Positions 1-64,000 of a stretch of DNA of 64,000 bases are shown here, piece by piece. The translations under genes and the position numbers were made by a program. Under the pieces are notes generated by a model that was not told the origin of the DNA, did not search any database, and saw nothing but the letters and a program-made list of their open reading frames with translations. The stretch spans positions 698,960 to 762,959 of the forward strand of contig NW_019217852.1 in NCBI RefSeq assembly GCF_002571385.2, given 5' to 3'. Source of the stretch: Stylophora pistillata. Taxonomy: Eukaryota. Position 1 is the stretch's first letter. The number at the start of each line of letters is the position of its first letter.

Positions 1-60
1 AGGAAGAAAGACTCACTTAAGAAAAAACATTAAGGGACTTACTTTGATTTCTTTTAGTTT

Positions 61-303
61 CTATGTTTTTCTTTTTTTTTTTCCTGGGGTAGGGGTTTCT
101 TTGCGAGATGGAGAGAGGTCGGAGGATTTTCGTTTCAGGTCGTGTGTAGTTTCCATGTCGTTTTCATGGGTGTCTAAAGAAGAGATGGGTGTTGAGGTTG
201 GAACAGGTATGAGAGGGAGGTTTTCCGGTGACAAGAGTTGGAGTAGTTGGTTTTCTGGAACAGGCGAGAGATGGTTCGGCGAGACGGGCAGCTGTTTCTT
301 CAA
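61..303 (-). mobile_element. Possible C-terminal fragment of an L1/Tx1-type ORF1
   Basis: Pro/Ser-rich low-complexity ORF ending in basic TPTPGKKKRKT*. It is followed by AAGTCCCTT, a motif also found beside the Tx1 RT fragment (~6135-6143). No diagnostic domain is visible. Confidence 0.3.
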
Positions 304-578
304 AAGCGTGTGTTCCCTTTACTGCGAAGGATCGTGCACATATACGTTTCATAACCGAAGTTCATATATATGTATTTCATATATATTTGATGTTTGTTTA
401 CTTTGCATGGTTTGAGCGAGAGGTTCTTTGCTGTAAATTACGTAATCTTATTGGAAACTAGCATAAACTAGGCTTAGTTGGGAGAGTTGATGATAGCTTC
501 TGAACATATGGTTAATGAAGGGAAGCTACGCGGGACATATACGTATACTTTAAGCTAAATAATTTTTGACAGACTTAC

Positions 579-830
579 TCTCGACAATAAGATTGATATC
601 TTTCTTCTTAGACAGACCGTTGCCGTCCACTTCATAGCTGTAGTTGGTATTTATTTCTTCTTCAGTGATGTTGAGTCGATATCTTACACAAGTGCTGTTT
701 TGCACAACAGCGTCATTTTTTCTCCATACAATACGTAGAGCCGGTCCACCTTCTGCTGGGCACCACAGCGATGAAGAATGGTTGACCAAGACGAACTGAA
801 TTTGTGCTGCGTCATTTAGGTTTGCAAGAA
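579..830 (-). CDS. Isolated immunoglobulin-like domain exon; the rest of the gene is not resolved in this window
   Basis: 252-bp symmetric phase-1 exon (AG at 831-832, GTAAGT at 578-573) encoding SSSLWCPAEGGPALRIVWRKND...NYSYEV, with the B-strand Cys and C-strand Trp of an Ig fold. Confidence 0.65.
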
Positions 831-1625
831 CTAGCGACATCAAAAAAGCCATGAGGAAAAAGGGTTTTTTTAATCTTCCCACGAGCTTTGGACGAATAAA
901 AATCTCTGAGTTCCCAGGAGGAATCGAATCTCAGACATTCGGATTAAATAAAGTTTCGGCTATTACTTATTTCAGAAAAATTACATGGAGAACGCATAGT
1001 GCTTCAATTTTGTTCAAAAATAACTTATCGATGCGATAGTATTAACAATTCTCTTTGCCATGTTGATGAACAATAGGAACAATTGCCTTACTCAAAACAA
1101 GCGCTAGAATCCACATTCTCTTGATAGACATCTTCCCTAACAAAATGAAAAAAATTGATGTAAATTACATGCATGTATCCTGAACCCTTCACAGACCCAG
1201 TTTGAAAACATCGATGAAAGTGTGCTTAAAAATCAAAACAATTTTTTTCCTTTAAAATGGAGCAACTCGTAAAGTAGACGACATATGTATATTTCGTATC
1301 TCTCTTTCTTTTTGTTTTCTTTGCTTTTTATTTCGCTAATTTTATCTACACATTTTTCACGCAGTCACTAATACGACCGTCACAGATGTTACAAGCCGGC
1401 AAGGATTATTCGTAAGTTATAAACGTAAAGGCCAATTTCATTTTTAAGAAATTTTGAATAATTTAAATTCTCTGAGCTATTGGTACTCGAAATTGTTGCT
1501 TCTACCGTTATTCTTGTACGTATATGCGCCTCATCAAATACTCTGATGTTGTCAATTTTTTGGATTGTTTCTGCTCAAATAAATGTTAAATGCACCACAG
1601 TTTTAGTTTGAATATATCAACAAAG

Positions 1626-1991
1626 TTGAAATGGTAAATTGGTCACCGTTACGATTATAAAAGCTGACGTTTCGAGCGTTAGTCCTTCGTCAGAGCGAAT
1701 AGAGGAATTGTGGGTTGTGTGTGCTTTTAAAGGCAGAAAAAGGAGCTACGTGATTGGTGGGAATATGGCAACGAGAAAAACACGAATGAAAAGCGTTCGT
1801 TGATACCTATTGGATTTAGACTGCCGGTTTGAAAGATGAGCTTTTGTTCAAGAGTTTTCCGGCTTTCCGTGCTACCAAAGTGTAAGGAAAGACCGCAGAT
1901 TGCCATGTGTCGCTTAGAATGATTAGGTAAATTAAAATGTCTAGCGACTGGTTTCGATATGTCCTTGTCATTCCTCTCCACGTCGCGAAGG
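1626..1991 (-). mobile_element. Penelope-like element 3' fragment (GIY-YIG endonuclease C-terminus plus terminal repeat)
   Basis: Translation RDVERNDKDISKPVARHFNLPNHSKRHMAICGLSLH...RKTLEQKLIFQTGSLNPIGINERF matches the PLE GIY-YIG tail pattern (PVAxHF...ExxxI...TLxPxGxN). A hammerhead motif lies downstream. Confidence 0.85.
1663..1696 (-). ncRNA. Minimal type I hammerhead ribozyme motif of the Penelope element
   Basis: Minus strand reads GCT-CTGACGA-AGGACTAACGCTC-GAAA-CGTC-AGC: CUGANGA and GAAA core, 3-bp stem I (GCT/AGC) and GUC cleavage triplet. Stem II has one mismatch. Confidence 0.7.
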
Positions 1992-4900
1992 TAAAACTTT
2001 TAGGCCTGATAAAAATATGGGAAGAACCGATGTCAAACGTATTAAGTTCACTCGAACCTATCAAAACTTGTAGTATTTACACACGATTTTTAAAATGTTA
2101 ACATTATTGTCTGGTTCTCTCTGTACGAATAACTTTACTAACTCGTCTTGGTGACACCTGATACATACGTTAAATAAACTAACAGAGCACGTATAACAAC
2201 AGGGTGGCTTACCTGAAGGGGAAATATCTCACGAGTTAATCCAAGCACGTGCTGTTCCAGTGGCTTTTAATACCACGCGGAAAATTTACATTCAGATACC
2301 TCAGAACGCATGATAATTCTGACAGATGTCACAAGCTGTCACTTTCATGTTATAAACAAGAAGCTTCCAGTTGAAGTTGGAAACATAAGTGTGAAAAGAA
2401 GTTGTTTTCGAAAATTGTGCTCTTTTCTAGGAATTAACATTTAGGGTCATTGACATGCGAAAATTGATGTAGCCAAATGCCTGTTTTAGGATCCCATAAA
2501 ATATTTTAACATCAAGATGGTGATTATCAGTTGCTATATGTGTAAATCTTTATTGTCTGCTTTCGGCTCTTTGTACTTTTTGCTTATTTTTTCTTAACTT
2601 AAATTGAATAGAAACTGGAATTAAAACATGAATACGGAGAATTTTTTTAAATCAAGTTGAACAGGAGCCGAACAACTTCCTAAGATGATAAAGTCGGTAC
2701 TGCTCAGCTCTCGAAATGCAAAGCTGAATTTGATGTTCAAAGTGACGGAAGATAACTTCGAACCATTGTATTTTGAGATAGCCTTTAAGCATTGGTGGTT
2801 ATTGCGCCACAAGGAACAAATCTAGGACCAAAAATTGGGTCATTGTTGCAAGCGTGCTCTAAACTGCTCTAAACTAGGAGTCATTTTATTCCATTTTTGA
2901 TAGGGATGGAAATTGTATGTTGAGTTTTCAATGTGAGAATCCCGTTTTGCACTATACCAGGCGCCGTCTTCAAGGGACTTAAGTTAAAAAAAAAAAAAAA
3001 ANNNNNNNNNNNNNNNNNNNNNNNNNNNNNNNNNNNNNNNNNNNNNNNNNNNNNNNNNNNNNNNNNNNNNNNNNNNNNNNNNNNNNNNNNNNNNNNNNNN
3101 NNNNNNNNNNNNNNNNNNNNNNNNNNNNNNNNNNNNNNNNNNNNNNNNNNNNNNNNNNNNNNNNNNNNNNNNNNNNNNNNNNNNNNNNNNNNNNNNNNNN
3201 NNNNNNNNNNNNNNNNNNNNNNNNNNNNNNNNNNNNNNNNNNNNNNNNNNNNNNNNNNNNNNNNNNNNNNNNNNNNNNNNNNNNNNNNNNNNNNNNNNNN
3301 NNNNNNNNNNNNNNNNNNNNNNNNNNNNNNNNNNNNNNNNNNAAAAAACAAAAAAAAAAAAACAAACGAACAAAACGAAAAGGAAAGAGGCAGATGTTAG
3401 CATGCTTGTATGACTTGATCTGATAAAAAGAACAGAGATATCAGCATAATACCGCATGTCAAAAAATTACTGAAAGTAGTTTGATATAAATATTAATTCT
3501 TCAGCATGGCATCTTGACATCTACGCAAAATACGCCACTGTTGACATGTATCCCAATAATTTTGAGTCATGTTTATAGGAAGTATTGAGAAATTGCACAG
3601 TTGATGATCTAGAAAGACAAAACGGATTTTAAATTATGCCATTTTCTGAATTTTAAAATAAAGATGGCAAACAGGGGGTATCTAATCTATGATTTTGGCG
3701 GGCGCCTATCGCGGGTTGCGTGTAAATTGTTGCGTATATATTTTCGCAGGAAAATTGTGGCAGGTAAATCTTCGAACAATTGCCATACTTTTCATCTTAT
3801 TTCTATTGTATCCATCATTATATTTTTCATTTTTTGATAATTTTTTATCATCATTACTATTGTAGTTGTCAGTATTATTATAGTTATCATTATTACAATT
3901 ATTATCATGGTAATTTTTGGCATATAGGGTCCCAATTAAAACAACGGATGCAGGAGCCCATTATGGACTCCTGACGTATGTTTTACGGGAATCTTGTTTA
4001 AATATCGTTGTTATTATTATTTTCAGTGGTAAAACCAGGTGGAGCCAGGTATGGGGGGAATAATGCTCAAATCGCAAATTCGGTTCAAACTTGACATAAA
4101 TAAGAGGTATGATGAGTAAACAACTGTAGGAAGGTAACAGGTCATAATTGGCTGCTCTTGGAAAAAAGTGGGCCTTTAAATACCCCTTTTTCAATATTTG
4201 GAAAACTAAGAAAACTTGTCTTTACTCAAGCAAGAAATTAGGGAAGAAATGAAATTGATTATGCGAACAGAGTGGAGAAATGGATGTTCTGCCAACCTAT
4301 ATCTCTCATTCATTGAAGTGTCATTTTCACACTTTCTTTAAACTCATAATAACCTGCATTTGGGCCAAGTTTGAGCTAACCAGAGATTTGAGCATTGTCA
4401 GCAGTACCCGGTTTTCTCGTGGACACTCTCTTAATATTTCAAGTTCTAAATATTTGTAAAACTTTAATGATAATCTGATCATCTGAGTCAAACGATGTGA
4501 ACAGTTGGCATGACTGTATTGTCATCTACGATGCAATTTTGAACAATAAATGTTTTGGATAGGGAAAAAAATGGTCTCTAAAATTGCAATAGAACTTAAA
4601 AAATAAATCAAAAGGAAAGTACATATTCCACAATAGTGCCTACCAAAAGTCCTCATGGATGCAACTCATGTAATCGGAGAAATGATGGTGTGAAATTTTT
4701 GCAAATTAACATATGTTATATTTTTAAGTTTTAAAATGGGTTTATTCATAATAAACCACCTAAGTTACAAAATAAAAGTGCTAAAGCATGTGGGCTTGGC
4801 CCCAACTAATTATTAATAAACAGTCCAAAGTTCCAAAGCTCAAGAGTTCTTAAATATATACGAGTATCAAATATTACTAATATTAATGTAAGGTTATAAA

Positions 4901-6151
4901 TAATTCCAAAATAGTCAGGTCTAATATCAATATAAGCTTAATCTATAATATTGGTACGGCTAGGGCTAATATAGACTAATATTAATGTAACGCTAGGATT
5001 CTTTAATGCTAATTCTAAGTTGTAAATAATTCCAAGTTAATCTAACCTAATGTTAACTAGATTGCCATGTGTCGCTTAGAATGATTAGGTAAATTAAAAT
5101 GTCTAGCGACTGGTTTCGATATGTCCTTGTCATTCCTCTCCACGTCGCGAAGGTAAAACTTTTAGGCCTGATAAAAATATGGGAAGAACCGATGTCAAAC
5201 GTATTAAGTTCACTCGAACCTATCAAAACTTGTAGTATTTACACACGATTTTTAAAATGTTAACATTATTGTCTGGTTCTCTCTGTACGAATAACTTTAC
5301 TAACTCGTCTTGGTGACACCTGATACATACGTTAAATAAACTAACAGAGCACGTATAACAACAGGGTGGCTTACCTGAAGGGGAAATATCTCACGAGTTA
5401 ATCCAAGCACGTGCTGTTCCAGTGGCTTTTAATACCACGCGGAAAATTTACATTCAGATACCTCAGAACGCATGATAATTCTGACAGATGTCACAAGCTG
5501 TCACTTTCATGTTATAAACAAGAAGCTTCCAGTTGAAGTTGGAAACATAAGTGTGAAAAGAAGTTGTTTTCGAAAATTGTGCTCTTTTCTAGGAATTAAC
5601 ATTTAGGGTCATTGACATGCGAAAATTGATGTAGCCAAATGCCTGTTTTAGGATCCCATAAAATATTTTAACATCAAGATGGTGATTATCAGTTGCTATA
5701 TGTGTAAATCTTTATTGTCTGCTTTCGGCTCTTTGTACTTTTTGCTTATTTTTTCTTAACTTAAATTGAATAGAAACTGGAATTAAAACATGAATACGGA
5801 GAATTTTTTTAAATCAAGTTGAACAGGAGCCGAACAACTTCCTAAGATGATAAAGTCGGTACTGCTCAGCTCTCGAAATGCAAAGCTGAATTTGATGTTC
5901 AAAGTGACGGAAGATAACTTCGAACCATTGTATTTTGAGATAGCCTTTAAGCATTGGTGGTTATTGCGCCACAAGGAACAAATCTAGGACCAAAAATTGG
6001 GTCATTGTTGCAAGCGTGCTCTAAACTGCTCTAAACTAGGAGTCATTTTATTCCATTTTTGATAGGGATGGAAATTGTATGTTGAGTTTTCAATGTGAGA
6101 ATCCCGTTTTGCACTATACCAGGCGCCGTCTTCAAGGGACTTAAGTTAAAA
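1897..6151. repeat. Apparently identical 1.09-kb direct duplication (1897-2989 and 5059-6151), probably an assembly artefact
   Basis: Constant offset of 3162 bp, identical ORFs at 2621-2812 and 5783-5974, and both copies end at an A-run abutting an N gap. Confidence 0.85.
3002..3342. other. Assembly gap (N run)
   Basis: Run of Ns flanked by A-tracts; a further single N at 6152. Confidence 1.
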
Positions 6152-6152
6152 N

Positions 6153-6657
6153 ATTCGACAGCCCCAGACAAATGGCCAGATTAAAGCGTTAACCTTAGAA
6201 ATGACCCATTTCGGGACACACAAAATTGTAGAGAGATATAGGAGCTTGCTAATTCCGAGGGTGTTAACGATGAGCGATCGGCCGACAAGAGGAAGAGAGC
6301 GGGATTTCCATAAATTTAGATGTTTTTCTAATTTCTCTAGTTTTGGCTGCCAGTTGTCTAACCCAGTATCGCGGCCGAAAACAACACCTAGAATTTTAAG
6401 TTTTGTCATCCATTTGAGGACAAGTGGTTGGTCGTCGCGCGAACGCCACGCCCCCAACCACCTCCCCCCTGTTTTCGTGAGATTAAGGCGTGCCCCAGAG
6501 CCACGCTGGTAAATATTAATCATATTGAATAGAACTTGCAGAGAGCGATAAGATTTCACTATACAGGTCGTATCGTCAGCATAATTTCCAACTTTATGGC
6601 AGAGACCATGTGCGCTCGGAAGGAGAAAACCTTCGATCTCAGGATTATTTCGTATTT
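6153..6657 (-). mobile_element. L1/Tx1-clade non-LTR retrotransposon reverse transcriptase fragment, 5'-truncated
   Basis: KIRNNPEIEGF...YADDTT...SGARLNLTKT...LKILGV...WKSRSLPLVGRSLIVNTL: the RT YADD motif and the downstream thumb region typical of L1/Tx1. Confidence 0.92.
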
Positions 6658-6865
6658 TGGGCCTCATCAGTGCAGTGCTGATACTAGGATGGGGTAGAAC
6701 CGATATAGTTACCCCGAACGATCCCACATTTGTGGTATTGTCTAAGCCATGCCAGAGTGCTCAAACTAGGAAAGCTTAGTGAGCTATGCGCAATGCTGGC
6801 GGCAATGACTCACCCCACAGTGCTCAATTCGGACATGAAAGCAGAGGTTTGTATGCCAAAGAGTT
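6658..6865 (-). mobile_element. Retrozyme-like monomer with a truncated hammerhead ribozyme
   Basis: ~205-nt structured unit (hairpin GGGGTA...TACCCC at 6691-6715) ending in GCACTGCA-CTGATGA-GGCCCA, the 5' half of a hammerhead core, next to a (TA)n tract. The resemblance to coral non-LTR retrozyme repeats is from recall, not a search. Confidence 0.6.
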
Positions 6866-8498
6866 ATATCTATATATATATAATTTAGCAGTAACATAAT
6901 AATCTCACACCTCCCAGCAATTAAAAAAAATATGGCCAATTTTATTCGAATCTTGATTTGAATTTTCTTTTCTGCAGTATATGCTGACCAAATTGAAAAA
7001 TTGGAAGATTACAAATTACCGGGGTATGCTGTATTGTTCAAATTAAGTGGTCTCGTTTTCATTTGTTACCGTACTTTATTCTGACTTCTTTTTGGTATTG
7101 AGCTTGGCTTTGGAAGATAGCTGCACCGTGGAGAAATATCGATGATATTCTAGCGTACTTCAAGATGTTTAATACTCCTGGATTTTCAAGAATGAAACCT
7201 TACTGCATTTAAACCGTAATTGCAAAATTTAACTTGTCCCTCTCTTCTCGTCATCCAATGATGCATGACGCAGCGAGAAATTAATATCAATTAATAATTG
7301 ATAATAAATTAATAATATTATTATTGTTCTGCACTTCTGCTACACTGTAGAGTCTAAATGGAACCTAGCTTTAAGAAAAAGATCATTCACTTTGAAATGG
7401 ATATTAAAAAAAAGAAACGGCACTGTTCAAAATTTTTAGGAGACGGAACTTGCGGTGCTATTCAGTTTCGTCTTTTAAAAAGGCATTTATAGACCAAAAC
7501 ATTTCTTTCAGTTGATTGGTTCTGAGATATTCAGGTTTTCTTATTTTCTTGTTTTGGAGGCTCTCTGTCGTCAATAAACCCACAAATGATTCAACAAGAG
7601 AGGTATATCCTGCAGGGAATCTGAAATTGTATATCCTTTGAAATTGTTATGCCCCGTGGTCCCTGCTAAGACTGTTTTTGTTTGCTCGTCCGCTAAATTT
7701 CCTTTCAAAGGCTCCGTAAAAATAATTACAGTTACTGTAACGCCGGCTGTTTTCGTAGTGTTCGACTTTCCCTGAATTCCCAACCAGACGATTTCCACGG
7801 TGATACAGGCCTAGAACTTTAAAACAGCATCAACAATTTTTCATGCCGGTGTACGTCATATATGAAGCACTTTAGAAGTGACAAGCTAGATCGAAAAGGT
7901 ACGTCCACTTTTCAATGTTTGCCATAAATGTAACTTTATCTTGAAATTTCAGTCGTTGATAATTGCTGATTACGTTGTCAAACTGCTTAAAACAAATCTT
8001 ATTAGGCGTGACTAGTGTTTTTTATCCTTTTAAGAGAGATTTCGATTTCGAAAAGGGCAAGAGAATATAAACAATTATAATCTCTTGGGAAAGGGTTAAC
8101 CTTTTGAGGCATTTTAGGGAATATAAAAATGGCGTATAAACACCAGACTTAAAAGACATACTGTGCAACCTTTCGAAGAGTATCTATCTTAGAGTATTGA
8201 TCTTGGCAGTGAATATTAATCATCAAATTAAAAACAGCCTACTCTCTCAACGAAGAAAAGAGATATTCTTCAATTCAAAATCAAACCTGTGTTTTTTAAG
8301 GTGGAGGAGGAAAGGGGTAGATTAGAAAATATTTTTCGATATGATAAATGATTAATGATTATGTTCTAGTTACTTTTAAGAAACAGTATCTCAGTTTGTT
8401 TCATCAAGAAGAATTTGGCATTTATGCCAGCAAAGCGCTTTCTAGGTTCTTCAAAAATTAAGTAGTTAGGAACGATTAAACGTATTGATTTTGTTTAG

Positions 8499-11400
8499 AA
8501 TCCAGACGAACTCTTGAAGAAATAAACGCAGTGCACGTGAATGGACAAAATGACGATTTTGTTATCATGGAAAATTATTATTATGCAGGTCAGTAAACAG
8601 CGAGGGAAAATGTAAAGCCCTAAAGTTATTTTTCTTTCTTCCCCTCTTCAAAGTTCCGTGTCATCCAAACATTACTCTTTTCGCATATCTCTAAACACAA
8701 CAATGATTAAAATGTAATTATCAAAAGCCAGGTGGATCCTATTTACATATCATATGATAAAAATTAATGATTCGCTCTTATTTTTTTTTTAAATCTCAGC
8801 GGGGTTCCTTTTGCAAATTATTTTTTATAGGGAGCGATAAAGTTACTCTTTACTTAACACACAAAAAGGTGCATTAATTTTTTATCTATAGCAGACAATC
8901 GTCAGAAAATCGATAAAGTTTAAACATTTTGAGTGGGTGACTTTCGTTCTCATCCTTTCACTTAACCACACTGATCATCGTCAATTTGTAGCTTCGCTGC
9001 ATCTTGATATCCAAGCTATTTCTAAGAGCAGGATTCATGCAATGCCTTTTCTATTGCGCAAAGTAAACAAAAGAGTGGATATCCATTAATGTTAGTTTTT
9101 CTCAGCATCAGTCGGTTACGATACCACATTTCGTCTGAAAGTAAACACATCATGGGAATGCGAAGAAATGTTGTATTTAACAAAAGATTTGTTTTTTTTT
9201 GTTTTTTTGTTTTTTCGAAAATTGATTTTACTCCGCTTCTATTTCGACCTATAAAGAGAGGGTTTTTTTTATATTTATTGAAAGGTTGCAGGTTTGCTTA
9301 CAGCCACAAAGGCATGGTACTCTGGATCTGATCACAATTGGCCACTGAATGAAATAAGATACAACCAAGTGTATGATTACAGGCAATTTAACCACGGATG
9401 GTGGAACGGGTATATCAAAGGTAACGAATAACTAATTAATGCCCTCTAAATCATTGATACCTCTTCCAACTAAAGCGCGGAAAATGAGTTAGTCTTGAGA
9501 TTTTTAATTTCGAAAAGTATTCGACACGAAAAAGAGGTTCCAGTCATCTAGCTCTGATCATTGGAGGTGTCCTCATATTTCTTGTATACCGGCTTCATCG
9601 TCTTCTGATTACCACAGGTAATGCAGAGATTACGTGGTCTCCACCTCAAATCGGCCTAAATGTCTATGGTCAAGATACATGGATTGACTTTGGTGTTAGA
9701 TACAACTCTTGCTATGTGGACGTAAAATACTGCAACCAAACTGGTTTTAGCGTTACATTTTGGATAGCTTTCCAAGAGGCTTCAACTACACAGGGGTTAA
9801 TTGAGTTTGGAAATGGTGATTGCGGGCTCAGCATCACCCGAACAACTGAAAATGAGATTAATGCAACAATTAAAAGCATGGAATTGAATAGTACCTGGAG
9901 TTTGCATAGTGTAAATGCAAGTGTTCGTCATGGAATATGGCATCATCTGGCGCTAACCTGGAACGCTTCTGGTGAAGTCTATCTCTTTATCAATGGCACA
10001 AGGTACGTGGGGAGGGGTACGTGAGTCTCATTTTTTTTCTATTAAAATCACAGACAGCGTTAACTGTGTCCTTCTCTGATCTTACAAGAAAATGTGCCCC
10101 ATCCGATCATAAGCCTTCTCGAATGTAAGTGCAAAAAATATTAAAAATATTCCTAAAGGAAGGAGAGCTAGTGATGGTATTCATTTAAAGGCACAGCAAC
10201 TGATATTCAAACTCCTAAGTAACGTGCGCGCACGGATTAATGTCGATCGCGTAATTTTATCCGACAACATAGGCTTTGCTAAAAAATACTATTTTCAAAT
10301 GCTATTTGGCTACAGTAGTCGACTCGCCACTGAAGTGCTGTGCTGGAAGTTATTTCCTTTTTTTCAATGTATGAAAAAAAAAAAAAAAACCTAGCTTTAC
10401 CTAGCTCTCTGTCTTTTTTTTGATAGATTGAACAATGTTATCCAGCGCACAACTCCCAACGTCTCCTGTTCTGACACAAATTGCAAGTGTGATTGGTCAA
10501 TGAAAGTCGGCACCGTGACTTTCTGCAACTCATCTGCCCGAACGTATCCATCCTTGTTGCTTGCCAGGCTGGTTTTATGGAATTACTCGATCAATGATGA
10601 AACAGTTCTTGGTTTATCGCAAGATGTACAAGGTAAGAAATCTTGACTTATCGGAAACAAAACGTTTGAGAATTCGGCTCTTTGACATAACTGGTATTTA
10701 ACTCCAAAGTATTTGTTGCAAGATATATACAACAGATCGTAGAGGCGCGGTGACCTCATGGTTGGTGCGCTTGACTCCGGATCGAGTGGTCGGGGTTCGA
10801 GCCCCGGCCGGGACATTGTCTTATGTGCTTAGGCAAGACACTTTACTATCACAGTGCCTCTCTTCATCCAGATGTTTAAATGGGTACTGGCAATTTAATG
10901 CTGGGGGTAACCCTACGATGGACTGGCATCAATCAATCAATTAATCAATCAATCAATACTTTATTTACCCACGTAGCGTCAAGGAGCTCATAGAGCTCGT
11001 TCAAAATACGCACGTGCCAAATACGTACAAATCCCATCCAGGGGGGGTGTAGAAATACTCCTGGTCGCTTCATGGTACAGAAACCGGAGTTAAGCACCGG
11101 CCTAATGGGCCACTAGGCTCGTATATAGACTTTACCTTATATACAACAGATCAATGCCAAATTGGGTCAAAGCTTTTTCAATAAATAAGACGTTATGCCA
11201 CGTAAGAATAGAAAATAAATCACAAGCAAATCCAATAAGTATGTAAATGATCAATGTGATATCATTTTGGTATCTCAGATACAATGAATATATGAAGTTC
11301 ACATAGTTTGAACTGCGGTATTAGATACGCATAATGCACGATCCTCGCAGTACAGGCCTGATTTTTTTCAGGTCTGATTTTCGCTATTGCATAAATAGCG

Positions 11401-13500
11401 CTCTCTACTGCGAGGATCGTGCATCATACGCATTTTGGTATTGTAGTTGCGTATCTTTATAAAATTAAAGATTATCTTGAAATAAACAGAAACCTATGCT
11501 GCATATTTCTTTTAATAAAAAATGTCTCGGATATTCGAGAAAGGTCTTGAAATTTTCTTTTAGGGGTATTTCTCTCGAACAGAGGGTGCTACGGTGGGTG
11601 GATAGCTAACTTACAATTTTGCTACTTCATCGCATCTAACTGGAAAAAGACATGGCATGAGGCGAGGGAAATTTGTGTTAAACGCCGAGGAAATCTAGTC
11701 AGCATTGGAAGCTTAGAGGAAGACGATTTCTTGGAAGAAGTGCTAAAGAAGACTAAAGAAGTATCAAGTTGTATATATATTGGATTGCAGACTGGTCATG
11801 TTAACTTAACACCGTCTTGGGAAGATAAAAATGTTTGGAAGTTCTCAAAACTCAGCACTAGATACGACCAAGAAAACAGCACTGATTTGTGTGCATACCG
11901 ATACTCGGATGGTTTGTGGTATCTGTCTAACTGTAGCGAGAAATGTGGCTTCATGTGCAAGAAATATAGAGGTGAGTCTTAAGAAACAAAATTACATAAA
12001 AAAAAAACTGCCCTTATATCATTACTTTTCTTGCCTACAACCAGCCAATCAATGGCTGGTTATGGTAAACTCGCGTCGTGTTTGATGGGTTCTTTTTCTG
12101 GGCGAGACATGTGTTCAGATTCACAACCTTTTGCTGGGCTTCAAGGAAATGTTTTACAGATAAGGCGCGGAAGCTATGGAAGGGAAGTAATAGTGGCTTG
12201 CTTCCTGGTTTTCCGGAGCTCCATGACATCCACGTTCCTATATCGAAAAATCAGCTTTAGGGCTATTAGCCTCACGTATGTTCAGTTTCTGATGCATGAG
12301 AAATAAGCCGTTGAAGAGGTCCTCTGTTTGAATCTAGAAGCCCATCTTCCTCTTCCTCCTTACTCTCAATATCATTTTTCGTTCACCGTAATTTTAGCGT
12401 GCATTTTTTTTTTCCTGTCTCGTAACTTTCCAAAAAGTTGAGTCTCATCAGTAGAAAGTTTACAGAAATTTATCTTGTCTTGACCCTTTAACTTCTAAAA
12501 ATGATTAACATGAACCCTCTCCTTATAATATTCATCTAGTATCCAGCAAACGGGTCATGAAAGTACTCAAACTTATCAGGTAAAAGTTGTCTAATACCAA
12601 ATTCTCATAACTAGGGAAATATGTAGCAGCTGGTAGGGAGAACCAACAATCAGTTCTTGGGAATAGTCCTTTTTACAGTTGTGGGCTTGGTGGCCAAGCC
12701 TTTGAACAGGAGTGAGGCTAAGGGTGAGCCTGTTGTGATAGAGACCTGTATCTAGTTAGCATGATAACAAAGTAATTTGCATTTGAAAAGCAGCAACATC
12801 TGTATCGTAACAAGGTCACCCTTAGCCTCACTCCTGTTCAAAGGCTTGGCCACCAAGCCCACAACTGTAAAAGGGACTATTAAAGATTTATTAGAATATC
12901 CGACACGAATCGAGTTTTGAAAAAAAAAAAAAAAACAAAGTAATCAAACGGCAAATCAGAACTGAGCCAGTTAATAAAAGAAGTTAACGAGTCGAGAGAT
13001 TAACATGCTAGACATGGTACGCTTAATCTTTGTCAAACACCCGAAAACCACAATAACCAGGTCGCGTTTGGTATCATTTTTGTTTTTAACTGAGCTCGGA
13101 ATGTGCCAACAGCGAAAAAAAGAAACTCAAATAGAGCCCTGAGTAAATTTTGCTCTTAATTGAAAAATTTCTCTTCATTGAACTGAATTTTTCATCCCTA
13201 ATTTGATGTTTTTTTTTTGTAGGTGGCTTATTTAAAAACGCCGAATTCCACTGTCGAGAGAGGAGATACAACCGCCAACTTGTAGGACACCGATTGTCGA
13301 TACGATGGGTGCAGAATGAGCTGAATTGTGCAATCGACTGCTTGCTTTATGGCGCAACATGTGCATCATACAACTATAAACAGAGCGACTCGTCATCAAA
13401 GAAGCAAAACATCTGCGAGCTTAACAACGAAAATCAGCATAAAAACCCCACGAGTTTGATTTACAGTAGTGGCTTTCAGTATTGCGAAAGGGTGTCATAA
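8499..13500 (+). CDS. Spliced mosaic protein: LamG/pentraxin-like (ConA-like) domain, C-type lectin-like domain, PAN/Apple domain
   Basis: Phase-consistent exons 8499-8588, 9292(or 9304)-9420, 9618-10002, 10427-10632, 11564-11971, 13223-13500(TAA); possible upstream exon ending at 7898. Motifs: HNWPLNE, GFSVTFW, WHHLALTW...LFING (LamG); CYGGW...CYF...TWHEAREIC...LVSI...YIGL...W...C...GFMCK (CTLD); CAIDCL...CASYNY...ICELN (PAN). AATAAA at 13721. Confidence 0.85.
10739..11137 (+). mobile_element. Full-length tRNA-derived SINE with a 15-bp target-site duplication
   Basis: A-box-like GGTGACCTCATGGTTGG, B-box GGTTCGAGCCC, central GGCAAGACACTTTAC...CAGTGCCTCTCT domain and ACTTTACCT tail. TSD TATATACAACAGATC at 10724-10738 and 11138-11152. 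Confidence 0.9.
10931..11031 (-). mobile_element. Short 3' end of a LINE (CR1/L2-like) nested in the SINE
   Basis: The minus strand has a stem-loop (GAGCTC TAT GAGCTC), AATAAA and a (GATT)n tail. It interrupts the SINE sequence GACTGGCATC|CCATCCA. Confidence 0.65.
11283..11435. repeat. Foldback interspersed repeat; related copies at ~320-385, 23315-23600 and ~28350-28470
   Basis: Inverted repeat TGCACGATCCTCGCAGTA (11335-11352) / TACTGCGAGGATCGTGCA (11406-11423). Shares ACCGCAGT and AGGCCTGAAAAAA-type motifs with the other copies. Confidence 0.7.
12480..12661. repeat. Interspersed repeat of the ACCCTTTAAC/AAATTCTC family; related copies at ~45760-45965, ~54070-54268 and ~55250-55445
   Basis: Shared blocks such as TACCAAATTCTC, GGAGAATATGCAT and AGGGTGTCAAGGG between copies. 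Confidence 0.55.
12662..12881. mobile_element. MITE with ~65-bp near-perfect terminal inverted repeats, nested in another repeat
   Basis: AATAGTCCTTTTTACAGTTGTGGGCTTGGTGGCCAAGCCTTTGAACAGGAGTGAGGCTAAGGGTGA at the left end and its reverse complement ending ...GGGACTATT at the right. Confidence 0.9.
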
Positions 13501-14501
13501 GATCGCCTCAGATCGTGCTGTTTCGATTCCAAAAGATGTTTTCTTTTCTGGACACATTTATCATAAATACACTTTCACTGCTTTCCTGGCTGATGAACTG
13601 CTCCTTGCAGTTTCATATATTTTGGCTTGCTGGTTTATTATTTGTTCTATTTCCTTAGGGACATTCCTCATTATTGCACTGCGCATCTTGTAATGCGGAT
13701 GTAAGTCACGTAATCAGGCGAATAAACGCGTGTGCATTCCGAGAACACGGTATCGTTTTTCAGTCAACACACTTTAGTTCTTTAACGAGCACGGGAACCT
13801 TTATTTTTTGTTGCATAATTATTGTGTTCAAATTATCCCCTTTGAATTGAAGGAATAAGAAAATATCGAAGGCAGAAAAAAAGATATCGCTAGAGGCGTG
13901 CACGTGCACGAAGCCCGTTAATCGAGGATGCAAATTATGACCTTGAAAGCAAGGACTCTGGGAACGTTTGAGTCGATGTCGTTTAGAACTGCGTGATATT
14001 TCCACGAATTATATGCAAATTATTCCATACGCTCGAGACTTTTTGCCTTCCAATTTTTTTTCAAATGTTACTCTACAAACCCCTGCCTCCAGTCACCGCA
14101 AAATGTACCGTGAACTGATGAAATCGCGCGCGTGATTGGTGCCGGTACTTACTGATGGGGTAAGTTTGACCCACAACATCTTTTAAACAAGCACGTCACG
14201 ATGACCTATCTTTTTTATTGTATTTTTCCAAATGAAAAAAATTGTCCGATAACTTTCTTTTTTGAGGAATCACGTTGACAGAATGATCTGCAGTGACGAG
14301 AAATCAGAATTGTAGGTGCGCTCCACCCTTAACAGAAGAAGTCTTTTTCTTTCACATCCTTATCCTTAAAAAAAATCCACGCTAGGCTACGATACACTTG
14401 TCTTTCAAGTGAGCCGAGTAGCTCAGGCAGCCAGACTATTCCAGGTTTTATAGAAAACGTAGTTCCCTTTCCCACTGGATGGGATGTTAGTCCAAAGCAA
14501 T

Positions 14502-16525
14502 CTCCCACACGAAACCTCTCCCCCTCCCCCAAGAGGGGGAAAGGCCGTTCATCCTCCCGGGTATGAGGTTAGTTTTCTTAGCAACACATCACATGACCCT
14601 AATTAGGACATTTCGATGCGAACTCTTGCGGGGGCTTCCGTTAGGCTATTGCGTCGCCTTGAACACGTTGTGTACAACCTTACTTTTGGTATTAAAAGAC
14701 CACTGTAGACGATTTAGGAAACTCCACTTTAAAATATATTTTGGGTTGCTTACGTTGTGTTGTCTGAAATGAGCTGCTATACTAAGTCAGCATTTTTCTC
14801 AACTTATATAACTTATAGTTCGTAACGATATATCTTTTTTTAAACTTCTCAAACTTTTAAAATGTTTGGTTAGAAAAATAACTACAAAAGTCTTCTTCAG
14901 TAAATTAACAACTCAACATACTATTGTAAAATAAAAATACTTATTTTCTTTAAATATATGTTTGTTTGATAAATTATGAAATAATTGCATTCATTTGATG
15001 GTAATTTTGTATCAGTGATAACCGTCCTCAAAATGAGAACGCACCTGGTTATGAGTAACTTACTCCGTTATAATATAATGCACGTTTCAAAAGAAACTAG
15101 TACAAGCCTTGACCGCTAATTTTGATTCTGACCGCTGAAAGCAAACAAGAGGAGGTTGCTGTCGGTCACGACTGGTCTGTGCACGTGCACAAAAAAATAG
15201 ACAAGCCATTGAGAAATTTACAGTGCTTTTAAATAACGTGCGAACTATAAAAAAGGAACATTTAGTGCCGTCAATCCATCGTCAAATCTCCCGAGAAACC
15301 AGTTAATTGTCAAAAATATTTGGAAAACGACTGTATTGTGATTAGAGGATCTCAATCCATTTGGTTTGTTTCTGAGTTTGAAGTCCGTTAAGATCAACAT
15401 CATACAATTTTGTATCTTTTCTCTGTGAAATGACCTTTTTAACAGGGGTGTATGCTGAGTATTCGTTGCAGAATCGCTTTGGTTCTCTTATCTCTCCCTT
15501 TGGCTTGTTCGCCATTTTGAAAATTTGCTCAGGAGGGCATCTCGGTTAGCGGCCGCGCCAGGCTGGAACCGACAAGAACAAATGTCCATCGCAGTGGGGA
15601 AACAGTTTGATATGCTCCCACACTAAACCTCTCCCCCTCCCCCAAGAGGGAGAAAGACTGTTCATCCTCCTGGGTAAGAGGTTAGTTTTCTTAGCAACAC
15701 ATCACATGACCCTAATTAGGACATTTCGATGCGGACTCTTGCGGGGGCTTCCGTTAGGCTATTGCGTCACCTTGAACACGTTGTGTACAACCTTACTTTT
15801 GGAATTAAGAAACCACTGTAGACGATTAAGGAAACTCCACTTTAAAATATATTTTGGGTTGCTTACGTTGTGTTGTCTGAAATGAGCTGCTATACTAAGT
15901 CAGCGTTTTCTCAATTTATATAACTTATAGTTCGTAACGATATATCTTTTTTTAAACTTCTCAAACTTTTAAAATGTTTTCTTAGAAAAATAACTGCAAA
16001 AGTCTTCTTCAGTAAATTAACAACCCAACATACTATTGTAAAATAAAAATACTTAGTTTCTTTAAATATATGTTTGTTTGATAAATTATGAAATAATTGC
16101 ATTCATTTGATGGTAATTTTGTATCAGTGATGACCGTCCTCAAAATGAGAACGCACCTGGTTATGAGTAACTTACTCCGTTATAATATAATGCACGTTTC
16201 AAAAGAAACTAGTACAAGCCTTGACCGCTAATTTTGATTCTGACTGCTAATTTTGATTCTGACCGCTGAAAGCAAACAGGAGGAGGTTGCTGTCGGTCAC
16301 GACTGGTCTGTGCACGTGCACAAAAAAATAGACAAGCCATTGAGAAATTTACAGTGATTTTAAATAACGTGCGACCTATCCAAAAGTAACATTTAGTGCC
16401 GTCAATCCAGAGTCAAATCTCCCGCGAAACCAGTTAATTGTCAAAAATCTTTGGAAAACGACTGTATTGTGATTAGAGGATTTCAATCCATTTGGTTTGT
16501 TTCTGAGTTTGAAGTCCGTTAAGAT
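14502..16525. repeat. Diverged ~0.9-kb direct duplication (14502-15394 and 15615-16525)
   Basis: Colinear copies with scattered substitutions and a 19-bp tandem expansion in copy 2 (~16226-16263), separated by a 220-bp spacer. Confidence 0.9.
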
Positions 16526-16971
16526 GTGTAAAGTTAGCATGAAACAAAATCTCAGGCTTGACTCTGAGTCTCCGACAAAGTTTACACGTAATTGGAGGGC
16601 GAACTTTAAAGACTACTATATAATTAAAGGTTAATATCGTATCAACAGTTTTTCAGGGATACCACAAGAGTTTGAATGAAGTTTTGGTAAGCCTTGCGAC
16701 TTTGCCCATTTCCCGCCAAACAAAAACATGTTTGTAATAAGAATGGATCCTACCTTTTCTCTAGCAAGGTAATAGGAATAGAGTTCATTCAAATAACAGA
16801 TGACGATTGCCAGTACAAGATCTATTCAAGGGTTTATCGTAATCCTTTTGTTTCATTAAATAGCCGTAACGTCCCAATGTTCATAACCGCTCCATACGCA
16901 TACAGTATATACGCTTAAGTAAAGCACGACCCAGCTTTTTGTATGTGAAGCAATTCGCTAACGGTCTTCGC

Positions 16972-19900
16972 TTATCTCCCTTTCTTGAACAATCCACACA
17001 ACTGGCAAGTGATGTGTGCATCCTCACTATAGTCAACACACACCTCATCGACGGTATCTTTACCAACAGAACCAACTCCGTTGAATGAGGAATTGTCGCC
17101 ATTAGCAGAGGTAGTTGAGTCTGCATCGCTCTTCTCTCTTCGAGATGAAACAAACTGGAATTTCTCGTCGAACGACATGTTATCGTAGCCTGAGAGCCTA
17201 TTTGCGATTTCAGTGATCTCCAGCTCCTGTTCAGTGGGTTGTTTCTTCGGAATGTCCATAGGGATTGATGCTAATAATTCACAAAGGTCCAGTTCGCTGG
17301 AATCCAAGTCAACTGTACGCCATTCTTCCTTTCTGGCATTCGGCTCTTCGTTATCTTGACCGATCAACAAGTGAGGCTTCTCTCGTCTTCTCTTCCCGGA
17401 AGAATTTCCTTCTGATTCATTGTCTACGTTTTCAAAAGTCACGTGTTTTTGGGACTTTCTCTTCTTTCCAGATGAACTTAGTTTGAGATCATCTATTTCC
17501 TCCTTGGACGAGTAACTGTTTGTAACGTCCCTAAATATAAGAAAGGAACTATGCAATACCGAACAGTCGACCCCACAAAAATCAAACCTTCAAGGGCAAT
17601 TGGAAAGCGCTCGAAGTACAGGAGGTTCGAAGTACAGGAGGTGAAATCTATAACACAAATGGAGTTAACTTGGGATAGCGTGCTGTTAGAGTTATTAAGG
17701 ATTCGTGTTATCGGTAGTCGATTGCTCTGCCGCCCAGAGCTTTAAAGGCAGGGTTTTATAAAGCACACCTTGAATGAAATAAAGACAAAAGACAAAACTC
17801 TACCAACATGTACACTGTACCAAATCAGTTGAGCAGTTGATCAGTTGAGTTTAGTGAGGTCCAAAGTATGCTTAATTAAAATAATGATGATGTCTTTTAG
17901 AACAGTCCCGCGTAACAACTATTTGTCCATGTATCTCGGAAGCTTACGTAAGTTATTATGGAAAGGGAAAACTCAGAATATTCAAGGCTATTGTGCCATT
18001 CGCTAACGATGACTGACACTAAATCGCAAGACACAACTTAAGCTCTTTTTTTTTATCAGAGAAAAGCTGCTGCATCGTGGGCTTCTCAAGCATTGAAGAC
18101 AAAAAAAAAAAAAATTAAAAGTACTTACATTTCGTCCACTAATGGTCTGGAGCTGATACATCTCTCAATTAATATTTTCCTTACATCCAGCTCGTCCTCC
18201 ACATCAGTAATCTTTCCTTTGATGCTGTCCAGTTCTTTTTCTAGTTTCTGTCTGTACTCCATGAACTCAAATATCTCTCCCTCAAGCCGAGAAGTATCCT
18301 GCATCTGAGATAAGAGTTTGCCTTTTAGCTGTTCTCTATTATCGTCTAGTTCAGTTGGCACTTTCAAAGCACAATGGTGACAGACAGAAAGGCCATTTTC
18401 ACACTCTTCCAGCTCATTTTGAAGGTCTGACCTTTCAGTTAACAGGTGTGCTATCTCGTCTTCCTTTGAAACAAGCTCACATGATAGCCGAGAGAGCTTG
18501 CACTCCAAATTGTCATACAAGAGACAAATGTCGTCATCATCGGCACCGATTCGACCTTCGTTGTTTAAATTTCTTTCTCGTACTAGTTCCTCCTTTAATC
18601 GTGACAGTAAACTAGACAACTTAACACGTTCTGCCCGACTAAGTCGCGGAAGCGTTGTATCATTGTTGGAATTTTCTGTGGAAGGATCACCAGCCAGTTG
18701 ACTTCTTACTTCGTGACTGCGCTCGATCTCCAGTTTTCCATCAGTGGTAAAGTTCGAAAGCTCGTACTTTCTGCCTAGCGAGTCCCTTATAGCGTGGACT
18801 TTCGCTTTCAACTCCTCGTGTGAGCGTAAGATTTCAGTTTTGTTCTCTCTCATTATGCTAACATCTGAGGGATTTAGAAAGCCTTCCTTATCCGGAAGAA
18901 GACGAAAAGTGAAGAGAGACTTCAATGAAAACAACTCATTGATATCGCTTCCAATTTCGCTACTCGATTCTTCCGTTCGGGTTGAAGTGTCATTCGAATC
19001 AATCGATGTTGGCCTTAGTCTATAGCGCTGAACAGTCTCCTCATCCAATCCAAGAAAACCAATTATCTTATCAACAGGAATGTTCAAATCTCTCTGCAAG
19101 GTCAACATACCATTTATGAGGCCGAGAACTTCCTGCTTAAGGTGATCAACCGTACGACTCGCCTCGATGATCCTTTTCTCTAGGGAAATTTTCTTTTCCC
19201 TGAGCTCCGTAAAATCTAATATTCCATGACCCACCTCGTTGCGCATGAATGCTGATTCTCTCTCCAAGTCAGTTAATCTCTTCTCTAAGGCGGCCTCGTT
19301 TTGTTTATGAGCGGCTATCTCCGACCGCATTTCCTTGGCCTTCTCGCTGCAAAATGCGGCATAGGTCCTTAAGGTAGTCGCCTCGGCTGATTTCAGGTTC
19401 ATTTCATGCAACAGGCATTCGTTATCTGAACGACACACTCGAAACGTTTTCTCAACAATGGACAAGTTGGCTTCAAGAGTTTTTATTTCTTGGATGAGTC
19501 TTTCATTCTCTTTCGCCATCTTTGAGTTTTCATGTTGAAGGTCATCAATTGTGGTTTGCAAATCGGTTTGCTCTCTTAAAAGAGTGTCTGTTTTCATATG
19601 TGTTGTTTCAATAATCTCGGGATGCTCCTCTCCAATTACTAAGGTCGAGGCTGTGGTATCGCTTTTAGAGTCTATTTCTGTAGGAGTTTCGTTTTCGTTT
19701 CTTGATCCCGTTTCACTTGCCCGAAGTCTCTCCACCTCTTGCTGAAATACCGACAGTTTTGCGAGTAATTTTTCTTCCGATTCGACGTATCTCCGGAGGC
19801 TCCGTTCCTGTTGAGCTTTGTCTCTCTCACTGTCGTCAAGTTCAGTTCGCAACTTGCACACCTCGCTTGACAGATCCACAGATTCATTTCGCAACTTCAA

Positions 19901-22900
19901 AATTTCATGGTCCCTTTCAAGTAAGTCCCTTTCCAGTTTTAAAGTGTTTTCTCTAAAAGATTTTAGTTCTAATGAAAGATTTGAATTCTCTTTTCGTAAC
20001 TTTTCCAGTCTGTCTGCAGTTCTTCCGGTTGAACTCCGTGCCATTTTTTCCTCTTTCCGAGAGAGCAATCTCTCTTGGAATTTACAATTTTCTACTTCGA
20101 GCGTTTGAGCTCTTTCACGCAGATCCAACTCGGTTTGTTTAGTTAAGAGTACTTCACGCTGTGAGAGGTGTAGTCGATCCTCCACATCCTTATTTCGAGC
20201 CTCGGCATTTTCCAACTTTTCTGTTAAAATTTTTATGTCGCCGCGCATGGCACTTCGAACATTCATGTCCATGTCTTTAACAGTCGAGTACTGCTGTTCT
20301 GCCTGTCGAAGTTTTGTCTCTAGCTCAAAGATTTTTTCGCCAAGTTCGCGACTACGCGTTTGAGCCTTTGTAAGCTTTTTTGTCATTTCTTTACAAAGTT
20401 CGGCGCGCAACCTTCGCTCATATTCCTTCACACTCAGAATTTTAACCTGCTGTTCTTTCACTTTAACCTCCAATTCAATTACTTTCTTTTCGAGGATTTT
20501 CTTCTGATCATTATCACTTTCATTCTCGTCGCTAGTCCGTGGACTTACGATGCCTCCAGATTCATTTAATCTGTCTTCCAGTTGAAAAACTCTTAGGCTG
20601 AGCGCTTTGTTCTCTGCAATCGAGTTTTCTAATTGCTTTGTTATTTTGTTACTCTCAAGTAGATCTGACCCCGTGAACGAAGCTAATTTTAGCTCGCACT
20701 GTTCACATTTATCCTCAAGTTGTTGTATTTTGAGTTGCAATTTTGCGCTTCGTTCCTCTGCATCGTCAGAACGTTTCCTTTCTTCAGAAAGCTGTACTCG
20801 AAGCTTCCTCTCTGTTTCTCTTAGAAATTCCATCTTTTGTTCTCTAAACTGAAGTTGATCCTCCAGCTCATCAACACGCACTAATAATTCGTTTGTTTCA
20901 AAATCCTTTTCTTCAATCTTGCTCCTTAAATCATTTTCCGCATTAGTTTCTGACTGCATCAAATGTTTTAGTTTCTTCTCACATCTTTGAAGCTTTTCCT
21001 CATAATCCAAAATCTTCAGAGTCAATTTACTTTTTTCCCCCTCGATCTGTTCATACCTTTTTCGTAACTCTTCGTTCTTTTCATACAAACGCCCGTTTTC
21101 GGCTTCGAGCTCCTCCATTGTGTTTTCCAAATGCACCGACAGTTTCTCGCGGCTGTTAGCGCTGTCACTCAAACTTTCAAGTACCACCCCTTCGTCGACG
21201 GATGTCAGTCGTCCTTCTCCGCTTTGCGTTCCTGACAAAGTTGGAGATGGAAGAAAGTCATCGCTAGACTGACTTGAACATTCGGCTGTCATGCCGCTGA
21301 TTCCTTAGGGATGAAATATAGCTCCGTCAAAGGAGAAGTATGCCTCAGAAATCACTGAGTTTTGTCTCTGCCCTTTTAATGTAGGTGTGAAACTTTTCTA
21401 TTTGCCATGTTTTAACGATTCCGAAGAGCCTCCTCGCCGTTTAGAAAATTTTCGGGAATCACAAAGCGCGGTTTACCGCAGATTCAGCTCTGGTTGTCGC
21501 CGACAAAAAAAAAAAAGGAAAAATCTCTTCTTGACTAAAGAATTTCTGTTCTTTTAGTTTTTCAAAAGAGTTTTTCAAAGAGTTCGGTAAGTGATCGAAA
21601 AACAAAAAGGAAAGAGGAAAAGTGAGTCTGTTCCGTCGAAGGCAAGTGGCCAGGCTCCCAATCAAGTTTTTAAACGATGACTTCTATGGCCGCACTTTTC
21701 GGAAGGAGACTATACTCTTTTAAATACAAAACCTGGTTAGTGTTAGAATTACAGGCATCCTTTTAAAGGCAGAGGCAAAAATCATATGGTTTTCGGATCA
21801 TACTTCTCTAAACGAACCTATGCTGCCCAACTTAAAAGAGAAGGCTCAGAGTACCAAAAAATGACTTTGGGAGTAAACTAAAACCAATGCAAAGAAATCC
21901 CAATGGAAAACCCAACAAGTGAAAAAGGTTTTAGTACATTGTAGTTGATGATGACTATGTGAGGCCAGTGGTTTCGGTTTCTTTGAATATTCGCTCCTCT
22001 TCTGGCGAAGAGGTAATATAATGCCGGAGAAACTTTCACATTCCTTTATTCATTTCTAAGGCAATGTAATACCTGAATAGTCAAACCGCGTTTGTTGTTG
22101 TGCTAAGCTTCTAATGCGGGACTCCATATCCGCCTTGTCCAACAGCAACAGACAGTTCAGAATGGCTTTGTCCATAAGCACATGACACAAGGACTGTTCG
22201 AGCTTCAATGGATCGACGGGAGTTCCATCGCCATCTTTACAGAGGAAAAAATTAGTTAAACATCAATGTGATGGAGTTAACTTTGAGAATGAAATATGTC
22301 CATGCTCTGGTCATTTCCTCAAGACAATCGTTTCCAAAGTGACTTTATGAGGAATCTTCCCTCATCAAAAATAATCAAAATTTCCTGGATATGCTCTGAC
22401 GTGGTCTTAAGACAGAAGACATCAGCATTCGCCCCTATTTTTTAACAATAGCAAATACTAGGCCTGTCCCGATTGTGTTCGTAAAACGGGAAACTTTCTC
22501 TCTGGAATGCAAAAAAGTTGTTAAAAAATTGCCAAAATTCCAAAATTTGTTTCCTAAATTTCTTGATTTAATTATAATGTGAGCATTAATATAAAGGCCG
22601 TATTTTTTGTTCTTCACAATAATTTTCGACATCTGCAAAAAATTATAGCTCAAAACTTAGCTTTAAAAGTCACTCGCAAATATGGGCGAAACTTAAGTAT
22701 ACTCTGAAAAGTAAAGGAACGAAGATAGCCTTTTTTGGGCGTCATTTTAACCGATTATCCGCTCTAATATTAGATGAGGATCGCAATAGGTCTTCGAAAC
22801 GTTGTCAAATGACAGCAATTGGGACAAGCCTAGCCAACACTGAATTCAGGGAGGGGGGGAAGGTAGAGGTGGAAGAACTTGTGCAGGGTATATAAAAAAC

Positions 22901-25709
22901 TGTGACAAGGTTATCGTTACCATTTCAAAAAGAGTATAACAGCCTTTTCACTTCTCACAAGCAAACGATATTCATGTTGGTTATGCTTATCTCAATGAAC
23001 ACATTGAAGAAACGGAAATCTAGGAAATTTGATGATGTATCGTCGACTAAATGATTTGTGATCCATGTAGGTTGGTGTCTCATTCTGACCAGAACGATGT
23101 TTCGAACAATAAAACAACGTCTGATTCCTTCTATCGTCTGATTTTTTCAGTGATTATATATTGTTTAAAACCTAAAAGTTAAATAATGCAACCATTAAAG
23201 GGCACAAACGAACTTTGTAACCTTTCGTCGGCGTTGTTCTGTAAGAGTTGCGTTGGGTGCATTGATTGTTATGAGCTTCCGGCCTTGCTGCAAATGTTAA
23301 GTTTGTAAAGTTGATGTATATGTATCAAATGTTTGAAAGCGATCCTTGCAATAATAAACCCTATTTATGTACTAGAGGAAATAAGGCCTGAAAAAAGTTA
23401 GGCACGTACGGGATTTGAGCTCATGACCTTTGCTATACCGGTGCAGTGCTCTCCCGACTGAGGTAAAGAGCCAACTGGGAGCTGCTTTTTCAGGCTTTAT
23501 TTCCACTACTACATACGTAGCGCTTATCACTGCAAGGATAGCTTTCATACATTTCATGAAACCGCAGTACACATATATGATTTTTATAAATTCAAAATTC
23601 ATTGATGTGTATGTATCAGTTTATAGAGTTCGAAGAGATTACTCAAATCTTACCTAAGGCAGAGTCTTGAGATTTTAGAAGGTGCTTTAGAAGTTCAAAC
23701 AATCGCCTTCTGTACTCTTGCAAACCTAAGAAAAAGTAATGAAAAGTTACTGGGAATCTAAGAAGTAGTATTCAATCTAGACATAGCTTCCTGATGCAAC
23801 AAATCCTCCAAAGTAAGTTTCAGAGCGACTCAAATAGTGAGTTTCAGAGTTGATTGCCATGCTAAAAAAAAAAATTATGATATTTTACATGAAAGACCCC
23901 ATGTCAAAAATTGAACCTCCAATCGAGAATAACTTTCTCATCTTACATCATTGTGCCTTTTCGTGGAATAATTTTGGTCCGCAAATGATAACATAACATC
24001 TATATTCTCTTGCCCTAACTTTGCATACCTGGTGTCATTACATTCTACTCAAATACAAAAATGCACAATTCATTTGTCAAAATTGATAATAACAGTTTTA
24101 TCAGCTTTTTCCATTCGCTTATTAAGATTTGAAATTGGTTGATTGCATTCATGAAGATTGTCTACATGATGGCTAATTACGTCTTCGATGCAGATCATGC
24201 AGCACGATAAGGTTCATTTCATACACACAGTATACTATAATTTGGAAAATGTAGAACCTTATACTTTCTCGTGTTAAAAATAAAATTGGAGAGCTGAATA
24301 AATGTGAAAACGTATGGTACTCAAACTGCTCTGTACAACTATGATAAAAAATTTTTTTCGTGAAGAATGTCCTCATTCAATACTCTCAAAATTGTATTGA
24401 AGGAAACAAAGAGTTTCTCAAATGGGCTTATCCTTATGAGAAAGTATAATAAGAATGCAGTTTTGTCTTAATGAAGGGCCCATTAAAAGAAAGCTTTCAA
24501 AAGCAAATTCGAATAATAATTAAACAATGAAGTACATTTTTAATGTTATACAAGGCATTTCCGGTCATTCTGCAAAACAGTCGTGGAAATAGTTTTACTT
24601 CCATAATGGTTAATGAAATAGCTTGCTCCAAGAGCTCCTCCCCCCCCCAAAAAAAAAAAATAAAATAAAATAAAATTCAAATGCCAAAAACTTTAGTAAA
24701 TAAAAGAATAGTTCAATTGGTTTGAGCAAGCTTTAAATTGTCATATAATTTTACTGAGCCAGACCTTTGGATCAGTCATGTGTTGCGAATAGCTCTCTCT
24801 CAGTCCTGCCCAGAGTCCTTGTCCCCCGATGGACTCGCAACGGCCGACGAAAGAGAGGCTATCCCGAGAAAATTTGGAGGAGAAGGTAGAGAAGGAAACG
24901 AGGAACATAGCAGTAGCTTGATGAGTGGCAGCGACGGAATTCAATGGCGTGCTCTGACCGAGGCCTTGTTAGCATATTTAGACGCACGTAGAGGACTAAA
25001 CTAAGCTAAACCTACAGACAATGCTCGATAGTCGTCGTGGCATTAACTAACCCCAGATGAGGTCAGACTTGCGGCTTTAATCAGTGAACTGTTTCAGATT
25101 ATTTTAACGTTAAAACTCTGAACGGAAGGAAGAAACTATGCCATTTATTTTTTGTGGTTTAATTTTTAAGTTATGAATTTTTTAGAGGTAAAAGTTGGAT
25201 ATATAAACCATGTAATTATTTTCAATTTTTCAGCCCAGTTGTATTTCCGAGTTACAAAGTAAATGTAAATAAAGCTGTTTATGAGTTCCAAATTGTGTTA
25301 ATTGAGATCACTTGTGCAGTGTTCAACGTTTATTAAGCCATACCAAGTAGGAAATTCATAGCGAGTAGCGTACATGTAGCTCAGCTTTACTCAGGAAAGT
25401 GTTTTTATTATTTTATTACGAAAAAATACCGCACAGCGTATTCTAGGGCAAGGACACAACCTTTTCATTGAATGTTGAGTACATGAGCGCAAAAAATATT
25501 ACTGAACAATAGCAAGAGATCGTAGAGAGAAATACTGCTAAGCTAACCTTTTTCTTTTTCGTCCAGTTTCGTGTCCAATAGATGCGAGAGGAATCCAAGG
25601 GCAGCAGAGTCAGTTTTCCGTTTCAATTTACTCAGTGACTCTCTAACACGAAGCAATTTTCGCTCATACGAGGAATCGATATTCGGTGTGCTGTGTCGCG
25701 ATCCGTAGT
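16972..25709 (-). CDS. Long coiled-coil protein region, probably the tail of the upstream kinesin gene
   Basis: Phase-consistent exons 25709-25548, 23725-23654, 22234-22073, 21303-18129 (3175 bp, E/K/L-rich heptads) and 17530-16972 (TAA). The 1055-aa ORF is bounded by an acceptor AG (21304-21305) and a GTAAGT donor (18128), so it is an internal exon. The link across 25710-26985 is unresolved. Confidence 0.8.
17565..17723. mobile_element. Degenerate pogo/Tigger-like MITE
   Basis: Ends CAGTCGACC... and ...GGTAGTCGATTG with internal TCGAAGTACAGGAGG repeats. Confidence 0.5.
23315..23600 (-). mobile_element. Interspersed repeat with a tRNA-like core inside inverted arms
   Basis: Minus-strand CTCAGTCGGGAGAGCACTGCACCGGTATAGCAAAGGTCATGAGCTCAAATCCCGT is a degenerate tRNA-like A/B-box segment, flanked by inverted AAATAAGGCCTGAAAAA / TTTTTCAGGCTTTATTT. 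Confidence 0.65.
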
Positions 25710-26985
25710 CTGAAACAAGAACACATGAGAACAAGTGATGAGACAATTATTTCTACATTATCTGCCAGATGTTATATAATTTACTGATATATCCTTTACC
25801 TTGCACGGAGTATTTTTACTTTGAACTTAGCCCTGCTTAGCTAACACAGCATAGAAGGAGAGCTTGCTGACAGTGGCAGTTGTCAAATTGTGGGTTAAAG
25901 GATCGCGCAGTAAAATTACTTGTTCGACTTTTCCGACGCCTACTTCACCATATCCTCAGGGTTAAAGCTTTTGTATTCGAGATTAGCTGTGCAAATAAGT
26001 CACAAAAGACGACCGAAAAATGTATAAACGCAAGGGAAAATACATCACTCATCTTTGTTTGAACAAGATGAGGGTAGTTTACAAATTCTTCTTGTTGCGG
26101 CTTGCTTTGTTCGCCTCACGCGCTTTTAGTTATCGTTCGTGCATGAAACATATACAAAGGAAAATATGAAAGGAGGCCCTTAGCGTTTCGAGAGTTTATT
26201 TGCTTTCACGCCGGGGGTTTGTATTCGTGGCAGATATCTGTCGCCCAGTTTTTTAGAATTTTTGTGAGGCTTACACAAAGGGATAACATGTATGCCGACA
26301 GTCGTCATGTAGAACCGATGGCAATAGCCTTGTGATGCCGACACACTGCATATGAATATACAATTGATGTAAGTTGAAAGAAATGCTTTTGATAAAATTC
26401 TCGTTAATACTTAAAATGCTTTTATTTTTCATCAAAAGCTTTAAGTATACTTCATATACTAATTCTGCTCTAGGAGTACCGCCTCAAAGTCGCCGATACA
26501 AATTCAAGTCAAACGCCCACAATCAAAGCAGCACTTCGCCTTTTGACCACAAACTACTCCAGCGATTTACTTAACCGATGACGAAATCATGTTGATTGTT
26601 CTTTGTGGTCAGTTGCCGCCAAATCATTTATTTCTGAAAAAGGAATGGCGTTATTCCATTTTGCTTACAAGGAACCTATAGAGTCTTCTGGAGAATCTGC
26701 TAAGGGTAGCAGCAGTTTTAATTTGGTCTTGCTGGTCTATTCTGAGCATTAAAATCCTCCTTCACTTTATCACTATCTTAAATGGATTTACAAATTACTT
26801 TTGGCAAGATTAACCAGAAACGCTTGTTTATGCAATAACATACAGCTTAAGCTTGTTAGCTTTTCACTTAATTTGTTTTATGAATTTTAAAGCCTCTGCC
26901 AACACGGGATCTTACTTAACAGCACTAAGCCGAAATGTAAATAGCACTCCTCCTCAAGCCGGATACCCATTTATTATTGATTTAC

Positions 26986-29900
26986 CCATACACACATTTT
27001 ATCGCCTTCTGATGTTATTTCTCCTGTAATTTTAGCTTTTTCGATCTCATTTTCCTTGGCCAACAATAATTGGCTGAGGTTTTTGTGATGATGCAGTCTA
27101 ATGATATATTCTAAATGCCTGGTTAAGGTAAACAAATCTCCCACCGATGATATCATCGAAAACGCAAGCGGAGAATACGAAATGTTAGTTAAACACTTTA
27201 AGAGTCTGGGAAGTGTTTATGTAAAAAAAGTTTCGTTTGTTTCGTAATCATAACAATGTGGCCCGTTGGTGCCATTTTCCTTTAAGTCTGTTTCTAATCA
27301 AAACCTTTCGTGAAAGCTCAAAAGGCATTATGGATTACCAGTTTATAGTAACCAAGGCGGGAAGCTACTAGAAGTTGATGTTCACTTGGTACAAGGGTAT
27401 TTGTTAGACAGCAAAGAGTCACGTACCTAACTCCAAAGATATGCTTGGCAAAACCGTTTTCTCAGTTTCACATGTAGCACCTTTTGAGTTCTTTCCATTT
27501 TCGTCGATAGCAAGGGTACTCTTTGTGAAGAAGTATTCCGTAAGCTGATGAAAAATATCAGAAATCAGCAATCTAAGCTGTTGTTGGGACTAGACGAGAC
27601 AGCTTTTTTTTTTACCCCAATGAGTATGGCATATTTAACTCACACCTTAAACTTTTTCAGATAGATATAACAACAAAGGAATCAAACTGAAGCTTAAAAT
27701 GTTGACAAAAGCTTTTAGCTGGCTTCTTCATTGCACATCATTAGTTTAGAGCGACTCAGTCCTCGGTGAATGAATACTTAATGGCCAGATGCTTTAAAGA
27801 TACGTGACTACTTAAAACAGGCGACTCTTACACTTGACCCTGTGATTGTCTCAGCAACAAATACATCACACTTCTAACTTGAAGCCGTTTTTTGCGATAT
27901 GACTGCATACTACTTAAAATAACGTAGTTCAGCTATACCTCTAAGAGTGTTTCAGCGCTGTGTAAAAGCAAATCTTTGTCTGTAAGACTGTGCAATTTGC
28001 TACTGGTGACACCCTGAGCCTTTCCAGCTGAACCATCTCGAACCAAATCTTCCAAACCATAGAATAACTCCAAAGAGACCAATTCTGCAAGCAGTACTGC
28101 TTTTGTCTGATTTCTTAGAGCTTCCTCCTCCACAATCGCCGGAAAAAGGGCCTTCTCGGTAAGATCATGGCATTCCGAGGTCACCTGTAATCAGTTCAGA
28201 GAGATCCAAAAGAATTGAAGGCTATAGTCAACCGTTACAAACTTTAATGATAGCAATCTTCAAACCGCTATCGCTAAACCTTAGATTCCTGTTTGGGCTA
28301 TCAGCAATCTGGTTAGGCTCCACATTCCATCTTGGATCAAACAAAAAAATGATACTCGAAGGTGGACTGTAATTTATGCAACTGTTGAAAAGAAGCCTGA
28401 AAAAAATCAGGGTTCGAAGGGATTGGAACCCAAGCCTCCCGGCCAGTTTGGTTGCTACTACTAACTGAGCTTGGAAGCTTCATCTTAAGAGCGAGAAAAA
28501 ATTTAACAAATTTTGTTCTCATCTTGGATAAATCAACTATAACTCCATTTTTTTGCGACATAATTGCAAAATCTTTTTTATTCCAAATCACGTCAGAGAC
28601 CCTTGCTTTCATTACCTCGTTGACGATGGACTTTCGGTTTCTAATTTTAAAACTGATTACGTAAACATTATTTACTATTCATATCGTTCAATGTAAAGAC
28701 GATTTGTTTACTTGTTGCCTAGGTTCTCGTCTTTGTCGCGTCTCTCTCTCGGCCTCTAGCGACATAATGTAACTTTCGTATTCCGCCTTTAGGCGTCGCC
28801 ACTCCCGCTCTGCAAAAAAAACAATACAGGGTGTTAATGTGTTGTCATCAAGTCGTTCTTTTTTAAGCCAACAGATTGATCGAAAACGAATGCATTAGCT
28901 ATAAATATCTACGCTCTGAAAGACATACCTACACAGTAACAAGTTAGTATTGCATGTGTCGATTTAAACAAACAACCAACAAAGAAACAAACAAACAAAG
29001 AAAATCAATTCTGGGCCTTCAGTTTGTAAAATGTTTTTGGTCCAGATAATTCCTAATGGCAGCGAAGTTACGTAAGCTAGCTTGAAATTAAAGCCTAATC
29101 TATTTGTGGCGCAAGAGCTGGCTTGGTGGCCTAAATAGGAAAAAGAAATGTAGTCCTTATGATAATTTTCTTCCAGAAACTCTGTAGCGTACCTGTCTGT
29201 TCCTTGATAAATAATTGAATAAAGGAATTAAAGACCTCCTAAAATCCTAAAAGCCCCTTCTCAGAAATTGTTACGATCACTGAGGTAACTGACGTCATGG
29301 GTTGGTCACGTCTCGAGAGGATCACACAAAGTACCGACGGATTTACTTTCACAATGACCTTAGTAAAGTCACAGCCGAACGTGAGTCATGCAGAAGATAG
29401 CGAAAGTAGAGTGGAAATACTCCAGATAAAGTAGCTGGAGCGGAAGGATGGAGGACAGGCTCAGGCTCGCCTTATAGAGGCGAAAGAGGATGAATGAATG
29501 AATGAGAAAGTGGATAAAAGAATGAATCAATAAGTTTTACCACAGCTTACTAATCCATTCTCCGGTTTAAGCTGTAATGAGGCGTAAAGTATTTGCGAGT
29601 TAACACGACCCTCAGATCAACGCAATAAAGCAAACTTATTGGATTAAGACAGATAGGGAAAAATCCATTGGATTCTCCCAACCCACGCGTCTACATACAA
29701 CTTGTTGGGATGGTAATGTTTCTTCAATGAATGGGATCAACAAATCACGCCGTTTCCGTGGTTACCATACTTTCCTGTTTCACACTCTCAACTTGTTGGT
29801 TACGATAACGATATGAATATAAAGATCTAAGAAAACGAAACAGACGGCCAAATGAGTTTATCGCTAAGGACCTTATTGGCCTTGTTGCAGAAAAATGACA

Positions 29901-32900
29901 ACACCCGGTAATTCCGAATTTGTGTTCAGACTCCACATTCAATACCCCTAAAACGGGTAAGCTTAACAAAAGGTAAAGATGCATAACCAGTTTGAGGGAC
30001 GCTCTCAGAAACACGGGAAAAATGAGAAACCATGATTTCTAAATGTAATACAAACAAGGCTGGCAGGTATTTGAAATTTCTTGTTTTGATCAAATGCAGT
30101 CTATTTGTTTTATAATTCATTATAACAAAGAAGCAAAATGTTCAGTTTATGGTGATGTCGTCTATGTGTCTGTCGTCCAATAAATCATTAGAATTAACCA
30201 ATCAAAACGCGTGTATAATGCAGATCATCGTTATAATTTAAAGTGTCGACAGAAAATAGTTCTCCTTTCCTTCTCCCTGTTGAACTTTTGGCCACAAAGC
30301 TTATGAATGTACTTTTAATTTTTAGCTCTGGTATTCGGATAAGAACCGCTTTTAGGTATGTTTTGGTCAATGCGTGATACATCCGTAATCAGTCATTGAT
30401 CCTTTTTTTCGCCCATTACTACTACATGTACTTTCCAGTCGCAGTGTGATCTTAAAATTATAGCGTGATTCGTCAACAATTGGCTCCTTGCTGATTCACT
30501 TTGCGAATAAACCGCCAAGTACCTGGGGTCAAATAACACAATTAGTGATTTGAATGGATTTTACTACAAGAAGTAGAGCGGCCCTCTGAGATGGAATCGT
30601 GGAGCACACAATACGATCGAAACAGACAGAAAGTACAACCTTTTTTGTCTTATACTGTCGAATATTTAAAAAACAAAGTGTAACGTGGTTAAGATTGATT
30701 TAGTTGCACAACATGAACGTGACCCCCTCCTATTCAAAAGCCAAAATCTACATGGTAGTTAACATTGGCGACTTTTGGCGGCTTTGTATGCCATCATACA
30801 TGACAGAGTGCGACCAACGATTTGTACTGAGAGAAGAAAGAAAAACATTCACTCAGACGCCTTTTAAGTTACAAGTCACTGATTCGTAGCATGTCATACC
30901 TTTTGCCGCGTGCTCAAGCGTTGCTCGCCTCAAGGCCTCGCTCATGCTCACTTTAGAGCTTTTCCGACCAACATTTTCGGTCCTTAGCAGGCGAAACGGT
31001 GCGGAAAGAAACGTTTTACGTTGGGAAAAATCCATGGCGTTGTTTCTCTCTGAGATCCGATACTAAAGTGCAAGGAGTAATACCGTTCTTTGCAAATGCA
31101 AATAAATCACTCAAATCTGGAGACGACGCGTAGATCACCTAGGCTTATCTGAAGCCGGTAATAGTCTGCTGTCGAGCAATTCGCGTGTTAATAAATCCGA
31201 CTCCAGCGAATTAACAAAATATCAAGAAATTCAAGCAGGAATTCCTGCTTTGATTTGATCATGTAATCATTTGCTCTCGAAGCGAACAATGAGCATGGGA
31301 TGTAATTGTCATAGCACGAGCCCCAATGGCCAAGAATCTTAATTCCGATAAAAAGTTAAACCAGACGGCCTAGGACGGCATTTCCCAATTGGATCAGCAT
31401 TTTCGTGAGTCATAGGATTATAAAAGGATAAGTAGATTCATCAGCTTACCGAGCACGTTCGAGGAACCACCATTCCAAATTGTGTCCTCTATGCACCACG
31501 GCAGCTTTCGGACATGAAACTACACGAGCAAGGTTCACGCGTAAAACCCAACACGAGGTGAGGTCTGTTTGAGTTCTTTGATGGCGGGTGTTTTGTGTTT
31601 TCTTTGTTGTCATGAATTTCAAGTGGATTTAGGAAGCTGTGATTTGCAAGCAGCCACACCAGCATGACAACTGTTTGTTCATCCGAAACACAACACGCAA
31701 CGCTATGCTTTAAACTATAGACTTTTTTCCCACAAATCACTTGCAAACTCTTGTCGTAAAATAAAAGATAAAACTGGGGTATATCGAGGACCACTAAATG
31801 TTTATGCCTTGAAAGGTGATGAACAGAAGAAAGTTTTCATTGATGTCCTTTGAAGAGTTATCTCAAAAAATCAGTTACGGAATTCCTCCACAAAGCGCAT
31901 ACTATGATTCTTTCAAATTCGGAAAATAACTATTGTAGTATTGTATCAGCATTTCCTCTTTTCTAAAGAACACATTGCTATTATCCTTTGTGGTACGATT
32001 AAGTCTTGGCAGAGAGGATTGCATCTCTCAACCGAAGGAAGCAACATTTTCATCAACTTTTTCAACGCCCATCCGTTCGCTTTTTATCATTATCTCTACC
32101 GTGCATTTTCTTGTAAAGCTAAAACAAGCAAAATCCTTTCCGGATAAACTTAAGAAGGAATAAAAAAACCTCGTACTTTATTGAAGGAATTTTTTATGAG
32201 AAATTTGGAGAACGAGAGATTGACTCTATATTTAGATTATTTGTTCTATTCGATTCTCAAGACTTAAAACTCGATAAGAGAAAGCAGTGCTTTCGGGAAC
32301 AGAAATTGGATAGGACAATGGAAAAAAAAGTAATAATAATGATTTATAAGTGGAGATTTTGTCAGTATTTCATGACTCGACAGCTTGGTCTGGGGAACTT
32401 GAAGTTTTTCAGATATTTGACTGGACTTGATTACAAAAGCTTAGGCAGGAGATGGCTAAAGGAACTTAAATCAATTGACACATTTTTAATCTAAAACTGT
32501 AGTTTCTTTTAGCAGAAGACTATGAATTTTACACGATAAAAATTTAACAAATCAATGCATCGCTTTCTATATGAAATGAGCAGGGACCATCGTGGAGACT
32601 TTAGAAGGATCACAAAATTGTCTTATCCGACCCCAAAATAGCTTGTATTAAATAAGATAGTTTGATTTAAATGCATCAGTCGTCGTGTCACTGAATAACT
32701 TGGCATGAATGTTTTTGCGTTTTCATCCTTTAATCCACGCCTGCATTCTAAGCCGACTAAGAATTTCAGACATTTTGATAAATCTTTGTAACAATTGTTA
32801 CTCACTGATTTATTATATTCGTGTGAGATCTAAGAATGGTGACGTTGGAGAATACTGACACCAGCTGAACTTTCTAAGAGATGAAGGCAAGTGCAAAACT

Positions 32901-35900
32901 GACGACAAGGCCAAAAATGTTCGACCCAACATCACCAAAGGAATTTGAAGTATCCGTTATTGTACGAGACATTAGCAATAGATAACAAAATCTAGTTAGA
33001 TCAAGGCATGCTGAACATTTGCAGAGGCTCATTATCACGCGCCACTGACATTTGGTCTGGAAACCTTCAAGCTATCTATCATGAAAGAATGAGCAATACT
33101 GTTCTATAACGTTTTAGTACCAAAGATCAATTGAAAAAAGAAAAACGCTTTAAGCATGAAAATGGCTCAAAGTTAAAATAAGTAACAGTGCAAGTTTCTG
33201 TGCACAGATGTTATTTGGTGCGGATGTAACATATGTCTCTTGCATATCAATTTTAAAATCCAGGCAAGTAGTATGAAACTGGAATACCAAAAGTACCCAA
33301 TTGGCAGCATTAATCGCTCATATTTTGCCATTTATTGCGTAAAACGCCATTGATTCGATGAGCATTAGTAACAACACATGAATCTCTCTCCCCGTCATAT
33401 ACTACTTCCTTGTCACGCAATAGCAAACCAACCTTTTTGTACTACACGCGAACCAAAGGTCACTGTCAAGCGACCAAGATAACCGAATCAATTTTTCAAT
33501 AACACCGATTAAAGTAAAAATAGTTTGTTGATCGATTTGCTCTTGCAAAATTGTTTTCAAAATAAAGGCCAGAATTATTTTCATTTGTTCTAATTTCCGA
33601 TTCTTGGCGTCGTCTCGGAAATTTGACTTGATTCATTCGAAAAAACGAAAAGTTGCCCAAAATGTTTAATAATTCCAAACTAGCCGGTCAAAATTCCAAA
33701 ATAGTCGAAATATTTCATCCATGCACGATAACTTTCTCGAAATTTATGAAAAGAAAATCATAGTATCAGTTTGCGAGAGGGCAGGCTAGCAAAAAAGTAA
33801 AAAAAAATGAAACGTTATACTTGCTTCAAACCTTACTAGTTACTTGTTGTTAGAGAACTGATCGGTAAAGGAACGACGCCACCGTTTGTGCGTCTTGAAA
33901 ACTTGAGCTTACAATTCAGTTCAGGTTATTCACCATCTGCTAGTCGTTTTAATCTTCACTATCTACGCTTGATTTACCTTTAAGATATTTTCATACCTTG
34001 ACCAACTACTATATATGTCATATTAAAAAAATTAATCAAATGAAATTTCTGCGAGTTCTCTCCGTTGCAAAACGCCACCGAATAACGTGGCACATCTTCA
34101 AAATCTTACTTCAAAAGAGTATCGGCGCCGGTAATAACAATTGATCTGCGGTTCCCAAAATATGTAGACGTGATGTCATGTAAAATTTTCAAAAAACCAC
34201 CGACAATAAATAAGATATCGGTAAGTAAGACAAATGGTGTATTTAAAGCAAACTGCCCTTGAAAAAGGCAGTATTTGCCTATGACTTGTGTTGGCCCTGA
34301 AATGGATTGCTATTCACTGGTTTTGAACTAAAAATGAACCACGAATTAACGATAATTACTCAAGAAATGATGCGCTGCTAATTGTAGCCGAAATCAGTCC
34401 ACAGGATATTGAAAAACACTTTGTAGAAGATATCATTTTGCATAACAAAGCAGGACCTTAATTGGCAACAATAAAAGAGACTTAAACCTACTTACCATGT
34501 TTCAAAGGCAACAGAGCATTCAAAACAGTATTTAAATTTGTACCGAAAATTGTTTACCCCCGACAACAACAAAAGAAAGCTATTTTTAACCATTAATTTA
34601 AACTGGTTTAGTAAATTATACTTTCATAAAACAGGGATCACTGGAAACGTGGTTGAAGAGTGGAGTATCAGGGCTTTCATCTGGAAAGAACATGCATGCT
34701 GTTCGCAACAGCATCACGCAATTACAAAAAATCAAACCGGCGTAAGTTTAGCGCATTTAGCGAACTGCCTTGTTTATTTTAAACAGCATTGCACACAAAA
34801 ACCCACTGCGTGGCTTATGAACAGTTGTTTGCATTAAAAAAAAAAAAACAAAAAAAAAAACAAGCAAAAAAAAAAATATTAAGCTCCATTTTCATTATGT
34901 TGTTCTTTCTGTTTTGTCTCTGTCTTGCTGCTCAGGCTGTTGTAATAAGAGATGTCTATGATGTAAATATACGAGAGCCAGCGAGCGACCTCTTGCCTTC
35001 TCTCGTCGCCGCTAACTCGCGCCAAAACCGCAATAAACTTAAACTAGATCAGCACCTGAAGCACGGTAAAGCTCCTTCAGCTTTACCTACTCGTGTTTTC
35101 ATAACAAAGGAAAGAATGGTTGAAGTATTCTATCGTTAAAGTACCCCAAGCGTTGAATTTAGGGTTTTGGAACCAGCAATCTGGGTAACCGAGTCTCGTG
35201 TTATTGCGAGTATGTCCCTTACCTTTGCTTTCCAATGTTTCGCTGAGTTGCTTGGCCATTTTTTCGTAGTCAATCTGCAACGGCAACCAAAATCATCTTT
35301 GTATCAGTCACACAATATAAGATATAAAGATTGTTGATGTGGTGTTGTGGCAAGGAGTGAGAGCCTGGAGTGCAGAGGCGACGAAACAATACCATATGTT
35401 CTTACGAATAATACAAGCCACTTGTTTTACATGTCTAGCTGTCAAGAATATTTGCAATTCGACTCTTCGTTTGCCTTGTTTGATAAACAGAGAATGTTAA
35501 CTAATGACTGTAGACGAAATAGCTCAGAAGTTTGGTTAAATTTACAGAGGAACATCTTACTCATGGCAGATTTCAACAAAAATCTAGCAAGGATCTTTCT
35601 ACCCTAGGTGAAATCTCCGACATTTTTCGTCCTTCCGCTTAGCGACGTAGAAACAGCGATTTGACTTGATGAAAACACATTCCAGCTGACTTTCGATCGT
35701 GCTGAAAGCGCGAGAATCCAAAACAAACCGGGTGAAAGACGGGCAACACACGCTCAATCAGCAAATGAATAAATTTTAGCCAGGTGATGATAAAACAATA
35801 TAGCTGCCAACAACGGGATAGATCGCATAATTTGGTAAATATCAAACATATTTTCTCTTGTCTTACAAACCAATGTGTTTGTTGCTTAAACAACAGCTTG

Positions 35901-36563
35901 TGCCTTCTTCCAAATGAGCTTAGATTTATGATTACACTTTTTTCTTAATTTTATGACTATCTGAAAGCTAGGAAAATGACCCAAGGCAAATTTCAAGGCT
36001 GTTGACTTTTTAATCCTGACTTCACTGTTAATTTCATAAACAATACATCGCAAAGTGTTTTATTAATAGCTTAGATATAAAGAGCCGACTCCCCATTCAC
36101 GCAGAAATACCTAATATAGTCAGTTTAAAGTCGTGATATCCACGGGAACCGTTTAGATGGCCGAGCTACATCCGATTGACTGGAAGTCAATCAGACTCAC
36201 ATGTTAGTGATTAGCATAACTATTTTAAACTAACCTCCACGCTCAATTATTGGACTTGAATAACTGCAATTTAATTTCTAACATTTTTTCATTGTGAAGT
36301 AGCCTGATAAGATTATGTTAGTATTTAAGTTAGAGGGTAGATCTGTTGCAGTAACGGGGAGTGATTCATTTCAAATTATTCCAAGAAGGCTCTAAATTTA
36401 ACTGATCGTCTGATTTTATATATAAGAAGTTGTAATTATTTTTTTTTCTTACATATCATTGCTCCAAAACTTTAGATAGTGGTTCTTGATTTTCATAAAG
36501 TAAATCTATCTTGTATTTTAACGTTATTATCAACAAAATAATAATGATAATAATAATAATAAC

Positions 36564-36606
<43 letters not shown>

Positions 36607-37399
36607 ACGTTGATTGAAGCTCCCCCCATAAGGGGCTTTTCAGCCAAGATGTATAATAAAATAAATTCAATTAGATGAAATAAAATGAATTAAGTCAACA
36701 TGAAATAAAATGACAGAAACATGAAATAGGGAAAAAAGAAAATCGTTAAAAGGAAAGACTGAAATCATGTTTAAGGTTTTAAACACTAGATGACGTAAAT
36801 ATAGAAATAAAACTTCATTTAACCAGTCTGCGTTCGTCTTAAATCCAAGTAAACTCATCGTTTAGTCAAGTTAGAAAGCGGAAAAATTCAGGTGAAGGGT
36901 AAAACCTCTAAAAATTAATGCAGATGATTGTATTACGTAACGCCTAAAAATGACAAATTAGTTTCCCACGTTCAGTGTAGACACTCAGGTGATGTGGGCG
37001 ATATGAAGGTTGTTATGTAACTTGCAAAAATTGCCGAAGACTAAACTCATCGATAAATATTGATTTTCATGAAGTTATTATCAAGATTTGAACAAAAGGT
37101 GAAATAAAAAATGAAAACCAAAACAAAGTAAATACTTAAAGATACGTGTGTTTCGGATGATAAACATTATTATTGACATGGAAAACCACGTAGATAGCCT
37201 CTGGCATTCCTTTGCTATCGTGGGTTAAATCTCTTCGAAAACAAAATTGAAAAGGATGGTATTTGCTTTAACCATGCATTATTGATCAATGTGTGAGGTT
37301 TTTGTCGTACAACGTACCAACTGTAACTTACGATTCAGCTCGATCCTTCCAATCAGAGCAAAGTTCTTAGTTTACTCGGCGAGAAAAAGAATATCCTAT

Positions 37400-37433
<34 letters not shown>

Positions 37434-40400
37434 GACCGAAGCAACATGATATAACATCTTATCAACTGTCTTCCCTGCGGGTAGAAATACAATGCACACT
37501 TCTCGTCGCCGCTTTTAAGATCTGCTTGAGCGTGAAGCTTAAAGCCACCACAAGAATGCAAAAAAAAAAAAAGATAAATTACCAAATTTCTCTGAAGCCA
37601 TATGGTAGCTTCTTGTTACTTGGTTACGACAGGTACCCAGCTCCCGATTGCAGTTTGAGCTGTTGATATCACTAGTATTTGCTTAAATCGTCTCAGCGAG
37701 TCTGTAGTTGAGACAATGACAATCCAAGTGTGCTTAGTATGGCTGAAAAAGGCTATTTCTGTATCTGTGCACAGTTAGTAGATCTGTGTGGTGACATAAC
37801 GTACGATCAACCTTTTCTCGTTCAAATATCTTTAAGCAAATATTATCTGATATTCGATCCCGGATGTTCACGACACTTTCAAATTTGACATAAAAGGATA
37901 AACCAAAATGATAAGCTATTTATCTGACAGATTTGTATGACAAAAAAACTTCTCTCAATGGTGACAAATGATCAAATACTTGTATAGTAAAACTGTGCTG
38001 ACAGATCTGTATGAAGTTTGAAGGATGGCAATTGTGCGACTAACGTAAACTGGTCTTAAGTGAGAGCATGATTGAAAGCTAATAATAATATCCAACTTTG
38101 TTGCCTGAATAAACATTGAAAATTAGTCTTGGCTGCGAGCAAAATTAAGTCTGATCAGCACGATGGATTGTTTAATATCCTTGGAGATTTTCTCTTTGGA
38201 GTAGTTCATTCGTTTTCGTTTCGCGAATTCTCTCTACTCCCTCCTTCCTGGCTCCTTTTTAGAGAATTGTTATGCATAACCAAAACTGGACCTAAACCTA
38301 TTTTTGTTTGGGAAACTCTTTCACATTCGACACATTTTCTATGAAGTCCCGTTAAGCACCTTAATTCTTTTTTTCTCCTACGCTTCAATCGCTTTGGTTG
38401 TTTTCTTATATCATATTGGTTCCTTTTCTGAGTGAGATTAGAATTGAGGATTTCAATCTATAGGCCACTAACAATTCATATTTGTATATATTTTCTTCTA
38501 ACAGGATGACTGAAGAACAAACCCCTTTGTTTTGGCATTGGCCACTTCTCTCAATGTGCTTGGGTCTGAGATGTGCTAGTGACGTGTCCGATCCAACGAC
38601 ACTTGCACAACAATATACGGTAACTAAGGTATTTCAACTCATTCTAGTTCGCATTGTTTTCAGAGGAATTTTTGTAAAGCATTTCCTCTCTCCAAGTGGC
38701 TTTTTCTTTGTTTTTCTGTTGTGATTATTTTTTTTAGTCTTAGCTCACGGGGTACCGATTAGCACTGAGAGGTCGGCCTTAAAGCCTAAAAGCCTAGAGA
38801 GTCGCTTCTCCGTAGAAGTCGAGGAATGAGGATAGGCCAAAAAACCTCAAGAGAACCCTTATCAGTATCTCGATTGTTTATTCAAGTTACAGACCGATCT
38901 TGCAACTCACCTCGACATTGACTTGTGCAACGTTACGAACTTTCATCGCTCGAAGGCCAAATTTTAGACTGCACAGTGTCTCGTTGACATCACGAAAAGA
39001 AGGAGAAACACAAACCTACAAAGTAGAATAGGATCGGATTCAGGCTTCGAACATTTTCAGAAGGAGGACAAAAACTGAACTCAAGTAAATTGCGCTTATC
39101 TCGCTGATATGAGTTCAGAACACCTAAATTCAGTTCTGAGGTAAATAACAAAGTTACACTGTCAGCATGTAATGAAATGTGTAACAAACACGATTATATA
39201 CTATAGCTTGGTTATATACTATAACTTGGTTATGTACTATAACGTGGTTATGTACTATAACTTGGTTATGTACTATAACTTGGTTATGTACTTTAACTTG
39301 GTTATGTACTATAACTTGGTTATGTACTTTAACTTGGTTATGTACTATAACTTGGTTATGTACTATAACTTGGTTAAAAAATTGAGCAAACCAGTCTTGT
39401 GAGCCGGGGACTGAGGATGTACTTACAATTAAACTGGTTTTGGAGTTTCCATCTAAGCCGTCCTGTAGCAGCCTTGTTAGTGTTGAGTTCCTGTATGGAA
39501 TATGACGCTTGGTGCCTTCAGCTAAAGCTTGAATCACATTCCTGAAACAATCGATACTTCACCTTGAAAATGGAATATATTTGTACTTCCTGACTTCATA
39601 TCCTGTCATAAATTATTCCAGATCACGTTGAGCTAATCAAGAATGGAAGCAATATAGTGTAATGTGTAGGAGATGGTACAACTCTCTATTTCAAAGGCTT
39701 TTCTTCTCTTCTGGCATAAACATTGTCCCCAGAATCGTCACTCATCTCGTCGACGCGTTCAGGTGAACACTGAAAGTGTTCCTCCCATAGCCAAGAAACA
39801 AAATAACCAGTTGTGTTTGTTATTACGTGTGAGTAGTAGATAAGGATTGTTTGGGTTTATAGTGTAGAGACAAAGCGCCCGGGAGGAACACTTAGTTGGG
39901 CTCCGATTCATACAATATAAGAACTTCTATCAAGAAGCGGATGTTTCGTTCTGCATCATCGAATATTTTTAATTTTTTTTCCAGTATTCACGCCACACAC
40001 TTAAGGAAAATTTACCAACGCGATCAATGAGTTATGTCCAAAGAAGATTATGTGATAGAACATTGACACTTTCCCAGCATAAAGTACAGCACGTGTAACT
40101 GAAATACGAACTTGAATGAATAATTCGCCCCAGTCAAAAACTCTTAATTTGTGGTCAGAGATAATATAATAATATGAGAATTGATCATTGACGTGAGCTA
40201 GAAATATTGGCCATAAGAAGATACAATATAGCAACTGTGTACTTAAATATCCTCCATAATTTCTCTCTTTTTTTTTCTGTTTACGTAGATCCCTGATAGA
40301 AGAATAAAAACAAGGTCACCCCAGGTTAAAATTGAGCAAGCAAGGGAGCTTAAAATAAATTAGCAAAACAATCGCAAACACGTCGTATTGGTTCAAAAAT

Positions 40401-43400
40401 TGGTGAATTATTGGTGAGGCGTAGCAGCGTCTTACTAACTTACCCCAGCTCCAGAAGAGAGGAATTGATACTCTGTGCTTCTTGGAGTCGTTCTCCTTCA
40501 GCCTTGGTCTTCTTCACCCTCTCACTTCCTGCTAGATCGCAGCTGCGAATGGAAATATTGTGAAACAAAATCGTTGGACATAAGAAAACGGGGATAACCT
40601 CACATAATGCTTACAATAAACAGGTCTCCGCCACGATATCTTGAGCAATTTCAGAATTTAGAAAACTTTTCAAAACTATATAAAAACTTGAAATAATGAT
40701 TCACTGAGAAAGATTAGCATCACACAAATAAGCATATACCTGAAATAACATAGGATTGTTGAGGATGGGAAAGATAGACTCGGATTGTTGTTGGCGCAAA
40801 ACTTAAAAAAATCGACGCTTAAGTTGTCAGGATGCACAAATCATGACAATCGTAATCCCTTTCAATATATCCTTTGACTTTTTACGCAATTGTAAACTTT
40901 TCTATCACGAGGATTTTCGTTGTGAAACTGTGTCGGGCCTGATCGGTAAAATGTCTTCTTACGTTAAAACACTTGCATGAACTTTATATGCTTGTACGCT
41001 TTCATGTTGCCGGAATTCTACTGAACCGGAATTGCAGAAATCAGAACAAAATATCAAGGCGAAGATATTGACGTTACTAAATGTGGGTGCGCCCAGAATA
41101 ATTCAAACGCAGTTGAAAAAATATCAGATCCTTAATCTATCGCTCAAGCTTCCATACGCCAAAGATAAATTAGCATTGGCGTCAAATAGAAAGAAGGTAA
41201 AGGATGAAATTCGAAGCCATACAAACTGTCGTGTTTACTGACCTCTCGTATCCTTGTCTGCAATTGTTTGCCTAGGTTTAATCTTTCAGGGGATAGAACT
41301 TGAAACCGAAAGTGAGTAGCAGAAAGGACATAAAAGAACTTTGATTTGAATAGCTATTCGCAAAGCGCAAGTTGCTCATACCTATTTTTTTTTAGTATCA
41401 AGATCATTTATGAATTATACTCAATTTGAATTCCATGTTTGAGGAAAAGCAGTATTGTGGCCAACAAACACCGTTTTTCCGCCAATCAGCAAATAGGGCA
41501 AGTCCTTTTTCTGCCTTATTCCTCAATCTAGTAGACATTTTTTTATGACAAAAAGAAATGGTTTCTTTAAATGATTTTCTGCTGCATGTATAATACATCA
41601 TCGGAGAACAAAGATACCCAGTCTTCGAAAACTTGAACCACTAAATCATTTATCTGCTCCGAGTAATAATACTGAAGAAAAACGAAAAATTTTATAAACG
41701 ACATATTGCCTCGTATGTGGTTTCCTACGACGGCAACCTAAACCAAAACCGGTCGTTAACAAGGCCGCAGCAGAAGGTGAAATATTGTGATAACTTGTGA
41801 TAGTGCGCCACAACGATCAAACCATTTCCGTAAAGCGTGATTCGTGCTTTGCACTCGTCCGTAAAATTGCTGCAATGCACTGAGTTAGGCGTAGCGTGAG
41901 ATGAGCGCAAAAATTCAAACACCGGCAAAACCTGGTGCCAACTACACTCACCACGATTACTTTAAACGGACCAAAGAGCAAACGTCAAGCGAACAGGAAC
42001 AATCAGCGCAAACGAAGCAGAAATGAATGAAAAAAATGAGAAAGAGGAAGAAGAAGGGAAAGAAAGGAAAAGAACAGTAACGGGATACTTACACGTAAAG
42101 TTTTCCTCTGACCGCGGCTAAACCATAAGTTTGAGATGAAATTTTCGAAAGCATTTCTTCATCCTCCTATGTGAAAAAACAAAACAAAACAAAACAAAAA
42201 AGGAACAAAAAAGAAATAAACAGCACTTAATCAATATGCAATCACTTTATACTGACCGATAATTAAACTAAGATTACATGCATGTGTTATGTTGTCGACT
42301 TTAGGAGAATCTGTACCTAAAAGTTTGCTTATGATTACCATGGCCATTAAAAGTCAGTTTCGAAGTCCATTACAGTGAATGGTGGTCGCGTTCATTGATC
42401 TTGTACGATTTATGTAAGTCTAAAATTCTTTAGAATGTAAAAGAGAGTAGATCATTTTTACAACAGAGAAAAAAAAGGGAACATTTACCATTGGTAAACC
42501 ACGTTTATTCAGAACTGGACAGAAAAAATTTATTAAAAAAAGACTTACATCGAAGTGATCAGAAGAACCTAAGCCTTCCACAGAGCCGCTTTCACTTGAA
42601 TACTCTGTGTCTGAGGTTCCTGATATATAATAAGACTCGTAACTACTAAAGGAGTCTGTTATTCCTGCAATAAAGAGAAAACAAGAGTGATTTCAAGGCT
42701 GCAAACTTGCGAGATATCAACTGGAGAAAATACTAATGGCGATGCATTTTTTTCCTTTGGAATTTCAAGGCAATGATGAAGGAATCAATTAAACCAAAAA
42801 GGGAAGGGACAAAAGATTGAAAATCAAACCGATGACTGAACTAATAAGCTACAAAGGTCAAGTACAACGTTATTTCCTAAAACAATTATCACCTCCATAG
42901 CGACGTGGAACACTTAGCCTTTCGATTTTAAGTAGACAAACGGCATGAGATCTGCAAGAAAAAAAAAACGAAAGGGGATTAAAATACGTAAGAAAGCTCA
43001 TCGCGTTTATGATGCTATGTGGTAGCAAGCGGGTGCAATTGACGTACACTTAATTGTTTTTTTTTAGTCAGATAGTCAATTGATCGGTGGGTCGATCAAT
43101 CAGTCAGTGAGCCATCTTAAAATGGAATTAATTTTTTTTAGCCTTTCACAAACCTGCTGGAGTGTCGATTCATTTTAGTCTCGGCAATGGCAAGTTTCTT
43201 TTTGCCAGACTTCAACAATTTACAAATCTCCTCTGGACTCTTGACAAAGTATTCAGATAAGTTATCCACGTAAACTCCTACGACAAATAGAAGAATCAGA
43301 ATGAACACATAACCAATCCAAGGTTCTAGCCTATTATGCACATTGCCACTTTAGATGAGAGCTTCTTGACGTCAAATCTAGTCGGGGAAGCTCTCTCTGC

Positions 43401-46400
43401 CTAGTGTTCCTTGTTATTATGACACTCCCCCCTCCCAGACATTGTGAAATGCTTTCAGCTTACAGTTTACTTTATGATAGTTTCTTTACCTTTTTTAGGA
43501 TGTTCTCTCAAGTAAACTTCCGTCCCGGATTTTTCAGAGCCTAGCAAATCGTAAACTCGTGCCTGGTATATCTGCAAGTAGGAACATGTCACCTAGAAAA
43601 CAAAACAAAAACAAAAAAGGTTGCAGAAGGCAATGGCTATAACATTTGCAAATGGTGGGAGTGTAGCACACTCGTGTAGATTGGAAACAGTTTCAGTATA
43701 TCTCTTTGTTAGCTCTTGCGCTCCACTCTCGTTATTTTCATTGATCGGTTTGCATGTTTTTAAGTGGCAGAATACTGATATTAGACTAAGTTTCTTCCAT
43801 TTGGAGGATACTTTTTCAAGAAAAGTGCACTTCAGTCAAGCAGGGTCAAGCGCAAAAACTGTGAATGTTCTACAAAAAGGGAGGCATGTTGAATTTTCCT
43901 GTTCATTGAGGAGTGCATCCTTTACTGTGATGTATTGAATTGGATTTGCGGTTTTTATAATAATTAAACACTTAAATGGATGATTGATCAATCACTGAAT
44001 CAGTAATTGAGTGAATCAATCAATCAATCGATCGATCAGTCAGTTAGTCAACAAATTAGATGAATGAAGGGCTGTTCATCTCCTCCAAATTATTGAAGAT
44101 AACTGGTAGGTCTTGGGAAGTAATTCATATGAACTTATTTTTAGAGGAACCGTAAAAAACTACCTTCAATAACAACAAGCACAAAAATCATTCTATTATG
44201 TGACTTTTTAGGCTTACCGCGTATGAATGTGCAACGTCTTTATCGATCAGAGCGAACATATGCGATACGACACTGGTTGTTAATCCGTCTGTAGCCATTA
44301 GGGTGTGTGTTTTACCTGTAAGTGTAAAATTGTACATAGCAAAAGGTTATCGATCTCTCTTGATGAAAGACGAATCAAAGATAAACTGTTTCTTTGCGTT
44401 TTCATATAGTTTCCTTGAGACTGTTCCAACATTGCTACTTATATCACGCTGTTCTTTATGGAAGCTCCCAAAAAAATTTTGCATATCCGTGGTCACACAG
44501 AAACGGCGGGGCCTGGGGGTTGGAAGTTACTTCTGTGTTGGCTCACAGTCTCTCCCACTTTCTACAAGCAATAAAGTTCATCAGTTCTCAAATTGAGTGT
44601 TACCGTAATTTTCACCATCCTTTAAAACTGCAGCTCAGATAATTTGCTTCGCGGTTTGCACAGTCACGCTTTCCAACCTCATGCAACTAGAAGACTCAAG
44701 ACGCTTCGCAATTTAAAGCTCTGGGAAGGTAGAATTTTCTTTAAGTACCTGCTCCAGTTTGTCCGTATGCCATCAAAATCCCATTTAGGCCGGTCATGGA
44801 GGCTTCCACCAAGGGCTTACCAACAACCTGATACACCTTGAAGGACATCGGAACACGTATTGAGCACCCAGCTAAATTTTTAGTCACAAACATAACCTAA
44901 ACTTGTGGTTGCACTTAGTTATGCTTGATGGTGTGTTGTGCATCAAAGAAAACATAACAATGTTGCAAGATTCAAGTAGTTGTTTGACAGACATAGAAAA
45001 CGATAAAGGGCGTGATATTGTGAGTGAAAGGACTACAGAATGTTATTTCAAGCCACTTCGAACATATACCTCATCGTTTTCGGCATCTGGTGGTAATACT
45101 TGGTCAAATTGAAAGATTTTCTCTCTCTTACCATCCATCACATGAACCTATTTGATAAAATAAACTAGATTTGATAAAAATCGCAAAGAAAGAGTACGCT
45201 GGCAAAAATTTGAGGTCTCGTAAGGATACACTATTTCTTCTGGATTATTCAGGGATTGGTGTGAATTCGGTGAAATGAGGTGGTTCTAAGCTAAGTCAAT
45301 ATTCTATGTAAAAAGCTGCCACTATCATAGCTAACTCAGTCACTGATTTGGGTTAGAGAACGTTTGTGGCGAATGGGAATCAGTCGCTGTAAATTTGAAA
45401 TGGGTGAGAATTAAAGGACAGTATTACAGCAGCCGAGCTCTGTGTGCTATTCGGTACTCACCCGTAGCCTTTTATTGTATTTGCAGTTTCGTTTGATTAT
45501 TATTTTTTTTATTATATACACCTGAGTCAGGTTATCATTTTCCGCGCTAACTGCTCCTTTTCCATCCAAGCTTCTGACGTCACTCTCAACCAGAGGACGA
45601 ATCCTGACATAAACTTGAACCCTGCCTGTTCCTTCTTCTTCAAATACGTCTGAACCTTAATAAAAATATTCAAACATTTATTTCTACGACACACTTTCTA
45701 CTCAGTGTTTACACATTTTCTTTAAACACCACTGCCAGTGAGAGTCTTGGGTTTAAGCCTTTTAGCCCGAGGAGTGACAAGTATGTAATTTTTCCTTTAA
45801 TGAGTATCGCACTTGAATGATACATTGAAGTCATAAGAATTAGGAAATGATCGCGAACTAAACAAGCTATTGATTATTAAGCAAATTCTCCTTGTCAGTA
45901 CCATGAAAAATGTATAGAGAACAGTATGGAGAATATGCATAGTGATGTGAGGGTGTCAAGGGTTAGTGACGTCATTGCTGAAGAGGTTAAGTTGCTCTGC
46001 ATTGGGATTTCCGTTTTGGGTAAGCATAAAAATAGAGTACTTAAACTGGAATTTTAATTCAAAAGATAATTGGAGCTTAAAACTGGCGTTATCTTTGCTA
46101 TCAGGTTCGATAATCATTTCAAGTTTTAACTTAAGTCTTACAAGTAAAAGACTTTGAAAGACAAGGCCACCCACATCCTGAATGACCCTTGCGGTCTAAC
46201 TTTATGAGCATAAGACATTCACAAGGATCCCACAACTCATTGATCACAAAACACGGTAACATTAGATCTCTTTCTCTCTGAGAAAAAAAAAAAACGTCTG
46301 CTAAGTCTGGATGGTTAGTAACTTTGCCTAGAGCTCTTGATGGTAAATTGTACACCAATCATACTAGAGCCCTTCAGACTCATATTCGATATTTAAGGTT

Positions 46401-47903
46401 TGGCAATTTTTAGCCCTCCTGGTTTCAGCTTGTCTTTCCTCTAATTCCTTTTTTTTGTTTTACAGCAATCATCTCGTAGTCGCCTGTTAAATTACCAATT
46501 ACGTAACAGGTCCATCGAACATAAATAAGGCCAAGGGCATGAAAATTTTAAGAATGTCTCGCGCGCTGACAGATACAGTTTACAGGACGAAAGGTGGAAA
46601 CCTCCAGAATTTTAAACTAATTATCTAATTAACTTTTATGCTTGCTTTCATTTGGTCAAACAGAAAATCTCATTAAGTTTAAAAATAAAAATAAGTGGTT
46701 GTCCGCTGAAAGGAAGAAAATATGGGCACACGTACACCTTAAAAGTTTTTCTTTTGTTTATTTAATTGTTTATTTGTTTGTTTGTTTGTATTCTGTATTG
46801 CAGGATGCTTTCACCCACAAAAAAATCTTCCAAAACCAAAGTAGAAGCAGGATGATTAAGAAATGAAAAGATTTACAAGGATTTTAAATCCCGAACCTGA
46901 TCACTGCAAAGTTAAGGTTGCACGAAACTTGACCTTATAAGGAAGTCCTGTTAAAAAAGGAAATGACTGGGGGACTTTTACTTTTTACAACGGCGAAATG
47001 CTTATTTCAATAAATTGTCGGTATTCATGAAGATTAGATAGCAGCTCAGATTGGGAGACACTATCAATCTGATAAACCTCTTAATCACTCACTGTGTAAA
47101 CAAAACTCGCCTGAAATTTTACATCTGCTTATCATGGCTACTAAAACTGACTTCTGTTGTTAAAAAACAAGCCGTAATTGTTCCTTTACCGTCTCCAGTG
47201 GTGATATATGTAGGAAATACAATGATTCTTTTAACGTGAAAAACGATGATTGATGTTTTGAGACATTTTTGAGAGAATTCTTATTCACAGAAGTACTTGC
47301 ATGTCCAAAGCGCCGATACGTATTCCAATGGTACATAATTTTAAAAGGCAATCCTCTTGTTAAGATAAAGTTACTAAGTATTTTGAACACCTTTTCCCTT
47401 CAAATGCTGCGCTTTCAATACAGAAAGTAAAGGAACAGAAGAAAAGATTGCCTAAAATGCTAGTTTACAATGTGTCAAAGCCTTTCGAAAGTGTTACATA
47501 TCTCCTGTTTAATTCAATACCCGATTTCAAACTGGGAGAGGAATGTTAGGGCTTCGTGGAACAGAAACCCTATAGTAGAAGCCGTAGTCCGCAAGTAAAT
47601 ATGCGATAAAATTTTTGTATTTAAAAGGGATTAAATTTAAAGAAAAAGTTTTAAGCTTTCTATTTACTGCTATTGTACAATTTCACTTTTGTCGCTTAAC
47701 TATTATATACATAATAATTCGACTTGCAGACAATGATTATCCCAAATTAAAAAAACCAATCGTTTCACCGAAATGGTCTCAAGAAAAACATCAAAGCTTT
47801 AAAATAAACAAACCCACCTCGAGAATTCTGCCGTCTCATCTTCTTTAAGAGCTTTATAATTCAGTTAATTCCTACTATTCTGTCGTTATGTATCATTACC
47901 CAT
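26986..47903 (-). CDS. Kinesin-like protein: N-terminal motor domain, neck and stalk (divergent, family unassigned)
   Basis: Exons 47903-47900 (ATGG), 45655-45522, 45147-45070, 44836-44749, 44315-44218, 43592-43490, 43277-43154, 42951-42893, 42664-42549, 42166-42093, 40542-40444, 39541-39427, 39015-38911, 35274-35223, 28809-28712, 28184-27939, 27544-27427 and 27293-~26986, all phase-compatible. Motifs: VYVRIRP, FQFDQV, P-loop [12 protein letters not shown], switch I MNRHSSRSH, switch [49 protein letters not shown]. In-frame TAA at 27217-27219. Confidence 0.92.
29940..30240. repeat. Interspersed repeat family; related segments at ~49030-49175 and ~49850-50150
   Basis: Shared motifs ATGGTGATGT..TATG(C/T)GT, AACCAATCAAAA, GTCAAAAT(G/A)TG(G/A)TAAGAAC and GAGTGT(GT)CACT. 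Confidence 0.55.
30900..31035 (-). CDS. Candidate alternative first coding exon of the kinesin locus (motor-less isoform)
   Basis: ATG at 31035 (GCCATGG context), 45 open codons MDFSQRK...LEHAAK and a phase-1 donor AAG|GTATGA compatible with the phase-1 acceptor at 28809. Confidence 0.5.
36525..36860 (-). mobile_element. 3' end of an L2/CR1-type LINE with an (ATT)n microsatellite tail
   Basis: Minus-strand CTGAAAAGCCCCTTATGGGGGGAGCTTCAATCAA stem-loop followed by ~20 ATT units (36540-36602). Confidence 0.6.
39194..39376. repeat. 18-bp intronic minisatellite, ~10 copies
   Basis: Unit TATAACTTGGTTATGTAC repeated head to tail with few variants and no spacers. Confidence 0.95.
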
Positions 47904-50900
47904 TTCTGCCGCGAACACAACAGTCTGCAGGAATTCCCTTCCAGCTTCTAGGAAATATTTCTACTGTACGACAGTCATGTGAACTCAGAAACGTAAGAGG
48001 GTTGTAACGAAATACCGGGGATGAGTGAATGGTGACACCAAGATCAGTGATTTTTGATTCGGCGGAGGAAATAAAATACCATTGGCTAATAATCGTATGT
48101 TATCTTGGTTTGCATGTCACTGATACGACTCCATATTTCAGTGCTAAGGAGAAGTGTGCAGACAGGTTTTGATTTTCTGTCAGATGACAACTGGCCACAA
48201 GGGGAACCAAAACCGAATCATTTTATCTATCCATTTTTAGAGAAGAATTCCATCGAGGAGTAGATTTTTGTCTTTTTAAACGTAAAACTCGACAATAGTC
48301 GTTGACAATTGACACAGTTCATAAGTCAACTTCGCTGTCAAGTGTTAAGAATTTTCGAAAAGGATTTTTCTTTACTGACTGCATACCATGTGTGTATCAT
48401 GAACCTTCATGGAACCACATTTTACAGACGAATATCGACACATATGGGTCACAGTGTCGTCCAATGTCAGATCTCAGACAGGTATAAAGGGACCATTCAT
48501 TGTTTGTCTCCTGGTAAGGGGGGAGGGGTGGGGATTCGGAGGACTTTTGTTGTGTTATGCTTCCCCCGCTCCCACTAACTCGACACTGACTGAACTAGTC
48601 CCTAAGTCGAGGCGGCATGCTGGTGACGTCAGTATTGAGGCAGAATCCCTCTAAGGTCCTCAAAGTGTACGTCAGTTATTGGCCATACATGAGGTAAAAA
48701 CGGCTGATATTGGTTATTTATTTATTTTTTTTGCTTTTAATATGTATCGAGGCGAAACCAAGGTCAAATAACGTACTAACAAAAAAAACGAACTACAACG
48801 AGGCCAATATCTAACTATTCTCTCCAAATCACTGAGTTTACTTATAGGGGTCCACATATATGCATGCAACTCTAAAAGTTACGCCAAAACAAATAATTTC
48901 CCTTTTTCGATAACAAGGCAGAATGAGCTGTATGAGTTAATATTGTCTGTGTGTTTACCAGGCGATAACGTAGAATTCGCTCTCGAAAGCTTGCCAAAAA
49001 AACTTGTGACTCATAGCGTGGAAAGATATTTAATAGCTCACACGATGTCAAAATATGATAAGAACAAAGGAGTAACACGAGTGAGGCGCAGCCGAGTGTG
49101 TCACTCTGGTCAATGTACTTACCAAACTTTGACGTACTCTCTGATTTATTCCTGATCAGACGCACGACAACACATTACGTAACTTGTTCTTAAATCATCA
49201 CGAGTTGTACTTTCATCACTGACAGCAGTTCGCTACACTAAGTCGCTAGTTGATAGAAGGGAAGGGAAAGTTATCCTTTCTTGGTTCCTATTAGTAAAGA
49301 TGGTTTTTTTTCGGTATAACTTTAATAGAGGACTCAGCCGACTTTTTAAGGTAGTAATAAACTTTCATTTATTCAAGTGTCAATACACTTTAGAGGTTAT
49401 TTTCTTGAGCGTGGGACGATAATAAAGAATGAATCTATCGCATCAACGCTCTCAATAGATATAGCTACATGCAAAAGAACAATTGATAGATACGATACGT
49501 ACCTCTGATAATTTTCAGGTCAATATAAAGCAACGATACAGAAAGTATAATCTCCGTGCCACGTAAATCTGGAAGAGCCTGGGTACTATTCACCGATTAG
49601 ATTACGAGCTCAAGATTTCTATCGCATGATAGTTCAATTAGGGCGAAGCACTCGACAATTATCACGTGATAGAAATCGAGAGTAAATGCACGTAATCTAA
49701 TTGTTTAGTATATACTTATTCAACAGCAAGAAAAGCTCATGTTTTTATTTGTGTTTTTTGTTTGTTTGTTTGTTTGTTTTTTTTTTGCCGCATTCTGACC
49801 TATTATCGAATTGATAGCGAGTATGGAAGCCAATCAGATTGCAGCACTAGCAAATAGATTTCATGTTGCCGTGTGTTCATTCAATAACAGATCACAAATG
49901 ACGTCAAAATGTGGTAAGAACGAAAAAGTGGCCACACAAGGCGTAGCCGGGAGTGTCACTGATGTGATCACCACATTAATTAGGACTTCATCTTGCATCT
50001 GCGATATATTACTGAATGGAACGGATCCATGGCAACATAGGATCTATTTGTCTTATGCGGTAAAAAGCAAAAATTGTTAATGGTGATGTAAGTTATGCGT
50101 GAGTACTCCGATAAACCATAAGAATGAACCAATCAAAATGTTTGTTTATATTTATTTGCTATAGTACGCTATTAGTATCATAATAAATACATGAACGCTT
50201 GTATTTACTTGATTCTAAGGGGGAGAAAGGAAAAAGGACCTTATCATCGTTATTTTCCAGATAGATCAGTATATCTGGACTGAACATCGGAAGCGCGAAA
50301 TTACCAAGACTTTTTTAACAACAGCAATTCTTCTCGTTTCAAAATCCTTTGCTCTCCTACCCCTCCCTTCATTATATATTTGTTCCTCAGACCACTCGTC
50401 TTTCCTGGAACTAGAGGAAGTGACTTCGGTCCGATCAAGATACAACGTAGAGCTCGCGCCTTGATATTGAATGCGGATATACTCCATTTAGGGATAGTTT
50501 GTTATCACGAAAGTCAATAGGAGGGTTAAAGATGCATAGAGGAAGCCTTAAATAAACTTTGTAGGCGTAAAAAAACTTCATTATCCGATTAGAAGTGGTA
50601 TGCCGAAGGACGCTGGGAAGTAACCAAGGTTTTCGTTCGGTAAGTCAGACATAACTTTGGTTTCTGTCCGGAAAACTATATAAATCAGAAAGTGCAATTA
50701 TTTGATTCAATACGGTTGCAGGTGTTTCTCTGTTCTTTAGTATATAATTGTAGGTTCAGAAGAATCAAATGATGAATAGGAATTCTCACTAAGACGCGTG
50801 ACTTTCAATCTTAATGAGCAGGCGATTTTTTGAACATAAAATTGGTTTGTTTTGTTGTCATGCGAGGGAAATGGCTTGTTTGAGTGATATTGTTTGTCAT

Positions 50901-52203
50901 TCTTTCGAATATTCGAGCAGTATTCATCGATTTTGTATCACAGCTTGTACATGGGAAAGTACCTGTTGCAATTCTTTCACGTAATAATTTTCATGGCGTC
51001 TCTGTTAACATAAGTGACATAAGCTTACTGCTGAAACGCGTCTTTGACGCCTTCTGATGTCTTATAATAACTTCAAATTTGCGTTATCGACAGAGAAAAA
51101 CTCAAACGTTTATCACAGTCCTTGTATTTAATGATAAATCGTTTCTGTCTACACTCTGCATTCGATCTGAAGTTTGGTAACAGTTTAAGTTGAATAGATA
51201 TCAAATACCTGTGTCGAGCGTAAGACCGGGTTTTGTAGTTTACATACACAGAGTGGTCATGCGTGATTTCGGGAAGAATAGATAATATTGTCTTCCCAGT
51301 TAATGGCTGGACTTTGGCGAAAACAAAACTGTGATTAAACTTTTTGCTACTCTTGGGGTGCTCAGTGAATAGAACCTTGCAATGAAATTGTATTGGGATT
51401 GGGTTAGGACATAAAAAGGGTTTATTTGGGAAATGAAAAGGCAGGTCCAGGCTGGTTAGTCAAATGGATGAGCGATAATCATTACCGATACATATTAATT
51501 ATTATTAAAACAAAGTTAATTGACCATACTATTATTATGCGCGATCAGGATTTTCATCATAGAATTAAACCAATCAATGTTCAATAGGTGATAAATCGGG
51601 GGACGAACTCCTGAGTTAAAAGACTGTTGCCTTGAAATATCACCAGGTTATCTCATTAGAGCACTTATAAATGGAGTGTTCTAACAGTAAAACCACTTAA
51701 AAGTAGCCACTATGAGAGAATGGAAAATTATTTTCATTAGCAGGGAGAAAGAAAATAGTCGAGAGGGAAACAATTATAATTTAGTAGATCAGAGCTCTAA
51801 GTAAAAACCTGTTAACTCTCTGAATACCTGAAAACATGAAGCAACAGATCATAACAGGTTTAAGTTTTGAATTGGATAAGTTCAGATATTGGTGCGAGTG
51901 TTCTGAATGACAAATTAGAAAACAAAGTTAACAAAATGAACATGATCTAGGCTGGGTTAATTTTAACACTCCGTTGAAAATTGTTCTATTTGCAAAGAAC
52001 TTTACAGTGGGTTTACAACCTCACAGTGTCATTGATTGGACAGGGTAGCTAGGTGAATTTATTAACAGTTCTTGCAAGTTTGGTACTGGGTCAAGGATGT
52101 GGTGTTTCTTTTCTTGTCCAATTTCCAGTTTTGGTCAATGTTTATTAACCTTTTTTTTCATAGATACTTATATATGATGATGGTATAAAATTGAAATAAA
52201 TAA

Positions 52204-55200
52204 ATGGCCACTACCCCACACCGCTTGAATGCAACACTTCCAGCTAACACTGGTACATTCCTTGCCGAAGATGGAAGGAAATGGTCATCGTTAGACATGC
52301 ATCAACAGGGACCTGAACCTTTCCAATCCATACCTGCACAAGAACTGCTCAAAGACAACTGTAGCAAATGTGGTTGGATAAGGAAAGAGGGTGGAAGTGT
52401 AAAATCATGTGAGTCCCTTTATCTTGCGTCATGTGTAATTTTTTAATTTTAGTGACTTCATATGGAATCTTTTATTACAGATCTCTCCATATGAAGCCCT
52501 TCTATCTAAATGGCCTGCCATCTAGAGCATCAGCCTTTGATGAGCTCCAGTTTCTAATGAGCAATCTTCACTCTCCTCTTTCCTTAATCAAAATTGCCAT
52601 GATAAAAATGCATGGTTAAATAAGGGTGGTGGGATAATGCTTTACCTATGGTTATACTGTAGTATTGTTTTATATTTTTTTGTACTCTTGCACAATTGTA
52701 CCTTTCTGTTGGATACTACCACACTTATTGGTGTGCAAAAAGAACAATTAAAAGATATGATGATGTGTACTATATGAGATATCGGAACTTTCAGTATCTT
52801 TAGAGCGACAATTTAGAAAATAATCTCTGTGTACATAAGTAAATGTTTTTATTTGTGTACTTCTATCAGATACTATTGCACTTGTTGGTGTGCCTCTCTT
52901 TTGGTACTGCTGCATAAAGCAATGTTTGTAAGGCTCATGAAGTGGAGAGTTCATGAAGTGGAGTTTGAAAGATGGCTAGCCCTTATGTAGCTTGAGAGTA
53001 ATTCAATATTTTTGTGTATTTACAGGGCGAGACAGATATGTCATCTTGCACAAAGGCTCCCTGTATTATTACAATACTTCGGATGCTAAAACCACAAATG
53101 GCAAGTTTTCCCTCAGTGGATACAGGTATGTTTTAATGAAAACAAAATTTTCAGTCAGGTGATGGATGCTAATGTAGAGTTCCTACTCCACCTGGAAAAA
53201 GATTGAACAGAGAAAAACTCTCTATTATAGTTGTTTAGACTTTTGAAAAACCTGTGACCATGACAAGAAAATACATCCAGCTACTAAATAATTTTGAATA
53301 ATGAAAAGTTAAATATAATTGTTACTTTGGAAAGCCCCTGAAAATGTACATGTTTGTAGACTAATATTTTTATCCATATCTTATTTTAGGTTGTCCCCTG
53401 CACCGGAGAAAACTTCCAAATTTCCATGGACTTTTAAACTAGTTCATTTACAACCAGAAAAAAGGACTTACTACTTTGCTGCTTATTCTGAACAAGAAAT
53501 GACTGTAAGTACATTTCTTTGTTTGAGAAACAGTGCATGCATTCATTTTTAATTCATGTTGAATGCAGGGTGTCAATCGAGTCCTATATTCCTATAAAAT
53601 CCTATAAAATCTTATTTTTTCAGACTTGTCCTATAAAGTCCTATAGATTGAGGAAAAATCCTATGTTTTCTTATGTTTTAAGCCTTCTTTTCCAAAAAAA
53701 TATTTAAAAAGAAATATTTAGAAAAAAGAAGTAAACATTGTATTGGCATTCAAAATCCACAATCCAAGAGATTTTTGTCACAAAGATCTGTCAGCAACAC
53801 CTCAGAAAGCAAATTGCTTAATTTGGCAACATATTAAATCCGTACATCTAGAGTGTCTAAAAAGTAAAGAACTTTAGGTTGGTTCTATAAGTTACTGTCA
53901 AATTGGTCCTATATTTTTGCCGTTTTGGCGGGTTTTGTTCTATATTTTCAGGTCGTCGAGTCCCATATTCCTATATTTTTGGACCCCTAAAGCCCTTGAC
54001 ACCCTGTGAATGTAGTGAGTAGATTCTCTGATGAGTTCTAGCAATAGTTTTTCTTTTGTTACCTTCGTATCCCTTGACACCATAACATCCGTATGCATAT
54101 TCTCCATACTGTTCTGAATATCAAGCAGGCAAGTGATGAGAATAAAGAAAAATATGAACAAGGGGATCATCAGTTGATCCAATACCAAATTCTCCAAACC
54201 AACATTACAGAATTGTGTGGCAGACAGTGAGGAGAAATACTAATGAGATCTTAGGAGTGACAGGGGTAACTCTTGTCAGTTACTCCTGGGAATGAAATGG
54301 TTCACAAGCTATTCAGTTAAACCTTTTTCTTTATACGTAGTGCTTTTTCTTGCTAGCACTGTGAGGGAGTATTTTATCCTTTGGTTTCATATAACCTCCT
54401 TGGAGAGCCTTTTAGGCGTGACTTCTGTCCACAATAGATTGTGTTTGATTTGGAAAATGAAATTAAGAGTTTGGAGCTGTGGGAAATCTAGGGAGTGGCT
54501 GCGAGTCCTCCCCCATTTCCAAAACTTGAGTCCCAAGCCGAGGAATGAAGTTTGCCAAAAAGATGTATTTAAGTCAGAAAGGTTCTTCTTGCTCTCCTTA
54601 ACCATTACCTTCCAGCCCTCATTCCTTGAAGTTTGCATTCTGAAGAAACAGTACTGTTTTAACTTGTTCAATAGGCAATAGTGAGGAAGGAGTTGTTTTA
54701 AATGAGTGAAAAATACAAGTAAGCTAGTTGTTGTGGACTAATACAGCAATTGAAGTCTAAACATGAATGTCAGCATGTCAGAAGAATGTCTGAATCATTC
54801 AACAACATGGCCAGCTCCTCTCTGAGCCTGTTAGCAGTCCTCTGGCCTGAATGGACTACTGTACGGTAGTATAGCGGTAAACTCTTCACATTCACCAATG
54901 GCCACTGCATCAGCCACCTTCACAATGGTTTCTTATAATTATAAGTGTTGCCAAGTTTGCTCTCAGAAAAAGTTTTCAATTTGCTGCTCAATTCTTTTTG
55001 TAGGAATGGATGGACAGTATAATAAGTGATATGAGAGAATACTGTGGGACAGGAAGACAAAACATGTGAGTGTCCTTAAGAGACCCAAATTGTAACAATT
55101 TTTGTAACTAATTGAGCAGGTTTATTGTAAAAATAATTATTGTTTAAAGGTGATAACGATGTCCTGAGTGTCATTTTATTAAAATGATGCTGGACCTAAT

Positions 55201-58200
55201 TCTCTGAAAAAGTATCATCAAAATTGAGAATTGAGACACGATTCTAACATCAGAAGGCTAATAGTCTCACAATACTGTTCTCTGCAGATTTTCTTTAGTA
55301 CTCAAAGGAAGAATTTTCCTGATAATCAAGAGCCTCTTCATTCAAAAGCTTTTCCATTATCCTTGTGATGTAAATGTTTGATTTAGGGGGGTGATAATGT
55401 TAGGTAAAATTAGACGCTAGTCACTCCTAGGGATTTAAGGTTAATAAATTGGTGCAAAGTAAGCTCTTATAATGCATTTCTTTTTTTGTTGTTCACGCAG
55501 TGTTGAGCCAAATGATAATTCAGACCTGGAGTATTGCTATCCAGAAGTACAACCTAAATTTGACATGCAACAATTAGCAGCAATGTTTGGAAAACCTCAA
55601 CCACTATGTACATCAGATGCATTGTACTGTCCACCCCCTGAAATGGACTCTTCACAAGTGCAAAGAAAGCCCCTTCCTCTTCAAAGACCTGCATTTCCTT
55701 CACCTAAGCCAGTTAGAGGGGGGTTCAGCTACACTGGTAGCCCAGCTCCCATGCCAGGCCAGGGAGCTGCTTCAATAGGGGCAGTCAGGCAATCTCCTCA
55801 GGTGGCAAGTCCTGGTTTCCCCCGCAAAATAAATGAGCCTCCTGCTGTACCTTCAAGGATGGGAAAACCACTAGCACCTCCTAAACCACTACCTCGACCA
55901 CCACCTCTGATGCGGCATACCACCGAACCCATAACGAGGTTTCCATCTTCGCCCTGTGGAGGTACTGCACATTGTCTGAAGTAACTAAAGTATGGCATTA
56001 TGTGTCTGTTATTGTCTCAGCTAGTTCATCCAATCTATTAAGTCCATTGCAATCATCCTTATCACACCTATCTATGGGGAGGTAAAATTGAATCGTTCTG
56101 TTCTTGCAATGTTTTTATTGACTTTTGAACAGCTTCTCACTGCTGACTTAGCTTTTATCTTGTCCTGGCTGAGGATCTCTCAACAACAAATGGATAATCC
56201 TGTGCTTTATAATCTTGTTTTATTGATTTATATTTATAATTAAAATCTTATTGGGTTCTTAGGGTTTGAATTTGAAGATTATTGTAATCAAATTTTGTTG
56301 ATAACTGTGTTAATATTGAATTATGTTTAGACCAAGAAGAAGAAGAAGGTGAAGGTTACTTGGACATAGTTCCAGACACAAATCCTGAAGATGTCAATGA
56401 CAAGCAGTCCACCTTGTCAAGGTCTGTCCAGTAAGAAGCACCTTCCTTTGCCATCATTCTCTATCAATGGAGTGTAATTTCTGTGCAGGATAACAGAAAC
56501 TTTTCTATATTTATGAAGCTTCTAATTGAGGGGAGCTACATTTTCCTCTACATTGCTCTTTTTGATTGTTATTAAGAGCTTTGTGTATTTTATTTTTGGG
56601 ATCTCTTACAAAAGGAGACACATTGAATCATTAAGTAACAATCACTGGCATTCATCAGCTAATGTACATAAGCCTCTTAAACATCTACTTAAGAGTTACC
56701 TTGTTTTTAATAGAGCTAGGTGTACCCTTACTGCTCCAGGCTTGATGTGACAGCTAGTAAACAGGCATGTAGAAAAAGCAAAGAAAAGAGGGGAGGGATT
56801 TTGGAGAGGGGAAGAAGAGATTCCCGTAGCCCTAATTTTTTTTTTTTTGCGGTCTGCTTTTTTCACTAGTAGAAAGGATACTTGTACTCTTGATGCTCTT
56901 GAACCCTCCTGATATGGAAATTTCAACACCTCATTGTTGCTATTAAGTATTATATAAATTATACCGTGACTGGTCTAGTCTTGCTGCATAAAAATACAGA
57001 AGCCTTTTTGAGTGTCTAATATTTGTTGTACAAAATCATTAAGATACCGGTAAACGGATACCTGTACATCTTAAAAATAGACTAAATTGTATAAGGGGTT
57101 CAAATAAAATAATAGCTAAGTTTTTCCTTTTTTTGGTTTGGACCAGTATGACGATTCAGTTTTGACTCAGATCTTCAAATACTTCTTGCAGAGTAATTTC
57201 AGCCATGTTAAGGTAAAGAAGTCACGCTATAGTAATTACGATCAATCCTAAGATAACAGAAATCTTGAAAAATGCCCCCTTTGTTCTTAGCCTACAGTAA
57301 TCGGTTACTCAGTTTACGGAACGGGACGAGTTGTTGATTCCTTTTTTGTAAATTGTTACTTAAAGTTGCAACTCAGAAAATGGTGTTACCAGTAAAGAAG
57401 TGGTTTTACCAGTATGTGGTACTAGTAGCTAAAGGGTAACGTTGACTATGCCGCTTTTTAATCTTAGTGTTGTTTTCTCTGTTGGCTTTAGGGGATATCC
57501 TGATGGACGAAGCATCCGACGGCATCACAATGAGGTGAGTATGGAACCATTTATTTTCTATGATTTTCAGACCTAGTTGAGCGTCAGTAATCTTACAAAG
57601 CTTGTGTTTCATTGTTTGTAATGTCGTCTCTAGAATGCTGAATAGAGTCCTAAAATCCATAAACTCCGGATCCTATAGCTTAATGAGTGTTGGTGATTCC
57701 CCTGAATGCTATTCAATCGTAGCTTACCCACCCCACCCCCCTGCACAGTGCGTAAGCAGCTCGTGACTCGTGGGTACACATGTACCAACGGGGGTACTAT
57801 GAGGAAGTGTTTTTTTCCAAGATCTTAACGTTGCCAGGCTTAATACTTATTTAACCTGGGGCTTTAATTTTGATTTGTAGTCCATCAGGCTCTGCTTTCC
57901 TCAATCCAAAGGACTTTGGAATAATCATTCCGTCGTTCCCCCTGCACCACTCCCCACCCCACCTCCCTAATGTGAAGTTATTTTGCTGACACTTGGTATA
58001 TGGCGATGGATAGAGATTATAATCTCTTGTGACTGATCATTCACTGCCAAGTGTATAAATTCCAGTTTCTATCAGCGTAATTTTGTGACACACTGTAGTT
58101 TCACGTGTTCACAGGCTTTCGAAATACAGGACAATCGTTTTGTTAATTTACCACCTTCATTTTATTGTTCCAGGGAGTTCTTCCTTCCTCGGCTGTGAAA

Positions 58201-59437
58201 CTCGACGTGGACAAGATCCAAGTTGGGGCGTAAGTACTTCACTGAAACCTTTTATGGAGGTTATTTGTAAAATGCTTGTGAAAATACTTGTAATGAAATC
58301 GAAAAAGTACCCATCTTTTCATTTATGTTATTGACATTTACTTATGTAAGCGGGGTTTCTGATATGACCCACTATGAGTTGGAAGCTATTTGATCTCTAA
58401 GTACAATTTGAATTTGCTAATTTTTTTCTTTTATTCTCTTCTATTGCCTGTTTTCTACTGAAACCGATCAATATAAAGTCGTTTTATTGGTTATGTAGCC
58501 AAATATGCCTCAGGCAAAAGAACAACTGAATCCTGATAAAGCGAACTCCTTATTCGCGGAGCACATATCAACAGAAATAGGTCTTTGATCGAGAGTGGAG
58601 AGTACGGTTTTCGTGGTCTAATATAGTAGTCGTGATTGCAGGGCTTGTTACTGTTTTCGTGTTTTAATGTTTATTTCTAACTGTTTTTTCCCGCAGTCTC
58701 TTGGAAAATAAACTCGGAGTCTACATATTGCGTAAAAGTCAGAACGCACAGTCAGAGCGGGTAAACGCAACGTTTAAAATGATTTTTAATCATACAAAAC
58801 TCGTGTACTTCAGAGTCTGAACACCGTAGATTGTTTACATCGACCGTTAATGATTTGTATATGGTAACATGACTTATAAGAGTACGGGGAATAATTACAA
58901 ACGTGCAAGCAGTGGGAGCTCAGTCAAAGAGTGAATTTAATCTATCAGTACAGTCCAAGAAAACCATACATCAATAAAACAGGTCTGTCTCTCAAATCTT
59001 GTTCAAACAAGAAACTGTAATCGCCTTTTCAGCATCTTGCTTTTCACACTTCACAAAGTAGTATTTCCAAGTTCGAGGAAAAATTATTTTTTTATTTACT
59101 TCTTTATGTTTGTTTTGTTTTCATGCAGGCTCTGTCCGTGTGGACTGGAGATCGAGTACGACACTACATGGTGTTTCAGGATGAGGTATGTTGTTAATTC
59201 TACGTCTGCTAAGCTTTTTTTACTTTGTTTCTTGTAAATTCTTATTCATATGGCAGTCTGGACGCACAATCCACAATGAACCCTTACCCGCATATCTGCG
59301 TTGTGATATTTTTGCAGAAGGGCTATGCTCTTGATCCTGAGGGCGTGCGATGTAAAACAATTGAGGACCTTTTAAAACACTTCTACGACTTCACCTTACC
59401 AAGATGTGACGTGAAACTTAAAGCGCCCTATAAATAG
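52204..59437 (+). CDS. SH3BP2: SH3 domain-binding protein 2 (3BP2)-like adaptor with PH, proline-rich and SH2 regions
   Basis: Exons 52204-52408, 53026-53125, 53390-53504, 55004-55065, 55501-55961, 56331-56421(or 56430), 57492-57534, 58174-58229, 58697-58760, 59129-59185 and 59318-59437(TAG), all phase-consistent. PH sequence IPAQELL...GWIRKEGG...WRDRYVILHKGSLYYY...GKFSLSGYR...FKLVH...RTYYFAA..EQEM.EW matches the 3BP2 PH pattern. SH2: GVYILRKS...VRHY...TIEDLLKHFY...LP...LKAPY. Probable 5'UTR exon donor at 50640. Confidence 0.88.
53566..54006. mobile_element. Non-autonomous DNA transposon (MITE) with 11-bp TIRs and a 6-bp TSD, hAT-like
   Basis: TIRs CAGGGTGTCAA / TTGACACCCTG, TSD TGAATG at 53560-53565 and 54007-54012, and many subterminal TCCTAT repeats. 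Confidence 0.9.
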
Positions 59438-61620
59438 ACATGATTTGATTGGACTATAGGCCAACATCAAATAGAGGACCATGGAGTAACCAGTCAGAGT
59501 CGACCATATCCTTCATCTGTTAAATTCATTATCGTATTAGCTGAAGGTGCTAATTAATCGTGTGGGGTGTTATCAAGCGGTTGGTGTTTTGCGAAGGCCA
59601 GACTTTAATTTTATATCAAAATTATTGCAAATTCAACATGAAACGATACGATTCTAGGCGAGGCTCTGACAATAACCTCGAATATTCCTCAGAGCTTTGT
59701 AGTGATGACAATTCCTTTACCTTGTATTTTGAAGTGAAACAATTGGACAATTTTGCGACTTCCTAAATTTTCTCCAGTAAGTTTGTTTATTTTTTAGACA
59801 GAATACTTCCTCAAAATACATAGATATAAAGATAGCTACTTAATATGTTCCCAGAGAAGGGTATAAAATTAACAAAAGTAAATCCCCTGTGGTATTTAAA
59901 AAGCCTCATCTTCTTCTAGTTTAGGTACTGGACTTATCTAAGTTCTTATAATAGATGATCGTTAGTTGTTGTGCACTGACGGCTTTTGCTACTCCTAGCA
60001 GGTATATGGTGTTAACTTTATGTTTTGAAATTAGGAAAATGTAGTAGAAGGATTATAATGTTAATAGAATCTCATAAAGTGGGAGAAATATCTGCTCATA
60101 ATTGTCTTCAAATAGTCTTCATGAATGCGAAACAAGGACTTCAATGTAGATTAAAATATTCTATACCAATTTGTGGGCTGGTTCCGCTTTTGCTGCATAG
60201 CAAACGCCAATATAATGGCAACTTCAAACCAATATGCAGTGCATTGTGTTGGAAATAAGACACCATAACAGAGATTTACGTTAACATTTTGCTAATTATG
60301 TGGAAAGAATGAACGTAAATTTTTATTGAATTCTTTTTAAACTAGCAACTGTACAGTACAATTGACAATTAATCCGAATTTTGCTTTGATGCATACAGAT
60401 GGTTGATGCCAACTGTTGATATACCTTGAAAAAAAATTTCCTTGAAAGTTAAGTGGGTCAAATTTTTTACTGGAGTTAATAGAATCAAGCATCGCGTATT
60501 TGGTTATCATTTACTTTTGTCTTCGCAATGTAATCGATGATCATTCTCCTGAATTGTATTGAACATTAAATCGTACCTAACTTATGATTTATTTTACGTA
60601 GTCAGAGAAATACGAGTAAAATAATTTTATATTTTGATAATTAGCTACATTTGAACCTTTTTGAAATTTTGAAATAAAGCTATATTTTCCATTCGATATC
60701 TTATGCGCCTGTAACTACTGAACGAGTTTGGTGATCTATGCTTTTTTATTTATTATTACGTCATAAAAATTGCATTCTCGTTGATCTAATTTCAATTTAT
60801 TGATGGAGGTGGTACAAAGATACGTATCCATGCCAACAAATACGGCTATAGGACTACAACGATCCTCTGCCAAACGAAAATATGCGACGTTTTTCTTCTG
60901 GCTATCCCCGTGGAAAAAGTTGACTAATCAGCAAAGTAGAGAGAGGCTTCCGTTGTTTTATTGGCGTACTTTCTGCCAAAATGTATGTTACTGGACCTGG
61001 TACAGATTTTAAGTCTTTCGGTCGCCGTTATGGAAATCTCTGAACGAGAGAGGGGTGGGGGAGGGGGAATCTCAAAAACTCTTTGTCTCAAATATATTGT
61101 TTAAAATCGTAGAGTTTGCGTCATTGTTGATGCTAGGTAATGTTGCACCTTCTCAAAAACTCAGTGTGAACCTTGATTAAATGAAATTTATAATGACCTT
61201 TCCAATTACATATGTTCTCTTTCACCATTATTTTGAAATCCGTCCGCGCCATTTGGTCACGAGCGCAAAACGTACTCATCCAAAAATTCTCACACATGAT
61301 GCCTGGGCCATTCTGTCATGTTAGTCCACGGGAAAATCATAGTGACAACGTAGCGTCAATATACATTACATCACCATCTCCTTAATTTGAAAGGACGCAA
61401 CGCCACCTTCAATAGTCACACACAAAACGTATTGCTACTAGGGCAGAGGAAAAGTATTAGAATTGAATAAACCATAACTGACCTTCCCTTAATTGTCCGT
61501 TCCGAAATTCAAAATAGTCCTGGAAACTAGTTTGGCTTGCGTGGAATGCTGGGGTTGTTTTGGGGGACGTGGAAAAGCATGGCAGATGTCGAACTGTAGG
61601 TTGTAAATGACAAATTCAGC

Positions 61621-61930
61621 ATGGGAAAACGTAACTGCTGTGTCCCAACCTGTGTGAATTCTTGGCGAAATTCCCCTGGAGTGAAGTATCATTCTCTTCC
61701 CAAAGAGAAAGCTGTCTTAAAAGAATATAAAAGGCTTTTAAGAAACGATAACCTCAAAGAGATTTCGGCTAACACAAGTATTTGTGGAAATCACATCTCG
61801 CCGGGGAGGAGAACGGATGTCCCATGCGCAACTGCCTTCGATCTTTCTATGGACAAACCCAGAAAAATTCGACGTGAAATAGTCAAACACGATTTGCCTT
61901 CAAAGCGTAAAAAGATATCAGTGGATTTTG
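61621..61930 (+). pseudogene. Frameshifted THAP-domain fragment, probably a DNA transposon relic
   Basis: MGKRNCCVPTC...YHSLPKE...ICGNH is the C2CH THAP signature. The expected continuation PGGERMSHAQLPSIF(L)W lies in another frame after ~61795. Confidence 0.75.
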
Positions 61931-62881
61931 AAGCTGTAACAGACATAAGCAGGGTCCCGACTAGAACTTGTGATTTATTCAAGCGCAACGAAATGATGGC
62001 CAAAGCTGAATCACTAATTCGAAAACTCATGGCTTGATACTTGAATTAGGGAGTTTTGGCTCGGCCCGTGTCATTTTTATCTGATTTATCGGTTCAGAAA
62101 TCATGATTCGGAAAACACAAACAGCTTGCGAAACATTGGTTTACGGAAAATCATGATCGCAATCGTCTCGTGGAGTTTACTAACCAAGCTCCTTGTTATA
62201 TGAGCACACCCTGTGGTTTCTTTGCATATAACTGACTTTGGTTAACCAATCTGCTACTTGAGTCAACCTTTCGACAATAGGGTTTTTGGTTGGTTTTTCT
62301 TTCTGGCATAATAAAAACCTCCTTTTTCTAGCGTAGTATCGTCGTTCGAGTCCAGCTGAAATTGGAAAGAATTTTTGGCGATTTCTGCTTAAAATCCAAC
62401 TTCTTCAACCATCCAGAACACACTGTCACTCAAAACAGGCAGCGAAGAAAGAAATATCCTGTGCAGTCTAGAGATTAGTACTATATCACCAGGCTAAAGA
62501 GAGATTTTTATTCATTTGGGTTTCATACTAATAAATCAAAGAACAGATGGTAAGAGATTGAGCTGGATTTTCATGCTGTAGCAGTCAAAATATTCAACAG
62601 AATATTTATAATGAAAATTCTATTGACTGACGTGTATGGCTGCTAATGGGCAGCTATAGAAGTGTGATGGCCCAACTCTACAATGGCATGATTCTCAGTA
62701 TGCATATTCTAGCAAGTGTCAAAAGGAAAATTAAGATTTGTAGTGATAATTCACTCAGGAGATGTTTGTTAAACAACCGCTTTTCCCTCTGGATCTTATT
62801 AGGTGAATATCTTCTAAAATCAGGCCACTGATATGGAAGTAGTTCTTTGAGATATTTTATTATAACCGGCTTTTATTCTAG

Positions 62882-64000
62882 TTCAAGGAGGCAAAAGCAT
62901 CAAACTCTGGTCATATTCCAAATGAAGAGGACAGCAACAGTTACAGCAGACGCTGCTCATTATCAAGAAGGCTTAGAGTTACTTTCCTGGCATCAGAATG
63001 GGGATCAAGCAAAGGAGGCCTCTCCGCCTTAAACAGGGAATTTGCAATAAACATTGCGAAGGACCCAACAGCTGAGGTCAGTTACTTCGTTCAAGCTGCA
63101 ATGACGAGAACAAGAAAGCAGCTCATAGTCACAAAGTAGAACTTGTAAAGGCAGTAAGGCGGCCCGGCTTCGATGAACTGCAATGCCTCAGCTTTCCACC
63201 GAAAGATTTGCCAATCGACATAGTTGTTGGAAATGGTGTTAAACTTGGCCATCAGGCACAAATTATTAAGGATTCCCACAAATGTCAATGGTTCAGGTTG
63301 TTCATACAGACCCTGAAGAACTAGAGACTTATAAAGAATGTGCCAGTCCAATTTCGAATGCTCATAAAAAGCATGAAACAGACTGAGGTAGAACTTTGCG
63401 AGCTGACTGACTTCGTTGTACCAGTTGGCCCTAAGTTGTACAAAACGTTAAATTCTTATCTCGCCTCATGCAAGAAGGAACAATGTCTCCTTGAATTTAC
63501 CCCTGGAATTTTAACAGAATTCTCTGAACTGAATCAAGGTCTAGACAAACGAGAAGTTTGTAAAGTCTTGGGTTTTGGTCGTGGAGATTCGGAGGGCTTT
63601 AGATTAAAAGGATTCGACATTGCAGCTAGAGCTGTGGCTAAACTGAGTTATTGTCATCTGTTATTTGTTGGGGCGGCGAAGGAAAACCTAGAAAGTACAC
63701 AAAAACTTTTCCTCGATTGTGATATCCCTTCCAGCCGGCTAAGGGTACGACCGTTTTTAAATAGCAGGGATGATTTGAAAAAGCTATTTTGCGAGGCAGA
63801 TCTCGTAGTTATGCCCTCGCGAACCGAAGGCTTTGGGTTAACGGGTCTTGAAGCCTTATCAGCTGGTCTTCCTATTCGTGTAAGTCGAAAATCAGAATTT
63901 GGAGAAGCTTTGATGAAAATACCATTTGGCCGGCATTTTGTGATTGACTCAGATGATCAAGATCAGTGGGCCAAAGCAATTGAGGAAGTCTGCAGCAGCG
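62882..64000 (+). pseudogene. GT4 (Glycos_transf_1, MshA-like) glycosyltransferase domain with frameshifts; continues beyond the window
   Basis: RVTFLASEWGSSKGGLSALNREFA...IDIVVGNGVKLGHQAQII...QVVHTDPEEL...VGPKL...FGRGDSEGFRLKGFDIAARA...ADLVVMPSRTEGFGLTGLEALSAGLP, with the EX7E motif at 63826-63852. Frame changes are needed at ~63091, ~63291 and ~63381. Acceptor AG at 62880-62881. Confidence 0.88.

Follow-up and report, generated by a model that had tools for sequence, protein, structure and literature searches.

A 5'-shortened Tx1 LINE in a hammerhead retrozyme of the coral Stylophora pistillata, with relatives recurring at hammerhead loop III

The Tx1 copy and the retrozyme monomer at the locus

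The window, a 64,000-nt stretch of S. pistillata contig NW_019217852.1 (positions 698,960 to 762,959 of the forward strand), contains a shortened copy of a Tx1 LINE joined directly to a partial hammerhead retrozyme. The features are given below in window positions.

6872..6883, minus strand: (TA)n tract bordering the monomer upstream, recognised from the sequence
6658..6872, minus strand: monomer of the 245-nt retrozyme family, truncated at hammerhead position +19, up to 95% identical to other copies
6730..6735, minus strand: PSE-like motif CCACAA; stem I starts 59 nt downstream of it
6658..6676, minus strand: 5' part of a type I hammerhead (stem I strand, CTGATGA, stem II 5' arm)
6658..6659, minus strand: CA microhomology at the retrozyme-Tx1 joint, where other Tx1 copies read GCATGCA followed by AAATCC
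6153..6659, minus strand: ORF2 piece of Tx1 subfamily A, end of the RT domain, 93.9% identical to the nearest copy and in clade A of the RT tree
5059..6152, no strand: assembly artefact that replaces ~940 bp of the element with an exact second copy of 1897-2989 and an N
4721..5058, minus strand: Tx1 3' UTR with AATAAA and an A5 tail, then TATAACATATG; this 3' joint is bridged in three runs
1..295, minus strand: second Tx1 copy, subfamily B, 5'-truncated (L105), with its 5' end in the window

As the initial annotation had described, the monomer read on the minus strand from 6872 to 6658 ends in GCACTGCA-CTGATGA-GGCCCA, and the RT frame KIRNNPEIEG follows directly and continues to the N at 6152. 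The stem II 3' arm, the paired GAAA and the GTC are indeed absent at this joint, and other copies have them. The CA at 6659-6658 is compatible with both partners, which leaves a 2-nt microhomology. The Tx1 copy is 5'-shortened, extends from 6659 to 4721 and is ~1.8 kb long. Its RT piece is 92-94% identical to the best other Tx1 copies in the genome, and the RVT_1 profile matched this fragment weakly (E 0.0048, below the cut-off). In the sister copies L061 and L067 the zf-CCHC, Exo_endo_phos and RVT_1 domains all scored over the cut-off, and the window copy has a polyA tail, as in the Tx1 clade.

The monomer was compared with the 398-Mb eukaryotic genome assembly, where 40 of 655 candidates were scored and gave 49 matches; the runs holding the window stretch include coral metagenomes. 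The retrozyme unit is 245 nt long, with a tandem spacing of 244-245 nt and arrays of up to 12 units. A 21-mer of the unit had 807 exact matches in the genome and the control had none, and 763 exact intact hammerhead cores were found. The complete core presupposed by the initial annotation is present in the family: stem I ACTGCA/TGCAGT (6 bp), CTGATGA, stem II GGCC/GGCC, GAAA, CAG/CTG and GTC. Stem III of this family (family 1) is palindromic around GT^AC. The complete type I core and the tandem units within 150-400 nt are two features of metazoan non-LTR retrozymes. In its ~245-nt tandem or solo units, type I hammerhead and lack of an ORF it resembles metazoan non-LTR retrozymes as described in the available parts of PMC7229834 and 10.64898/2026.07.22.740005, and it fits the coral retrozymes of the former. 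In Rfam, family 1 matched only HH9, at 22.9 bits and below the cut-off, and a second retrozyme family of 254 nt passed Hammerhead_1. The Rfam search of window positions 1-20000 gave no hammerhead, as expected, since only half a core is present there. The unit had also been called structured; its folding did not exceed that of shuffled sequences (z 0.35).

The stretch 5059-6151 is a 100% duplicate of 1897-2989 (1093 bp). It adjoins two gaps, and the faulty regions are 5059-6152 and 3002-3342. Compared with L067, ~940 bp of ORF2 are missing where 1094 bp were filled in. The duplicate is a gap-fill artefact, and the element continues past the N. A 378-nt contig bridged the 3' joint of the window copy without difference in 3/3 DNA-type runs, and no empty allele was seen in three runs, all of which carried the 3' joint of the insertion. 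Of the pieces from four runs, 32 were listed and 1841 fell outside the listing; none of the 32 bridged the 5' joint (0/4 runs), and the joint sequence had no exact match in metagenome contigs. The private RT alleles of the window were absent from the contigs of four runs, to which we give no weight, as contigs drop rare variants. In one RNA run, 172 reads, mostly in one mate orientation, fell on the 3' UTR stretch. The Tx1 family is transcribed; these reads come from related copies and are not assignable to the window copy.

Junctions between Tx1 elements and hammerheads

The initial annotation tied this Tx1 family to retrozyme hammerheads and placed the insertion in stem-loop II. The tie held and the position did not: the recurrent family junction is loop III, at GAAACAGT^ACTGTC (the caret marks the junction), 15 nt beyond the window joint. 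Sixteen complete 5' ends (heads) of subfamilies A and B were chosen via the RT or the 3' tail, not via the retrozyme; the count excludes two heads of family C and one that adjoins a run of N. Thirteen of the 16 directly follow GAAACAGT or a variant of it, the 5' arm of stem III. One of the remaining heads stands in tandem behind another copy and two have other flanks. Counted from the hammerhead side, 51 hammerheads have a base other than A after GAAAC(A/G)GT, and they comprise 19 that run into a Tx1-type head, two other breaks and 30 point variants. The element body is present in 18 of the 19.

Stem-loop II was also considered as a target. A non-G base followed G(A/G)CCCA at 79 places, 41 of which were read, including all 16 of family 1; among those 16, only the window runs into Tx1. 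Stem-loop II was therefore rejected as the target, and the window joint is a one-off: a single one of the 16 deviating family 1 hammerheads carries Tx1.

On the 3' side, polyA joined to a hammerhead 3' half was found in 27 rows representing 22 places, and 21 of the 22 are element tails of about six types. Seven type B tails join at (A)CTGTC, and 14 tails of five other types (two of these types without protein evidence) have their joint two bases before this, at GTACTGTC or at a variant that differs in one base. The second Tx1 copy of the window, L105, runs out of the window to G000:C69:695120, where its polyA joins CTGTCTGCAG, the hammerhead 3' half, exactly. In metagenome contig L307, a tail related to RT lineage E lies at the same loop III 3' site. 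Two B-type tails with different 3' UTRs (L118, L120) join the same unknown repeat at GACTGACTGCAGT, which is perhaps a third hammerhead-like target.

Short copies retain both hammerhead halves. Their 3' joint is fixed and their 5' joints vary (query positions 233, 234, 238, 250 and 251), and in L339 a private variant of the target is duplicated. A fixed 3' joint with a variable 5' joint is the outcome of target-primed insertion into existing DNA. Short insertions with both halves, together with the duplication, therefore indicate insertion into retrozyme DNA that already existed. The window joint, at query position 223, lies 10 nt outside the range of the short-copy 5' joints; a metagenome relative (L263) has its 5' joint at stem II, query position 228.

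The subfamilies A and B differ at their 3' ends. None of the 23 A tails is at loop III; 11 are at TA tracts, 11 elsewhere and one at U2 +38. Subfamily A, to which the window copy belongs, is precise only at its 5' end. Six of the seven retrozyme-headed A copies with a visible tail end in a TA tract, and such copies look as if the TA tail of the monomer had served as the priming site, with ~12 nt lost. Thirteen of 18 B tails join the hammerhead 3' half, five of the 13 having been chosen by the junction pattern; among the 13 B tails picked by RT or tail, the number is eight. Seven 5'-truncated B copies inspected (L083, L090, L094, L105, L114, L122 and L124) have no retrozyme at the 5' joint. These joints would need target deletions of >240 nt or later loss, and they count, as does the lack of A tails at loop III, against the explanation that we favour below.

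Likeness to the U2 site and a putative promoter

The retrozyme site resembles the site in U2 snRNA at +37/38, which we take to be the target of Keno. The U2 site reads GTGTAGT^ATCTGTTC (+37) and the retrozyme site AAACAGT^ACTGTCTG (+34), with AGT^A(T)CTGT common to both. Many element heads open with U2 5'-terminal sequence, and others carry diverged versions of it at their start. U2 stands on both sides of elements in this genome (L239 with L115, and L237), and two more tails, including L238, lie at or near U2 +38. We found one intact U2 copy, as against ~800 hammerheads. Three heads in loop III (L217, L230 and L235) are U1-derived or mixed U2/U1, and two of them lie in the hammerhead of the 254-nt family.

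The RT tree was built from 470 columns and 60 rows, with L103 (70 columns) dropped and named Keno sequences outside the tree. Support was 100 for A+C and 97 for A+C+B, and the group falls within a set of metagenome elements that have U2 flanks. In lineages E and D alike, loop III copies group with a U2 resident (support 100 and 97). Three RT lineages thus each hold loop III copies plus a resident of the Keno type at U2 +37/38. Two points count against the favoured explanation here: the U2-resident sister C covers only 133 of the 470 tree columns, and the nearest metagenome relatives, L247-L250 (66-72%), have neither a U2 nor a retrozyme flank.

Counted from where stem I begins, the motif CCAC(A/C)A is located at -59 in family 1 and at -55 in family 2. 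It is found at -59/-60 in six U2 upstream regions and at -56 in one U1 gene, the one scored of at least 10 U1 loci. A PSE stands ~55-65 nt before the transcription start, a distance that this spacing fits. This 6-nt motif and its U2-like spacing suggest a putative snRNA-type promoter in the retrozyme, for which no transcription start site was seen in the reads. An snRNA-type promoter has been reported for newt satellite 2 (PMC2220036, citing Coats 1994, in the part available), and our result points to a similar one in coral retrozymes. The elements likely borrow the predicted promoter of the retrozyme.

The segment from +1 to +34 occurs in different surroundings. L076 and L235 have a family-2 promoter with a family-1 hammerhead half, L230 has the reverse, and in L176 the segment stands behind unrelated DNA. 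AAT or ATT replaces AGT in 7/7 heads of one type versus 2/74 uninterrupted hammerheads. The variants of the upstream monomer differ among copies of one head type, which indicates that the targets were independent. The leader, +1 to +34, thus travels with the element.

Some further joints were recorded. An extra G precedes the U2 +1 base at the joint in L076, L142, L178 and L071; such a G is expected if the cap is copied, as with L1. A tail type at U1 +1 (L188, L189, L191-L193) is also located at base 1 of the retrozyme hammerhead (L178), a second target site in the repeat. A relative of the U1-type lineage in metagenome contig L310 has its joint with the same retrozyme family near position 29.

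Origin of the joint and related elements

We consider it probable (about 0.7) that the locus holds a 5'-shortened Tx1 LINE in a hammerhead retrozyme, whose relatives recur at loop III, likely because this loop resembles the Keno-type U2 site and adjoins a predicted snRNA-type promoter. A Keno-type endonuclease would nick loop III at AGT^A(T)CTGT, which resembles U2 +37. A copy resident at +34 would be transcribed from the retrozyme promoter, so that its RNA would begin with the hammerhead 5' half. On reinsertion the carried leader would anneal to the target and give a precise full-length 5' joint, and early stops would join by microhomology. Subfamily A would have relaxed its 3' choice to TA tracts and other sites. 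For the window copy, priming would most likely have occurred in the monomer's TA tail, followed by an early stop and joining by CA, with ~30 nt of target lost; a later deletion, or a jump of the RT onto its own leader, would give the same picture. The flagged joint is ordinary truncation debris, yet it points to a target class that is new for a known kind of site-specific LINE.

Subfamily A could also be read as a composite element whose 5' part is a whole monomer and whose insertion sites are TA-rich or random; the window copy would then be an internal deletion of it. The lack of A tails at loop III suits this reading, L067, L071 and L179 have private variants in common, and internal deletions beginning just inside the head are common (L068, L069). 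However, one head type stands behind differing monomer variants and even behind the second retrozyme family, and the upstream parts vary from a 7-monomer array to a partial unit. Since the same head follows different monomers and families, only +1 to +34 is carried, and we regard a composite as unlikely. It is very unlikely that the joint arose when the RT switched template, leaving Tx1 RNA for free retrozyme RNA as in the U6-L1 chimeras, with Tx1 mobilising retrozymes. In U6-L1 chimeras a single duplication encloses the whole unit, and the small RNA is joined at its 3' end or close to it. The two parts have the same orientation, a 2-nt microhomology and TA-rich outer ends, and coral retrozyme RNA is abundant according to the available part of PMC7229834, but the joint falls 21 nt short of the cleavage site and does not coincide with the end that cleavage gives a retrozyme RNA, and no duplication of the U6-L1 type flanks the composite. 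Among 68 uninterrupted hammerhead ends none carried polyA (45 TA tracts, 16 next monomers and seven others). The available parts of PMC7229834 and 10.64898/2026.07.22.740005 prefer Penelope-like elements as the mobiliser. The link from Tx1 to retrozyme mobility proposed in the initial annotation is not supported, given these polyA-free ends and the short copies inserted into existing retrozyme DNA.

An assembly misjoin, or a chance neighbour, is highly improbable as the origin of the joint. The assembly is faulty 506 bp from it, which counts against the favoured explanation, and the gap-fill artefact, the lack of a bridging piece among those listed and the zero metagenome matches all fit a misjoin. 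Nevertheless the length of the gap suits a colinear element with a real 3' joint, the flank and monomer at 6802-7011 were matched without difference in three runs, and at many other loci this family joins this repeat no more than 15 nt away. A misjoin at the window would leave the family-level result untouched.

Like Keno, which is U2-specific and is found in cnidarians (available parts of PMC4494074 and PMC4640811), these elements have an APE endonuclease, an RT, a polyA tail and U2-derived heads, and U2 +38 residents occur in this genome. The RTs of groups A, B and C fall among metagenome elements that are U2-flanked on both sides. Unlike Keno, most copies here are in the retrozyme hammerhead, and with U2 tails in 1/23 A and 0/18 B we class them as relatives of Keno and not as Keno itself. 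Crocodilian Tx1-Mar and Xenopus Tx1L are Tx1 families that insert into another transposon (PMC4494074, as far as available), and the Keno-related Tx1-Mar goes into other transposons with U1/U2 heads (PMC4494074 and PMC4640811, likewise). Our elements share with them the relation to Keno, a mobile-element target, U1/U2 heads in some families and the flank transcription proposed in that part of PMC4494074. The difference is that here the catalytic core of a ribozyme is targeted, with at least three lineages at one U2-like site.

In R2, a carried target leader makes the 5' joints precise, and truncated copies have variable 5' joints. The elements described here are alike in their precise joints, probably made by such a leader, in the variable joints of truncated copies and, likely, in cotranscription with the target. 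Cotranscription of R2 with 28S rDNA is cited in the available part of PMC4494074. R2 differs in clade and endonuclease, and in our case the insertion splits a ribozyme that is part of the target.

The available parts of PMC7229834 and 10.64898/2026.07.22.740005 describe no role of retrozymes as LINE targets, and in the latter 'Tx1', 'promoter' and 'snRNA' occur 0 times. Our literature search, with subscription papers, Repbase entries and supplements outside its scope, found neither Tx1 insertion in hammerhead repeats nor a PSE in retrozymes described; the supplements of PMC4494074 on Tx1 targets may affect novelty. These results bear on how site-specific LINEs change targets. With U2 and retrozyme residents in three lineages of one genome, at two sites that have a short sequence and a promoter distance in common, sequence mimicry and promoter capture become separately testable. 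A route is suggested by which U2-site elements outgrow a low-copy target, and retrozymes appear as hosts, not only as passengers.

A further idea is that the LINE in loop III forms the loop of a split hammerhead. Stems I and III keep both strands, and the halves would rejoin on the cotranscript and cut behind the polyA, so that the element would gain a promoter upstream and have its 3' end made by the ribozyme. The lineages would have converged on the only position that keeps both. We hold this to be unlikely. Folding does not weigh either way: the probability of stem III was 0.03 in the 151-nt split copy L342, and it was also just 0.0-0.02 in intact copies.

Elsewhere in the window, an open frame at 9488-10024 on the plus strand encodes a Laminin_G_3 domain (E 2.5e-11) and is probably a host exon. 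A direct duplication of ~1.1 kb with 96-98% identity lies at 14502-16525, and a tandem repeat with an 18-nt unit is located at 39187-39384.

What the first reader, a model, noticed from the sequence alone, without database searches (positions are those of the whole stretch)
56400..57534. Cherubism/tankyrase degron in a coral SH3BP2, apparently switchable by two splice donors 9 nt apart
Seen: splicing from AAG|GTCTGT (56421) to the acceptor at 57492 gives ...TLS-RGYPDGRS. A second in-phase donor, CCA|GTAAGA (56430), gives ...SRSVQGYPDGRS, which moves the Arg three residues away. Established: human 3BP2 RSPPDGQS is the RxxPDG tankyrase-binding motif that triggers PARylation and RNF146-dependent degradation, and its mutation causes cherubism. 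Inference: tankyrase control of 3BP2 predates bilaterians, and alternative donor use may produce degradable and stabilised isoforms of an immune-signalling adaptor.
Basis: partly seen in the sequence, partly recalled or inferred. Interest (0 to 1): 0.8.

Follow-up and report, generated by a model that had tools for sequence, protein, structure and literature searches.

The report
Splice-toggled tankyrase motif in coral SH3BP2
The stony-coral version of the signalling adaptor SH3BP2 carries the tankyrase-docking motif that is mutated in human cherubism, and a second splice site 9 bases downstream, conserved in every stony coral examined, makes a minor isoform in which three extra residues break the motif's spacing; both isoforms are already in RefSeq, but the effect of the toggle is untested.

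Summary
The window holds the Stylophora pistillata SH3BP2-like gene: 11 coding exons at 52204-59437 on the + strand, with PH, Pro-rich and SH2 parts.

- **Short isoform.** Donor 56421 joined to acceptor 57492 gives ...TLSRGYPDGRS. This equals RefSeq isoform X2 (XP_022784709.1, 457 aa).
- **Long isoform.** Donor 56430 gives ...TLSRSVQGYPDGRS. This equals isoform X1 (XP_022784708.1, 460 aa). The two proteins differ only by SVQ.
- **Motif.** RGxPDG is invariant in 12 coral orthologues and paralogues. Sea anemones have R[LMN]RP[DE]G at the same place. A 2022 paper had already aligned the Nematostella motif with human RSPPDGQS.
- **Tandem donor.** The 18-nt block AAG|GTCTGTCCA|GTAAGA is identical in four unnamed stony-coral loci; a Porites locus matches through GTAAG. 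Acropora and Montipora have a 12-nt, still in-frame, version.
- **Single donors elsewhere.** An anemone orthologue and the coral's own paralogue have one donor only.
- **Usage.** Transcript assemblies show the short form as the major one. The long form was seen directly only in Montipora (2 of 55 contigs).

Not shown: tankyrase binding, degradation, regulated donor choice, or read-level use of donor 56430 in Stylophora.

Verdict: a real feature, a new variant of a known kind, of moderate interest.

The parts
52204..52408 (+). Coding exon 1 (ATG at 52204), start of the PH domain
   Evidence: Translation is an exact substring of P0071 and P0072. Donor T|GTGAGT read.
53026..53125 (+). Coding exon 2, PH domain
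   Evidence: The exon alone hits Pfam PH.
53390..53504 (+). Coding exon 3, PH domain
55004..55065 (+). Coding exon 4, end of the PH domain (EWMDSIISDMREYCGTGRQN)
   Evidence: Sequence printed. It matches P0071 residues 141-160.
55501..55961 (+). Coding exon 5, the Pro-rich linker (PPKPLPRPPP)
   Evidence: It is 100% identical to P0071 residues 162-314.
56331..56421 (+). Coding exon 6, short form. An acidic Tyr segment (EEEEGEGYLDIVPD) ending ...TLS + AG of the Arg codon. Donor 1 is AAG|GTCTGT.
   Evidence: The homologous upstream donor supplies the junction in spliced transcript contigs of Acropora. It is implied by about 40 Stylophora-cluster contigs that encode ...TLSRGYPDG.
56422..56430 (+). 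The 9-nt alternative exon extension GTCTGTCCA. With the split codons it adds Ser-Val-Gln between Arg and Gly-Tyr-Pro-Asp-Gly.
   Evidence: P0072 = P0071 + SVQ. The bases are identical in loci L001-L005 and in Porites L021.
56431..56436 (+). Donor 2 intron side, GTAAGA (CCA|GTAAGA)
   Evidence: It is conserved as GTAAG in all stony corals with the 9-nt form. Acropora has GTAAGA and Montipora GTGAGG at +12.
57492..57534 (+). Coding exon 7 (43 nt): G of the Arg/Gln codon, then GYPDGRSIRRHHNE, the core of the tankyrase-binding motif
   Evidence: Orthologous exons read GFPDGRSF, GCPDGQST, GYPDGKSF and GHPDGKD in other corals.
58174..58229 (+). Coding exon 8, the lead-in to the SH2 domain (GVLPSSAVKLDVDKIQVG)
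58697..58760 (+). Coding exon 9, SH2
59129..59185 (+). Coding exon 10, SH2
59318..59437 (+). Coding exon 11, end of SH2 and the stop codon (TAG at 59435-59437)

Best explanation
This is the Stylophora pistillata orthologue of the adaptor SH3BP2 (PH domain, Pro-rich linker, SH2 domain).

**Default mRNA.** It uses the upstream donor at 56421. The Arg codon is split AG|G across the exon 6/7 junction, so the join creates RGYPDGRS. This is a canonical tankyrase-binding motif, lying about 15 residues before the SH2 region, at the place of human RSPPDGQS. Inferred, not shown: tankyrase ankyrin-repeat clusters dock on this motif, poly-ADP-ribosylate the adaptor, and RNF146 then marks it for degradation, as in mammals.

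**Minor mRNA.** A second, in-frame donor lies 9 nt downstream at 56430. It is conserved across stony corals and inserts Ser-Val-Gln between the essential Arg and the GYPDG core. That removes the canonical R-x-x-P-D-G spacing. Inferred, not shown: this weakens or abolishes tankyrase docking and yields a longer-lived adaptor.

Donor choice would then set what fraction of SH3BP2 escapes tankyrase control.
For: **Gene identity and isoforms**
- Exon-by-exon identity to XP_022784709.1 and XP_022784708.1.
- Pfam PH and SH2 hits.

**Motif quality**
- R1, P4, D5, G6, no Pro at position 7, and Ser at position 8 as in 3BP2. All fit the published rules (PMC6082341; PMC9688111 Table 2).

**Motif constraint**
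- RGxPDG is invariant in 12 coral orthologues and paralogues inside a divergent linker.
- Anemones have RMRPEG, RNRPDG and RLRPEG at the same place.
- The S. pistillata paralogue 41 kb downstream makes RGAPDGQS across the same intron position.

**Major isoform**
- Every Logan transcript-derived protein of Stylophora, Pocillopora, Acropora and Porites that I saw has the short form.
- An Acropora transcript mapped to its genome shows the AAG|GTCTGC junction.

**Second donor is real and selected**
- AAG|GTCTGTCCA|GTAAGA is identical in L001-L005; the Porites locus matches through GTAAG (GTAAGG).
- Intron identity runs to +15/+16 here. At the other, well-anchored donors of the gene in the same loci it fades within about 3-7 bases.
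- Acropora and Montipora have 12 nt instead of 9, still in frame and without a stop.
- Montipora contig L029 (Logan SRR28116743) is spliced over at least 11 exons and uses donor 2.
- RefSeq X1/X2 pairs differ only by SVQ or SVTE in Stylophora, Pocillopora (2 species), Orbicella, Oculina and Montipora (2 species). Porites lutea (RefSeq X1) and P. harrisoni (GenBank models) also have the long SVQ form.

**Effect on the motif**
- The long form contains no R-x-x-[PGAC]-x-G match at that place.

**Origin**
- The anemone orthologue and the coral paralogue each have one strong donor, and reading on from it hits a stop. The tandem donor is therefore a feature specific to the stony-coral orthologue.
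Against: - No binding, PARylation or half-life data exist for any cnidarian SH3BP2.
- I could not pin down the tankyrase gene in this genome. PARP and SAM hits never lie next to each other. Its presence rests on published findings for Nematostella and Hydra (PMC9688111).
- The long form is rare. It is 0 of about 40 Stylophora-cluster contigs and 2 of 55 Montipora contigs. Assembled contigs also drop minor variants.
- For Stylophora itself, the only evidence for donor 56430 is a RefSeq model.
- AXIN1/2 show that an Arg placed further N-terminal, with inserted residues looped out, still binds. The SVQ form may keep some affinity.
- The 9 inserted bases are identical in all species with the 9-nt form, so coding constraint and splice-signal constraint cannot be told apart.
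Confidence: 0.5

Rival explanations
1. The motif is functional, but the long isoform is low-level splicing noise. Donor 2 (GTAAGA) would be conserved because it helps U1 snRNP recruit to the weak upstream donor (GTCTGT). It would not be conserved because the SVQ protein matters.
For: - Donor 1 has a poor intron side (C at +3, T at +4) yet is the major site. Donor 2 has a strong intron side but a poor exon side.
- The long form is absent from about 40 Stylophora-cluster and all Pocillopora, Acropora and Porites Logan-derived proteins, and is 2 of 55 contigs in Montipora.
- The insert bases are identical wherever the 9-nt form exists, as expected for an RNA signal.
Against: - When the spacing changed in Acroporidae it changed by 3 nt (9 to 12). 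The extension stayed in frame and free of stops in both Acropora and Montipora, although its sequence changed (GCCTCTGA versus GTTACTGA).
- Independent annotation runs list the long form in Stylophora, Pocillopora (2 species), Orbicella, Oculina, Montipora (2 species) and Porites (2 species).
- With only two spacing states, the frame argument is weak (chance about 1 in 3).
Confidence: 0.3
2. Both isoforms bind tankyrase. In the long form Arg345 acts as a distal Arg and SVQ loops out, as in the second AXIN1/2 motif. The tandem donor would then tune affinity or be neutral, not switch the degron off.
For: PMC6082341 states that the Arg can sit further N-terminal, with a seven-residue loop in AXIN1/2. 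It also notes that RNF146 has atypical Arg positions, and that a distal Arg should be considered when predicting binders.
Against: - The spacing here is R-x7-G. The spacings reported so far are R-x4-G, R-x5-G and AXIN's R-x11-G.
- A three-residue loop is much tighter than AXIN's seven-residue loop.
- Neither point has been tested.
Confidence: 0.12
3. The conserved R-G-x-P-D-G-x-S-[FI]-[RK] stretch serves a partner other than tankyrase in cnidarians. It could, for example, be a phospho-Ser or SH2-proximal regulatory site. Its likeness to the tankyrase motif would then be inherited sequence without that function.
For: - Conservation extends beyond the 8-residue motif. 'PDGxSF[RK]' is shared by corals, anemones and the human motif as listed in PMC9688111.
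- No cnidarian experiment exists.
Against: - The invariant residues are the ones the tankyrase rules call essential or most preferred (R1, G6, P4, D5).
- Tankyrases, and their ability to bind the canonical motif, are conserved down to sponges (PMC9688111).
Confidence: 0.08

Closest known systems
Human and mouse SH3BP2 (3BP2) tankyrase-binding motif 415-RSPPDGQS, the cherubism hot spot (Levaot 2011 and Guettler 2011, as cited in PMC9688111 and PMC12940019)
   Same: - The same PH, Pro-rich and SH2 architecture.
- The motif lies in the linker just before the SH2 domain.
- R1, P4, D5, G6 and S8 are identical. Orbicella RGFPDGQSFR matches the human RSPPDGQS octamer (Table 2 of PMC9688111) at 6 of 8 positions.
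   Different: - In stony corals the Arg codon is split by an intron, and a tandem donor can insert 3-4 residues after the Arg. I found no report of splicing that touches the motif in vertebrates in the searched library.
- Binding and degradation are proven in mammals and untested in corals.
Nematostella vectensis SH3BP2 isoform X3 (XP_032222077.1), RLRPEGKS, in the supplementary alignment of Sowa et al. 2022 (PMC9688111)
   Same: A cnidarian orthologue with a canonical motif aligned to the human one. It already implies that the motif is pre-bilaterian.
   Different: - That paper did not discuss splicing.
- The anemone locus I could read (Actinia tenebrosa, L019) has a single donor AAG|GTAATA, and reading on from it hits a stop.
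Second tankyrase-binding motif of AXIN1/2 (Arg followed by a seven-residue looped insertion; Morrone 2012 as described in PMC6082341)
   Same: An Arg separated from the x-x-[small]-[D/E]-G core by inserted residues, as in the coral long isoform.
   Different: - The AXIN insertion is 7 residues, is constitutive, and is shown to bind.
- The coral insertion is 3-4 residues, is made by alternative splicing, and is untested.
Tandem (closely spaced, in-frame) alternative 5' splice sites, and splicing that adds or removes short linear motifs (general knowledge; PMC4666095 lists the tankyrase docking motif among such motifs)
   Same: Two competing suboptimal donors a few codons apart give in-frame isoforms that differ inside a disordered, motif-bearing linker.
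   Different: Here the insertion does not delete the motif. It falls between its two essential residues. The donor pair is also conserved across the deep split of stony corals into robust and complex clades (at least 245 My, PMC5730576 abstract).

Membership tests
SH3BP2 (3BP2) adaptor family | N-terminal PH domain | tested here: met
   Pfam PH, E = 1.4e-20, residues 55-148 of P0071. Exons 2 and 3 alone also hit PH.
SH3BP2 (3BP2) adaptor family | C-terminal SH2 domain | tested here: met
   Pfam SH2, E = 2.5e-8, residues 378-440 of P0071.
SH3BP2 (3BP2) adaptor family | Pro-rich SH3-binding linker between PH and SH2 | tested here: met
   Exon 5 encodes PPKPLPRPPP and other PxxP stretches. SH3 binding itself was not tested.
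SH3BP2 (3BP2) adaptor family | Orthology to vertebrate SH3BP2 | tested here: inconclusive
   [quoted passage not shown] Sowa et al. aligned the Nematostella relative with the vertebrate proteins. I built no tree. Stony corals also carry a paralogue cluster.
Canonical tankyrase-binding motif (R-x-x-[small hydrophobic/G]-[D/E]-G-[no P]-[D/E preferred]) | Arg at position 1 and Gly at position 6 | tested here: met
   Short isoform RGYPDGRS. Both residues are invariant in 12 sequences.
Canonical tankyrase-binding motif (R-x-x-[small hydrophobic/G]-[D/E]-G-[no P]-[D/E preferred]) | Small or hydrophobic residue at position 4, Asp or Glu at position 5, no Pro at position 7 | tested here: met
   P4, D5 and R7, judged against the rules quoted from PMC6082341. 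Position 8 is Ser as in human 3BP2, not the favoured Asp/Glu.
Canonical tankyrase-binding motif (R-x-x-[small hydrophobic/G]-[D/E]-G-[no P]-[D/E preferred]) | Same spacing kept in the long isoform | tested here: not met
   RSVQGYPDG has R-x7-G. A regular-expression scan finds no R-x-x-[PGAC]-x-G at that place in the long forms P0029, P0057, P0062 and P0066.
Canonical tankyrase-binding motif (R-x-x-[small hydrophobic/G]-[D/E]-G-[no P]-[D/E preferred]) | Physical binding to tankyrase ARC domains, PARylation, and RNF146-dependent turnover | not testable with these tools
This needs bench assays.
Canonical tankyrase-binding motif (R-x-x-[small hydrophobic/G]-[D/E]-G-[no P]-[D/E preferred]) | A tankyrase encoded in the same genome | tested here: inconclusive
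   There are 58 PARP-domain matches and about 45 SAM matches in G000, but none are adjacent. Tankyrase and RNF146 are reported in Nematostella and Hydra (PMC9688111).
Functional tandem alternative 5' splice site | Two GT donors a multiple of 3 nt apart, with no stop between them | tested here: met
   9 nt in Stylophora, L001-L005 and Porites. 12 nt in Acropora and Montipora.
Functional tandem alternative 5' splice site | Both junctions present in RNA | tested here: inconclusive
   Met in Montipora: short and long transcript contigs, with L029 mapped to the genome. For Stylophora only the short junction is seen in transcript-derived proteins, and the long one is a RefSeq model. A read-level test was not possible.
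Functional tandem alternative 5' splice site | Regulated (condition- or tissue-dependent) donor choice | not tested
   No reads could be laid on the window.

The most novel reading that the evidence does not exclude
Stony corals evolved a splice-level control of the cherubism degron before the robust/complex split. By choosing the downstream donor, a cell would make an SH3BP2 with 3-4 residues wedged between Arg1 and the P-D-G core. That protein would escape tankyrase/RNF146 destruction. It would be a natural, reversible equivalent of the human gain-of-function mutations, and corals might use it to raise adaptor levels during immune, symbiosis or stress signalling.
Probability: 0.3. Interest if true: 0.7.

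Novelty: new variant of a known kind. Interest (0 to 1): 0.45.

Why it matters
If the toggle works as proposed, it would be the first case in which alternative splicing changes the spacing between the two essential residues of a tankyrase-binding motif.

It would show that control of SH3BP2 stability by tankyrase is old enough to have gained its own regulatory layer in a non-bilaterian lineage.

It would also give coral biologists a small, easily measured marker, a 9-nt junction ratio, for a candidate immune or signalling adaptor. For tankyrase biochemists it offers a natural test of how far the Arg can be moved from the core.

If the long form is noise, the finding reduces to one more orthologue with a conserved motif. 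That much was already implied by a 2022 survey.

Tried and rejected
- **The look-up of sequencing runs on window:55400-59500.**
- **Word search with exon 5 alone.** It found only prokaryote-style ORF calls on coral genomic contigs. This was still useful, because those contigs gave the orthologous loci.
- **Profile search of the representative library with an exon-5 alignment.** It gave 17 hits. Only one, P0017 (Acropora), was a full-length spliced protein, and it opened the rest.
- **Spliced model.** It was never joined and sent to a search tool. Exons were checked one at a time by reference against database proteins.
- **Tankyrase in G000.** PARP, SAM_2 and SAM_1 matches share only one contig, and there they lie about 180 kb apart. 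The gene was not located. This is not evidence of absence, because genes match exon by exon and only the best candidates are scored.
- **Exaiptasia locus (P0158).** Not on record.
- **The search of earlier findings.** It returned only this same finding and nothing for 'tankyrase'.
- **Hypothesis considered and rejected.** When I first saw the invariant block, I considered that donor 2 alone is used, with R-S-V-Q simply coding. Transcript-derived proteins and the Acropora transcript-to-genome mapping show that donor 1 is the major site.
- **Literature.** The one search aimed at splicing that alters a tankyrase-binding motif found three papers, none on SH3BP2. Two searches for SH3BP2 in corals found nothing relevant. 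The library covers open-access papers only.
Full report
**1. What is at the coordinates**

- AAG|GTCTGT, with the last exon base at 56421.
- CCA|GTAAGA, with the last exon base at 56430.
- The acceptor GGCTTTAG|GGGATAT, with the first exon base at 57492, opening a 43-nt exon that ends GAG|GTGAGT at 57534.

Joining 56421 to 57492 reads TLS-R-GYPDGRS, with the Arg codon split AG|G. Joining 56430 to 57492 reads TLSRSVQ-GYPDGRS.

**2. The gene**

Open stretches on the + strand and the sequence itself give 11 coding exons:
- 52204-52408
- 53026-53125
- 53390-53504
- 55004-55065
- 55501-55961
- 56331-56421 (or to 56430)
- 57492-57534
- 58174-58229
- 58697-58760
- 59129-59185
- 59318-59437

I did not send a joined model to any search tool. 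Each exon was translated on its own, and each is an exact substring of two database proteins found through relatives:
- P0072 = XP_022784708.1, isoform X1, 460 aa.

These two differ only by Ser-Val-Gln inserted after Arg345. Both lie on a contig of 919,006 bp, which is the length of the window's own contig G000:C69. P0071 has a PH domain at 55-148 and an SH2 domain at 378-440. The motif occupies residues 345-352, in the linker just before the SH2 region, as in the human protein.

**3. The motif**

RGYPDGRS fits the published rules for tankyrase-binding motifs (PMC6082341):
- Arg at position 1 and Gly at position 6 are essential.
- Position 4 takes a small or hydrophobic residue.
- Asp is preferred at position 5.
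- Pro is excluded at position 7.

The human 3BP2 motif is listed as 415-RSPPDGQS in PMC9688111.

In an alignment of 12 stony-coral orthologues and paralogues, sharing as little as 43% identity, R345, G346, P348, D349 and G350 are invariant. The surrounding linker is not.

Sea anemones have the motif at the same place:
- Actinia tenebrosa: RMRPEGNSF.
- Exaiptasia: RNRPDGHSF.
- Nematostella: RLRPEGKSF.

The supplementary SH3BP2 file of Sowa et al. 2022 (PMC9688111) already aligns the Nematostella motif with the human, lamprey and amphioxus motifs. That the motif is present before bilaterians is therefore not a new inference. No cnidarian experiment was found.

**4. The two donors in other corals**

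The exon-5 search found ORF calls on genomic contigs of other corals. I fetched their loci.

| Source | Donor region |
|---|---|
| Stylophora (window), L001-L003 (unnamed assemblies), L004/L005 (two Tara metagenome scaffolds) | AAG\|GTCTGTCCA\|GTAAGA |
| Porites scaffold L021 | AAG\|GTCTGTCCA\|GTAAGG |
| Acropora | AAG\|GTCTGCCTCTGA\|GTAAGA |
| Montipora | AAG\|GTCTGTTACTGA\|GTGAGG |

In Acropora and Montipora the spacing is 12 nt, still in frame and without a stop.

At four other well-anchored donors of the same gene (exons 7-10), intron identity between Stylophora and L001-L003 fades within about 3-7 bases. At this donor it runs to +15/+16. The second donor is therefore under selection.

The robust and complex coral clades that share it diverged at least 245 My ago (PMC5730576 abstract).

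Two relatives lack the tandem donor:
- The Actinia orthologue has the same intron position but a single donor, AAG|GTAATA, and reading on from it hits a stop.
- The S. pistillata paralogue 41 kb downstream makes RGAPDGQS across the same Arg-splitting intron from a single donor, GAG|GTAAGC. Reading on from it also hits a stop.

The tandem donor is thus specific to the stony-coral SH3BP2 orthologue.

**5. Which donor is used**

Full-length proteins from transcript assemblies (Logan) and from NCBI were found with the Acropora protein and with an alignment. Their clusters were listed.

- **Short form.** Every Logan-derived protein of the Stylophora cluster (about 40 contigs), and of Pocillopora, Acropora and Porites, has the short form. 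An Acropora transcript mapped to its genome uses AAG|GTCTGC.
- **Long form in databases.** RefSeq X1/X2 pairs exist in S. pistillata, Pocillopora damicornis, P. verrucosa, Orbicella faveolata, Oculina patagonica, Montipora foliosa and M. capricornis. Porites lutea has a RefSeq X1 of the long form. P. harrisoni has both forms as GenBank models. An A. cervicornis GenBank model also uses the long form.
- **Long form in transcripts.** It was assembled from RNA only in Montipora, in 2 contigs against 53 for the short form. One of them, L029 from run SRR28116743, is spliced over at least 11 exons and carries the donor-2 junction.

Both donors are therefore used in at least one stony coral, and the RxxPDG form is the major product. 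For Stylophora itself, use of 56430 rests on a RefSeq model. I take such models to need RNA support, but I could not check that.

**6. Mechanism: what is shown and what is inferred**

Shown:
- The gene and its two isoforms.
- The invariance of the motif.
- The selection on both donors.
- The predominance of the short form.

Inferred from mammalian work:
- Tankyrase docks on RGYPDGRS, PARylates the adaptor, and RNF146 targets it for degradation.
- The SVQ insertion moves the essential Arg three residues away, giving R-x7-G, so it weakens or abolishes docking.

The main caveat comes from AXIN1/2, where an Arg followed by a seven-residue looped insertion still binds. The long form could keep some affinity.

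A second caveat is that donor 2 might be conserved as a U1-recruiting element for the weak donor 1, with the long isoform as noise. The 9-to-12-nt change that keeps the frame argues against this, but only weakly.

I could not locate the tankyrase gene in this genome. Published work reports tankyrase and RNF146 in Nematostella and Hydra.

**7. Comparison with what is known, and novelty**

The gene is a member of the SH3BP2 family by architecture and naming. The short isoform meets every sequence criterion of a canonical tankyrase-binding motif, and the long isoform fails the spacing criterion.

Three things are already known:
- The motif's role in mammals.
- Its presence in a cnidarian orthologue (Sowa 2022).
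- The two isoforms as database records.

Two things appear undescribed in the library I could search. One is that the isoforms differ exactly between the two essential residues of the motif. The other is that the donor pair is conserved across stony corals. I rate this a new variant of a known kind.

**8. Verdict**

The evolutionary claim is supported but was anticipated. The switch is plausible, selected and directly testable, but it is unproven and the long form is rare. Interest 0.45. Confidence in the full mechanism 0.5.

Noticed in passing
G000:C69:799240-815768 (about 36-53 kb beyond the window's end on the same contig); locus L028:241-7600: One or two paralogous PH-SH2 adaptor genes sit in tandem with SH3BP2. 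The first makes RGAPDGQS across the same Arg-codon-splitting intron but from a single strong donor (GAG|GTAAGC), so its tankyrase-type motif is constitutive. Orthologues of this paralogue exist in Orbicella, Oculina, Pocillopora and Desmophyllum, reading RG[ADN]PDG[QE]SFK.
   Followed up: partly
window 63325-63999 (+), runs off the window end: An intronless ORF matches Pfam PF20706, 'Family 4 glycosyltransferase in conflict systems' (E = 2.9e-41). A 461-470-aa gene with the same Pfam hits lies downstream of SH3BP2 in other corals (L001 19471-20621, L004 9675-11060, L005 9699-11084). This may be an old bacterial-type acquisition fixed in stony corals.
   Followed up: partly
window 61600-62034 (+): An ORF with a THAP zinc-finger domain (Pfam PF05485, E = 3.2e-7). 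It is either a domesticated or a transposon-derived gene.
   Followed up: no
window 40443-40610 (-), probably extending to about 45656 (-): An exon of a kinesin motor gene on the opposite strand (Pfam Kinesin, E = 5.4e-10, DLAGSER...). The ORF at 45450-45656 reads [11 protein letters not shown], a kinesin N-terminal motif recognised by eye, but gave no Pfam hit.
   Followed up: partly
window 56336-56347 (GAA run, poly-Glu in exon 6): Transcript-derived proteins of the Stylophora and Pocillopora clusters come with one Glu more or less (457 versus 458 aa, 459 versus 460 aa). This is a length polymorphism of the GAA repeat and is unrelated to the donor choice.
   Followed up: yes
P0029 (KAK2572580.1, Acropora cervicornis, 519 aa): This GenBank model uses the downstream donor (YLRSASEGHPDG) and also carries a 36-residue stretch before exon 5 that the 483-aa transcripts lack. 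It looks like retained intron sequence, so the model is probably wrong there.
   Followed up: partly
window 3002-3342 and 6152: Runs of N (341 bases, and 1 base).
   Followed up: no
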